A stretch of 63,292 bases of DNA, counting the filler, from Atractiella rhizophila (lineage: Eukaryota), in the NCBI GenBank assembly GCA_021432655.1. It is 4 parts of 4 records of this genome, joined end to end, with 100 filler letters (N's around TTAATTAATTAA, not from the genome) between each part and the next. Parts side by side here need not be neighbours in the genome. Positions count along the whole stretch, not along the records: positions 1 to 28,675 come from MU271193.1; 3 more parts are not named here. One strand, given 5' to 3'. Within the stretch, counting starts at the first letter, position 1; every line of letters starts with the position of its first letter. Below, one piece after another: positions 1-63,292 of the stretch. The translations under genes and the position numbers were made by a program. The notes under the pieces are model-generated. The model was given only the letters and a program-made list of their open reading frames with translations, did not search any database and had not been told where the DNA came from.

Positions 1-1298
1 TCAATGGACCTGAGCGTCCTGAACTCCACTCTCGTTGAAAAACAAACACTTTCCTTTCTTACTCACCACTAAGACAGAATCTAATTTCTCGTTTTTCTTT
101 TCTTTGAGTTGTGTTGAGCCTCGACATCAGAGCCTTTCAATGGTAAATATTGCTACAAGCATCCCTTGATCCCTTCGTCCAGGTGCAAACGATTTGAGTG
201 AGAGTGAAAGCCTCCAGTCAGGTATATGAGCAACCCTCTGTATAGGTTTGCAAATTTGGATTCTCCACTTACCTTCATGACAGGTTCAAACACAATCGCT
301 CCGGCCATCAATCAGCGCTGGCGCCTCAGCCAATTGTTTGACGCGTTCTCGGTACCTTCTCCGCTACTCCTGCCATTGGACCCAAAAGTCCACCAGCACT
401 CTCAGTGATACTCCCAGTTCGGTCGCAACCACACCTCTCTCAACACCGAGGTTACCACAGCCAGAGTTGTCCCCTACCACATCATACTGCCATCATTGAT
501 TGGTTCTCAGCGGACATAATTCTAATTCTAATAGGGATCAATCGATGGCTGCACAAAACACGCATCGCTACACCTCCCATTCTCCATCCTCCCTCCTCCT
601 CCGGTCATTCAAGGGGCTAAGTATTGCATAATCGTTCCTCTTCCTGGTCGTCAAGAACTCTGCCAAAGGGGAACGGCGCACATTTTCCTATCCTTATTCG
701 TGTAGCTTACCGTTTTGTTTCTATGCGAACGCAGGACTGAGAATCGCTGAGAAAGTCATTATCTAACTTTTCCATACATTTGGGTGTTTTAGGTACGCAT
801 ACTTCATTGTTACTTATGCTTCTATGTTCCTTTTCTTGCACTATGCAAACCATGTTTTAGAACCCATTATTTCGAACTCACCGCCGCTAAACGAGCCTTG
901 CCAGCTCTCACTTAGTCGCGTTACACCCAGCTTGCAAGGGAAACTGGTTCAGTCGAATACTGGAGCACTGTAGTCACTGTAACGTCCCTGATATCTTTGA
1001 GATGCCTTCTTATTCGCACTAAAGGAAAGCAGGGACTTCTGCTGGGCGGCTTGAGATTATTATTCATTAACTCATTATTCACGCTCTCTTCTCCAAAGTA
1101 AACATTCCGATTCCCGCGATAGCTTTTCAACGGAAGTATCGATTTTGCCGTCATTTCAACGTTGCTCGTCATCGCGCGGATCGCGAAGGAGCCATTAGCG
1201 AGCGGAAAGAACGAACCTTGACAAGCTCAAAGCTTGAAGTCTTCTCGCTTTGTCACAAACGCAAATCGCACGCAAATCGTCTGCAGCCAGGGAGGCGC

Positions 1299-2173
1299 TG
1301 AAGAGAGATACAACTTCCTTACTTCCTAGTGTTTAGTTTGAGCAACCGCAAAGAGTCTAGAACGAAGGGAAAAAGCCCGACCGGCCTATAGAGTGTCGGA
1401 GGCACTAGAGATGTAGACACCAACCCTGGACGAGCTGAAACTCACACTCGAAGCCGGACTGTGTTAGCTGCCGTCAGAGAACCTTCAACTCCAGAACCTG
1501 ACGTTCACATGGTCAAGTAAGAAGGCTACCGAGAGGGCGAACCCAGTGCTCTAGTTCCTAACACGACAAGTTCCAAAAACCGGACGAGGAGCGATGCTCG
1601 ACCTACCTAAACTCCTAAAAAGAAGACCCTGTTGGCTCTAAGCTACAGCCTCTATGCTGAGTATGTACATGGGTAGTGTTAGCTGCTGGAGATAGGTAAG
1701 TTGTTGGTGGTTCAAAGAGTTTAGAAACCTACAGTGCTAGAGAAGAACGTTCACACATAAACTGACCTAAAGTAAAACACCTGTTTCTGTAGAGTACAAG
1801 TAACGTTATCTACGGACTGGACCCAAGATACAACTAACACCTTTGACTTCTCAGGTTGTAGCAGAGAAGGCTAAAAGAGCTTAGAAAACTGACGGGGTTC
1901 CAGGTGTGTAATATGGAAATGCCGTGATTGCATCGTCACCTTTTTTCAGTAGACCACCAGGGGTCGCAGTCTGTGTCTCTAATCCCCTTTCACTTACACA
2001 AGACCAGGCTCGACACCCCGCTGGGTCTCTACCTACATGATAACGGAAGTGACTCTCCCAAAGGGGTAGAGCTTTCACTTAACACCGTCGTGTGGAAAGT
2101 GTCTAAATGCTACCCTGGCAAATCCGAAATGAAACTAGAGCGAATACCACTTCTTCTGCTTAAAGCTACCACT
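1299..2173. other. Mirror-encoded 3' half of a paralog of the F-box-like gene at 13627-15395 (read the complement left-to-right)
   Basis: The complement translates RWRFSDLASLFRAGRISHSLRDLYICGWDLLDFE...CKCTSSFFRWLSRL...FWPAPRYE...EIRLIHVPIT...ISSC/intron/CLTWFYVDCG...DCPKVHTLYL...FWSELWGDPE...EFRW*. This is colinear with RWHSADLLYLFHQGRTSDRLSSLYLVAWDLLDFE...CKVTASFIRWASRL...FWPSPHHE...EIRLRHLPIT...LSSC/SLSWLYIDCG...HCPKLVTLYL...YWGELWGAPE...FFRW*. There are several 1-nt frameshifts, mostly in homopolymer runs. Confidence 0.93.
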
Positions 2174-2394
2174 CAGTTACCCATTTGACGAATTACTCAA
2201 AGAGGTGCTGACACTAGGTCCTTACTGGCATAGCAGAACAACTATCAACACATAGCGCCCCGCCTTTGTACACGTATCGCCTTTATCATTTGCGAAATCT
2301 ATCTTGCATATTTTAGTATAATTGTTATAAGAAAGTATGTTAACAAAGAGAACTTTTTTCTCTGGGAGCGACGAACTGCGACTACAAAGAAGTC

Positions 2395-2937
2395 AATGAG
2401 GAGTCAAGGGGGTGCTCGCTCCGGAGGAAAGGACGGGAGGTGTACTCCTAGCCCAGGTCTGCGGGGTGGATAGGCGGGGTAAATACATTCCTTACAAGCA
2501 GTCTATTTTCCTCTGTCTGGTTTTGGCACGAGTCCTAAGCAAGAGAACAGTCCACACGGCAGGAAGAAGTTAGGTGGACAGTTGTACTTATTGTACTCGC
2601 AGAACTGCAGGTCGGGATTACCTTTCGGCTTTCCGCCTAACGCACCCTGTTTGGTACGAGGAAACCAGACATTCATAGTGAAGGTGGAGGCGGTCTTCTA
2701 AGTATTAGAAGTCATCAGAGCTGTCGAACAAGCACTGCTCGTAGTCGCGGACGAACAGGACGTGAGTTCAGTTCTACAATTGTTTTGTTAAAAAGATTTG
2801 TCTCCTCCTCACTGACTTGGTCGAAGTCCTAACAATCGAAACTTGGAGTACAGACCCGACGGCAGAACGGATGTACGTTTCATTTGTAGTTGTACGGGAA
2901 TTGTGTGTTCGTCTCGTGTGAATCATCCAGGCCAGTA
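2395..2937. other. Mirror-encoded complete 5-exon gene for a ~100-aa Gly-rich hydrophilic protein (read the + strand right-to-left, without complementing)
   Basis: ATG at 2937-2935, four GT..AG introns, TAA at 2397-2395. Spliced product: MTGPTKQDGSPDMRFKANNPEAGQAGADARHEQAVETTEDYESSGGGGSDTYRPKEHGGLKKDGTPDKRTNPEHGFGGASGPDPHVEGRKGGLARGGTEE. It has two K-x-DG-[ST]-PD-x-R motifs and a KGG motif. TATAAAA lies at 3035-3029 in the same reading. Confidence 0.9.
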
Positions 2938-3357
2938 CAACTACAACCGGACACTATAACATATGAGAAAACGGACAATAGCTTACAAGACTCAAACTAC
3001 CCAGGAACTGTCGCTCTCATCTCGTCATAAAATATCGAAACCCTCATCCTCCTCGTCTTCGATACTGCACTTTCCTGCAGTTTTTTGCATAGCTTATTGT
3101 CAAGGAGTAAAGGAGTCATGGCTAGAAGGGGTTTAGGGCGAAACAAGGTCGACTAAGATCAGGTTGCATGCTCGAGGTTGCTAAGGCTAAGGTCAGGGCG
3201 GTTGATACTTCCTCCTGCCAACGGAAGCCGACGTAAGTTATGTTGTCAGCTACGCGGTCGTGTTGTAACCGCCACTGTGACTCCCCGAAAGGTTGTCGTT
3301 ACCCTTTTCTTCTGGACTATAACAAACGCGTTTCCACTGTTTTAGTGACTAATACAA

Positions 3358-3382
3358 NNNNNNNNNNNNNNNNNNNNNNNNN
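3358..3382. other. Assembly gap (25 N)
   Basis: Run of exactly 25 N between the mirror block and the LINE. Confidence 0.99.
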
Positions 3383-6033
3383 TGAAAAAGCCTCTCTACT
3401 TCACTCCTCCTTCAACCCCTCTGCTCGCAGATGCGATCTCTCTGACATTCCACACCCCAATCCCCCCCTCCATCCCCTTCCCGCCCCCTAAAAATTGAGG
3501 AGATTGACGAAGCAATAGACAGGATTAAAACAGGCTCAGCGCCAGGACTCTCGGGCATTTCCAACAAGATGATAAAAGAGGTCAAGTTGGAGATCCGCCA
3601 CCACCTCCACAACATCTTCTCTGCCTGCTACCTAACAGGGTACTACCCCTCAGCCTGGAAACGCTTTACGACGGTTATCCTTCGAAAGCCCAAACGAGCG
3701 GACTATTCCCTTCCCTCAGCCTACAGGCCATTGCTCTCCTAGACTGTGTCGCGAAGGTCTTTGATGGCATCATTTCAGCCAGACTCACCTTCCACGCAGA
3801 GAGCAATGGAGCCCTCCCCTCCCATCACTTCGGTGCTAGGCCGGGTAGATCCACCAATGACGCTTTACTGACAGTTACGGAATTCATAAGAGAGGGCTGG
3901 AGGAACGGAGAAGTAACAGCATCGGTCTCGCTGGACGTCAAAGGCGCTTTCCCAACCGTGGTCCATGCACGCCTCATCGACAACTTAAGAAAGAGGGCAG
4001 TGCCGGAATGCGAGCTCGAGATCATCGAGGCATGGCTCCAAGATAGAGAGACTACCTACAACTTTGACGGCTATACCTCGAAGCCATTCGTCCTAGCAGT
4101 AGGACTAGCTCAAGGATCCCCCCTCTCTCCAATTCTATACTTATTTTACAATGCTGATCTCCTTGAATTACAGGGGCCAGAAGGGGAATCTCTCAAATGC
4201 GGGTTCGTAGACGACATCCACATGAATGCCCGTGCGACTAACCCAGAACGGGCTATTGCGAATCTCGAGGTGATGCTTGATAAAGCAATGGCCTGGGGTG
4301 AGAAACACGGTGCGATATTTGAGGAAGCCAAGACAGACTTTGTCCTCTATGGGAAACTAAAGAGGATGAAGTCCAGATTTGGGCACCTCACCATTCGTGT
4401 CGGATCTACAACCATATCGCAGTCACTGGAGATGAAGTACCTCGGAATGCTCCTTGATTCCAGGTTGACGTTCAACTCTCACCTAAAAGCGATTGAGAAG
4501 AAGGCGAAGTCGTCGCTCTCCCTTCTGGCAACGCTCTCCAATACGACGAAAGGCATCCCTCTATCTCATTATCGGCGCCTCTTCGAGGCTGCAGTTTGTG
4601 CTATGACGGACAACAACGCGATAATCTGGCATCACTTGGGGAAAAAGAGCGGAGGAGCAGAGCGCTTAGAGATAGTCCAACGTTACGCCCAGAGACTGAT
4701 ACTTGGAGCTTTCCGTACCACCCCAGCAACTGCTCTCGCTTACGACTCAAATCTACCTCCGGCAGTGGCACGTCTCGACAAAGTTGCTACAAGAGCAATG
4801 CTCAGATTACTCTCCCTCCCCGATTCCAACCCAGCAGGCAAGATCGCGAAAGGAAAGCTCAACTCACCCCCACCAAAAAAGCATCTATCCCCACTCAACT
4901 CGCTCCTGCTCTCCGATCACTTAAATTTTCCCAAGGATCTTGAAATCATTCCGGCCTACACCACCCATCCAGGTCACTCCCCGCCATTTGACACCTACAT
5001 CGCGGACTCGAAGGAAGAGGCCATGCAGGACTTCAAGAAGCTAAAGGAGGAAGAGGACATCTGGATATTCTCGGATGGCTCAAGAACGGAGGAAGGGGTA
5101 GCATGCGGTCTGGCGATGACGAATCCGGAAAGCAAGGCAGGCTATAGGCTCAGCAACCAGGACGACAACACCATCTTCGAGGCAGAACTCATGGGAATAG
5201 ATCGAGCCCTAGCTCTAGGCACGGCACTCAACATTTCCAAAGGAACAGTCTCATCCCTCCGCATCTTCACGGACTCTCAGGCAGCGATCAAAAACCTGAC
5301 GAAGAAACCAAGGTGCAAACCAGGAGTTGGCATCGTCCTCAACATCAACAGGTTGGCCGACAAATTTCGAAGACTTTACCCTACCTGCTCCATCTCCCTC
5401 CACTGGATACCAGGACACAGCAACATCAAAGGTAACGAGCTAGCGGATGCGGCAGCTAACAGTGCAACAGATCCAGAAACTGCAACAGGACACATCGTCA
5501 TCTCGAGAAGCCCAGCCGCACTCAAAGCGATCATCACAACAAATCGATTCACTCCCAAAGAGGCCTCTCCCCCCCCATCCGGCAAGCACCACCACTCTCT
5601 ATCTCGTCGACTCTCCCCGGATCAAACCTTCGACATGCTGAAGGAAATGCCACGCGCCCAAGCGTCAATCTTCGTCCAGCTACGTTCAGGCCACACCTCC
5701 ATCAACAATTACCTCCACCGTATCGGGGCATCAGAAGAACCGTCATGCAACTTTTGCGGAATGAGGGACACAGTCACCCACCTTTTTTTCGAATGTGAGG
5801 AACACGAGGACGAAAGGAAGAAACTTAGGAGCAGGCTGAGGAAGAAGGACATCAAATTCAGGTCACTTAGCGACCTCCTAAGCGAACCTGAGGCTACGCA
5901 AGCAGTGTGGGAATTCATCAGGAAGAGCGGGAAGTTCAGCTTATGGATCAAAAGGGCTCAAAGGGTGCTGGATAGGAGGAAAGAAGAGAGGAAAAAGAGG
6001 GCGGAAAGTAGAGGGGAAGAGCAAGAGGAGTGA
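3383..6033 (+). CDS. LINE ORF2 (reverse transcriptase, RNase H, CCHC finger), partial
   Basis: RT motifs SAPGLSGI, YRP(I)ALL, HFGARPGRST, LDVKGAF, QGSPLSP, FVDD, KYLG. RNase H motifs FSDGS, EAELMGI, TDSQAAI, HWIPGH, GNELAD. Zinc finger CNFCG..TVTHLFFEC. Two frameshifts in C-runs near 3470-3490 and 3730. Confidence 0.93.
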
Positions 6034-6473
6034 GAGGAGTGGGAAGACTAGGAAAACAAGTTATGTCTAATCTCACTCTCTACCTATCTAAGGCACCTTC
6101 TGCAGGATCCTACCATACCAGGAAAACCAATGGCCTTGAACACTAGAGTCGATTATACTTGAGGAGGACTCCATTACATCGTCACCGCATTTCGAAAACT
6201 ACAACCATTCATACCATAGCCATCGCGATTTAGTAACCCCCCATCCGCTTCTTACTCTCATCGACAACATTACTTTTCAAGGGGAATTCAGGGGGCTTCT
6301 TTTTACTTACACCTTACACACAATTAGCTGATTCATTACTCCCGGCACACTATCATCGTTCAGTTTGTTTCGGCTAGATACTTCTCTTTCTCCAAATGTG
6401 ACTTCCCCCAAATGTAGAGCTACGTTGACTATAGTCTGAAAGCTCTGAAATATGATCACAACAACAACAACAA
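3383..6473 (+). mobile_element. Non-LTR retrotransposon (fungal Tad-like LINE); 5' part lost in the gap
   Basis: RT, RNase H and C-terminal zinc-finger ORF, then a ~420-nt 3' UTR ending in TGAAATATGA and an (ACA)n tail at 6458-6473. Confidence 0.93.
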
Positions 6474-6601
6474 GCTTGTATTCCATGATGTCAGCACTGA
6501 AACCTCCTCTATAGGCTTATTAGATATGTATGGTTTCTAGAATACCTTTACAGTAACTCCTGCAGGGGTAATTACAGCCAATCTGAAAGGAATGGAAAAG
6601 A

Positions 6602-7545
6602 TCAGTCGTAATCTCCTCCACCTAAAAGAGGCCAGTCAATTAGTCAGCAGTTGCGGAAACAGAAGAATGATAGAAAACGCACCGCCATCATCTCCTCCTC
6701 CTTCGAGATCGTCAATATTAGGCCCATCCCTATCCTCCCCGTTATCGAAATAGTTATCTCCGTAATCGCCCTCCTCATCTTCATCGACGTCTTCGTCTTC
6801 GACCAATATTGTCTCTTCTGCTTCAACCTCTTGGTCCTGCTCTTCATCCCCTTCCTACTCGCATGATAAATACTAGAGAACGAAAGAGAAAGAGGTCAGC
6901 GAACCTGCTCAGCTTGCTCCCCTTGCTTCTCAAGCTCATCAAGAGTCTTATACAAATCTTCTTTCTTCCTCTTTCGCACTTTCTTTTCCGGTATGCCAGC
7001 TCCAGTAGGTCTGATACCTTCAAAATAAGGATCCCAGACGAGTTTCTTGGGAAAGAAATCCGGGTTGTATAGACCACGGTATGAGAAGCTGTTCATTCTT
7101 TCGCTCGTGCGAGTTTGCAGGCGAGAGTATCGATCAGAGTAGCGCTCGATTGTCGGCTTTGCTGCCCCAATAAGTTAAATTAATGGTGAACGGAAAGATG
7201 GATCAAAAAGGAGAACCTTTCTTGATGCTCTCTTCGTCGCGATAGTAAGGGCCAAAACGCACGTTGTCCCTCATCCTCCTCCCAATTCGGTACGCCTTCC
7301 TCTCTCGCTCATCCGTCTCCGGGGTTTCAGGAAGGGTCATATCCTGTTCTAATCTTCAATTCGAAATCCTGAGGCATGCGGAGGAAACATGGACGCACGG
7401 GGTACAGACCTTTTTCTCCCTCCCGCTGAGCGAACGCGCTCACTTCCGCGATTGTGAGTCCTCCCAACATGGACGCTTCATAGATGGCAGCTTTAGGCTT
7501 CCCACCACCTCCGCGACCTCCACCTCGTCCACCACGGAAGCTCAT
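6602..7545 (-). CDS. RPC31: RNA polymerase III subunit C31 (Rpc31/RPC7)
   Basis: N-terminus MSFRGGRGGGRGG, LYP motif, ERYSDRY, FFP..L, and an acidic C-terminus DYGDNYFDNGED...GGDYD*. Multi-exon. Confidence 0.85.
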
Positions 7546-7660
7546 GTTGAATCGAAAGAGTAGATAAACGCTGAAGTGATAAATGAAAGGACAGCTAGTT
7601 TCTAGGTCAGTCACGATTCATAGAACGGAAGCTTGTGTGTAGCTCCACTTTTATCACAAA

Positions 7661-10600
7661 AAAACTCGGTGAGATGAATTCCTTTAATTCCTTCATAGTC
7701 AAAACAATTCCCCTGTTAATTTCTAACAGTACAGTTCTGCTATTTAGTGAATAGACTCTAATTAAGCCGTCTTTGTTTAGTTCCCCATTAATATTGTCTG
7801 CCAGTAGCTCTCCTTCTTGAATATGGTACAACGAGAAGAAGTTATATCTATTGGCAAACTGAGGCACGACTGAGATAATGCTGACCGCTGCAACTCGTCC
7901 AAGAGCATGTCAGATACGGGAAAGAGATAAGACATAATTCGGCGTTCACCGATGCACCGTTGTGTCCTTATAGTCTGAAGAATGGTGGTAACCTTGAATA
8001 GAGCAACTGCAATCAGCCAGGACTGGGAGTCGAGTCGGCTAAAATCACTGACACACCAGATTGTAGGACCATCCTTCAGGGTCAGCCTAGTGACTGGCGC
8101 ACGCAAGTCGTTAGAGATCTCTGTGACGTGCCTGACCTGCAGCCTAGGGCAAGCAAGGTGAAGTCGTCAAGGATGTTAAGAGAGAGATTCGCAATGGTCA
8201 CATAGAAAGCATAGAGAGCGCGTTTCAGACATGGATAAGGTCGATGCCAAGTTGCAACATTCCGCGCGATATTGCCTCATTTGATGTAAAGCAATACAGG
8301 ACAAAGCAGAGAACATTGTCTTCAGAGCATGAACGGCTGCAAGCCGAAATGTAAAAGTTCAAGAAAGGGAAGTAACCAATAAAGCCAAATCGTCAAAAGA
8401 GACCTTACCTCTATGTGGGGATACCCAAGCCACTGCCTAATGCCTAAGCGAGCAGTTGTCCTGCTTTTCTCTGAACACTGATCACCTTTCCTCAGTCGGA
8501 ACCTTGTCAACTTTGCTTGTTTGAAAAATTTGCTCCCGACACCCGCATCCGCGACGACGCTGGACCAAACATAACATACAGTTGCCCCTGAAAACGACAA
8601 AATAAAATGTCGAAAAGACGCGCAGAAAAGCAGTTGACAGATACGTGAGTATCCTGTCTTGAAGGTTGGACGTGATTTTCTGATGTGTTTTCAGAAACTG
8701 GCAGGACGCGGATCAAGATGAGGGGAACGAGTCTGTAGACTCTGACGGTCCTTTCAAGAGAGCGGACGACAGGGAACTGTCAGGAAGGAAAATTCGGAAG
8801 CTGCCTAGTGTCCGGAGAGGATTGACTGCTCCTGCCTCTGGAGCTGCCCCAGCTTTTGGTTTTGGAGTTTCACCGTCGCCTCCGCCTGGACTTACTCCTT
8901 CTAGTTTGGTGAGTCCTTTGTACGATAGCATTGGGGAGGGATATGTATTTACGACTGGTGTGCTTGTTCGCTTTCTCGGGAACAGCCCCTCAGTCCTCTC
9001 GACGCAAACCTCCAATATTACATGTCCCTGCGCGGCCTCAATGTCTCCCTTATCTCGCACCTCCAAAGTGTAGTAGACAAGGACCCGTTCGCTGATCTCT
9101 CCACTGTCCTCGCGTCCGCTCTGCCGATGTATACAAAGGAAAGGACTGGTGCAAACGCAAAGAAGGCCAGCAACAATCCTGTCAACCCTCCCGCTGAGGT
9201 TGCGAGTGAGAAAGGGCCAGAGAAGTCTGTTGGAGTAATAGAGGCGAAGGCAACGGAGGAAGCTGTTGGAGAGAAAGTTAAAAAGAACTTGTTCGGAGGG
9301 TTTACGCCTGTGACAACCAAAGTACCACCAGCCCCTGCTTCCACGGAAGTTAGTGGAACCGGAGACAAGAAAGAAGAAAAGAAACCCCTATTTGGAGGAT
9401 TCGGCGGTTTTGGTGGTGCCACTGTGGGCTCTTCTTTCGCTACGATCGCCCCATCTTTTGGTGCTCCAACGATAACTTCGTCGACATTTGGTGCACCAAA
9501 AGCGGAGGAGAAGAAAGAAGAGAAGAAGAGCTTGTTTGGAGCATTTGGAGGCACGACGTCGGAGAAGGAGAAGACGAGTACTGGCGCTTTTGGAGCTTTC
9601 ACTGGCTTTGGAGGGCCGAAGAAGGAAGAGCCGAAGGAGGAACCGAAACCTGCCACTCCTTCTCCATCCATGCCTTCTGTACCTTCCGCCTTTTCTTTCG
9701 GCGGGAAGACGATATCTTCTACGAACACCACTGGCGGAGCAACCGCACTCCCGCCGTCACCAGGTGGCTTTACGTTCAAACCTTCCTCCTCTTCGACAAC
9801 GTCTACCTCGACAAGTGCATTCTCGCTCCCCTCGCCTGCTTCCGCAAGCGTACCGGCTACGCTCAGCTTCGGAGGTTTGAAGACAGCGAACAAGCCGGAC
9901 CGTCCGAGCCCTTTGCGGGTTAGTGAAAGTGCTGACAACCTCTCGAGCACGTCTGGCCCGTCGAAAGAGTCAGACGCTGCGGGAGAGAAGAAGGGTGCAC
10001 CAGCATTTACCTTCGGAAAGACGAATACACCATTCGCATTCACCACGCCGAAGACACCTCCAAAGCCGACAGGGTTCGGTACAATTGGCGGACCAAAAGC
10101 TTCGCCCCCTGCTGCCAGTATTGGGTTCTCGTTCGGCGGTGCAGGCGCATCTCCCTTCACATTTAACCCTCTACCTACATCTACCACTGCAACCACCGCG
10201 CCGGGAAAGACGGTCTTGGCTCCCACAAACTCAACCACCGAGACCGAAGAAGAGGCTGAGGAAGGGCCATTGAGTCCTTCGGAGCGAGATGGGACGGAAA
10301 ATCTGTTTCTCAAGGGACCACGAAAACTCGGTGAGATGAATTCCTTCAATTCCTTCACAGTCAAAACAATTCCCCTGTTAATTTCTAACAGTACAGTTCT
10401 GCTATTTAGTGAATAGACTCTAATTAAGCCGTCTTTATTTAATTCCCCATTAATATCGTCTGCCAGTAGCTCTCCTTCATGAATATGGTACAACGAGAAG
10501 AAGTTATATCTATTGGCAAACTGAGGCACGACTGAGATAATGCTGACCGCTGCAACTCGTCCAAGAGCATGTCAGATACGGGAAAGAGATAAGACATAAT

Positions 10601-12974
10601 TCGGCGTTCACCGATGCACCGTTGTGTCCTTATAGTCTGAAGAATGGGTGGTAACCTTGAATAGAGCAACTGCAATCAGCCAGGACTGGGATTAGTCGAG
10701 TCGGCTAAAATCACTGACACACCACATTGTAGGGCCATCCTTCAGGGTCAGCCTAGTGACTGGCGTACGCAAGTCGTTAGAGATCTCTGTGACGTGCCTG
10801 ACCTGCAGTAGCCTAGGGCAAGCAAGGTGAAGTCGTCAAGGATCTTAAGAGAGAGATTCGCAATGGTCACATAGAAAGCATAGAGAGCGTGTTTCAGACG
10901 TAGATAAGGTCGATACCAAGTTGCAAGGCCTCATTTGATGTAAAGCAATACAGGACAAAGCAGAGAACATTGTCTTCAGAGCATGAACGGCTGCAAGCCG
11001 AAATGTAAAAGTTCAAGAAAGGGAAGTAACTAATAAAGCCAAATCGTCAAAAGAGACCTTACCTTATGTGGGGATACCCAAGCCACTGCCTAATGCCTAA
11101 GCGAGCAGTTGTCCTGCTTTTCTCTGAACACTGATCACCTTTCCTCAGTCGGAACCTTGTCAACTTTGCTTGTTTGAAAAATTTGCTCCCGGCACCCGCA
11201 TCCGCAACGTTGCTGGACCAAACATAACATACAGTTGCCCCTGAAAACGACAAAATAAAATGTCGAAAAGACGCGCAGAAAAGCAGTTGACAGATACGTG
11301 AGTATCATGTTTTGAAGGTTGGACGTGATTTTCTGATGTGTTTTCAGAAACTGGCAGGACGCGGATCAAGATGAGGGGAACGAGTCTGTAGACTCTGACG
11401 GTCCTTTCAAGAGAGCAGACGACAGGGAACTGTCAGGAAGGAAAATTCGGAAGCTGCCTAGTGTCCGGAGAGGATTGACTGCTCCTGCCTCTGGAGCTGC
11501 CCCGGCTTTTGGTTTTGGAGTTTCACCGTCGCCTTCACCTGGACTTAATCCTTCTAGCTTGGTGAGTCCTTTGTACGATAGCATTGGGGAGGGATATGTA
11601 TTTATGACTGCTTATTCGCGTTCTCTGGAAAAGCCCCTCAGTCCTCTCGACGCAAACCTACAATATTACATGTCCCTGCGCGGCCTCAATGTCTCCCTTA
11701 TCTCGCACCTCCAAAGTGTAGTAGACAAGGACCCGTTCGCTGATCTCTCCACTGTCCTCGCATCTGCTCTGCCGATGTATACAAAGGAAAGGACTGGTGC
11801 AAACGCAAAGAAGGCCAGCAACAATCCTGTGAACCCTCCTTCTGAGGTTGCGATTGAGAAAGGGCCAGAGAAGTCTGTTGGAGTAATAGAGGCGAAGGCA
11901 ACGGAGGAAGCTGTTGGAGAGAAAGTTACAAAGAACTTGTTCGGAGGGTTTACGCCTGTGACAACCAAAGTACCACCAGCCCCTGCTTCCACGGAAGTTA
12001 GTGGAACCGGAGACAAGAAAGAAGAAAAGAAACCCCTATTTGGAGGATTCGGCGGTTTTGGTGGTGCCACTGTGGGCTCTTCTTTCGCTACGATCGCCCC
12101 ATCTTTTGGTGCTCCAACGATAACTTCGTCGACATTTGGTGCACCAAAAGCGGAGGAGAAGAAAGAAGAGAAGAAGAGCTTGTTTGGAGCATTTGGAGGC
12201 ACGACGTCGGAGAAGGAGAAGACGAGTACTGGCGCTTTTGGAGCTTTCACTGGCTTTGGAGGGCCGAAGAAGGAAGAGCCGAAGGAGGAACCGAACCCTG
12301 CCACTCCTTCTCCATCCATGCCTTCTGTACCTTCCGCCTTTTCTTTCGGCGGGAAGACGATATCTTCTACGAACACCACTGGCGGAGCAACCGCACTCCC
12401 GCCGTCACCAGGTGGCTTTACGTTCAAACCTTCCTCCTCTTCGACAACGTCTACCTCGACAAGTGCATTCTCGCTCCCCTCGCCTGCTTCCGCAAGCGTA
12501 CCGGCTACGCTCAGCTTCGGAGGTTTGAAGACAGCGAACAAGCCGGACCGTCCGAGCCCTTTGCGGGTTAGTGAAAGTGCTGACAACCTCCCGAGCACGT
12601 CTGGCCCGTCGAAAGAGACAGACAACGCAGGAGAGAAGAAAGGTGCACCGGCATTTACTTTCGGAAAGACGAATACACCATTCGCATTCACCACGCCGAA
12701 GACACCTCCAAAGCCGACAGGGTTCGGTACAATTGGCGGACCAAAAGCTTCGCCCCCTGCTGCCAGTATTGGGTTCTCGTTCGGCGGTGCAGGCGCATCT
12801 CCCTTCACATTTAACCCTCTACCTACATCTACCACTGCAACCACCGCGCCGGGAAAGACGGTCTTGGCTCCCACAAACTCAACCACCGAGACCGAAGAAG
12901 AGGCTGAGGAAGGGCCATTGAGTCCTTCGGAGCGAGATGGGACGGAAAATCTGTTTCTCAAGGGACCACGAAAA
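7661..12974. repeat. ~2.66-kb tandem duplication (copy 1 ~7661-10322, copy 2 ~10323-12974)
   Basis: The copies are near-identical, with scattered SNPs and indels. The junction is ...GGACCACG-AAAA-CTCGGTGAG. Confidence 0.95.
8607..10324 (+). pseudogene. NUP2: Truncated NUP2/Nup50 copy lacking the Ran-binding domain (probably an allelic or assembly duplicate)
   Basis: Same N-terminus and FG region as 11260-13343, cut at the duplication junction just before the RanBD. Confidence 0.75.
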
Positions 12975-13343
12975 GGGGAAGAGGAAGAAGAAGAGGTTGG
13001 AGCTGAAAAGGCGGCTAAGGTTTATCGATATACGAGCTCTGGAGATAAGAAGGAGTGGAAAGAAGTTGGGACTGGGGTTGTGAGAATAAAGCGACAGAAA
13101 GGAGGTGATAGAAAGAGGCGCTTGCTTGGAAGGATGAACGGTACTCAAAACGTGATGGTAAACGTCGCACTGAATAAGGATTTCAAGATCAGCCTCGAGG
13201 GATCGAGTGTCTGTTTCCCCGCTTGGCGCGAGGAAGAAGGGAAGATGGTGGCGATGAGGATGAGACTAAAGAGCAAGGAGAAAGCACAGGAGCTTATGGA
13301 GGAAGTAAAGAAGGAGATTGCGGCATTTGAGGAAGGTAACTAG
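11260..13343 (+). CDS. NUP2: Nucleoporin Nup2/Nup50
   Basis: N-terminal MSKRRAEKQLTD...FKRADDRELSGRKIRKLP (NUP50 motif), many FG/FxFG repeats, and a C-terminal RanBD (AKVYRY...WKEVGTGVVRI...RRLLGR). Introns at ~11298-11347 and 11562-11633. Confidence 0.9.
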
Positions 13344-13626
13344 GCGGTGAATCGGTGGGTCTTAGTTTCTATAGCCATTCAGAAGCCTGACCTAATAAGC
13401 AGGGATAGGATTGCATTTGTTCAAGGATTGATGTGTGGCATGGATGATAGCAACGAAGCAATGTGCACACCCACAGATGGCGACGCCGCAGGGAGAAGTT
13501 GATTCGTTCCTCCTGTCGTCTCCGCATCGGAGTGTATTTACGTCTCTCAACTTGCTAAGAATGATGGAGGCTCTAATCTTATTGCACTTTGTTTCCTGCG
13601 ACGCTCAATGAATTTTTGCATCGGTA

Positions 13627-15395
13627 CTACCACCTAAAAAACACGGGAGGGTGATCCCTCATGAGGACATGCAGGTGTAGGTTGCCCATCTTCGTTTGCC
13701 ATGAACTCTCGCCATAGAGTTCAGGTTTGACATTATTGAGATCTTCGAGCTTCGACAAAACACCCTCGGTCTCTGGAGCTCCCCACAACTCTCCCCAATA
13801 AAACGACAAAGTCTGAGGCGCAGTCGCTTTGTCCTGTCGTTCTGCCCATGCGAGGATCTTCTCGAGACTGATACAACAGCTAAAGAGATATAGTGTGACG
13901 AGTTTAGGACAGTGCAGCGTTTCGAGGATCGAAGGGGAGACGAGGTTGGAATCGCCACCACAATCGATATAGAGCCATGATAGGGAGCTACAGTCAACCA
14001 AGGATCAGCTTCACTCATGAGTGGAGAGAGCGGATGGTAAAGGTACCAGCATGAGGAAAGAACGTCCAGTGGTTCCAAAAAGCTAGCTGAGCCAAATATC
14101 CCGACAGTGTCAGTCGTGATGGGGAGATGCCTTAAACGGATTTCGGTGACAGATTCTCGTACATCGAGCAGAAAACTTTTGAAAGATTCAGTCTCATGAT
14201 GAGGAGAAGGCCAGAAACTCTCGAAAGCCAAATCAACCAGTTGAGGGCACAGACGCGAAGCCCATCGAATGAACGAAGCTGTAACTTTGCATTTGACAAG
14301 TTCAAAAGTTTTCAGGTTCCCTTTGACGCTTCCATAGTCTGGCTGCTCTTCGAAATCTAACAAGTCCCAAGCAACAAGGTATAGACTGCTAAGGCGATCG
14401 GATGTTCGACCCTGGTGGAATAAATACAAGAGATCTGCAGAATGCCAACGTGCTAGGTTATGAGCCCTCACCCCTTCGATGTGAAGAGAATCTAATGTTT
14501 CCATTTGGGCAATCAAATACATGACCCGTTGGCGAGAAGATGCCTTGGTAGGTGGCCGAAGTGAAAGAACGAGGGTACGAATGCTGTGACCCATTCCAAA
14601 GTACATGGATGCAGTTTTCCACACAATGTTACGATTATCGAAATCGTTGTCGCGGAGAAGAAGCATCCTGATCCATGGTACTAACTTTTGTTGATACCGC
14701 TGTAGAAACTTGACAATATTGACGCTTTTGATCATATCAAAAACAGGAGAACCTCGCATTTCTGTTTGAGCTCCAATTTGGCGATAAAGGGCAATTTGAC
14801 CAACACCGTCGAACCGTCGACATACCAGACGAAATATCTGGATGTGTGCGAGATTCTGTTGATATTGACGAAAAGCAAAATGCCGTTCGGACTCTGGCGC
14901 CAGCTGGTGCAAGTGAGGCGAAGCTAACATCTCAGTCAAACAAGAGAAAAGTATTTCGTTTGGCAGGGAGTCAAACGGATTCACTTCCCAGGCTTGAAAT
15001 AGTTGTATATCGATTGTGCTCGACGTTCGTAAATGAGAAAGTGTCCTGAGACTGCGATGAAAAGTTAACGTCGGTGGAAGATCTGTAGTATCAATACAAA
15101 TGCGGTCAGAATCTTGCAAAATGTCGACCTCAGGCACATCGATGGAGCAGATGAATGCCGGTGTCGACAGTCGAGCGCGAAAAATAATTGGACCTGACGG
15201 TGGGAGTTTTACAAAAAGAAAAGTTCGCTGGGAACAATCTTCCTCTGAATATGAAATATGTACGACAAATGTCTTCGCGTGAGCAAGCCAGAGTCTTGCC
15301 GTGGCTGTAAAAATCAACCTCGCAATAACTGAATCGGAGTCAATATCCGTTTCAACGCTGTGAACACAATTGGACACATTAACCACGAGAGCCAT
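13627..15395 (-). CDS. F-box-like protein with a degenerate LRR-like C-terminus
   Basis: F-box-like segment FDSLPNEILFSCL...FRLVCRRF. One phase-2 intron at 14046-13988 joins the 578-aa and 124-aa ORFs. A paralog lies in the mirror block. Confidence 0.7.
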
Positions 15396-15813
15396 ATTTG
15401 AGGGATCAGTTTGGCAAGCATTCGATATCAGATATTAACCCACTCGAGCGGCGGCATCAACACGAGCCATCCTAATAAGTCTCTCTGTGACAGGCCATTT
15501 GATGCGGGCCTCATTGAAATGCTGCTGTGGGCCCCTTGACAGGTACATCCATTACGGCTGTGGACGGCGTCGTCGCCGGTCGCTCAAAGTCGGCCCTTTT
15601 TTTCAATTCATTGGGCTCAGTCAAAATTATCCGTTGGAATGCGTGTAAAGACAAGGCAGAAGTTGGAATCTCTTGAGACAACTTCGCTGAATGAAGAGAT
15701 CATGTTTCCAGCCGTGCGCGCGATGTCGCGGGTAGTCGCAGCAGCAACTTTACTCCTTGTCAACGATCGACGATCGTAACTTGCAAGCTCTGCCAACGCA
15801 GCCAGTTTCTAGA

Positions 15814-18800
15814 ATGAACAACATGCGCCGTTTCCTACCCACAATCCCCTCTCCCTCGCCCGACTCTTCCCTAACGCAACAATTCTCCTCCCTATCCAAT
15901 CTCTCCAACGGCGCCGCCTCTTTCTTCCGTCCAGGCAATTCCAACAGCTCCACTAGCAACAGCAACGGGTTCAAACGGAGCGATTCTACCTCTACTCGCG
16001 ACGGTGGCAGAGGGAGTGATGGAGGACATAGGCCCATGGACTCGTTGGCAAGTCTCGGGAGTGGCATTAGTGGTGTTAGTGCTGGGAGTACGAGTAGTAG
16101 GAATGTAGGAGGAGGGAAGACCCCTTTGGGTGAGGAGGAGATATGGTTGGAGCTGTTAAGTGCTCAGGCGGCGGTTGAAGCCCGTTCTGGAGGCTGGGAA
16201 GTAATGGGATGGGAGGAGGTGGAGAAGTGCAAGAAGGTGGGTCACTTCTTCTTTTACTTCAGCGTTGGAGAGGTGGGAGGTAGAGGAGAGACACATTTTT
16301 CCTCTTCCGGACCGTGTTGTACGATGTGAGAGACGTGAAGAGTGTTCGTAGAAGATCCAAACGGGTTCTGACACCCCTCGCTGTCTGGATGAAGGGAAGA
16401 ATAGGTGGTCACATGGCTTGCCTTGATCCTCTCCACATTTACGTTTTATTGCTCTCATGCCTCGCTAGAGCATCTATGAACTGGCACAGACGGAGAGCCC
16501 GTCTTTTTCCCTTGACTGAGGTATCCTTTCTATTGTCAACGAATTGGATCTTACATGTTAAATAGCTATCAAGATTAGTCAAGATTAATTTTGCTTAATC
16601 TTGAACACTTCTAATTTCTCTCCATCCGTCGCAAGAGCCCCAATACTCAACCACACCCTGCAGGCATATCAATCAGTCACCAAACGATTAAGCAGTGCTC
16701 AATCCAAGCTCTCCCTTGAAATGCGCATTCGATCCGCTTCCCGCATCCTAGATGCTGCCTCGTCTCCACCGATCGAGGATCCGAAGATATCTTCTCTAAT
16801 GAAAGAAGCGTACGACCTAATGGTTGAGGAAACCGAACTCAAGACGAAGCTCCTACGACATTACGTTGCAGTCCTGTCGAGGGTTTTGGGGAGACGAGAA
16901 CAGGAAGATGTGGACGACGCCAGCGCCAGCGCCAGCGGGAGCGTTAATGGTGTAGGATCAATACGCACACGCACCACGTCCACCCCCAATGGGCTACGGA
17001 AGAGCGCAAGCTCGACACCTCTCACTTCCCCGCGCTCGGTGGACAAGTTCGAAGGACCACATCTCTTCGCTGGCAACGCGAACTCATCTCTGCTCTCGAA
17101 ATCTTTCGCCTCTCCACCGTCTTCACGTTCGCAGTCTCCTGCTCTCTTCCTCAATGGTGCCGCAGCAGGAGTTGACGTGAAGGCTCACGAAGAGTTAAAG
17201 TCTGAAGTCGAGACTTTGCGGAAGGAGCTGACGCAGGCGAAGGCCGATGCGATGAAGGAGAAGGAATCTTCGATTCGGCGGAACCGTCTGGACGACGACC
17301 GGAAGGATCGGGAAATACTTCGTTTGAATAGTATGGTAAATGTGTTAGAGGAACGAGTGGCCCAAGGGAAGCGTGCTAACGAAGACGTTGGAGTCATGGA
17401 GGAGGCGCTGAAGGCGGCAAAGGAGAATGAGAAGAAATTCGAGGGCGAGATTGAGTACCTGGAGGATTTGTTAAAGAAGATGGAGCAGGAGGAAGAGGCG
17501 AGAAAGGCCGAGATTGAGGAGCTTAAGGATAGGATCGCAACGCTCGAGGACGGTGAAGGAGAGACAGAGCGTTTGCGAGCCGAAATTGAAGGCCTGCAAG
17601 AACAACTTGGAGAAGCTGGAGGTCGCTCTCGAGGGGAAGAAGAGAAGATGTCGGCTGCTCTGCGGGAGATGGAGGAGAAGGACGCGAAGTCTCGACAGGG
17701 GATGGAGGAAGAACGCAAACGAGCGAAAGAGTCACTCAGGACCAAACTTACTGAAGTCATCACCGCCTCTTCTCCCAAACGTGGAATTGGTTTCCGTCGA
17801 CCCTCTATTGCTCCTCCCCCAAATGCTGGCCTCTTCGCTAAATTCTCTCCCGAACCCTTCACCGAATCGCGGCAGAGCGATCTTCCCTCTTGGATCAATG
17901 AAACGCTCAACGACTTCTTTGACAAGCTATCTACAAGCATGAAAGCAGCCGAGAGGGAAAAAGAAGGCGAATTTGAGGATCTGCGGAAACAAGAAAGTGA
18001 CGCTCGAGCAGCGACAGAACAGACTCAACAGCGAGTAGAGGAGTTGGAGAGCGAGATCCGGATATTAGAGAACGAAAAGAAGGGATGGGAGACGAATGCA
18101 GCAACCTCGAAAGCCGAGGAAACTGTCCGACTGAATGACGAAATCAAAGAGCTAAACCGTAAGCTTGACAATGCAGAGAAGGATGTCATCGCTCTCAAGG
18201 ACCTTTTCATCGCGGTACCCGACCGTTCCAAGGTCCCAAGTTCGGACGATCTCAGAACGCTCAAAACGGCATTTGACAATACGGGCACTGGTGCACGCCC
18301 AATGGGCAACTTCATGCAGGATCTGGCTGCCAACAGATTCTCGACGGAAGCTTTTATCGCCAAAGTCAAAGGTTAATTATTGTTGCTTACGTCGAGCAGA
18401 ACTTGCTGAATTGTTTGTCTAGGTCTCATTGCTGCGGATAAGATGCTGGTTGACAAACTCGTCAAGTTCGAAGCGAGTCAAGATACACAGAAATCGAACG
18501 CCGACCGTCTTCAGAAGATGCTGCTTGAATCTAAAGAAGGTCTGGTGACGTATAAGCAGCGTGCGTCCCTTCTAGTTCCTTGTTTATTCGTGCTGAAAGT
18601 TGCCGGTTGCAGAGGTTTCTGAACTGGAAGAACGGCTAGATGCGGCTATGGAGAAAGAGGTGAACATGTTGACGACTCAATCGGATCTTCAAGAGTCTAT
18701 CGATGGCTTACGGTCGGACAAAGCCAAGTTCACAGCCGTCCTTAAGGAAAAGGACAATATGATCAAGACTTTAGAGGCAGAGCGTTCGAAGCTTGGGACG

Positions 18801-19085
18801 TCCATGTCGGCGTTACAGAAGGAGCTAGAGAGTCGACCTGTCGGCGTGGAGGATGAGCTTGAAGAGTTGAAGGAGAAACTCAGAGAAACAGAAGATCAGC
18901 TAGATGAAGTGTCCAATACGTATCAGGATCAGAGAATTAAGATGTTGGATGAGGTGCGTTGATTCGATCTTTTCCTTTTCGTGAATGACTGACGCTCTTT
19001 ATAGTTGAACAAACTTCAACAAGAAACCGGCAATTTACGAGCGCAGCTGAGAGCTGAACAGAGAAAGAATCAGGCGAAGAAATGA
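15814..19085 (+). CDS. Uds1 (up-regulated during septation) domain coiled-coil protein
   Basis: ELLSAQAAVEA..WEVMGWEEVEKCKK/AYQSVTKRLSSAQSKLSLEMRIRSA...KLLRHYVAVL resembles the Uds1 domain and is followed by long E/K-rich heptads. Four introns. Confidence 0.7.
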
Positions 19086-20532
19086 TGCCATTTCACTTCA
19101 CATATGTTGCACTTTCTTGAATCACCTGCCTTGCCTAGCTTTACTTCGTTCATTATCGGTGTCTCTGTACTTCGACTTTCTTACACCACATTTTAGTGCA
19201 ATCATTATCGCAAGGCTGTCTCCTCACGTCCTAGCCTGAAGTTCAACTTAATAGGCCGTTGGTTTTTCGGTGCTGAGCCACTGAGCTTCATCTTGCCCAT
19301 CGTCACCATACCCCATCCTCGCGAACGTCCACTCTCCACTCCACGTTCTCTTTCCCTCATTTCCTTCTTGAGGTTCCACAAAGGACGCAGCATGATTCAC
19401 AAAGGTCAGCTTCCTTCCATCCGCTGCTCTCAACTCGCTCATCTTCGGTCCTCCTTCCTTCAAAAGATGATTCATCTGTTCCTTTGAATGCTGGTTGACA
19501 AACTCGTCAAGTTCGAAGCGAGTCAAGATACACAGAAATCGAACGCCGACCGTCTTCAGAAGATGCTGCTTGAATCCAAGGAAGGTCTTGTGACGTATAA
19601 GCAGCGTGCGTCTCTTCTAGCTCGTTTAATTGGTACTGACAATTGCCGGTTGCAGAGGTTTCTGAACTGGAGGAGCGGCTAGATGCAGCTATGGAGAAAG
19701 AGGTGAACATGCTGACGACTCAATCGGATCTTCAAGAGTCTATCGATGGTTTACGGTCGGACAAAGCCAAGTTCACAGCCGTCCTTAAGGAAAAGGACAA
19801 TATGATCAAGACTTTAGAGGCAGAGCGTTCGAAGCTTGGGACGTCCATGTCGGCGTTACAGAAGGAGTTAGAGAGTCGACCTGTCGGCGTGGAGGATGAG
19901 CTTGAAGAGCTGAAGGAGAAACTCAGAGAAACAGAAGACCAGCTAGATGAAGTGTCCAATACGTATCAGGATCAGAGAATTAAGATGTTGGATGAGGTAC
20001 GTTGATTCGATCTTTTCCTTTTTCGTGAATGACTGACGCTCTTTATAGTTGAACAAACTTCAACAAGAAACCGGCAATTTACGAGCACAGCTGAGAGCTG
20101 AACAGAGAAAGAATCAGGCGAAGAAATGATGCCATTTCACTTCACATATGTTGCACTTTCTTGAATCTCACCTGCCTTGCCTAGCTTTACTTCGTTCATT
20201 ATCGGTGTCTCTGTACTTCGACTTTCTTACACCACATTTTAGTGCAATCATTATCGCAAGGCTGTCTCCTCACATCCTAGCCTGAAGCTCAACTTAATCC
20301 GCCGTTGGCTTTTCCGTGCTGAGCCACTGTGCTTCATCTTGCCCATCGTCACCATACCCCATCCTCGCGAACGTCCACTCTCCACTCCACGTTCTCTTTC
20401 CCTCATTTCCTTCTTGAGGTTCCACAAAGGACGCAGCATGATTCACAAAGGTCAGCTTCCTTCCATCCGCTGCTCTCAACTCGCTCATCTTCGGTCCTCC
20501 TTCCTTCAAAAGATGATTCATCTGTTCCTTTG
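18443..20532. repeat. ~1.04-kb tandem duplication (18443-19486 and 19488-20532) of the convergent 3' ends of the Uds1 and CoA-transferase genes
   Basis: Near-identical copies separated by one A at 19487. Confidence 0.95.
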
Positions 20533-22155
20533 CCGGCGGGTCCACCCGTCCCAGAGAGCGGATCCAGTGACTCGTTGCCTTCGTCATGATGCTTCAGCAT
20601 CCTTCGCTCTTCGGGATAAGAAGGAAACGAACGAGTAAGGAGCATCGAATGTCGTATCCGCCTCCTTCCCGAGCCCTTCTCAACAGTGCCGCCTGAATTC
20701 CAGCCCTATATCAGACCGAACCCGATTAGCTTCAAGACTACAACAGGGCAACATATTTACGCTAGGAAGTAACCACTGGCATGATCAATAGCCTGGACTG
20801 GCCATGCCTTTCCGCCTTCCTCCCCAAACGCTTCCGCTTCAGCTTTGTTGAATCCAGTCGCGGTCTGAACGAGAGAATCGAATCCTTTACGTTCGTTCCA
20901 GGGACCTTCATCGCCCCAAGCGGAAAGACTGGCGAAAATTATGCTGGGGTTCAGCTTCCTGATCGTTTCGCGAGTATATCCTAGAGATGGGAGCGCTTTT
21001 GGGGCATAAGACTGTAGTAGAACATCCGCGGTTGAGAGGAGGCGCTCAAAGGTCGAGCGTGCAGAGGGGGAGCGCAGATCAAGACGAATCGGTCTCTTAC
21101 CGCGCGTTAGATCATAGTCAAGACCCGGCTGCGAGGGAAGGTGGGTGGCCGTCACTGTGGAAAAAAAACGGTGAAAATTAGACATGGAACCCAAAGTAAA
21201 ATTCTGCATACCCCAAAGAACATCTGCTCCGTATCCTTTATTTTATAATTGTGAGCGTTGTCCTGACGATCTTGAGGACAGGAACTACATACCTGCTAGT
21301 ACCCGTCCTGCCACTGGACCAGCGATGACTCTTGTAAGTTCCAGCACTTTGATGCCGTCAAGGGGACGTTCATTACTTGAAATGTGGAAAGGAATTGGGG
21401 CAGAGGATCCAATTTTGTTGATAATTATTGGGCCAAGTTCATCGAATAGTTTCTTGCTTGAAACACAATGGGGATGCCTATCCCTGCAAAATTATCCTCA
21501 GTGTCCCCGCCGGAAGAAATCTAGACATGTTTGACACACCACTCCTCAAATGTGCGCAGACTGGTTGCGCACAATCCAGTTTCCATCACTTGGTCCGCCC
21601 ACGTATGTTCGTCTTCCACTTCTTTCACCTTGAGTTCGACATCCTCTCTCTTCACGTCGGCAGATTCTGGTAGCCCGAGAATTTGGAGAAGGCCGTTACG
21701 ATGGTGTGGAAAATTTGTGTGCTATCTCATCGGCGCTGAGATAGACTTCGAGCTGGGAAAGAAGGATGCGTACCAATCGCACATATCCATTCTTTGTCCT
21801 GTACAACCCGCTTAAACGGTCCATTTCGAAGGTGTCTAAACCTTCGATTATTGCAAGTTTCTCTGATTTAAACTATTTCACCTCGTTATCATACCTTCAT
21901 TGCTCGTAGCGGGAAGGTGATAATGCTCACCTCATTGCTAGCCTCTTCTGCATCCACCACCACTTCCACTTGTTTGCCAGTTCGTAATGCATAAATTTCA
22001 GCAGCCGCCAAAGCAGATAAGGAGATAGAAAGTTGGGCACACTGTACGAGAGCGAAAGAGCTACGGAGGGCAGGGATGTCTGGTCGAAGGAGCGAGAGCT
22101 TGCTGAGAGCGGATGGAGGTAAGGAGAACTGGCGCAGAAGTTGGTTCATTGACAT
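20294..22155 (-). CDS. CoA-transferase family III (CaiB/BaiF)
   Basis: Motifs PLDGIKVLELTRVIAGPVAGRVL, RGKRPIRLDL, ADVLLQSYAP..L..LGY, SLSAWG..GPW..RKGFDSLVQ..TG, QAIDHASGY. Multi-exon. Confidence 0.88.
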
Positions 22156-22867
22156 CGTGACTTTGGTCAGTCAAGTTGACTGTGGGTAAATTTCCTGCGC
22201 TTCGGCCACATTTATCATGTTCGGAACAACCGGTAGAACACTTCGGAAGCACAGAAGATATCTGCTCGTACGTGGGTCATGCCTGAGGTGATGATGAATC
22301 GGAGGATGTCGCGACGGGGCAATCGACACCCAAGTCACTCAAAATAGGAAATTAGTAGGCAGTTGAAGAAAATCTCAACGGCTAATGTGCTCTGAGCTCA
22401 CAGGCTTACTTCCGTAAAATCTTTCGTACCTTTGCGATCACCTTCAAAGCTTCGTCATAGTTTTGACACTTAACAAGTTTTGATAGTGGTGATTGCATTA
22501 GAGTGAGCTCTGCAATTAAGTTCTTTCATAGAGCGTCATCTACGTCAAAGGCGTAGGATCTTCTCAGAGCTCGCTCTGAGTGCCCAGGACTACGAAAAAT
22601 TGGAGTGCCATGTCGCACTTTCGAATCGTGACGAATAGATGCATACCTTCAAAGTCTTGCGACAAAAGAGTGTGCCAATCAATCACATTAAGCGTTCACA
22701 ACTGCTCTTCACCCGGATCCCAAGTCGAAAGGCGGTTGGGTTTCCAGTTGGGCTGGTGCCATTGACGCGGCGGCATCATTTTACATCAACACAATCACTA
22801 AACTTTGTGGCTTTTGTTTTTGCTATCTACTGGGAACTGACTTCATCTTTGGACTCCACGGTAAGCA

Positions 22868-23538
22868 ATGGCTCCTAAGGCATCGGAAAAGAAGGCGGCT
22901 CCAGCAAAGAAGAGTGGGGGGACTAGCGATGTGGCAAAGGCGAAGCAGACGAAGAAGGCTGCCCTGAAGGTGTGTAGTCCTTCATCCATTCGAGGTGCTC
23001 TGTACGGTGGAGAGGGTATGCTGGAGGCTGAACCGATAAAACTATGTGCAGGGTGCGCACTCCACAACGAAGCGAAAGATTCGCACGTCCGTCACGTTCC
23101 GCCGCCCCGTCACTCTGAAACTCGCACGCAACCCCAAATACCCTACGAAATCCATCCCTCATGCTCCTCGTATGGATGCCTACCGCACTATCTCCAACCC
23201 TCTCAACACCGAATCCGCAATGAAAAAGATTGAGGAGAACAACACCCTTGTATTCATTGTCGACGTCAAGAGCAACAAGAGGCAGATTAAGGAGGCAATC
23301 AAGAAGCTTTACGGTGTCGAGCCACTCAAAATTAGGACCCTGATCCGGTTTGTTCTCCTTATCTATTTGAAGGGGATCCTGAGGCATGTTTTAACAGACC
23401 GGATGGAAAGAAGAAGGCTTTTGTCAGGCTACTGCCCGACGTCGACGCTCTTGATGTCGCTAACAAGGTGCGCTGTTGCTCTCCATACTTTTCTACATCC
23501 GAGTGCTGATGATAATGATCCAGATTGGTTTCATTTGA
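22868..23538 (+). CDS. RPL25: 60S ribosomal protein uL23 (L25/L23a)
   Basis: [66 protein letters not shown]...[12 protein letters not shown]. Three introns. Confidence 0.97.
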
Positions 23539-24162
23539 GCGCCCAGACGCGAACGCACCTTCATCTATGCTTCTATGCCTGCAATCATTATGTTCGTTCA
23601 CGCGCATTCCTGCACCTCATGCTCCACATTCCACACTCGCGTCACGTTGTTCTTGCGCAATGGTGCTTTTCTACTTTCTACTGTCGATTGTCTTCGCTCA
23701 CGTGTCACCTATCCTTGGGCATTTATCCCTAGACTGTGACATACATGGCTGCCATCAAGCTGCGAAGCGGACATTTTGGAGCAAAGTGTTTTGACTGGCA
23801 ATAAGGTCAAAGGGAGCTGTCTTTCTGTTGAAACAAGGCATTGAGCAGATGATATTGTCGCCATGTTAAGCGATCGTAGCGAGTCAGAAGTGTGATTATC
23901 AAAAATCACAAATTTTTTGTCATGCTCGGGAAGTTCATTGAGAGAATGTGCAGGTCCAATTTCGCAGAAAGTCACGCGCCACAGAGGATGCTCTTTGACG
24001 TCTGAACTGGCAATTGAATGGCATAGATTGCTGGTGTTCACCTATGCTATGGCAAGCTTGTAGTCATTCGAAGAAAGGTGCGGTGTGAATGAGCATCAGT
24101 AGGACCACTATCAGGAAAGATGGAATAAGCGAGCGAAAGGAACGAGCGAACAAGAGGGAAGC

Positions 24163-24219
24163 GGAAAGAGGAAAGAGGAAAGAGGAAAGAGGAAAGAGGA
24201 AAGAGGAAAGAGGAAAGAG
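24163..24219 (+). repeat. (GGAAAGA)n heptamer microsatellite, about 8 units
   Basis: Direct tandem purine repeat in intergenic DNA. Confidence 0.9.
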
Positions 24220-24684
24220 AAAAAAGTAATTGTGATCGAGTACAGGCGTACGATGCTGGAATACAATTAGATGTGTGTTCACAAGTGTTGAAAATTTGAA
24301 CCCAAGCTGCATGTATAGTTAGATGGAATTTGGGAGGGGAGAGGAATGGACTCTGAGAATGCTAAGACAGATCGAAGGGAGTTCAAGCAGCTACTACTTG
24401 CCTGTCGTCAGAAAGCAGAAACGGTATAAAAGGCAAGTATGGTCGGATGAATTTAAAGAACAAACAAGACGGCTACGATTATTCAAAGGACATCTAGCAG
24501 TTGAAAACTGTTGTTGACAGTAACAGGACACAAACACGGGATTTGAAAACAGTTGAGGAATGATGAATGGATAGAGAGGAATCAATCAACTAATGCCACA
24601 GCAAGCTAATCGAAGTTAAAACCTGTAACCCAAAAATACTGAAGAATGAACTGACTTCAGACGAACTCCTGATGTGACCGCAGA

Positions 24685-27448
24685 TCACCACCCCGACCTG
24701 CCGGACTCCCAGATGTTCTTTTTCGATTTCAACTCCTCTACCTTCACTCCAGAAAGCCTGATATCATAGAGGGGATCTTCGTTCCAAATCCATCCCAGCA
24801 TGCTCTTCGCAATCTTGCCGTCGTCCAAAGCCTTAGGTGCAGCCATGAATGGGGTTGCAGTCATCCCAACTGTGGGGAGCGAGACGTGCCTGGTACCAAT
24901 GTTCGAAGAGACGGGAAAGGCTGTGGAGGAGGACAGAGTCGGAGCTGAAGATGTTGACATGTTTCTAGTAAGATTAGGAAAAGCCAGGTGAAGGGGGAAT
25001 CTCTCGTTCTCTTCGAACTCGGTACCGACGAACGAGAGTGGCGAGGAATTGAGGTATTGTTCGTTCCATACTACCTTTTGGTCGCTCGTCTTCGTCGTTT
25101 TCAGATTGAATGCCCCTCCTTCGCTCCCTGAAGACGTTTTCCTCTCTCCTCCAATGACGCCGAATCCCGAATAAATCCTCTTTCCTTTATCCTCTCCGGC
25201 TCCAGCTCCAGACGCGAAGCCTTTGAACCCTCGATTCGGGTTAGGGGTGGTATTCGGATCGAAAGGGTCGAAATTCCTTCTCCTCTCCATAGTCGAAAGG
25301 GAATTTGCTCTTGCTGCCACCGGATGGTGATTGCTGAATGGTTGAGCGACGTGTTGAGGGAGTCGCTCGACGTAAGAGAAAGTTCTCTTGTATTCCGGCA
25401 TCCTCGCCTCCCAATCCTTTCCGGCACCTTTCATTACAAACTGGTCCTCCCCAATGGTCAATTCCTCCATACCAGTGGAGACAGGGGTAAGCGGAGGCGT
25501 CAAGGGGAGCGTTAACATAGTCCCGTTCCCGAACGTTCCAAGAGACATGGCAGCAGCCGCTTTCATCTCTCTCTCTCGTTCCCTCTTCGTATACTCGCTC
25601 GCGGAAACGAAATTGTCAGCGTTCTGAACATTCGGATTGACATTTTGATCCTGGTTCCAAGGGGAGTGATCAATAGGAACGGTCTTCGTCGTCGCGACGA
25701 CTGGGACGAGAGGAGGCATAGTAGAGAATTGTGGCAGTGTGCGAAACTTGTCCTTTGAAATCTGCCTAAGGTAAAGTAGGATCTTGTTTTGTTGGCCATT
25801 CGCATTGGTGCTGGCGAGGGGAAGATCGGATAAAGAGGATGTGCGAGGGGAGGAAGAAGCGGAGGAGGCGGAAGCGGAAGAGTTGGAGTTTGTAGGAGTG
25901 ATGCTTCGAGAGCTTGGGGGGAGATAATTCATCCTCGTGGGCGAGATTTGATGATCCCTGTGCAAAAGTTCGCGGATGACCATATCCCCTGTTGAACAAC
26001 GTCAACTTATGTGAAGGTAAGAAGGAGGAGGAATGAACGCACCAACTCCACCGGCCAGCTCTTTGCTGACGGAAGGATTGACCCACATCCTAATGATCCT
26101 CGTCTGATCGATGACGCCTCCAGTAAAGTCGTGAGAGGCAGGGAGGTATTTACTATTCATCCACCAGACAAACCAGTCATTTCTCCATCAATCTGATAGT
26201 CAATGAACACATACTTGGGTTGCCTGATCCTTAGGCTCTTCCCACCTCTCCTCCGACCCATCATTCCGCTACCTCCAAACGCGCCATCTCCAAGTCCAGG
26301 AACGACGCCCATCTCGAAGAGCATCCCACCTTCGATTCCACCGCACTCCTGGATGCCGAACCACTCCACTTCATCGAAAGGGATGACTATTTCATGAACT
26401 CCTCTATCGATGAGGACACACAGACCAGCGGGAGGTACGAGACGGAGTCGGAACTGCCCACACCAGATACAGACGTCAGAAAAGAATACAAGAGATGGTA
26501 CACGACGAACCTTGATAAAAGACCTTTCGAATTCGCATTGCGTGAGCAAAGAGCGCGTGGCGACCGTAGCCGGGGTCATAGGGTTGAACGGAAGCGTGGT
26601 AGGCGCAACAACGAGGGATTCCGCTCCAACGGGGAGCATCGATATCTTTGCGAGATGCTATGGGATCCCATCAGTAATACGTTTCAAGTTAAGAAAGGCA
26701 GACGCACAAGATCGAACACGTTCTTCTTCTTCTTCACCCCATCTTTAGACCCATTGTTCCTCCTCGCGCTCGCTGCTCCACCCGTCGCGGCCATTCCAAT
26801 CCCGATCCCCATCCCACCACCGATTCCACCGATTCCCATCCCGCTCAATCCGACGCCGAGTTGACTCGCAAGTGGAGCGGGAGATGGACGTAAGTGGTTA
26901 ATATTCCTGACGTGGGAGGACTCGAGGTTTATGACCATCGGTTTCCTCGCTCCAGCCTGCGTCACCTCGTTCGTCGTTCCATTCCTAAGTAGTTGGGCAT
27001 CGGCGTCGTCCAAATTGTGGTTGACATTGGCGATAGAGTTGGTAGCTGTGTTGGGGCTCGAGAAGGACGAAGCGGCGAATGTAGCGAAAGAAGGAGCGGT
27101 GATGGCGGTGGACGCGTTCCCCATTGCCATTCCCGTTCCTACTCCATTCGCGTTCGCGTTTGCAGAAGCGGCGAATGTAGCGAAAGAAGGAGCGGTGATG
27201 GCGGTGGACGCGTTCCCCATTGCCATTCCCGTTCCTACTCCATTCGCGTTCGCGTTTGCGTTCGCATTTCCACTCCCGGTGAGTTCGTGTCGAGAGAACG
27301 AGAGCGCGTTGGAAGCCGCGAGCGTGGTGAAAGGGTCGGTAGCGAGAGACGAGCCGTTGTACGCGTGAGATGTGGAGTTGCCGTTGGAGTTGGGGAAGAG
27401 ACCGAGCTGGGAGATGTAGGGATGGTCGTGGAGGAATTTGGAGGACAT
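24685..27448 (-). CDS. Hypothetical 5-exon protein with low-complexity ends and a compact central domain
   Basis: GT..AG introns join the 289-aa, 160-aa and 432-aa ORFs plus an exon KYLPASHDFTGGVIDQTRIIRMWVNP in frame. The start is uncertain. Confidence 0.6.
27069..27259. repeat. Perfect 95-nt direct repeat separated by one A (96-nt period, 32 codons)
   Basis: 27069-27163 is identical to 27165-27259 and duplicates ANANANGVGTGMAMGNASTAITAPSFATFAAS. Confidence 0.95.
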
Positions 27449-28675
27449 GGTCCCACTATTACCGGTACAATTGGCCATCCTCTGATCGAAATGGCGATGG
27501 AAAGAATCAAAGATAACCAGAACACAAAGTTGAAGAGTCGAAAATACAATCAAATCGGTTTCGAAGGAAGGATAGTTAGTTTTTCTTGATTGTGAGAGCT
27601 GAGAAGGGAAATGAAGTGGAAATGGAGGAGAGCTTTCGAGGAAGGCAAAGATGATGCAAAGCTCAGTAATAAAATATTTCGGTTCTCGATGTTTGATGAC
27701 AGAATAGAAGGCTTGACGGAGTACTTGATGTTTGAGAGACCAGACGAGCGTCGGTTCAATTTTGAGTCGTCTTCCTTCTTCGAAGAAAGAGAGAGAGAGA
27801 GAGAATAAAGATAATCAGTCAGGATTTGGTGGTAGCGCGCAATATAAGCGAGAGAGTCAAGGTATCTCTGGTTCGAACGAAAGGAAGGACAAGGGACGAT
27901 GATCCAAGTTGGACGAAGTGAAAGAAGCGAGGGTTTTAAGGATTTGGAGGACGATTGGATATGACGCGTGGATAGGACGAAGACACGGAAAGAGAGATGA
28001 GCTAGACTCTTGGAAGGAAAGAGAGGGAGCTAAGGAAGGAGGGGTGGAGACGTACGAGCGCTTGACGCTTTTTGGATGGCCGTTAAGTTGATGGATCGAG
28101 TTGGACTCTGGTTTGAGTCGCCGCGTCGTTGGTGACGGTTGGAGATGGAAGTGACGTTGTGGGTGGTATAAGATCTACGGATTGAGAATCTTCAAGATTA
28201 ACGTGCACGGCCAGTTCCCTAGGAAGTAGCTGACGCTGCTGGTGCTTGGAGAAATACTTCAGAAAAGAAGTGTCGTAGCAAAGGAAGTCAGCGAAGTACC
28301 CAAGAAGACCCTTATGAAGCGCTCAGAAGCAGCGAGTAAGTGATCAGGAAAAGAAGAAAATTGGGGAAACGGTGAGGTAAAAGCACAACGCCCGTACGGT
28401 GCATATCCTCCTGGAACAAACCATAAAGCGCCTTTAAATCATCGCAGGAAATTAATAACGGTCCCCTAATTCAGCACGATCGCTCTGGCGTCAAATATGA
28501 ATACCTAAGAAGCGAACCATTGGACATGCTGTGGTATCAATTCATCGTCCCGAATCATTGACTGAATTCATATTAGAATTCAGGGGAGGGTCAAAGACCA
28601 ACCAGTTTCAGGATTTCAAACACCACCCTTTCAAGGTCGTTCATGACGGGATCAACTAGATTCCATGAGAATTGC

Positions 28676-28775
28676 NNNNNNNNNNNNNNNNNNNNNNNNN
28701 NNNNNNNNNNNNNNNNNNNTTAATTAATTAANNNNNNNNNNNNNNNNNNNNNNNNNNNNNNNNNNNNNNNNNNNN
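28676..28775. other. Artificial 100-nt spacer (44 N + TTAATTAATTAA + 44 N)
   Basis: All-frame stop linker centred in Ns; the same spacer occurs at three sites. Confidence 0.98.
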
Positions 28776-28784
28776 TAAAGCAAC

Positions 28785-31395
28785 ATGCAGAAGCTGAAAT
28801 CGCTCCCCGTCCTCACCTTCTCCTCGTCGTCACCGACGACCTCCGCGCCTTCTCCCTCGAACGCCCTTCCCTCGCCGCTCTCTCCAGGCAACGGCGCAGG
28901 TTCCCGCTCAGGATCGCGCGCGGGATCACGTTCTCGGAGGCCCGGGACGCCGAAGGAGAAGGACCGTCGAGCGCGGAGCGTGTCCCCGAGTCCTTTTAGG
29001 AGGAGCTTTGGGAGTTTGAGTCAGGCGATCAGAGGGGAGAGGGAGAGGGAGAGGGAGAGCGTGGATAGTGGTGCGGAAAGCGATGGGGAGAGCGTGGTGG
29101 GAGCGATGATGAGAGAAAGGAGGGGTGGCGAGGAGAGCGATAGTGATAGTGATAGTCGGGACGGCGATTTTGAGAGGGTGGACGGGCAGAGCAGTTCGGA
29201 GAGCGAGGAGGAGTGGACGGAGGAGGTTAAGGGTAATACTGAGGTGGGTTTCTTTTTCTGTTGATCAGGTCTGTCTAGATCGTGAAGATTGTGCTTTCGG
29301 TGGAACGTTTCGCAATTCTCAGTGTTCTGATTTCAGTGCCAACAGTATGGGCAAGCCACTCTTTCAGTGTCGTGGTCTGAGCTGATTTTCGAACCCTTCA
29401 TGTAGGACATGGGATTGTTTGCTATCGTGTGATCAACTGTCTTGATTAGCTGTTGAGTTTACTATGTTAGCAACAAAGGAAGTTCCTTCGAACTTGCCCC
29501 CTCTTTCGCACTGCAGAGGGGAGGCTTGTTTGAACAGATGTCTCGCAAGAGTCAGATCTATTCAACTTGAGCCAACGGACAACGAAGCAAAATGTACATG
29601 TGACACATTCGCAGTATACGAGCTTTGTCTCAGCGATCAACATTTGGGTTGACCCTTTTACCCCGAATGCTCAGAAATGCATTCTATCGATATTCATTTT
29701 GTTCAGAAGGAATGCTCTCGTTCCAAGTCGCGCGAGCATGAAGAGTAGGCGTTTGTCCTTCTTCAATGTTGGTGACATGAAGTCTTTTTGGATGCCATTA
29801 TCGGACGCCACCTTGAGGAGCAGAATCCGATGGTGTGTTTAAGTTCTCCGTTCGCTCGACCTACATGAGGCCTGACCTTACTTTGTTACGTCTGCTCGAT
29901 TTGAAGGAAAGAATGAGAGCAGAACCGTCGTTATGCTTACGATCTGTGATCTTCATGTCTACAATCGTTGCCGTCATACGTCAATCGATAACCTGCGGTG
30001 GTGGGACTAGACCGTCGAGATGTTATAGACATGCATTACCAGGCAGACTGACAATTTCTGTGACTTTCGTCCTTCCTCAAGGAGCATCGGCAATACCGTG
30101 GTGTTTGTGCAGTTCTCCTTCCGGATCATTTCATGTGCAATTGCTCAGCGCGCACATTCTGTGTCTGAGTTCCGATCCTCCGAGAACATTGTCGGAGAGC
30201 AGTCCGCTCTTCTATCCTCACTCCTCCGCGCGAGTCGTCCATCTGATGGGGAAGGAATCAGGCGAACGCGTCTTCCATGTCACCGATCGACTTTCTGCTT
30301 CAACAAAGCGCGCAAGAATTGCCGATCCAAGACGGACCGAACCTTCTGCCTCCTACGAGCCCCTTTCGTCCGATTCCGAAGCGGAAGAACACGAAGAGCT
30401 TGACGACCCTGGCCCTGCATACGAGCCGTCCGGTGTTCGAGAGGAATCGGTGCACGATCACGATCGATCATGGAGATCCGGAGGGTGTGGGGAAGACGAA
30501 GAAGAGGACGAGGAAGTATTTGGTCGCGAGCGATATGAGCGAGGAGAGCTTGTTCGCTATTGAGTGGGGTGCGTTTCGTGCTTTTCTTGTTTGCTTGATG
30601 TGTGTTGACCTTGTGTGTTGGTTCCACAGCTATTGGAACAGTGTTGAGGGATGGTGATCACGTTGGTTCTTTCTTTATGCCTCGTTGGGAGGTGGATCTG
30701 ATGTTGTGTTGGATAGTGTCTAATTGTCACGGTGATGGAAGACGAGAAGAAGTTGGACTCTGATGACGGCAGCGATAAGACGGCCAAGATCCGAAACCAG
30801 AATGAGAGGCAGGGTCGGGCGTTATTGCTGTCTAAAGAAGGTGGGCTCTCTCCTTCTACATATGTTTCTGCACACGCGTCTGACACATAATGCGACGCAG
30901 CCACCTCGCTTGTCGAACGGACGAGGCTGAATGTGAGGATCATCTGTCAAGCTATCCATGCCAAAAACGCCCGTCATATGTTGGTCGATATGTTCGTCCT
31001 TTCTCTTTCGTCTCACCTTCACAATGAGCTGAACACGTGCAGGATCGACTACCTTGAACCTACGCTGGTGCTGATTGGCTCCCGCGGTCTCGGGAAGATT
31101 AAAGGGTGCGTCTACTCCTCCCTGCTTTTTTGGATTCAGTCTTACACATCCTCTCTTTGGATATCAAAGAATGCTCCTAGGATCCGTCTCGAATTACCTG
31201 ATCCAAAAGTCGTCCGTTCCGGTGATGGTTGCCCGTCGTCGATTGAGGAAGATACCGAGGGTCCATAAGCCCAAGTCGGCGTTGAATCGGGATGCGAGGG
31301 TGCCGTTGGAGATGGCGGCGATTGAGAAGGAGAGCAACGTGGGGAACGTGCATCATGAGGATTTGGAGAAGGAGAAGATGGAGCAGAAGAAGTAG
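28785..31395 (+). CDS. Universal stress protein (Usp) domain protein with an S/R-rich N-terminus
   Basis: KYLVASDMSEESLFAIEW.IGTVLRDGD, LVLIGSRGLGKIKGMLLGSVSNYLIQKSSVPVMVAR. Exon 1 joins in frame (GNTE/ANASSMSP) across a 1018-nt intron. Confidence 0.85.
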
Positions 31396-33056
31396 CTCAC
31401 GGTGAGGAACGGTATGTTGTGTGATATAAGGTCCATGCATTGGGAAGTGGATCTTCCAAAGCAGGCAAGAGCGCACTTGTATGGTACCCTGTATGTTGAT
31501 GTTGGATAGCCAACTAAATTTCAATGCCGAATGTGGAAACAAAATGAAACATTGAACCGCCCTTCGCTCCTGCTTCTCGCTTGTTGAAAGCGCAGGGAAA
31601 GCTCGGTGAAACGCCGACAGCCGAACCACTAAATTGGTCTTTTTTCGCTCACTCAAAACAACCTGAACTCCCGCTGTGACCCCAATTCCTATCAATCCAT
31701 CGCCCCTTTTCACCTTTCTCAAGCACTCAATTGCTGCTTCTGGTTGTGTATCATCTCGCCAGGTTGAAGCTTCGAAGTGAAGGCGAGGCAGCAGGTAAGT
31801 TACTCTCTTCTCTTTGTGGTTTCTGCTGTGATGTTAGTGTGTGCTGTGATGTTACAATTCACCACTCTTATAAGTATCCCCTACTCGCATCATTCTCATT
31901 GCTGCATCACTATTGCTTACTCCCTTCTACTTGATATATGATGCTCATCCCGTTTCCATAGAAAAAGCAACCCAGCAAAACAATGGCAAAATCAAGCGTC
32001 TTCCACTCCGTCCTTCGCTTTCTCACCTCTCCAACTACAATCGCAGCTTTCAAGGGGACTCTCGCTTACGTCCTGGTCCTGCTTCTCATCTTCCTCGATG
32101 GATCCAGAAAGTTCTTGGATTTTCCCGTTGCGTGAGTTCCGGTGATGGTCGCCCGTCGTCGATTGAGGAAGATACCGAGGGTCCATAAGCCTAAGTCGGC
32201 GTTGAATCGGGATGCGAGGGTGCCACTGCAGATGGCGGCGATTGAGAAGGAGAGTAACGTGGGGAACGTGCATCATGAGGATTTGGAGAAGGAGAAGATG
32301 GAGCAGAAGAAGTAGCTCACGGTGAGGAACGGTATGTTGTGTGATATATAAGGTCCATGTATTGGGAAGTGGATCTTCCAAAGCAGGCAAGAGCGCCCTT
32401 GTATGGTACCCTGTATGTTGTGGATGTTGGATAGCCAACTAAATTTTAATGCCGAATGTGGAAACAAAATGAAACATTGAACCGCCCTTCGCTCCTGCTT
32501 CTCGCTTGTTGAAAGTGCAGGGAAAGCTCGGTGAAACGCCGACAGCCGAACCACTAAATTGGTCTTTTTTCGCTCACTCAAAACAACCTGAACTCCCGCT
32601 GTGACCCTCAATTCCTATCAATCCATCGCCCCTTTTTCACCTTTCTCAAACACTCGACCGCTGCTTCTGGTTGTGTATCACCTCGCCAGGTTGAGGCTTG
32701 AAGGCGAGCCAGCAGGTATGCCCTTTCACTTCTCTTCTCTTTGTGCGATCCTTGCTTCTGCTGTGATGTTACAATTCACCACTCTTATAAGTATCCCCTA
32801 CTCGCATCATTCTCATTGCTGCATCACTATTGCTTACTCCCTTCTACTTGACTTGATATATGATGCTCATCCCGTTTCCATAGAAGAAGCAACGCAGCAA
32901 AACAATGGCAAAATCAAGCGTCTTCCACTCCGTCCTTCGCTTTCTCACCTCTCCAACTACAATCGCAGCTTTCAAGGGGACTCTCGCTTACGTCCTGGTC
33001 CTGCTTCTCATCTTCCTCGATGGATCCAGAAAGTTCTTGGATTTTCCCGTTGCGTG
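31216..33056. repeat. ~0.92-kb tandem duplication (31216-32134 and 32136-33056) of the Usp 3' end and the ArAE gene 5' end
   Basis: Near-identical copies with small indels, separated by one A at 32135. Confidence 0.95.
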
Positions 33057-36000
33057 GGTCCTCATTTTCTACCTTCCCTTCAGGCATTTGAGGCTGATGT
33101 CGACGGGATAGATATACGAGCGCTGTCGTAGTGACTATCGCTGGCTTCCCTGGTAAAGCAGTTGGAGCATGGTTCGTTTTTCTGTTCCTCGACCCCCTGA
33201 TCTCTCCAAATGGTTCACAAGCTAATTAGATGGGGTTGGCGCAGTCTCATGTCCGTCACCCTCGCAGTCCTCGGAGTCTGTCTCGGCTGTCTCAACTTCT
33301 TCATACTCGCCAAGCTGTGGCAATGGCCAGTGGCGCAAGGCTTTGTGTTTGCTTTCATGCTCTACAGTCAGTCGTCCATTCTCTTGACTGGCATCTCGTT
33401 TTCTGCAGGAAGCTGATGATATGGGTATTAGTTCTCAATTTCATCAAGTCTAAAGGATTGCTCTTTTTCGGTTTCTCACTGCTTTGCATCCTCATGTCCT
33501 TTAATGGAATCTACACATCGTTCGCCACCCTTTTTCCCTCCTAACCACCTTAGTGACTGACCAATGCAGGTTGTTGGTTGGCGGCTTCAACGTGAACTAC
33601 ATGACCTCGTACTTAAAAGCCTATCTCTGGGGAGGAGGTACGCCATTTCCTCCTTTCATTGATCCCGGCTTTTCTCATCCTCGAAACAACAATATCAGCG
33701 ATCGTGGTCTTCGTGAACGTCTTCGTCTTCCCACGCACGAGCGAGCGCGAGCTCAGACAGACTCTCGACCTCTCGCTCGAGCACATCAGGATCTTCTCCC
33801 ATCTTCTCGCAAAAACTTACAGCCTCACCATTACCCCTGAGGAGGTCAAGATTAGAGACGAGCTCAACGCTAGTATTAGGGCTGATATCGGAGTCCTGCA
33901 GGCAAAGTTGGGCGAGAGCTTGATGTCCGTCCTTTCCTGTCTTTGCCTTTTTTTCCATTCTTTCCCCCGCTATTCGGCTATTTGAATGGCTTATTGATCA
34001 TGTTGGGGATGACAGTGAGATAAATTACTCCAAATGGTCCCTTAACGACTATAGGCAGATGGTGGCGAAGACGAGGGAAATGCAACAATCGCTCTTGGCT
34101 ACTTGGAGCAGTCTGAATGGCGTTGAGAACCAAGACATAGAATACTTCAGGGACCACTTCGTCGACAGTGCTAAGGAACATTTTGGCCAGCTTCGAAGAG
34201 GTGCACCTCTTTCCCTTCTTTCCTTCCTCGTTCAGATCGCTGACAATACGCCCTCGTTCCTGTTGTGCACAGACGTGCATATTTCCATCACGGAGATTCG
34301 CCGCGAACTCGCCGTGGGAGAAATGGTGACGACGAAGGAGCAAGAGGATTTAGCGGAACTCGACAAGCTAATGGAAGAATCATCGCCAATAGATCAGAGC
34401 AAAGCTCCTTCCATTTACCGTACCAATGCCTCCTCCGACGATGATGATAAAGAAGGGGAAAAGAAAGAGGACGACGGAACCAGGATCAGGAGGTCACCCA
34501 CCACTTTGTCTGGCCTTTCTTCCGCCCAGAGGAGAGCTCTCATCACCGACCTTCAGCAGAGGCTGGCGGAAGAGGTAGGTGTAGATGAATCTACGAATGG
34601 GGATGGGAATGGGAATGGTAGCGCTACCGATTTGGAGAGCGGATCGGTTGGAAAGGAGGAGAAGGAGAAGGTGTGTCGGTCTGACAAGCTTTGGAAGGAT
34701 TGGGGAGCCTTCGAGAAGGTGACGTACGACCTCATAGGCGACAGTCTGTCCTCCGGCCAACTCGTCGCTGGACACGAGGATCTGCTCGTGGAGACCCCAC
34801 TGCCCAGTTTGAAGGATCTTTGGGGATATGATGTCCCGAACCCGAAAGAGGCAAGGGAGATGTTTCCCAACGTTACAGGAAAACATGTTCATCACCATCT
34901 CCGTCCTTACCAGCAAGAAGGAGCGCGAACCTCAAGTCGACGCGTCAACCTCGAGGCACCAAATCCCGCCATGGTCCCAAAAGGGAGGAGGGGTAGCGCT
35001 TTGTCGTCATTGTCTGAAAGACGGGTGCTGGAGAGGAGAGAAAGTTTGAGGAAAGAGGAGGAGAGGAGGGACTCGATATCTGGGGTTATCGATGATGTGA
35101 TGGAGGAGGAAGGTGCAGAGGAGGAAGCGGAGAACTCGCATCATTCCCTCGTTCGCGTGTACAGTTGGCTCTTTGCTATGCGACAGTTTTCCCATGCCCT
35201 CAAGTCGATGCATGAACTCACGACGGAGGAGAAGAGGGAAGTGGGGAAGAGGAGAAGGAAGGGAATACATTTTCACATTTTCGAGAGCATCAGGAGGGAC
35301 AATGGATGTCCGGAGGCGAAACAGATGCAGCAGGAGGGCAAAGGCAAGGGGTTGGGAGCTGAGATTTCGAAGGAGAAGCAAGGGAAGGGTATCGATCAGA
35401 AGGATGTAGAGAGAGAGCTCAGTATGCGAGAAGCGCTGGCTCTGCTGGAGGGGAGAGAATATACGCCGGAGAAAGTCACGATTTGGCATCGCTACAGTCG
35501 TCTGGAGGGATTTTTGAGAAGCCCCGACTCTATTTATGCCATCAAGGCTACAGGTAGGCTCTCTTTCCTCAATCTGATGATGCTGATGAAACCTATAGCG
35601 GCGGTCATCATCTACGCTTCCCTCTATTGGTCCACAACGACCCGAGCTTGGTTCACACATTACACCCTCACTGGTGGTCTCATCACAGTCGTAGTTGCCC
35701 TATCTCCTACGTAAACTTGCCTTTTCATCTCCCAAAAAGCTCGCTCATTCTAAGAGTTAGTCTCGGCCAATCGCTCATTACATTCATCTTCCAAGTTCTC
35801 GGGCAGGGAGTCGGATTGATCGTCGGGATGACCCTCTGTTACATTTTCCGCGATGTTGGAGGATACAAATACAATCCCTACGGTCTACTTCCTCTCATGG
35901 CCGTTTACGCTTTCATTCTCTCATACTTCCTCTATGCTAAACCTCAATTCTTTGTCGCCCCTTTCCTCGCGCTCAACTCTGCCGCTCTCGTCGTTGCGTT

Positions 36001-37096
36001 CGAATACATCTATACGGCTGTCCCTCACTTCGACGATCCGCATGTCAGGCTGTACAAGGGACTCACCTCTCTTGCAATCGCTTTGGGAATTGTGGCCGTT
36101 TTCCAGGTGTGTCATAACCCTCACTTAGAGTATCAAAACTCATATTGTACCAGCTTGTCATTTTGAGAAACCCTGCTCGAAGAACATTGAGAAAGGTATT
36201 AGCACAAATAACTTATCAAAACCTGAGCTACTCTACCATACTCTCGGCCTTTGTGAGGGCGAGTGAGTTATATTCCCCCACCAGACTTCAAGCAAACCTA
36301 ACATGACATGCATCATTAGACCTGTCAGCCGATCCTCAAGTCCAATCGCGACCAGACGAGAAGGCGAGCACACGAGTCTACCTCGAGCTCATCAGGAGAG
36401 AAAACAAAATTCAATCAGCTCTCGTCAATATCATGCCTCTGGTCATGTTCTCGCAATCAGAACATTCGTTCACTAAACCGTTCCAAGCAAAGCATTGGCT
36501 CCGAATCATCAGGTTCGCATAAATTTCTTCCTCACCAACCATGCAATTAACAACAAGATGACGGTATAGGGCAAATCAGATCATTCTAGACCGGCACAGA
36601 GATGGCAGGCTCGCTGTCGGTGTGGGACCTACCGCAGAGATCATTTCCAAGCACTTCGTGACTGGTACGTTGCTTCTTTGATGCTAACTGTTGTCTAAGG
36701 CATTTGCAGTATTGTCCCCTTACCGACGAAGAAATATCAGACTGTTGAGGGGTGCATTTTACGCCATTACCACCTCTCTGACGTCTAAAATACCTTTGCC
36801 AAGCGAATTGCCAAAAACAAAAGAAGTCCTCCCAGCTTTCATCCACGATGCCTTGGTACTCAGGTCCGCTCTTTCCCTTTCGCTGGCCATGTAACTTGAA
36901 ACTGATGTCTGCATTAATTTGCAGCTCACGTATAGCGAAAACCGATGAAGGGAAGGAACTTGTTCGCTCAGAGGAGTTCACAAGATACTGGTTCTACCTC
37001 CTCTCGGCTACGAGTATAGGTTTCCAACTTGAGGAGATGGAGGCTGCGATGAAAGCGATGTACGGGGAATTGGAGGATGATCCGAATCTTGGATAG
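32905..37096 (+). CDS. Multi-pass membrane protein of the aromatic acid exporter/FUSC-like (BRE4-type) family
   Basis: Two transmembrane bundles separated by a long hydrophilic loop. Motifs FPRTSERELR and SPDSIYAIKA...LITVVVALSPTLGQSL. Many introns. Confidence 0.72.
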
Positions 37097-38427
37097 ACAC
37101 TCACTTTATTTCAGTTCTTCTAGTTTTCACCACAAATGATTGCCAGACGTAGTTTAGCTTAATCTTGCTTCAAGTACCAATTCAATCCTGTATCTGTCTT
37201 GAGCAATTGAATACCGAAGTGCCTAATATGGGAAAACGTCCTTCAAGTTCCTGTTAGAGTGGTGCATTCAAACTGTGGCAAGTGTGGCTGTGCAATAAAT
37301 ATCCGACGCTTCCTACCAAACAATGACAACAGACTCCGCTCACCCTTCGTTCTCTTTGAGTCTTTCCCTAGATCTCAGGTATGCTAGATATTCTCACAGC
37401 AATTGCTGTACTTCGGGCTCTGCTGTCTTGAACAAAATCGCTGACCTTTGAAGAAGGGCAGGATGCCGGAGAAGATGCTGGAGTGCTGCTTAGAGTTGGT
37501 TCAGGTTGTGTTAGTGAACGACAAACAAGGAAGAGAGTTTGGCTGCAACTTATAGAAGTGGGTTATCTGTTGATATGCTCTGAGCTAGTGCGTTCGTTCG
37601 TGGTTGGTGGCAATCAAAGGTGGTACGCAAACTTATTCCAATGTCGTGGTTCGGATCTGTTATCCGCAGAATTTTGAAGCTATGAAGTACGCGCACGAAC
37701 TACGGTATGCCAGAGACGCGTCCAAACGCGTTGAACTAAGCTCATCCATCAACGAATTATCTGTTTGTGCAGCGCGGAAATCGCATATAATGACACGATG
37801 CAGGATGGAGTTCTGTGGATTAATAGTGGCACATTAATGGAAAACAGGATCCGATTGTGTCCTCTTGTCTGCCTCTTTCCGCCACCTTCATTAGTACCTC
37901 AAGGGTGATTGGCATTCAAGTGATTTCAGCGGTCAAGGAACGTTCAATATTCGACTCAAGCATTCAATGGCAGAATAAGTCAGACTTGAAATAGAGCAGA
38001 AGGTGTGGATACCGCATATGCATTGGGCCTGAACAGGCGGTTTCTTCTCATCCAGTTGAGCAGAGATATATGAACGACAAATTGCCCATGTTGACTCTCG
38101 AAGCCCGGGTCTGCTGACCTGAATTTTGTTGCAATGCTGTTTGACCAAAAGGCTTGAAGGTTTTCAAATACTCATCGTAAATTGTGCCCATGCAGCGTTA
38201 ACGCTGCTCTGGCAATGGTAATGGTAATGGCATAGGCTTATTGTGTTGCCTCGGTGCCTCTCGGAGCCCGAACTCGGCTCTCAGATTCAACGGCCCGCCG
38301 TTTCTCCTTCAAATACGAGCCCTGCTCATTGCTTTTCGGTTGCTCAAACGGTCAGACACATCACATTACAAAGCGAACGGCCTTTGCGCGCACGCGGAGG
38401 AAAGCTTGACTCAGGCATTCGGCCGTC

Positions 38428-39540
38428 ATGGCCCGTCTTACTCATCTCTTCATGTTACAAAGACGGATGTTTTCTTCTGCCATCGCCCTGAAACGACCAA
38501 CCATGGCAGCCACTCTCACGCAGAACCTCAATGAGGTGTTGATTCCTAGAGGAGCCAAAGTGGGGGACAAGGAGATCCCACTGGAACTAACAGTCTTCTC
38601 AGATCCCATCTGTCCATTTTGTTACATCGGTTACAAGAACCTCATTTCTGCTGTAAAGCTAGTGAAGGAGAAGGGCCTCCCATTAGCTTTTAACATAAAG
38701 TATGAAGCGTTCCAGCTGGATCCGACACTCAGGTAAGAGGTGTCTCTACGTAGCAAATTAGTATTGATAGACTAGGCAGTGACGATGAACCGGTGGAGAA
38801 GAGAGCGAGATATGCTGAAAAGTTCGGGCAGGAGAGAGCAAAATTGATGGAGCAGTCGATGATTGAACGAGGGAAGAAGGTCGGGATCAACTTCAATTAT
38901 GATGGCATGAGTGCGCTTGTTCTGCTTTGACTAATTCTTATGTTCACTAACGGGTTCTGCTTCATGAAGCACGACAAACTACTCGCGCTCAAAGGTTATT
39001 GCAAAAAGCAGCAGCATCAGACAAGCATTGTATGCAACATGCTGTGCTGGAGAGACTTTTCAAAGGTTACTTTGAGGAAGCCAAAGGTGCGACATCTTTT
39101 TTCTGCCTCACGTTTATCAACCATGGCGCACAGATATTGGAAGCCTGGATTTCCTTTCCGACGTTGCAGAAAACGCTGGGTTGATGTCGAAACAGGAGGT
39201 ATTGCACTTCTGTTCAGCTCGTTTGGATCACTAACCATGACCACAACTCAGGCACTCGACTTCCTGAAAACAGACGAGATGCTCGACGTCGTTAAAGCGG
39301 CTATTAACACCAGTCGCAAGCTTCAAATTCAAGGCGTTCCTTTTACGATCGTAGCTAGCATGTTCGGCATTTCTGGAGCGCAAGAGCCTGAGAGATTCCT
39401 CGAGGTATGCTTGCTCCCACCTTAAAAGCAAGAACTTGATGGCTGCAATGTCGTAGATTTTCGAAAAAGTTTATAATATGGCAGAGGAGAACGGGATGAT
39501 CGAACAGTGGAAGGCGCAGTACGACTCGAAACAGTCATGA
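38428..39540 (+). CDS. DsbA-like thioredoxin (FrnE type)
   Basis: FSDPICPFCYIGY (CPFC), AFQLDP, QIQGVPF, ISGAQEPERF. Alternative ATG at 38503. Confidence 0.88.
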
Positions 39541-39869
39541 AGTTTACGTGACTGCAGCAGTCTGGGCTAGTGAGTTGAAGGCACGGTAATTTGTATATTA
39601 TTGCTTGGAACGGATGATGCATACCATTTCGATGATCGTGAAATTCGTATGTATTGATTAATACATTTTAAGTGAGGACGAGCGGTTATGGAAAAGGAAA
39701 CAGCACAGAACATTTGGTCCGAAGGTGGGAATGAAAATGAGAAGTCCAATTAACCTTCATGGGAATACACAACAGGAATAACTCAAAGGCGACGATATGC
39801 TTTACGGGGAATTGGCGCTGCAGTGGAACGAAAGGAACAGTTGTCGAAATCCGTGGTTGAAAAATGTTA

Positions 39870-42250
39870 TCCTACCCAACTCGCATCAGCTGGAAAACAC
39901 AACTGAGGTAGAAACGAACAAAAAATTCCAGCTGTTGACATGTTCTTTGCCAGGATATAATCCGCAATACAGGTGATGGTGAGAGAAACCTGCAGTGTTG
40001 CTCAGCCAAACAGGCTGGAATAAAGGAACAACTTACCAGCTGGGTGTCAATCGCAGAGATTCGATGGCAATGCATGGACAATCGCTGTCTGTTTGCTGCC
40101 TTGAATCTTTTAACGAGCCAATCAATTACCTCTGTTGCGTCGTCCTCCCCTACAAGAATAAACAAAGCCTTAATTAGCCCTCAAATCAAGAGGATAAGGA
40201 GAACATGGCTGACCAGGATATTGAGGTACATATTGCTTAAAGCTCACAAAGCGCAATTTGCGCTTCAAAAGGTCTACTTTATTTAAAAGCAAGATAACAA
40301 CCGTATCCTTGAACCAGCGAGAATTGGCGATGGCGTCGAAGAGACCAAATGTCTCATCCAGACGGTTCTGAGAAGGCATCAGCAATCAAAATGAGGTCAG
40401 AATAAAATGCAAACAGCTGTCTCGTCCTCAAGAAGGAATTGGTCGTACTGATAATACCGGCGGTAAGTAAAAAAAGTTCCAATTAAACAGATTGAATGGC
40501 ATACTTCGATCAAAGAAACAAAAAATGCCACCACATGAACCTCTTCAAAGAGATGAATCCACTTCTTCCTTTCAGCTCTTTGGCCGCCGACGTCGTACAT
40601 CCTGGATGCGCAAAGGCTCTTATCACACAACGGAACACAAGAGGTCATAACCTACAAGAAAGTGACTCCGGCAGTAGTGAATGAGGTTTCTGTCGCTCCT
40701 TCTGTCTTATACCGCATGTGTAGGATATCCGAGTCTGAAGGTCGATAGTAGTAGGCACCGATGCGATGGGCGTTGGATACGAAGCTAACACAACGTGAAT
40801 ACTAATAAAGGTTGATGAGGATGAAGGAAGCACATACTGAGCCCAGTTGTTCATCAGATAGAAATGAGGCTGCCATTTCAATACTCCTTCGATAAGCTTC
40901 TCATTGTCCCACAAACATTTGATGATGGTTAAAATCTCAGTGGGTATCCTTCGTTCGGAAGGACAAGCCCAGCATTCCTCCTCTCTTGTATAAACTGGCT
41001 TCTTGGTCTTCTTCACCGCCTTACGCTTTGAACCGCCAGTTGCGGAAAAGAAGCCTTCCCAGAACTTATCGCTCGTCTTCTCCCTCTCCCTCACTCTGAT
41101 CGCTCGCGCGTGAAACTCCTCCTTCAACTCCTTCCTATCGATGCTGGACAGCGCGCCGTACTTCGCTTCAGAGACGTAGGTCGTCGAGATACTAGCATCC
41201 GTTCCGTTCGTGATGAGCGAAGCCGCCGAATCGAAGCTTGCGATCTGCCAATCCGCTGTTCTGGTCGTCGCTCTACTCGAGACAGTGGTCGCCCCTGGAG
41301 AGGGCGGTCGTGGAGGTCTCCTAGGAGAAGTGAAGGCGTTTGCGTCCCATGCTCCTTTGACAAAATCCAAAGTGAGGTTGGAGGGATCCCACTCATTCAG
41401 TCCAAGCAGATTCCTCATGTCTTGAACGGCGAAAGCCCGCTCCAACATCCGTCGATAATCGAAATCCTCTCCGTTTCGTGCTTTGAAATCTCTCGCGCGC
41501 GCTTTTTTTGCGTTCCCTTCTGGTGTAAGGAAGGGCCGATAGACGGTCTGAACGCGTGAGCGGAGAGTCGGGGTGATGGGGGTCGGCACTGGATATGATT
41601 TCGAATGGTATCCTTCGTTTGGAGGTGTTGGTAGTTGGGGAGAGGAGGAGTAGGGGTTGATTCTATCAGGATTGAGACGGTAAGGCGACGGTAGGGTTGG
41701 TGGGAGTGGTGGAGAGTCTTTGGGACGGGGAAGGGAGAAGGAGATGAGACGCATGAGCTGGTCCTGGAGCGAACTCGCATCAACATTCAGCAAGACAAGG
41801 GAGTGAGAGGCAGTACCCGCTCTTTGGGCGATAACCCCACTTCGACATCAACCTGGAAAGCGATGATTGCGAATGCGATACGTTGGACTGAGTCGATGAG
41901 ATTCTCGTAAATTTTTCCACGGAAGAAGAGGCGTTCGGTGTCGCTGATGCCTATTCTCTTCCAAGTCACACCTAGAAGGGGAATAATAAGATGGCTGACC
42001 ATTGCCATGCAAGATGCTCATCTGTCGCATAAACGTTGACTTGCCGCTCTCTCCAGCGCCTAATCGACAAGAGATCAGTGAATCGACGAACGGAAGACTG
42101 AGAGATGAGCCCACCCAGCAGAAGCATCTTCACCTTCCTCGTCTTCTTCCCTCCATTCTTGTAGTCCGAATTCTCCCACCTGACTTTTGTGTTGGAATAG
42201 TCCGCGTAATTCGAGCTCTCAGGTGAATAGAGCAAGTCAGAGTACTCCAT
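39870..42250 (-). CDS. Atypical heterotrimeric G-protein alpha subunit with a large helical-domain insert
   Basis: G1 [12 protein letters not shown], switch [13 protein letters not shown]3 [13 protein letters not shown]4 NKVD, G5-like SAIDT, C-terminus KNMSTAGIF* (stop split by an intron). Confidence 0.92.
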
Positions 42251-43638
42251 GTCAGTTTCTGCCTTTGTTGGTGGGTGCAGGGCATGGACAAGGGAGGGTA
42301 TGATATATGTAGAGGGAGCAGGAACAAAGGGAGAAGGTCTTTCGCTTTTGCGAACTTCAGCCTGCCTACAGCATTCCGAGATCTGGATCGGATGGGCAAG
42401 ATTGCCTTGACGATTGGGTTGGCTAAAAATTCGAAACAAAGGGAAACTTTGACGTAGCAACGTGGGCGTCGCGCTGACTCCGCGTGGTAGAACTCAACTT
42501 TCTCCGCCCAAGAGGAAGGATGCAAGCAATGTTGAAGGGGAAGACCCAAGGAGAAAGAAGAGTAGACATGGAAGTACCAGGGATTGCCGCGGTGCATAGA
42601 AACGGAATACAGTCAAAGAGATGGATTTCAGCCGAGGGTTCCTCAGTTAAAATAGGCGATCACGCCAAGTTAGGTGTCAAGCAGATTCCTCGAGCAACGA
42701 GATAACAGTCTGGCAACGTGTGCAAAGGTTGCAGGAATCCATTCGTATCAGGACGTGCTCCATTTTTCAGCTCACACACTCACGGATGAGATTTCGACCT
42801 GGGCCTTTGCACATTTCTGAACAAAGGGGTCCATCTCGATCAGGAGACGCCGAGGCTTATTCTTATGATGCTCATTTCTGTTAGTGCTCCCCGCGACGAC
42901 TGCGATCAGAGCCCAAACACGGTTTCCCTGACCAGGTCTGACGCACAGTAGGATTTGAGCAGATTCGAAGCTCCTGAGATACGCAGAAAATAAACAGTTC
43001 TCGAACGACGGCGTACAACTGGAAAACGCATCGCACCTACAGCAAATCCCATGCGATTTCAGTCGCACGCACACTTATGGCTAGATATGGGAAACCGTGC
43101 AGAACCCTTCAAACCAAACGGAAACACAACACATTAATTTGCGCAGCATTCCGACCGCCTCCACAAACCCTGCGCTGCACAAACCTGAATTCACAATCAT
43201 CATTGGACAATAGTGATTGGTCAGGTAAAAGGCCTGGTCCATGACAGGACCCTTATATGTAAGATGGCGCAACCATCCGAAAACGGCGTTGCTTGACTCT
43301 GAACCAAACCCCGGGGGCGGGAAGAATGCAGGAAGAATGCTCCTGCTCCACTTTGTCATGTTCTTTCTCCCTCTTTCATTTATCGTTCATCGAGCTCTTT
43401 TTCGCCGATACGACTTTGTGTGTGCATAATGCCGACGGGCAAATGAGACTTACCGAGTGTTGAGTACGCGGGACTTGAAGGAAAGCGGGAAGAATTACTC
43501 CACTTTAAGTTCTTTCAGTGCAGCACCCACCGTCGAACCTCAATATCAATATCGATGCACTCCGGTTCACTTACATTTCTTTTTCATTTCCTCATGCCCG
43601 ATGCGGTCATTGGTTAGCTAGCTGTCCTTCTTTGGGTC

Positions 43639-43646
43639 TATAAAAA
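43639..43646 (+). promoter_or_regulatory. TATA box of the aldo-keto reductase gene
   Basis: TATAAAAA about 80 nt upstream of the ATG at 43724. Confidence 0.5.
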
Positions 43647-43723
43647 CCGCTCTCAGCTCAGTGTTTCTCTCTTGTGACGAGGAAGATATCTAGCAAGACA
43701 GCAACAAAGTAGTTAACCAGGAA

Positions 43724-45242
43724 ATGGCAGGCACGAACCCCTTGAGAAAGCTCGGAAAGAATGGACCAAGAAGTTCGTCACAGCCTTTCTCCTCTACTAG
43801 ATTCTGGTGTCGCAATTCATCACTTGTGAACAGTACCTGCCCTCGGGTTTGGCGCGATGGGTCTCTCTGTCGCCTATGGTGCTGTCCCAGCAGACGAGGA
43901 ACGGGTTGCTCTCCTCAAGAAAGTGCGTCCCTCAACTCTCGTTGGAGTCTATATCCTCATGTATTTTGGTATTTTGTGCTGGAAAAGGTTCTCGATTCTG
44001 GAACGAGGCATATAGACACAGCTGCCGTATATGGCGATAGCGAGTCTCTTCTCGGCAAAGTGTTCAACGAAGCGGGATGGAGAGAGAAAGCGTTCATCGC
44101 AACCAAGTTTGGCTTGACATACGATCCCACCACTTGGACGGCGAAGGTAAAGGGAAGGAAGGAGGACGTGAAAGCGTCTCTGGAGAATTCGCTGAAGCTT
44201 TTAGCCGTGGACAGCGTTGACTTGTTCTACCAACACCGGGTGCGTCGCTTTCATTGATGACCAGCAGCATATAATGAGTTGCTCCGATCTCTAGGTCGAT
44301 AGGTCGGTCACCATAGAGGAAACATGGCTAGCGTTGGCGGAGCTGCAGAAGGAAGGAAAGGTCAAGTATCTGGGTATCAGCGAAGCGTCAGCTGAGGAGA
44401 TACGCAAGGCGCATAAAGTCGCGCCGATCAGCGCTTTGCAGATCGAGGTGCGTGTGTACCGCTTGTGCTTTAATTCGCTGTGCGAGAACTGATTTGTTGG
44501 CGAAGTTCTCACCATGGTCTACGGAGATTAGGGAGAATGGTATGCGCGCCTACTATGACAGTTGGAAGGCGTTCACCGATGAATATAGGTATACTGGAAA
44601 CCTGTAGAGAATTGGGCATCGCCATAGTTGCCTACTCGCCTCTCGGAAGAGGTACGCCACCGTTTCCATGCTACGTACCAACCATTTCTGATAAAACTCC
44701 CAACACGAAAAGGCTTCCTCACTGGCGCGTTTAAAACGCCTGACGATCTTGATGCGGATGACTGGAGGCGTACGAACCCACGCTTCCAAGGAGAGGCGTT
44801 CTACCAAGTCTGCCATTCACCTTTGTTCCTGAACATGACCAACTTGAGGCGAACAGAACTTGAAACTCGTAGAAGAGATCAAAGCCATCGCGGAAAAGAA
44901 GGGATGCAAGCCTTCACAGCTGTGCCTTGCTTGGGTGCTTGCCCAAGGAGATGAGTCTGTTTCCTAGTCTTCTCCAGCTAGTTGCGGCAACTGAACGTAT
45001 ACCAGCTTCTTTGCGATTCCCGGAACCAAGAAACAAAAGTATTTCGAAGAGAATCTTGGCGCATTGAACGTTATCTTATCAGAGGATGAAATCAAAGAGA
45101 TTGAGAGCGCGATTTCAAGATGTCAAGTTATCGGAGAGAGGTAAGTCCTTCAATTGACGTTCTGCTCTGTGAGATAGCATGACCTAATGTCTTTCTTGAA
45201 ATTAGATATCCAGAAAGCCAGCAAGCTTTGCTTGCCTCCTGA
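43724..45242 (+). CDS. Aldo-keto reductase (YakC/AKR13-like)
   Basis: [78 protein letters not shown]. Confidence 0.95.
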
Positions 45243-45754
45243 GATGAGGCAGCAGAGGGTATAAGTGATTGGTGACACTAGTTATTCATCCAAAGTCCAG
45301 ATCCGTGGAAATATAGTTTTCAAACAATCCTGAGAGCGGCAAAATATGATCACTTGAAGGATTCACCACCCTCTTCCGCTTCCCCCAGGCTTTATAGCGA
45401 CTTGAGAGTAGTGACCACGAACAAGAAGTGACACGCTGGGTACGCTTAGGATGATACTCGGTATCCGCTGTCTCTGTTAGTGGGGGGGCGCTCAACCCGT
45501 CCAAGTATGTGCAGCAATTCAGCATAACCAAGAAAAATTATTGGATACGTTGGGTGCAGCTGGTTAAGTGGAACAACAATCAGACCTTGACGGATGGAAT
45601 AAGATCGTCTGCCTGTCTCATATTTTAGCGGTTTACCTACGGGAATAAGCGAAAACAGACAAAATAGTACGGAGCGACACTTTTACAGTTCTCCAATTCG
45701 ACAAAAGTGCCATGAATGTGGTGCAATATTTGTTCCAGGGGACCAAGGTGTTTC

Positions 45755-47545
45755 TCAAGTAGTTTCTACAGTAATGTCAGCCTTTGAATTGAAGAAAGAA
45801 TTCTTCCAAACCTTCTGTCCCTCATCAATCTCGTCCCATCGCTGGCTTAACCTCCTTTCTCGCCGCGCAATCTTGTCCTTAACGCTAACAATCCTAATAC
45901 GGAAGAGATCGATCATTGAATCTTGAACCTCAAGTATGTCTCTTATCTCTTGCTCGAAAAACGCTTTCCGATTTCCCTTCTCTACAGCTTTTGTGGATAG
46001 TTGACGCCTGGATGCTGCCACAGTGCTACTACTCGAATGGCACAGAGAAAGTGCTGGTAAAATCTGTCGATGTTGGCCTTTTGGTTCTTTCGTAGAGAGA
46101 TCTGTAGGAAAGCGGTCTTGCGTGATAGGACCTTCTTCAGGATTTTGAGGCAGATTCGACAAAGAAGTTTTCTCTGTTTCAACAGATGACACTGGGATCT
46201 GCATCGGGAGTGGGAAAAGCTGTCGTTCTGTCGTAACAACCGATGGAGATGCACCATTGAGGATTAAAGGTGGTGGTGGTGGAGGCTTCTGAATGTCCTT
46301 TTGGTTCTCACTCGTTGAATAAGTTATCAAGGTTGGAGTAGAAATAATGCGCACAATCGGTGGTCGCGATATTGTCGGAGGTGTGGCTGGAGGCACGATT
46401 GCTGCGTTATCAGGAGAAGGACGAGAGCTGATAGAGGGGCCTGCTGCTCGCATCGCTGCTGCGGAGGTAACTCTGGTCGTGGGAGTTGAAGCGGAACGTC
46501 CTTTGCGGTGCATAGAACCCTTGAACTTTGGCACCGCGAGAAGATTGGATGACGAGGTCGGTTTGGTTGTTGTAGAATGACCAATGGACATAGGTTGAGG
46601 CTGAGATTGATTCAGCGAATGATACCTCAGCAAGTGAAGGTCTTCTCTCAGACGATCCATCTGCGTCCTCAATTCCATCTCGCGTTCTTTCCTCTTCTTC
46701 TCCCTTCCCTGCTGGTGCTCCGCCTGTTCTCGACGCCGTTGATCTTCATCTCTCTCTCTTTCCTCCGCAAGCGAACGACGGATCTGTGATTCCACAGAGC
46801 GAGCAATTGATTTCGCTCTCGCGTCGTCGAGAGACTCCTTTACACTCCTGGGGTATTCGTTCCGTGACAGTTTCCCCTCCTTCTCTGATGGTGTCCATCC
46901 GTGCTCTTCTTTCGACGCCACTTTTCGCTCTCTCGATTGGTTAAGGGAGGAAGGAGCATTGTCAAAGAGCATGCTGTCGGTAATTTCGAGTAGATACGGC
47001 TTGGATGGTAGTACTGATGGTAGAGCAGCGAGCTTAGCTGATGCCTGCGCTGCGTTAGCGGAGTGAGACGGCGAATTGGAGGAAAGGGAGCAGCGTTTGA
47101 AGGGACTCGCCTTACTGTCATGGCTGCACGAAGTATGCAGGGAAGAAACCATTCGAAAACGTTGTGAGGATCCTCTGCCTTGGACGTGATTGCGTTCGAG
47201 CGTCTGAACGTCTGGAAAGCGAGCTTCGAAACTCCTTTTCATTACATCCACATCCACATCGTCCTCTGATCTCTGATTCCAACGAATACCCAAGGTACTC
47301 TGTGCTCGTTTTACCTTCCCATCATCCCTAGCTGATGGAATCGCCGACCTTATACGCGTTCGGTTCACAAGTGGAGTGGAGGGTTCGTTGATTTCAGTGC
47401 CATCGAGACAGGGTGGCTTCGGCGGCGTATAAATATATTCGAGCTCCTGAGACAGAATTGCGTTCTTCCGATCTGCAGACATCGGAACTGTGGAAGTCAT
47501 GGAGAAAAAACGGTTGGCTTCGGTTGTCTGGTTCGGAGGAGGCAT
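45755..47545 (-). CDS. Hypothetical low-complexity/coiled-coil protein
   Basis: Uninterrupted ~600-aa ORF, S/P-rich, with two charged helical segments. ATG at 47545. No recognised domain. Confidence 0.6.
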   Translation of the reverse strand: MPPPNQTTEANRFFSMTSTVPMSADRKNAILSQELEYIYTPPKPPCLDGTEINEPSTPLVNRTRIRSAIPSARDDGKVKRAQSTLGIRWNQRSEDDVDVDVMKRSFEARFPDVQTLERNHVQGRGSSQRFRMVSSLHTSCSHDSKASPFKRCSLSSNSPSHSANAAQASAKLAALPSVLPSKPYLLEITDSMLFDNAPSSLNQSRERKVASKEEHGWTPSEKEGKLSRNEYPRSVKESLDDARAKSIARSVESQIRRSLAEERERDEDQRRREQAEHQQGREKKRKEREMELRTQMDRLREDLHLLRYHSLNQSQPQPMSIGHSTTTKPTSSSNLLAVPKFKGSMHRKGRSASTPTTRVTSAAAMRAAGPSISSRPSPDNAAIVPPATPPTISRPPIVRIISTPTLITYSTSENQKDIQKPPPPPPLILNGASPSVVTTERQLFPLPMQIPVSSVETEKTSLSNLPQNPEEGPITQDRFPTDLSTKEPKGQHRQILPALSLCHSSSSTVAASRRQLSTKAVEKGNRKAFFEQEIRDILEVQDSMIDLFRIRIVSVKDKIARRERRLSQRWDEIDEGQKVWKNSFFNSKADITVETT

Positions 47546-48928
47546 CTTGGTTGTTCTAGAGGACCAATGGATGACGCCGCCAGAAGAGAGTGTGAAGTAA
47601 TGGTGGTTACAACGACTTCCCAAAAAGGCGGGAGCGTAGAAAAGGGGTCGTCCCGTCGGTTCCTCGGTAACTTTGCTGCCGTCTTTCCAGGACTATTGTT
47701 TCGCGCATCTTCATGAACGTCCATTATAATGACTATGGCCCATTTGCTTTCTCAACCACAGTATTTCTCTCAGCTTTACTGGTGAGATTCATAACACATA
47801 CGGTTCCAAAAATCTGCCACGTGCATTCGTACTTGAAACAAAAAAAACACATGGGAGTGTAACCGGTATCGATATCGAAACTTAACAAGGAGGCCCGTGA
47901 CAAGAACCATCGTATAAAAGCGGCAGTCTCCTCGACCTCGTCAACAAACTTCCCCAGCCTGCACCACAAGTATGCTGCCCATTCATAATCCCTCACTTGG
48001 ATGGACCCCTCAAGCCAATCTATTTATCGATGGCACCAGTGAAATCGCGAGAGAGATGACCAAAAATCAAGACAAAGCAGAGAAGATCGCTCTCCTCGTT
48101 TGTTATCTTTCTTTGATCATTATGGTAATATTAGGAAATGTGAACGAATACTTTCGTGAGTTGTCCTGAGTGAATGATGAACGCTCTCCTAATGCATAAT
48201 CGTGTACCTAGGTAACAGACGATTGTTGGCTCAGCAGAGGCAGCAAGATCTGCTGGATACGAAGAAGGAGGCGTAATGATCAGGTCTAGTCAAGTAAGTA
48301 CTTGCTTTGTTTCTGTGCAGGTATTGACTGTATCTCACAGTCACTTAACGGACGATAACCAGATTGCCCAACAAGAAAGCGAAAAGAGAAGCAAAGTAGA
48401 GTGGAATACGAGGCGGAGATTAAGGAAGATTGTTATGGGGTACGGCATTCAAATATATTTAGCCGCACCATTTCTTTCTGAGGAAACAAGCCCATGCAAT
48501 AAAATCTGACTTTGGGGCCAACTGGTCACATTTTCGTAGTTCATCCGTATTGTTAAGAACTAGGATGTTATCAAAACACCTTTCCCCTTCCATGAATCTC
48601 ACAAAGCTTTCCAGTTGGTCTTTCTGCCAATGACCATTGTGCGTGAGACATATGCATAAGACACATGTGCTTTGGATCTGAGTCAGGTGCCAGGTGAAAC
48701 CTCCGTCGCTTGTCTTTCCACATCAACCAAGCTATTCTCCTGAATCTGGCAAAGAAACAAAGAAAGGAGCAGAAACACAAGCATCAGACATAAATCAAGT
48801 GTTCTACCAGTTACACCTTCATAAAAGGCGGCCAATGTGAAGGAGAATAGCAGAAAATCGATATCTTTCCGATACCTCAAAGCGCGCTTAGCTCCAGGAA
48901 ATTGCAAGCCAGAGCAACACAATCCTGG

Positions 48929-49735
48929 AATGTCTGACTCCGATCAACCTCCTCAGCAGGAGGAATCTCAACCATTGTTGTCATTGATAAGAGTGCCTCT
49001 CCGGCGTGAAGGCGCTTCCTACGGATTCGTGCCCCAATATGGCAAGTCTCTATCTCCGCTTAGTAAGGTAAACTAACCTATTAAAACCAACATAGGGCGT
49101 GTTCCTATTCTTCTTGACGACGGACTTGCTCCAGGGACGCCTCTTGAGCAACAAACGGCACCGGGATGGGAGCAGACTGAGTTTTGGCGATTGGCCACCG
49201 CGCGCGGGGAGAAGGTGCGCCAAAGGATAGTGCGAAGAACTGTTGCTTCCTCAAAGGCGCCTGTCTATCTTGTTCCTCTTTCTCCCATTCCTGAAAGGGG
49301 AGATGAAAGTGATATGACAATTACGCCTGCCAGGATCACTAAGGAAGCGTCTGACGCATCTGACACCACTGTTAGGCCGCACAGGAGGGCAACGTCATGG
49401 GAACACCAGATTGAATTTGATAACAAGGAACAGGCGAATGAGAGGGAAACGAAGAAGAGAAAGGTAGATGACGAAGGGGAGAAGGCAAAGAATGTTCAAG
49501 CACCTTCGAAGTGTGTTTGATGATTGGCACTTGGATAAACAGCCGTCTTGCAATGTGTTTATGTTGGACATCGGCGGATTACAACTGTTCGATTCATGAA
49601 GAAAAGGCTTTTACCAGCCTATTGCTAATCGTCTCTCTTCAACTTTTCATGCAGCCATCAAAATGAGCGCAAGCTGCGCTACTATGGAAGGGAGCACCAG
49701 GTACTGCATAAAGGAGCAGGTTTCCTCATAACATA
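48929..49735 (+). CDS. Possible hypothetical protein
   Basis: The MSDSDQPPQQEE ORF and the 109-aa ORF with basic KKRK can be joined through a short intron. The 3' structure is uncertain. Confidence 0.3.
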
Positions 49736-50026
49736 AACATACAGGTAACCCTAGACCATTTCAATCGGGGTGACAGAAGTGCAGATGAAACCCTAGCAGA
49801 TCTTGGGGTTCAAGTTTGGCTTTTAGAAGAATCGGGCCCATGAGGTAGAATGGGAAATAGGGACTTGCAGGCCCATAGATGCGTTCTAATGCCCACTGCA
49901 ACGAAACCAACATCATGATGTAAAGGCGTACTCATCACTCACGTCCTTCGCCAATCCTCCATTTCGCCCTGTTTCATCTCTTGATCACGTCCTAGACCTC
50001 TAAGGAAGCAAGAACGAGTCCTCTGT

Positions 50027-50126
50027 NNNNNNNNNNNNNNNNNNNNNNNNNNNNNNNNNNNNNNNNNNNNTTAATTAATTAANNNNNNNNNNNNNNNNNN
50101 NNNNNNNNNNNNNNNNNNNNNNNNNN
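50027..50126. other. Artificial 100-nt spacer (44 N + TTAATTAATTAA + 44 N)
   Basis: Same linker as at 28676. Confidence 0.98.
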
Positions 50127-50755
50127 GTTTCTTCGCTTCGTTCTCTGCTCGCGCAATCTGACGTTGACGCCATTCTTCTTGTTTTCTCTGCGCTTCTTCC
50201 GCCTGCACCGATCACATTCAACAATCCAAAAATACAATGAGAGGAAGGAATACGCACCTGAGCCTCCTTATTAAACGCTCGTCCCTCCACATGATGTTCC
50301 GAAATCCCCAAAGCCTTCCTCATCTTCTCCGTCTCCTCCACCTTCCTCAACGTCATCTCCGTCCCGCTCTCCTTCTCCCCAAGTCTCCTCCTCACCTCCC
50401 CTTCCTCCGCCTTCAACTTCTCCCTCAACTCCTCCACCCTCCTCGTCACCTCCTCCTCCCCCACACCTTCGTCCTCAAGCTCTATCTGCAGCTCCATACA
50501 CTTGTTCTCGATGGCCCGCTTGCGCTCGTGTTCGAGAATGGATGCGTCTGGCGTACGGTGCGTGACGATGCTGTAGTCCGCGTTGGGCGAATACGTTGCT
50601 GCGCTGTCCCGTACACGTAGTGCTGCTAGGTTGCGTTGGATGTATCCTGACGTCCCTGAGCCACGCGGAGTGGTGAGTCCGATGCCGTTGTAGGACCTGA
50701 GACATGACCAGCATTACATTCCCAGTAGTATTGGCAAGAAAGGAAGGACAAACAT
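50127..50755 (-). CDS. CWC21: Splicing factor Cwc21/SRRM2 N-terminal part, copy A (cut by the spacer)
   Basis: MSYNGIGLTTPRGSGTSGYIQRNL...PDASILEHERKRAIENKCMELQIELED. The ATG is split by an intron. Confidence 0.9.
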
Positions 50756-51484
50756 GGCGACCAATATCTCGTGCTTCTACTCCAATAAACGCAGTAAAGG
50801 TATTGTCAGAGGTGACCAGGGTTAGTACGAAGCGAGAAAAGAGGAACTGGTTGAATAACAACTCCAGACAGCAAGCGAGGTCGTCGTTTTTGCCACCTTT
50901 CTTAGGGTTGTGGTTTGTCTTGCATAAACGCGTTGCTTGCTGAAATATTGAATCTGAGGCGGACGCGAGCATCAGGGTCTGTTGTTGCTGGTATTAGCAT
51001 AATTTAAAGAAGGCATAAGGTACGCTTTTTTCCTTTAGCCTGCTCGCACAAGGTGGGAGCTGTTTGATCTGATTTTGAGGGAATGAGACGCGTCCTTTCC
51101 AATGCTGTCGCATATATTATACTCTGCCTTTTGTCCTTTAGAATGGCTACCGTCCTAAAGACTACCTAGGATGATCTCGGTGTTTAAACAGAGATGCATC
51201 AGGCGTAACTGGACCGTTCCATGGAAGTCGCGTAGCTTTTGAGCTCAACATTCCTGACTGGCTAGATTCCCTGTCAATGTGCTAGTAAAGTCTTATTGTA
51301 CTGTCTGAAGGGAGGCGACGGCAACTGCTCATGTTCGTTCTGAAAGCACTTATTTTCAAAGAAAAGACGAAACGTCTGCAGCAGTCACTGTGCATTATCT
51401 GGAATTGAGTAGCACCGTATAAAAGTGACTGAGCTTCTCTTCCTTGGAGGTGGGCATTAGTAACCTTGCTGGCTCATGAGAATA

Positions 51485-52469
51485 CCTTCGAATCCAACGG
51501 AGGAGAGCGCGAACGGGAGAGGGAACGGGAGCGAGAGCGACCTCGAGGAGGAGACGGTGAGCGTCTCCTACTCCTCTCTCGTGGATTCGACGGCGCGGCT
51601 CCTCGTCTCTCATCGCCTCGACGGTCATTAAAAGGCGGCGGACCATCTCCACGGGTCCTCTGTCGCTCTTCTCCCACCTGCCAAGAGCAATGGGTTATTC
51701 TCATTCGAGTTAACTTTCAAGTGAGAGCTAACACACCTTTGTCTTTTGATTTTGCTTTTTTTCTTCCAGCTCTCGAGTCGCCCTTTCGCGACCTTCGGCA
51801 ATCATCCTGCCCACTTCTGCTCTACGCTCTCGTTCCATTCGTTTCTTCGCTTCGTTCTCTGCTCGCGCAATCTGACGTTGACGCCATTCTTCTTGTTTTC
51901 TCTGCGCTTCTTCCGCCTGCACCGATCACATTCAACAATCCAAAAATACAATGAGAGGAAGGAATACGCACCTGAGCCTCCTTATTAAACGCTCGTCCCT
52001 CCACATGATGTTCCGAAATGCCCAAAGCCTTCCTCATCTTCTCCGTCTCCTCCACCTTCCTCAACGTCATCTCCGTCCCGCTCTCCCTCTCCCCAAGTCT
52101 CCTCCTCACCTCCCCTTCCTCCGCCTTCAACTTCTCCCTCAACTCCTCCACCCTCCTCGTCACCTCCTCCTCCCCCACCCCTTCGTCCTCAAGCTCTATC
52201 TGCAGCTCCATACACTTGTTCTCGATGGCCCGCTTGCGCTCGTGTTCGAGAATGGATGCGTCTGGCGTACGGTGGGTGACGATGCTGTAGTCCGCGTTGG
52301 GCGAATACGTTGCTGCGCTGTCCCGTACCCGCAATGCTGCTAGGTTGCGTTGGATGTATCCTGACGTCCCTGAGCCACGGGGAGTGGTGAGTCCGATGCC
52401 GTTGTAGGACCTGAGGCATGACCAGCATTACATTCCCAGTGGCATTCGCAAGAAAGGAAGGACAAACAT
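51485..52469 (-). CDS. CWC21: Splicing factor Cwc21/SRRM2, copy B, with an RS-rich tail (3' end probably cut at the junction)
   Basis: Same cwf21 domain, followed by RERSRRRSPSPPRGRSRSRSLSRSRSPP. Confidence 0.9.
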
Positions 52470-53537
52470 GGTGACCAATGTCTCGTACTTCTACTCCAAT
52501 AAACGCAGTAAAGATATTGTCAGAGATAACCAGGTTAGTGCAAAGCGTGAAAGAGGGAACTGGTTGATAACAACTCGAGGCAGCCAGCGAGGTCGTCGTT
52601 TTTGCCACCTTTCTTAGGGTTGTGGTGTGTCTTACATCAACGCGTTCCTTGCTGCTGAATATTGAACCTCAGGCGGACGCGAGTATCTGAGCATCATCAG
52701 AATCTGTTGTTGCTGGTATTAGCATAATAATTGAAAGAAGGTATAAGGTGCGCTTTTTTCATTTCGCCTGTTTGCACAGGGTGGGATCGATTTTGAGGGA
52801 AGGAGACGCGTCCTTTCCAGTGCTGTCGCATTCCCTGTAGTCTGCCGTTTCGTCCTTTAGCTTTAATGGCTACCGTCGTAAAGACTATCAAGGAGGATCT
52901 CGGCGTTTAAAAAGAGATACATCAGGTGAATTATCTACGGAACTGGATCATTCCATGGAAGTCGCGTAGCCTTCGGGCCCAAACCTCTGCAGCAGACAAC
53001 TTGCCAACATTACAGTGCCGTCCCTTTCGCGAAATGATGGTTAAATCCCGAGGTCGACGGATATGGTGACAAGCGGGGGGTTTGATTTGCACTTTAGGAT
53101 GAAAAAGTGCTCTCACGTTTATTCAGCCTCCATCTTCACCTGATGCAGGATGCATGGAAGGGATGTGACACCGCGCACTGCCTAGAATTGAGTAGCACGG
53201 TATAAGAAGTGAATGAGCTGCTCTTCCTTGGAAGTGGGCATTAGTAGCCTTGCTTGCTCATGAGAATCTCGTCTCATGTTGCTGTTAACAACAGTTTAGA
53301 GAGATGACCAGTTGCTTGGATCGAAATGTTGGAATGTTCGCTGAAATATGTCTGCGCCAACTTGCGACTCGGCACTTACAACTTAGCAAATAGTACATCT
53401 TTACAAGTTCAGGTGTGATTCTCAGTCGTCTATGTTCACCTGTCCCTAGGAACGAAGACCACTCCCTCTGCGTTCAACCAGCTTCTTTGGATTCAACTGA
53501 CCATGTTGTCGCAGTGGATCTAGCTCCATTCCAGTCC

Positions 53538-54915
53538 ATGTAAGCGACCAAATGTACAAGCGACTTAACTGATCCAAATTGCAGGGCAGGCGTTCAACAC
53601 CTTACTCCACTGCACCACCTTTTTCTCCAATCACTCCTCTCCCACCGGTGTCTGCTCACTTGGGCACAAGGAAACAAGATCTTTCGACGATGCAAGGAAT
53701 TGACGGAGTCTCAGTACGAACACAATTTGAAATCTTTTATAAGTGAGCTCAACAATGGCTTGCATCCGTTGAAACTACGAGTTGAAGAGGCAACCGATGA
53801 AGAAATTGATGTGGATGGAGAGTTGGACGATATTTATATAAATCGGATCATCGTATTGGTCCTCTTTCTTTCCATCAAAGTATTTCGCCTTGTCTAACCC
53901 CTTGTAGGTCAATGTTGAAGGAGATGATGCTGTTGCACAACTGGCAACCACACTCACTCCTCTCGAGATCTCATACTTCCGACAAATGGTTGAGGGAATT
54001 TTCTCTACCGGAGACTCATACTATCTACGACATCACGAAGCACTTTCCGTCGCCTCACATCCAAAAGTTAAGCCAGGGACGTTAACGAAGACGGGGGCGG
54101 AAGACGTCCTTCGCAAGCTTGTGTACCTTGGCTGGCTCCTGGAACGGGAAGTAGGGGAAGGAGCAACCATTTATCTCCTTAGCCCAAGGTCGCTTCATGA
54201 GCTCAATAATACGCTCAAGACGAACTATGGGGAAGATGAAGAAGGGAACGCGGGTTTGAAGGGAGGTTGGGTCGAATGTGAATATCACAATTGTCGGAAG
54301 GTGGTCACCAATGTATGCTCCCCTTCCTAACGAAAGGAGTTATTCTGATCTCATGTAGGGTCTGAAATGCCCTCATGTGGGATGTACGGCTAGGTTTCAT
54401 CGTTTTTGCCTGAAGCGTCATCAGAAGGAAATGAACGCTCGGAATCAGAATCAACCTGTCAAATGCCCTGCCTGTCAAAGGTCTTTCTCGTTCACCTGTT
54501 CCTGTCGTTCATCGCTGATTTTAAGTGCAGGAATATGCCAAAGACCGATGCTGCGTTCGAGGAAATTGGTCCTGGGGCAGAACACGTGTTCAATCTCGAG
54601 TGGGATGAAGATGAGGAACAGTCGCAACCGAAGACACACACTCAAACTCGACGAGGAAAGAAGGAAAAGGAAAAGGGCAGTGACGACGATGATGAGGAGG
54701 AAGAAGATGAGGATGGAGAGGATGAAGAGGATGAAGAGGAGCCTAGTCAGCGATCGGGGAAGAAGGGGAAGAAGACTAGGAAAGAAGACGAGATGGACGT
54801 GGACGAGGATGAGGATGAAGACGAAAAACAATCACCACTGAAGACAACTACGAGGCCGACGAGGAGAAGCGCCAGGAAGAAGGCCGTGGAATCGTCGGAT
54901 GATGAAGATGAATAA
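53538..54915 (+). CDS. NSE1: SMC5/6 complex subunit Nse1
   Basis: HHLFLQSLLSHR, LVN..GD.VAQLATTLTPLEISYFR, AEDVLRKLVYLGWL, LSPRSLHEL, a RING-like C..C...C....C..RFHRFC...CPAC, and an acidic tail. Confidence 0.9.
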
Positions 54916-55232
54916 AGATTGGATACAGTGTGTGGTTTCTTTGCACAATTTCATACAAGTCACCGCTGAGTTGGGCCAATGGTTGCAGGATGCTATACTT
55001 TTCGCATTTCGGCAGCTGTATTATTCCAGCTTTTTGTCAGGTAGATTGTACAGTATCTTATCCTCCTACTTTTAGCGCCTTGTTTCCTCACTTTCGTAGG
55101 AGCCATTGCTGAGACAAGACAACGAAAAACGGATTTGGGACTGCAAGGTTGTAAGAGTAAGGTATCCGTTGTCGCAGAAGGCTGCCAACGTCACTCACCT
55201 ATTCATATCCCCTTTTTGTAGTTCAACCACAA

Positions 55233-55544
55233 TCATCCCATGACCCTAAACTGATTTTTCCTCGTAAACTTCGTCATCCCCTTCTCAAACTCTCCATCCA
55301 CAATTTCGTTTCCCAATCCTCCCCCATCCCTATCCTTCAATGCGGTCTCAAGTTCAGCGTCTCGCTCAGCAATCGAGCGTTTCTTTTCCTCCACCTTCTT
55401 CATGCTAGCCTCACTGGCGACCTCCACCTTTGCCTGTAGTTCTTCAGACCTGACCGTTGTATTCGTGACGGTGGCGAGAGACCTCCCTCTCCCACGGAGA
55501 TGGTGACTGATGGAGGGGAGAAGACGAGGACGCAGGGAAATCAT
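55233..55544 (-). CDS. Small fungal protein, probably mitochondrial
   Basis: Arg-rich, acid-free N-terminus, then KKRSIAERDAEL...GGG...DGE...KNQFRVMG. Confidence 0.55.
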   Translation of the reverse strand: MISLRPRLLPSISHHLRGRGRSLATVTNTTVRSEELQAKVEVASEASMKKVEEKKRSIAERDAELETALKDRDGGGLGNEIVDGEFEKGMTKFTRKNQFRVMG

Positions 55545-55751
55545 GGCGCGTAACAAGGCTTCGAGAAGTACTGGCTGAACGGGCCACAGTCTTGAATGGA
55601 GCGAGCGTTGGTCACAATTCTTCTTCGGCTTCGTTGATCGAGCTTCACGTCGGGAGCGGAGACTAAGCCGTCGTTCTTTGCTAGTTTAGTCCATGCTTGT
55701 TGACACTTCATCTGTAGATTGCTACTAGCTTTCATCGCGCATCATCCTGTC

Positions 55752-56203
55752 ATGTCCTCGCTCCCTCCCGAAACAGTCGAATTCGCGCATAAGGTCTTCG
55801 ATCTAGCACGCTCCGGTGATGTGACCACTCTGCGAACCTATCTCGAAGCAGGACTGCCAGCAAACCTGACGAATGCAGCAGGCGACACGCTTGTTAGTCT
55901 TTCCCAATCATCCTCCGAGATCTCATCTCATCGGATACGAAGGTGATGCTATCCGCATATCGCGGCCATCCTTCCCTCCTCCAGGTTCTCCTCGAAGAAT
56001 TTAAAGCAGACCCAAACCGATTGAACGAGAAGAACCAGTCTCCTCTGGCCGGCGCGATATTTAAGGGAGAGAAAGAGTGTGTGCGCATCCTTGCAAGGAA
56101 TGGAGCGGATTGGGATGCGGGAACTCCGAGTGCCAGAGAGGCTGTTGGTGTCTTCAATGCGACATGGATCAACGAGGAGGGCCTGTTGCCACCGAAGAAG
56201 TAA
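55752..56203 (+). CDS. Small ankyrin-repeat protein
   Basis: FDLARSGD...NLTNAAGDTLVMLSAYRGH...ADPNRLNEKNQSPLAGAIFKG...GAD. One intron. Confidence 0.9.
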
Positions 56204-56499
56204 TCGATCGTGTTTGTATGACCAAATGATGGCAGTGATTAGAGGCATGTTTTGATGCACGTAAGAGCATCAGTGTGATGATTACTTGCGCAGGACTGAC
56301 GCTTCGAAGACTTAAGGGAGGAAAGAAGGGAGAATATGTTGTATTTTACTACTTTTGAGGACCGATGTGATAAATATCAACCATTTTCCATAATGCCTCT
56401 CCTTTCCTCCAATGTCGAATACTCATACCCAAAACTCAAAACTCCACAATCTAATCCTAATCCTATCTTCTCCATGCAGATACATGGCAGAATTGAAGT

Positions 56500-57598
56500 C
56501 TAACAAACGGGGTTCAACTTGCCGGTCCTCAACTCATAAACCCATCCAGCAACATCAACATTCTTCCCCTTGTCTCCCGCCGCCTTGAGGAGACTGGAAG
56601 CCTTGATGTCAGCCACTGTCTTGCGGACGTGTTCCTCGACGAGCCGATCGAGGAGAGCATGGGTTTGTAAGGCGTCTACGGCTTCTGAGTTGGAATGAGG
56701 GAGGACCTTTTCGCGCGCCAGGTTCCTGGAAGGAGAACATTATGGTGAGCTACATGCTTATGGAGTGATAAATGGAAGGAGGGAGAGATGGAGCACGAAC
56801 ACAATGGGTTCCAGCCATTGAGAAATGGCAGCGTCTCCGTCTTCCTCCTAAAGCGCCCCGCCCTCGTCAGCTTATTTATCCGGAGTAGGAAGACGAGGAG
56901 GATAATGGAAAGAAAGGAAAGGACGAACAGGCTTGTGTCTCCTCTTGTGCAGCGCATAATGTTCATCTCCTTGCTGCGCCGCGCTTAGAGAAGCCAGACA
57001 GCCACCACAGGAGGAGTGGCCGCAGACGACGATGTGCTCCACACCTGCCCTCACGAGCATCGCCATCAGCTATAGTGCACATTTACTGCTTGAGGAGAAC
57101 AGGAAATGGATTGCTTATCACAGGAAGGGAAGGGATAGGAGGACTCACCGAGATGGTTGACTGCGTATGCGAGCGCCGCGAGAGCGGATTTGTCGAAGGC
57201 GTGGAAGGAGTTGGCGATGTTTCTCTGCATCCCTTTGTCAGTACAGCATTCAATCCCAATCAAGCCTGGATGAGGGGAAATGGTCAGAGCAAGACTCACA
57301 TGCACGAAGATGTCTCCTGGTTGAGCACCTGTTATGATCGATTCGGGCACTCTGCTATCGGAGCAGCCTATCCATCACAAATATATTCAGTCAGTGCCCT
57401 GTCATTGCGCTTCATAGCCGTCTCGGCCTGCATGAGCTTGCTCTCAAGCTCACGCTCAACGTGGAACGAGTGTTGAGGAGAAGACGAACCGAGCCAGAAC
57501 ACCTTTGGACTCTGTCCCTTGGCCAATGTATCTCTGAGCACAGGGTCGTAGTGTGAAGCGAACGAATCATTTCTGTTGAGAAGAGTTTGAAGGTCCAT
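56500..57598 (-). CDS. Beta-class carbonic anhydrase (NCE103-like)
   Basis: [60 protein letters not shown]. Confidence 0.95.
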
Positions 57599-57846
57599 TG
57601 TCAAAGTGGAATCTGGGTGGACGAATATTCTCCTGAGGTCTGTCTAGATATCAACCGGGTTCTCTACTCGTATCCTAAACCAGTTAGAGAGTACGACTGA
57701 AGCTGGTATTTATTTTGAGGCTGGTCTCGGTTGGGTTACCCTTCTGTCAACTAGCATATCTGGATCCAACTTACGCGGGCAGCCAAAATTACCTCCGTGA
57801 CCACATATTCCGGTCGGGGGTTCCGCCACCTTAGTGATTAAATAAC

Positions 57847-57897
57847 TCGGCGACCGAAGAGCCGACTGTGAATTCAACCGGCCTTATCGGTCGCCGA
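57847..57897. repeat. ~50-bp imperfect palindrome upstream of the carbonic anhydrase gene
   Basis: Perfect arms TCGGCGACCGA / TCGGTCGCCGA, inner GCCG/CGGC, and central TGAATTCA. Confidence 0.8.
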
Positions 57898-58288
57898 ACT
57901 TTCATTGAATCTGACCTGCCAACCGGAACCCTCTTGTTTTACATCCTTATCACGATATCCTTTTTCATCTTATCAACAACTCGTCAAACGATGGTATTGA
58001 ACACTGCAATTGTCTCTAAATACAAATGAGCCGTTTCGCTGCAAGAAGGGCAATAGCATGCACTTCGTCAAGCATTTCATGAACGCCTCTCGATTGTCAT
58101 CTAATCGCCATCAGAGTCTTCCCCCTTCAAGCTCATTGATATAGATAACGAAATGATGGTGATACAATACTTTTAGAGTACACAATACAACCTCTTCATT
58201 CTCACCGTTATAATGAGTGGTGACCGATACAAACCCTTTGCTCCATTCCCTTGACACGGCAACAAACAACAAATCAAAGAAAGAACGA

Positions 58289-59069
58289 TTAAGCCCTCCT
58301 CCACTCTGGTCTCTCCCTTTCACTCGCATCCGAGCCTCTACTTTCCCTCTCCCTCTCCCTCAACAAATCATGATCAAGCGCCCCCATGCCCGCCATTCCC
58401 TCCCCTCCACCACCCGCTCCTCCAGACGCAGGGTCGGGTCCGAAGCCCCATGCCTCCCTCATCCTCTCCCTCAACTCTTCAGGGCTGCGCGTTCTCCTCA
58501 AGGCCAAGTCGGTCGGGTCTGATTTCTGCGTGGGAGGTATTAGAAACTCGCGGTGCATTTCTTAGAGGAATAAGGGTGGGAGGGAGGACTTGCTGATGGG
58601 GTGATTGGGGTCGGGGTGGAGAATGATTTCGGGGAGAAGTTGGACATCATTCCTTTCGCGGAGGAGACGAATCCATCCCAGAACCTGCTCATCAACATCA
58701 ATCAACTGTCTTTCCAAATGAATAAAAAAGGCAGAAATGCAAGAGCTCACTTTGGCTTCTGACCTCCCTTCGAAGCATCCACATTCGGAGTTTCTTGTCT
58801 CGACATTCTTTCGCCTCCTGTCAATTATTTATTTACCGCTGGTGTCCTTATTTGTTCGGTTTTTGAAGGAAAGAAGAGAGAATGAGCCTTTTTCTTTTTA
58901 TATTGCTCTCTTGGTGCTTGGTGGCGAAGGAGCAGGTGACGAGGCCGCTCGCCCCGCATCCTTCCCTGCCGACACTAACATTGTTCACCTTCAACAAGGT
59001 AAATAGCAGCGCCGGGCTCCTCCGGTTCCTGGGGGTGCCGTTGTGATTGCTCACGGTGTGTCGTGGCAT
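58289..59069 (-). CDS. Possible hypothetical protein (multi-exon, basic)
   Basis: Short ORFs separated by intron-like segments. The model is not resolved. Confidence 0.25.
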
Positions 59070-59455
59070 GATTGAGGGATGTTGTGAAGGATGTCGTGAA
59101 AGATGTTGAAAGTGGCAAGCAAAAGCAAAAGCAGGTGTCCACTCAGGTGCCAGATGTTGTTCCTGATGGTCCTGCTGCTTCTCGAGCTCGAACTTAGAAA
59201 TCGCGATGGTGAGGATGGAATGGATCGAAGAAGGAAGTTAAAACGAGTGTCTTACAGAATATATATTCCATTCGCTCCCCAGAACTACAGAGGAAGAGAA
59301 GGATGACATACTCAATACCATAGCCCGAAACCGTCAAGTCACACATCGATCGACTCAGAAAAATGACCGGAACAACTCCATCCCACTCCTCACTCCCTGC
59401 TCTCGCCTCCTATTTCACGATCCAAACGGAACGAAATAAAGTAAAGGGGGCAAGA

Positions 59456-60015
59456 CTATGATCCTGGATTACCTCCTTGAATCTCCGGGAACCGACTTGG
59501 GTATGGGCTTCCACCGAACCCTTCGTGCGGGTACTGTCCTCCAAGATGACCATGGGTGCCATACATGGATCCTCGCCCATACGCTCCATCCGTACTCGGA
59601 GTATCGACCGGTGGAGGTGGTTGAATTGGAGGCATGGAACCAGGATAGGGCAGGGAAGAAGCCTGCAACTGATGAGCGTTCCTTATCTCGTTCATCTCTT
59701 CCCTCCCATGTCCGTATCCTATAGAATGTAACGAATGAGAAGGGTGCGATCCGTGTCCGTCGCTGCGTTGTCCAGGAGTAGAACCTGGTGGGGGAGGGGT
59801 GAAGGGAGAGGGAGAGAAGGGTTGGGTGGGCGGCATCGGTATGGAGCTATTGACGAAGGAGGAATCGGTAGATTTCGCGGGCGAGTATTGTCGTCGTCGT
59901 CGGTAGAGGAAAATGGCAAGAGCGATGATCGCCAACCCGCCAACCACGCCTCCAACGGCTGCTCCAACGATGGCACCAGTGTTAGAACCTCCACCTGACT
60001 TGTTTGACTTGTTAT
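59456..60015 (-). CDS. C-terminus of a single-pass membrane protein (Mid2/Wsc-like TM segment and Pro-rich tail), partial
   Basis: SNTGAIVGAAVGGVVGGLAIIALAIFLYRRRR followed by a P/S-rich tail. The 5' part is cut by the spacer. Confidence 0.75.
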
Positions 60016-60115
60016 NNNNNNNNNNNNNNNNNNNNNNNNNNNNNNNNNNNNNNNNNNNNTTAATTAATTAANNNNNNNNNNNNNNNNNNNNNNNNNNNNN
60101 NNNNNNNNNNNNNNN
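60016..60115. other. Artificial 100-nt spacer (44 N + TTAATTAATTAA + 44 N)
   Basis: Same linker as at 28676. Confidence 0.98.
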
Positions 60116-61295
60116 CTTCCAAGTCTGTTCAAAGAAGCTCGTTCACAAATCCCTACTTTGGATTTCGACGAGCTGAAGGGGAGGACGAAGGAGTTTATTT
60201 TCTGCGAGAGTGAATTACCAAATCAGTCAGAGGTGCCTCTCTTCGATTTGCGCCGTTTCTTCACTCTTTTGAAGACCTATCGTTCCGCAGTCTCGTCAGA
60301 AAGTGTTTCGGAGTTCGGAAGCCTCTTGTTCTATGGAGAGTCGTTGACGAGTACCCAAACGCTACTTGACAAGTACGCCATTCTTTCATTCGCTCACGGT
60401 CAGAAAAAGCGTGATCAAATATCTTAGGAATCCAACCGTGCTTTCCCTTGTGCCTCTACACACCGTCTTCCTCGCTTCCCACCAAATCTCAGGCCGTGGA
60501 CGGGGCACGAATCCATGGGTCTCGTCGCCCGGCTGTCTCCAATTCTCGTTCACGCTCTCTCTCCCTGCAACATTTGCCATGAGAGTGATTTTCATCCAAT
60601 ACATAATGGGCCTTGCAGTTGTTGAAGGTCTTCGAAGCGAAGGCGTGTACAAAGACTTGCAGATCAGACTTAAATGGCCCAACGATGTTTATGTTGAGAT
60701 GGATGATGGGAGAGGGGAGAGATGGAAAAAAATTGGTGGAATCCTAGTTAATTCCACGTTCATCAACAATGTATTCCAGATTGTAGTTGGTAAGTCCCAT
60801 CTGTGACAAACGTGACTGAAGTACTGAACAATTAACCATAGGCTGTGGAATCAACACATCCAACCCTCGTCCAACAACATCGATCAACGAACTCATAGAG
60901 TATCAGAACCGTAATCTACCACGAGAAACCGCCCCAATCCCGGCATTAACACAAGAAGAGCTTCTCGCCAGAGTCCTCATCAAGTTCGAAATCATGTATC
61001 GCAGTTTCATTTCGACCCAAGGCGACTTCCGACCGTTCCTTGATTCTTATATCCAGCACTGGCTTCACAGGCACGTCTTCTCATTCTCAGCTAACCATAG
61101 AAGCAGTTTAATCCTTAGCATAGCGACCAACTCGTGACGATTGAAGAAACGGACGAAAAGGTCATCATCAAAGGCATCACTGAAGATTCTGGTTTGCTGA
61201 GGACTGAAAGCGTAGCATCGAGGCAAATTATTGATCTTCAACCGGATGGCAACACATTTGATATGATGCGAGGATTGCTCAAAACAAAGAAATAG
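60116..61295 (+). CDS. BPL1: Biotin-protein ligase, C-terminal part
   Basis: STQTLLDKN, QISGRGRGTNPWVS, LKWPNDVY, KIGGILVNS, GCGINTSN, QPDGNTFDMMRGL. Confidence 0.95.
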
Positions 61296-61426
61296 TATCA
61301 TGTTATATTCTACAGGACGGTCTCAGGCCGTACCGCGAAGGCAGAATATAAAGGAGAATACAAATTGGAAGCGTCATTATATACAACTTTACTCAGAATA
61401 CCCGCTAATGTAAGGAGAACAGCAAA

Positions 61427-63292
61427 TCAAGCAGAAATCAGATTCGACAGTTGACCGCGTGCTTGGAGAAACCCAACGAGCAAAGCAGAAAGTGCAAAGA
61501 ATAGAGAAAACAGTATCTTCTTCACCCGCTTCGCTTGCGCCACGCTCTGCTTTCCACCAACTTGGATGTAATCACGCCAGACGGGCGTCTTTGTGAGCCA
61601 CCAGTACTTTGCTACAGGTCCTGGGAAGGTGGCTACAGTTTTGGAGCCATGACTGTCTTTCTTGTTAGCTCGCAATCATTCCAACTGGGGAAACGGACTT
61701 GTAATATGTACTGCATCCCCCTTGCCACACCGAGTTTTCTGTTTGGAGTCAACGTTGAGTAAAGGCACAGAGGAGAATGAAGACATACTGAGCCTTCGGC
61801 GAAGATCGCCGTTGTAGTTGTTTTCAGCTTCAGCTTTGACTTCAAACGCTTCTGCTCGATAGTTTACCATCGCTCCAACCATCTGCACAATGTATCCAAT
61901 TTGGCATTCGATTGAAGTGAGTGCCCTGTAAAAACGATCAGAGTTGCGTCTGAGTGAGATGGACAAGCTCACGAAGTATGGCCGGTTGCAACGTTCTATG
62001 CTCTTGGTTAGGGGCACTCAGGAAGATAGAAGTTTGAACTCACAGGACCAAGAATAAAGTAAACATTAGGAAAGTTCTTGACTGTTGTACCCAAGTATGC
62101 CTGAGGTCCTCCCTCCTCGTTCCATTGGTCGATGAGCCTCTTCCCGTTCCTCCCAATGATGTCCAAACCGGTTCCAGCGCCGGCCTGGTTCAACATCAGG
62201 GCATGGTCTTTTTCAAGAGCAGGAATCAACAAACAACGTCGAATCCGGTTCCTAAAATGATAACATCAACTTTCGTCTCTGTCCCATCCTTGTTGACAAT
62301 GGAATCCTCTGTGACGTGGTCAATAGGGTTGGTAACGAGCTCGACATTGGGACGATGCAGAACTTCTAAATACCCTGGGTCCAGAATGACTCTCTTGCAA
62401 CCAAACGGATATTTAGGAATGAGCCAATCTAGATACTCCTTCGGCGCAGTCTTCTTCATGTACCGCCTAGCTTGCCATTCCGCATAATTTCGGAGCAGGT
62501 GTCTGTCTAGAACCCAAACTGGCCAAGCGACATCACGCTGCGGAGCGACTATCATTAACACGGAGATTTAAAAGGAAATTAGGTAGGACGCACTGATCCC
62601 CAAAGAAAGATACGCCAGGCCCTGTTTGCACCAGGCACGTTCCGCAAGAACCATTTCGAGAATCCTGAGTATTTGAATTGGTCCTGTGATACCGTCAATG
62701 TTTGATACAGCTGCGAGGGAGAGCTAAATTTCGCACCCTGTCCATGTACCAATTAGGCGTCCGAACCCAGTTGCCCAACCATTCGAGTCCCCACTCCTCC
62801 TTACCAATCTCAGCTACGAACTGACTGGCGCTGCAACCATTCCCGATTGCCGCCACTCGTTTCCCTTTCAAGTCGACCTTCCAGTTCCAAGCTGCAGAAT
62901 GGAACATCTCGCCACGAAAGTTCTCGAGACCTTTTCACCTCTCAGCAAGTTGTACACCCTTGAGAACGCAGCTCCCACCAGTAATGGGTAAATTTGCAGG
63001 CGTCATCAGTGGTACCGAGAATCCGCCAACAGTTGAGATGAGAACATGGCACGTTGTCTTGAAAGGTTGGCCGGATGAAGAAAGAAGTGTAACTTCGTAA
63101 TACGGCAGAGGTGAAGTGTGATAAACAGCCTTGAGAAAAGTTGTGTTGAACGTCACAAACCGGGAGATCTTGTATTTCTCGTAAATTTTGCGCCAGTATG
63201 CGAGAATTTCAGGCTGAGTTGCATATTGTGATGACCAGTTCGGATTCAGCTCTGTCGAAAGTGAGTACCCTAAACGGTGAAATTGAGTGGTT
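61427..63292 (-). CDS. Baeyer-Villiger/flavin-containing monooxygenase, 5'-partial
   Basis: Fingerprint FRGEMFHSAAW (FxGxxxHxxxW), IGNGCSASQ, YPFGCKRVI, DVIILGTGF, AYLGTTVKNFPN. Confidence 0.93.

Follow-up and report, generated by a model that had tools for sequence, protein, structure and literature searches.

Positions 1298-3357 of the 63,292-nucleotide stretch of the Atractiella rhizophila assembly GCA_021432655.1 that was analysed here (the window, at its full length) are written in mirror orientation, i.e., the sequence is reversed without being complemented. The block as printed is not a biological feature, and it hides part of a real gene. Very probably it is an assembly or data-processing artefact, in which a long-read contig extension was pasted reversed, and not complemented, beside a scaffold gap of 25 N. 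The features that the argument needs are given below; P0001 and P0002 are two proteins of A. rhizophila and X1 and X2 two sequencing runs, all of which are described further on.

1-1297, no strand: left flank, in natural orientation and partly repetitive, at whose end the short-read contigs stop (log-likelihood; X1 and X2 contigs)
1298-3357, no strand: mirrored block, written reversed without complementing (orientation statistics, contig cover and the loose end behind 1297)
1298-2170, no strand: last 268 codons (residues 395-662) of P0002, on the plain complement read left to right
1338, 1618, 1628, 1701, 1824, 1843, 1943, 1962 and 1984, no strand: nine clear single extra bases, from the P0002 alignment
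1756-1810, no strand: intron, about 55 nt long and bounded by GT..AG when the complement is read, boundaries uncertain by a few bases
2171-2173, no strand: stop at the end of the mirrored gene, TGA on the complement and ACT as printed
2174-3357, no strand: remainder of the mirrored block, with a weak period-3 peak at 2521-2880
3358-3382, no strand: scaffold gap of 25 N
3529-6030, plus strand: ORF of a non-LTR retroelement, right of the gap and in natural orientation (RVT_1 2.7e-22, RNase_H 1.8e-10)
13627-15434, minus strand: paralog P0001 (BT69DRAFT_1315547), matched in tblastx by the mirrored block only

The orientation of the DNA was assessed with strand-symmetric Markov models of order 1 to 5, trained on window positions 3401-63292, by comparing the log-likelihood of a segment as printed with that of its plain reversal. 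Across these orders the block scored between -66.6 and -118.8 bits, whereas the left flank (1-1297) gave +26.2 to +46.9 bits, in keeping with the claim of an earlier note that this flank reads naturally, and the region to the right of the gap (3383-5400) gave +49.8 to +129.3 bits. When the whole window was scored in a two-fold cross-validated run, five of the 122 tiles of 500 nt were negative. The three that lie wholly within the block gave -30.4, -15.7 and -17.5 bits, and the other two were marginal (-2.3 at 6001 and -1.1 at 9501). For the tiles outside 1001-3500 the mean was +15.1 bits and the SD 7.3, and the block tiles fall 4-6 SD under the mean of the other tiles; within this window, the orientation likelihood set the block cleanly apart from the 119 other scored tiles. 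The dinucleotide ratios are inverted: TA/AT is 1.73 in the block versus 0.74 and 0.63 outside, and (CA+TG)/(AC+GT) is 0.80 versus 1.24 and 1.23. The cumulative orientation score has its change-point near 1308, and the signal lasts until the gap, which does consist of 25 N at 3358-3382 and closes the block, while the contigs of X1 and X2 cease to fit the printed sequence exactly at 1297. The orientation statistics are thus inverted in the block relative to the rest of the window, far beyond chance.

As printed, the block codes for nothing that could be recognized, as had been claimed. Its longest stop-free stretch is 86 aa; none of the seven printed ORFs of at least 60 aa lying wholly inside it matched Pfam, the printed block gave no match in Rfam, and the family of P0001 and P0002 found no counterpart in it by either tblastn or tblastx. 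In a tblastx comparison within the window, the printed block matched itself only. Judged by sequence comparison, the block must be reversed or complemented before it shows homology to real genes, and it shows none as printed or reverse-complemented.

The first sign that the mirrored block is coding came from P0001. The ORF at 13659-15395 on the minus strand matches one database protein, the hypothetical protein P0001, the exon parts of which are identical to the window. The reversed block gave co-linear tblastx matches to 13669-14468 on the minus strand (summed E 3.9e-34), which became 2.6e-37 when a smaller database was used; these matches were made by the mirrored block only. No Pfam domain was found in P0001. 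Its relatives, searched with HMMER among 1.84 billion representatives, amount to 11 proteins at E <= 0.001, and when all 11 were compared with the flank plus the reversed block, P0002 stood out. This protein is the hypothetical protein BT69DRAFT_187006 of A. rhizophila, located on a contig of 88,447 nt, and P0001 lies on a different contig, of 191,464 nt. Since P0002 is named on another contig, the same public assembly annotates its gene elsewhere, in normal orientation.

With tblastn, segments of P0002 were 89-100% identical to the mirrored block, in three different reading frames. These pieces were joined by an alignment that allows for frameshifts and introns: residues 395-662 of P0002 correspond to 1298-2170 on the plain complement, where 266 of the 268 codons agree, the TGA stop follows directly after the last residue of P0002, and the intron of the mirrored gene is at the same place as that of the paralog P0001. 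Against the printed window, the sole match of P0002 is the paralog, at 13630-15302 on the minus strand. The earlier note had stated that the mirror reading would fail if the block, once reversed or complemented, had no read or protein match; the complement of 1298-2170 does match P0002, at the 266 of 268 codons mentioned. It had also described two convergent spliced genes in the complement, and of these one stands, as the spliced fragment of the P0002 gene, whereas the second comes down to a weak period-3 peak. In its true orientation the fragment is on the minus strand and points to the flank at 1-1297. The gene breaks off at residue 395, at the end of the block that adjoins the gap in the true orientation, as is expected of an extension that simply stops, and residues 1-394 were absent from both sides of the gap when the printed window was searched. 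P0001, P0002 and P0004 form a lineage-specific family of A. rhizophila that has no Pfam domain; the mirrored block resembles its members in encoding the C-terminal 268 residues of P0002, but differs from them in that its copy is truncated and has its frame broken by sequence errors. A metagenome scan for natural DNA around relatives of P0002 gave 23 pattern matches and no relative.

The remainder of the block, 2174-3357, offers less. Fourier analysis of printed 2521-2880 showed a period-3 peak of 2.28, a weak hint of a second coding stretch. Coding windows have a median of 1.88, and the 75th percentile over the whole window is 1.9, so that the peak is merely of the order usual for coding windows. 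No paralog of 2174-3357 was found in the window by tblastx of the reversed block. A codon (3-periodic) Markov model based on 10 ORFs of the window failed to single out the part of the block that is verified as coding, and since it fails on the P0002 part it carries no information on a second gene.

The alignment with P0002 also reveals the quality of the sequence. Over the 873 nt for which there is a protein reference, all nine clear frame breaks are insertions; a tenth extra base, at 1811 in the frameshift-aware alignment, adjoins the intron and is ambiguous. Eight of the nine clear insertions lie in runs of at least three identical bases, which make up 17.4% of the bases in the stretch (binomial P = 6e-6). 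The insertion rate over 1298-1984 is about 1.3%, and no extra base occurs at 1985-2170. Errors dominated by insertions and linked to homopolymers are typical of uncorrected long reads, and single-base insertions in homopolymers, as seen here, follow this pattern. The clustering of indels at 1300-2000 that had been reported earlier holds for the coding part (nine at 1338-1984, none at 1985-2170), the reference stopping at 2170.

The junction at 1297 was followed in short-read data. A search of sequencing runs with window positions 1-3357 returned four runs, of which X1 and X2 were the best, with word shares of 0.25 and 0.24; these are DNA runs of the organism itself, taken from one sample and hence not independent, and the assembly may have been built from them. 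No RNA run was among the four. The other two, X3 and X4, come from other organisms and touch repeats in 1-1008 only. Contigs of X1 and X2 cover 1-1297 and nothing of 1298-3357. In both runs the loose end directly behind 1297 reads AACATAATCAGTGATT, and these 16 letters are the exact reversal of window positions 3342-3357 and do not recur on either strand of the window; the chance match of a specified 16-mer is about 2e-10. The overhang is shorter than the 31 letters required for counting a contig as bridging, and the read support for the reversed reading is this 16-letter overhang in contigs of two runs from one sample. The missing contig cover over 1298-3357 is a weak argument when taken alone; it is the loose end at 1297 that carries the argument. 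Because the overhang is the reversal of 3342-3357, what really follows 1297 is the block in backward order, beginning with 3357. Therefore, the base printed at 3357 is the one that comes directly after 1297, and the base printed at 1298 forms the far end of the block, beside the gap. An earlier proposal had been to look for reads that span the junction and match the printed sequence; the contigs of X1 and X2 instead leave the printed sequence at 1297 and go on with the reversed reading.

The left flank itself is not uniform. Word depth at 1111-1297 is 289 in X1 and 244 in X2, versus 86 and 133 for 161-708, which suggests that the last 190 nt of the flank are probably present in two to three copies. 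The extension may consequently belong to another copy of this repeat, other than the present locus. An X2 contig of 600 nt carries a diverged version of the flank over 952-1297, which differs by 9 letters and 30 gap positions; the segment 743-952 is skipped, and 175 other letters stand in between. This contig ends in the same 16-letter overhang, so that a variant copy or haplotype shares the junction. Farther upstream, the flank is highly repetitive at 1-224 and 785-1008: for 785-896 the word depth is 2,336 in X1 and 8,575 in X2, and that of 1-112 reaches 190,174 in X3, a different organism. The repeats of the left flank had no match in Rfam.

A sequence of events that would account for the block can be proposed. 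A contig would have ended at window position 1297, beside a scaffold gap, and an extension of about 2.06 kb made from noisy long reads would have been joined to this end. When the extension was spliced in, its string would have been reversed with the complement step left out, possibly by a routine meant for quality strings, or by half of a reverse-complement step, applied to the bases; what was left of the gap would then have been written as 25 N. The true order would be the flank at 1-1297, then printed 3357 down to 1298, and then the gap. The artefact reading is preferred because the complement yields 266 of 268 P0002 codons, the overhang is reversed, the block has no contig cover, and homopolymer insertions lie beside a gap of 25 N; on these same results the earlier suggestion of a long-read gap extension attached in reverse without complementing gains considerable support.

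Gap-filling programs of the PBJelly type offer a possible parallel. In PBJelly, a run of N counts as a gap from a length of 25 upwards (PMC3504050), and the same source describes overfilled gaps and the incorporation of reads that extend the flanks when a gap is only reduced (PMC3504050). The insert studied here starts at the short-read contig end (1297 plus 16 letters) and adjoins a gap of 25 N, the gap-defining size of PBJelly. The DENTIST paper gives the mean identity of PBJelly inserts as 88-96% (PMC8848313), and another report, on other fungal genomes with JGI-pipeline annotation, describes AllPathsLG assemblies that were patched with PBJelly (PMC12923307). The literature searched yielded no assembly method for the present genome, and the block may be linked to PBJelly by analogy. 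The block is like an extension of this kind in being new sequence at a contig end, beside a remaining run of N and less accurate than the flanks; it differs in that such extensions are normally correct and antiparallel, whereas the block is reversed only. No description of PBJelly-type output that is reversed only was found in the literature searched.

The block should also be distinguished from an inversion misassembly, with which it shares a wrongly oriented segment beside a gap. A segment that has been inverted stays normal DNA, since it is reverse-complemented; it is still found by BLAST, gene finders and read mappers, and its orientation statistics are normal. The homology of the block, in contrast, needs a non-biological reversal to be seen. 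Judged by title and abstract, and among the matches listed, there was no report of reversed, non-complemented blocks in deposited assemblies.

An alternative origin, which we regard as improbable, is that the reversal occurred outside gap filling, during manual editing, in a submission script or in the later handling of the record of a correct contig end. No result names the responsible program, and reversed decoys made deliberately, as set out in the RRE preprint (10.64898/2026.04.14.718546), show that routines of this sort exist. Such decoys, used as a null model, involve the same string operation, by which base composition is kept and all homology lost (10.64898/2026.04.14.718546); they differ from the block in being made on purpose and in not being deposited as genome sequence. 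However, the stretch starts exactly at the end of a short-read contig and stops exactly at the 25-N gap, and it contains insertion errors that are not visibly shared by 1-1297. The start at a contig end, the stop at a gap and the insertion errors together fit a single long-read piece that was spliced in.

Even less probable is that the block was complemented in place and not reversed, in which case the gene would run from left to right, starting from the flank. The gene does read left to right on the plain complement, and as double-stranded content complementing and reversing are equal, so the protein match would fit either operation. The two can be told apart at the junction, where the overhang behind 1297 is the reversal of 3342-3357 and not the complement of 1298-1313; furthermore, neither residues 1-394 of P0002 nor the N-terminal half of the paralog were found in 1-1297. 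Complementing in place was rejected on account of the contig overhang.

That the printed sequence is real in the organism, as a genuine mirror copy of a gene, was raised by the earlier reading only and has no result in its favour; with run contigs that quit the printed sequence at 1297 and follow the reversed one from there, a word share no higher than 0.25 in the best run, and, to our knowledge, no polymerase or recombination pathway that makes a reversed, non-complemented copy, it can be dismissed as vanishingly improbable.

If the block is a long-read extension that was reversed without complementing, its significance lies in the quality of the data. It has no biological importance, because the organism almost certainly does not contain the sequence as printed. 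Nevertheless, 2 kb of a deposited fungal assembly are uninterpretable to aligners and gene finders, and they duplicate, in hidden form, part of a gene that is annotated on another contig. The block points to a fault in processing, and other extended gaps may be affected by it as well. It is conceivable, although rather doubtful, that the error is systematic and that the patching step of this assembly, and perhaps of others made in the same manner, writes some class of gap extension reversed only; were this so, public fungal genomes would contain many blocks beside 25-N gaps in which real sequence escapes BLAST, annotation and read mapping, and which could be found by a simple scan of orientation likelihood. 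The Markov likelihood of a tile versus its reversal is a cheap test of orientation.

Several other aspects of the window were recorded. To the right of the gap, the region 3383-6100 contains a non-LTR retroelement with an ORF of 834 aa. Its zf-RVT match (9.1e-4, 20.3 bits) is below the curated cut-off of 27.5, and a short ORF upstream of it, at 3446-3742 and in another frame, suggests a frameshift. Four pairs of near-duplicates are also present. In three of them the copies abut in tandem: 7661-10326 and 10323-12974 (97.0% identity), 18443-19486 and 19488-20532 (96.8%), and 31216-32134 and 32136-33056 (93.6%). In the fourth, 50127-51203 and 51841-52926 (91.4%), the copies are about 640 nt apart. 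These four pairs may represent true duplications, or else haplotypes that were left uncollapsed and set in tandem. The idea that the abutting near-duplicates are a sign of noisy long-read patching was rejected, the differences between copies being mostly substitutions. Of the copies, the second alone has an intact NUP50/RanBP1-like gene (11337-13343). Finally, the gaps of 100 nt at 28676-28775, 50027-50126 and 60016-60115 each consist of 44 N, TTAATTAATTAA and another 44 N; TTAATTAATTAA is a linker with stops in all frames, which suggests that separate pieces were joined at these positions.

Follow-up and report, generated by a model that had tools for sequence, protein, structure and literature searches.

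Can a stretch of a genome record code for a protein when it is complemented and not reversed, and if it can, what has happened to it? The question is raised by positions 1299 to 2173 of a 63,292-nucleotide stretch of DNA from Atractiella rhizophila (assembly GCA_021432655.1), the whole of which is called the window here. In this complement-only, or mirror, reading the region had been predicted to be a hidden paralog of an F-box-like gene 12 kb downstream (the native gene), the two belonging to a local cluster. Three 100-base spacers (28676 to 28775, 50027 to 50126, and 60016 to 60115), each built as N44, TTAATTAATTAA, and N44 with stops in all six frames, show the window to consist of at least four concatenated pieces, so that two genes separated by a spacer are not neighbors. 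The features under discussion are collected in Table 1.

Table 1. Features of the reversed block and its surroundings (positions along the window)
Feature	Position	Strand or reading	Remarks
Reversed, non-complemented block	1298-3357		5-mer direction score; 16-letter loose end
Part of second-last exon, residues 395-545 of BT69DRAFT_187006	1299-1751	complement-only	Extra bases 1338, 1617, 1627, 1701
Intron, GT..AG, phase 2	1752-1810	complement-only	59 bases; SSCK/CLTW; BT69DRAFT_187006 protein (P0002) reads across as SSCK/CLTW
Last exon, residues 545-662, with stop (2171-2173)	1811-2173	complement-only	Extra bases 1824, 1843, 1946, 1962, 1986
3' flank of the mirrored gene	2174-3357		Directly behind 1297 in true orientation
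25-N gap	3358-3382		In true orientation, borders on the truncated 5' end of the gene fragment
LINE-like (non-LTR) retroelement fragment	3383-6033	+	Cut at its 5' side by the gap; RVT_1, RNase_H, weak zf-RVT
Native paralog, BT69DRAFT_1315547 (P0001)	13627-15395	-	Exon 15395-14047, intron 14046-13988, exon 13987-13627 including stop

Similarity to the native gene in the mirror reading

In the complement-only reading, positions 1324 to 2170 matched residues 310 to 569 of the protein encoded at 13627 to 15395 with a tblastn E value of 8e-37, in two pieces of 103 and 57 bits (36% and 30% amino acid identity), whereas positions 1 to 3357 as written gave a best tblastn E value of 2.8 against the same protein. 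The same was seen with tblastx against the rest of the window, where complement-only 1 to 3357 reached an E value of 3e-33 and the sequence as written found no match. As a control, the 875 bases of 1299 to 2173 were shuffled 200 times by mononucleotide and 200 times by triplet. The mononucleotide shuffles scored 16.9 bits on average (standard deviation, 2.4; maximum, 25.4) and the triplet shuffles 17.1 bits (maximum, 25.0), compared with 103 bits for the best observed piece, and the region as written stayed at the noise level with 16.5 bits. The predicted colinear similarity, its restriction to the mirror reading, and its excess over shuffled controls were therefore all borne out.

All of the motifs that had been listed are present in the three-frame mirror reading. 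WDLLDFE was seen there directly, and the pairs FWPAP/FWPSP, CPKVHTLYL/CPKLVTLYL, and WSELWGDPE/WGELWGAPE are common to the mirrored piece and the native gene, as is EIRLIHVPIT/EIRLRHLPIT, which lies in a shifted frame within the mirrored piece. The native gene opens with an ATG at 15395, has a GT..AG phase-2 intron of 59 bases, and ends in FFRW and a stop, for 569 amino acids when spliced; the mirrored piece likewise ends in FRW directly before its stop. The expected common phase-2 intron was found at the same place and with the same length in both genes, SSCK/CLTW in the mirrored piece corresponding to SSCC/SLSW in the native one. Despite the common C-terminal motifs, intron, and FRW end, the mirrored piece is a paralog distinct from the gene at 13627 to 15395, because identity is only 36% and 30%; the two are, as proposed, too divergent to be alleles.

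Extent and form of the reversal

Reversal of DNA without complement keeps its composition and destroys its coding and k-mer direction signals. We scored direction by comparing each 5-mer with the same letters spelled backwards, as a log ratio of strand-symmetric counts trained on the rest of the window. The 1-kb chunks from 4001 to 63000 were positive without exception (59 of 59; 3.8 to 40.0), as was the chunk 1 to 1000; those from 1001 to 2000 and from 2001 to 3000 were negative. The running sum peaked at about 1308 and reached its minimum at the gap. For the block 1298 to 3357 as a whole the score was -218, compared with a mean of +168 (standard deviation, 43; minimum, +62) in 29 cross-validated control segments of equal length, none of which was negative. 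The direction scores thus leave 1 to 1297 as normal sequence and confine the mirrored part to about 1300 to 3357.

The form of the reversal was read from public contigs of the same organism, which derive from two runs (coded X1 and X2) of one sample. Contigs of both runs align normally on 1 to 1297. In one X2 contig the match stops at 1297 and is followed by 16 letters that equal positions 3357 down to 3342 (16 of 16). With up to two mismatches allowed, this 16-mer occurs in the window only as the reverse form of 3342 to 3357; it was found neither as is, nor reverse-complemented, nor complemented. Since the loose end fits the reverse-only form alone, the block is reversed and not complemented in place, and the in-place complement that the original prediction literally described is ruled out as the form of the fault. 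In the true order, 1 to 1297 is followed by 3357 down to 1298 and, after that, by the gap.

This join across 1297 rests on a single 16-letter loose end, and the contig that carries it is not identical to the left flank. An X1 contig matching the flank departs from it over 952 to 1297 by 9 letters and 30 gap letters, skips 744 to 951, and is about twice as deep as the neighboring single-copy contig; over the two runs, the depth ratio is about 2 to 3. Because of this divergence and higher depth, the 16-letter continuation may stem from another copy of a repeat. Over 1111 to 1297, the same contig has one listed difference from the window, at 1202.

Positions from about 740 to 1297 form a repeat region, with a summed contig depth of up to 5616 in the bin 801 to 1000 and a high-copy part at 779 to 927. 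Many contigs end or diverge at 923 to 927 and at 779, and one leaves out 744 to 951; together this gives the impression of a small high-copy insertion.

Other observations around the block were neutral. Open reading frames, tRNAs, and flank-to-block repeats across 1297 gave nothing telling on continuity, and no long open reading frame of note and no tRNA was found in 2174 to 3357. A blastn comparison of the block with the remaining window sequence gave no match, whether the block was taken complement-only or attached to the left flank in either of the two possible ways. The bins from 1401 to 3200 are covered by no X1 or X2 contig, which is expected of a reversed block and was not counted as evidence. 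On the far side of the gap, a 30-letter contig loose end before 3383 fitted the window in none of the four forms, and, compared with the window, the public contigs carry single inserted bases at 3461, 3727, and 3729; this side, with the LINE-like fragment (open reading frame 3529 to 6033; RVT_1, 2.7e-22; RNase_H, 1.8e-10), may be of lower quality or a different copy.

Reversed, non-complemented sequences reportedly serve as deliberate controls, in the Dfam paper among others. In contrast to such decoys, the block 1298 to 3357 appears as an error inside a genome record. A literature phrase search for reversed, not complemented assembly errors found no paper on assemblies among the 9 listed of 15 matches, and a search on the Atractiella genome gave no assembly description among the matches listed.

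A fragment of BT69DRAFT_187006 and the origin of the block

The protein that the complement-only block resembles best is not that of the native gene. The block matches, far better, BT69DRAFT_187006 (KAH8923058.1; P0002), an A. rhizophila hypothetical protein of 662 amino acids with a complete model, which is recorded on a scaffold of 88,447 bases; the public model of the native gene is on one of 191,464 bases. Residues 395 to 662 of P0002 are covered by 11 exact in-frame pieces of the block, set apart by frame shifts. After the intron and the nine extra bases listed in Table 1 had been dropped, 267 of 269 positions were identical to these residues plus the stop, the two differences being E504D and A538V. 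Each of the nine is one base long and lies within a homopolymer run of 2 to 6 letters.

Compared with the public model, the block in 1299 to 2173 thus reproduces residues 395 to 662 and the stop, but it runs backwards, lacks residues 1 to 394, and carries nine extra bases and two amino acid differences. The mirrored fragment begins right at the start of the reversed block, 1299 being one base inside it, which in true orientation is the contig end before the gap. Residues 1 to 392 of P0002 are absent from the whole window in either reading, and when the entire window was searched by tblastn with both proteins (native and P0002), in the written and in the complement-only form, only the two known places came up. 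What had been taken for a hidden paralog is part of an already annotated gene with its full model on a different scaffold; judged by this near identity, the mirrored gene is already in the public protein set and no new gene is present.

The in-frame TAG at 1982 to 1984 is a product of the frame shifts in the last exon. Because the length changes are nine additions of one base in homopolymers, with no deletion and almost no substitution, the frameshifts and the stop look like sequencing noise. A pseudogene reading, based on the frameshifts and on this TAG, was considered and dropped, as the nine homopolymer overcalls account for both. Nine insertions with only two amino acid changes could in principle be those of a very young pseudogene.

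That reading is part of a wider one, in which the turned block is a true second copy of BT69DRAFT_187006 beside 1 to 1297. This copy, from a recent segmental duplication or from the other haplotype, would end or be interrupted at or near the gap, would have real frameshifts, and would be a young pseudogene lying some 12 kb away from its paralog. The scaffold does place the block 12 kb from the paralog, the X2 contig joins left-flank-like sequence to the true start of the block, and the block, with E504D and A538V, departs from a letter-perfect copy of P0002. Gene decay would also give deletions and substitutions, however, and the block has the pattern of base-calling noise instead, with all nine length differences being +1 in homopolymers and only 2 substitutions in 269 codons; the 5' 392 codons, moreover, are nowhere in the window. 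We regard a true second copy as highly improbable.

Very probably, positions 1298 to 3357 represent a fault of the record, being real A. rhizophila DNA that was reversed without complement and that carries the tail of BT69DRAFT_187006 with homopolymer overcalls. Read correctly, the minus strand of the block would hold the final 268 codons of this gene together with its last intron and its stop, and the frameshifts (at least four) together with the in-frame stop would correspond to nine single-base overcalls arising from sequencing or consensus noise. Most likely, the block originated when a contig end was extended into the gap, from one side only, with noisy long reads, and this extension would then have been written out with a strand-handling error. 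We infer a gap-closing extension from three properties of the block, namely, that it begins inside a contig and stops at a short gap of fixed size, that its base quality is visibly lower than that of the sequence around it, and that it has undergone the wrong strand operation. In PBJelly, 25 N's denote the minimum gap. One published paper gives 25 as the default minimum gap setting of PBJelly (PMC6240028), a statement that does not concern this assembly.

The fault might instead have arisen after deposition, during preparation of the window, in which case it would be absent from the public assembly. Some processing did occur, since the pieces of the window are joined by N44-TTAATTAATTAA-N44 linkers, but the block is not bounded by linkers; it begins inside a contig and ends exactly at a 25-N gap of native appearance, and it coincides with a change in sequence quality, marked by the homopolymer overcalls. 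A reversal of this late date appears quite unlikely.

In its true orientation, the gene fragment of the reversed block is read from the minus strand and its stop points to 1297. Because the fault is a reversal, and no mere in-place complement, the truncated 5' end of the fragment is turned to the 25-N gap, and the expectation that the missing 5' half lies towards the gap agrees with this geometry. The further suggestion that the 5' half is interrupted by the LINE is without support, since residues 1 to 392 are nowhere in the window. Local clustering of the paralogs, which had also been proposed, is unproven because the full gene model is on another scaffold, and the gap extension that the block represents may be redundant or anchored in the wrong place. 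Three arrangements are possible: the 88-kb scaffold belongs at the gap and the locus was assembled twice, the block was wrongly anchored through the repeat at about 740 to 1297, or there are two copies.

The second of these, with the DNA coming from the BT69DRAFT_187006 locus on the 88-kb scaffold and the paralogs not being neighbors, deserves real weight, even if we lean against it. The sole contig covering 1201 to 1297 in X1 and X2 is a diverged repeat copy of raised depth, the flank has its high-copy part at 779 to 927, and the gene has a clean and complete model on a different scaffold. Against this, that contig, with its one listed difference over 1111 to 1297, may well be this very locus. 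On whether the fault is systematic, such that stretches beside short N gaps are reversed without complement and real gene parts become invisible to annotation, and the F-box-like paralogs may truly be neighbors, our judgment is almost evenly balanced, falling slightly on the negative side.

Elsewhere in the window, 8347 to 10326 and 11001 to 12974 form a direct duplicate of 1,980 bases with 97.9% identity and 6 gap letters. It covers the upstream region and the first 1.6 kb or so of a gene with a NUP50/RanBP1 domain (11337 to 13343), the copy being without the RanBP1 end. Either a true partial duplication in tandem or redundancy of the assembly may explain it.

A family of paralogs with an F-box-like motif

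Exon 1 of the native gene was searched against 1.84 billion representative proteins at a cutoff E value of 0.001. Seventeen representatives were found, making 18 proteins (P0001 to P0018) with the cluster member P0018. The 16 of the 17 that were looked up, together with P0018 and P0001, are all hypothetical proteins of A. rhizophila and are spread over many scaffolds, and no relative from another organism was found among the representatives at this cutoff. By this sequence search the family would comprise at least 18 paralogs, seen so far in A. rhizophila only. P0002 has 42% identity to exon 1 of the native gene. P0012 and P0016 are each recorded on a contig of 106,414 bases, which is probably one and the same.

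The public model of the native gene, P0001, has 394 amino acids; it starts at an internal methionine 155 codons inside the open reading frame and skips 20 residues. Upstream of this start (14930 to 15395, minus strand) the frame is open for 155 codons to the ATG at 15395, shows conservation with P0002 as far as about 15302, and includes LPNEIL, one half of the F-box-like motif. With an extension this long, open, and conserved, the model looks N-terminally truncated.

The F-box consensus consists of helices of the form LPxE(I/L)L ... (L/F)RLVC(K/R)xF. The family alignment keeps DPFxxLPxEL, followed by an insert of 15 to 30 residues and then IQxFRLVCRxF, which resembles a split F-box. Pfam models for the F-box (PF12937/PF00646) gave no match in the native gene at an E value of up to 10 and none in P0002 at an E value of up to 0.01. 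One of the 17 members, P0015, passes PF12937 (24.8 bits; cutoff, 24.3) and one more lies below the cutoff; in the other 15, the native gene and P0002 included, the Pfam F-box was not recognized. The label F-box-like is thus weakly backed, neither of the two genes having a Pfam F-box.

The mirrored fragment, which starts at residue 395, is without the F-box-like region and contains only the C-terminal part, which resembles leucine-rich repeats. A profile of the family gave weak matches to PDB sequences (E values of 0.003 to 0.07), among them ribonuclease inhibitor (0.003) and the leucine-rich repeats of NLRP1 (0.009). The structural look-alikes of P0002 in the Atlas are mostly fungal F-box-like and leucine-rich-repeat clusters, with TM scores of 0.44 to 0.51 that provide a lead only. 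The family may parallel the FBXL-type adaptors of SCF ligases in its motif resembling the F-box consensus and its weak matches to leucine-rich-repeat chains, but differs from them in that its motif is split by the insert of 15 to 30 residues. Its members appear to have an F-box-like motif followed, probably, by a leucine-rich-repeat part. As a working reading based on family resemblance, the intact protein would probably be a substrate-recognition subunit of an SCF ubiquitin ligase.

The value of these observations is practical and not biological. Users of the assembly will miss or misread genes beside gaps of this kind, since the reverse-only reading is tried by no aligner and by no gene finder, and apparent pseudogenes at these places may be mere sequencing noise. 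The 5-mer direction test finds reversed blocks without outside data and can be applied to whole assemblies. For the locus itself, the outcome is neither a new hidden paralog nor a shown pseudogene, and the local cluster is unproven; it is a data fault lying over an annotated gene. The mirrored gene is an ordinary, already public member of a lineage-restricted F-box-like family.
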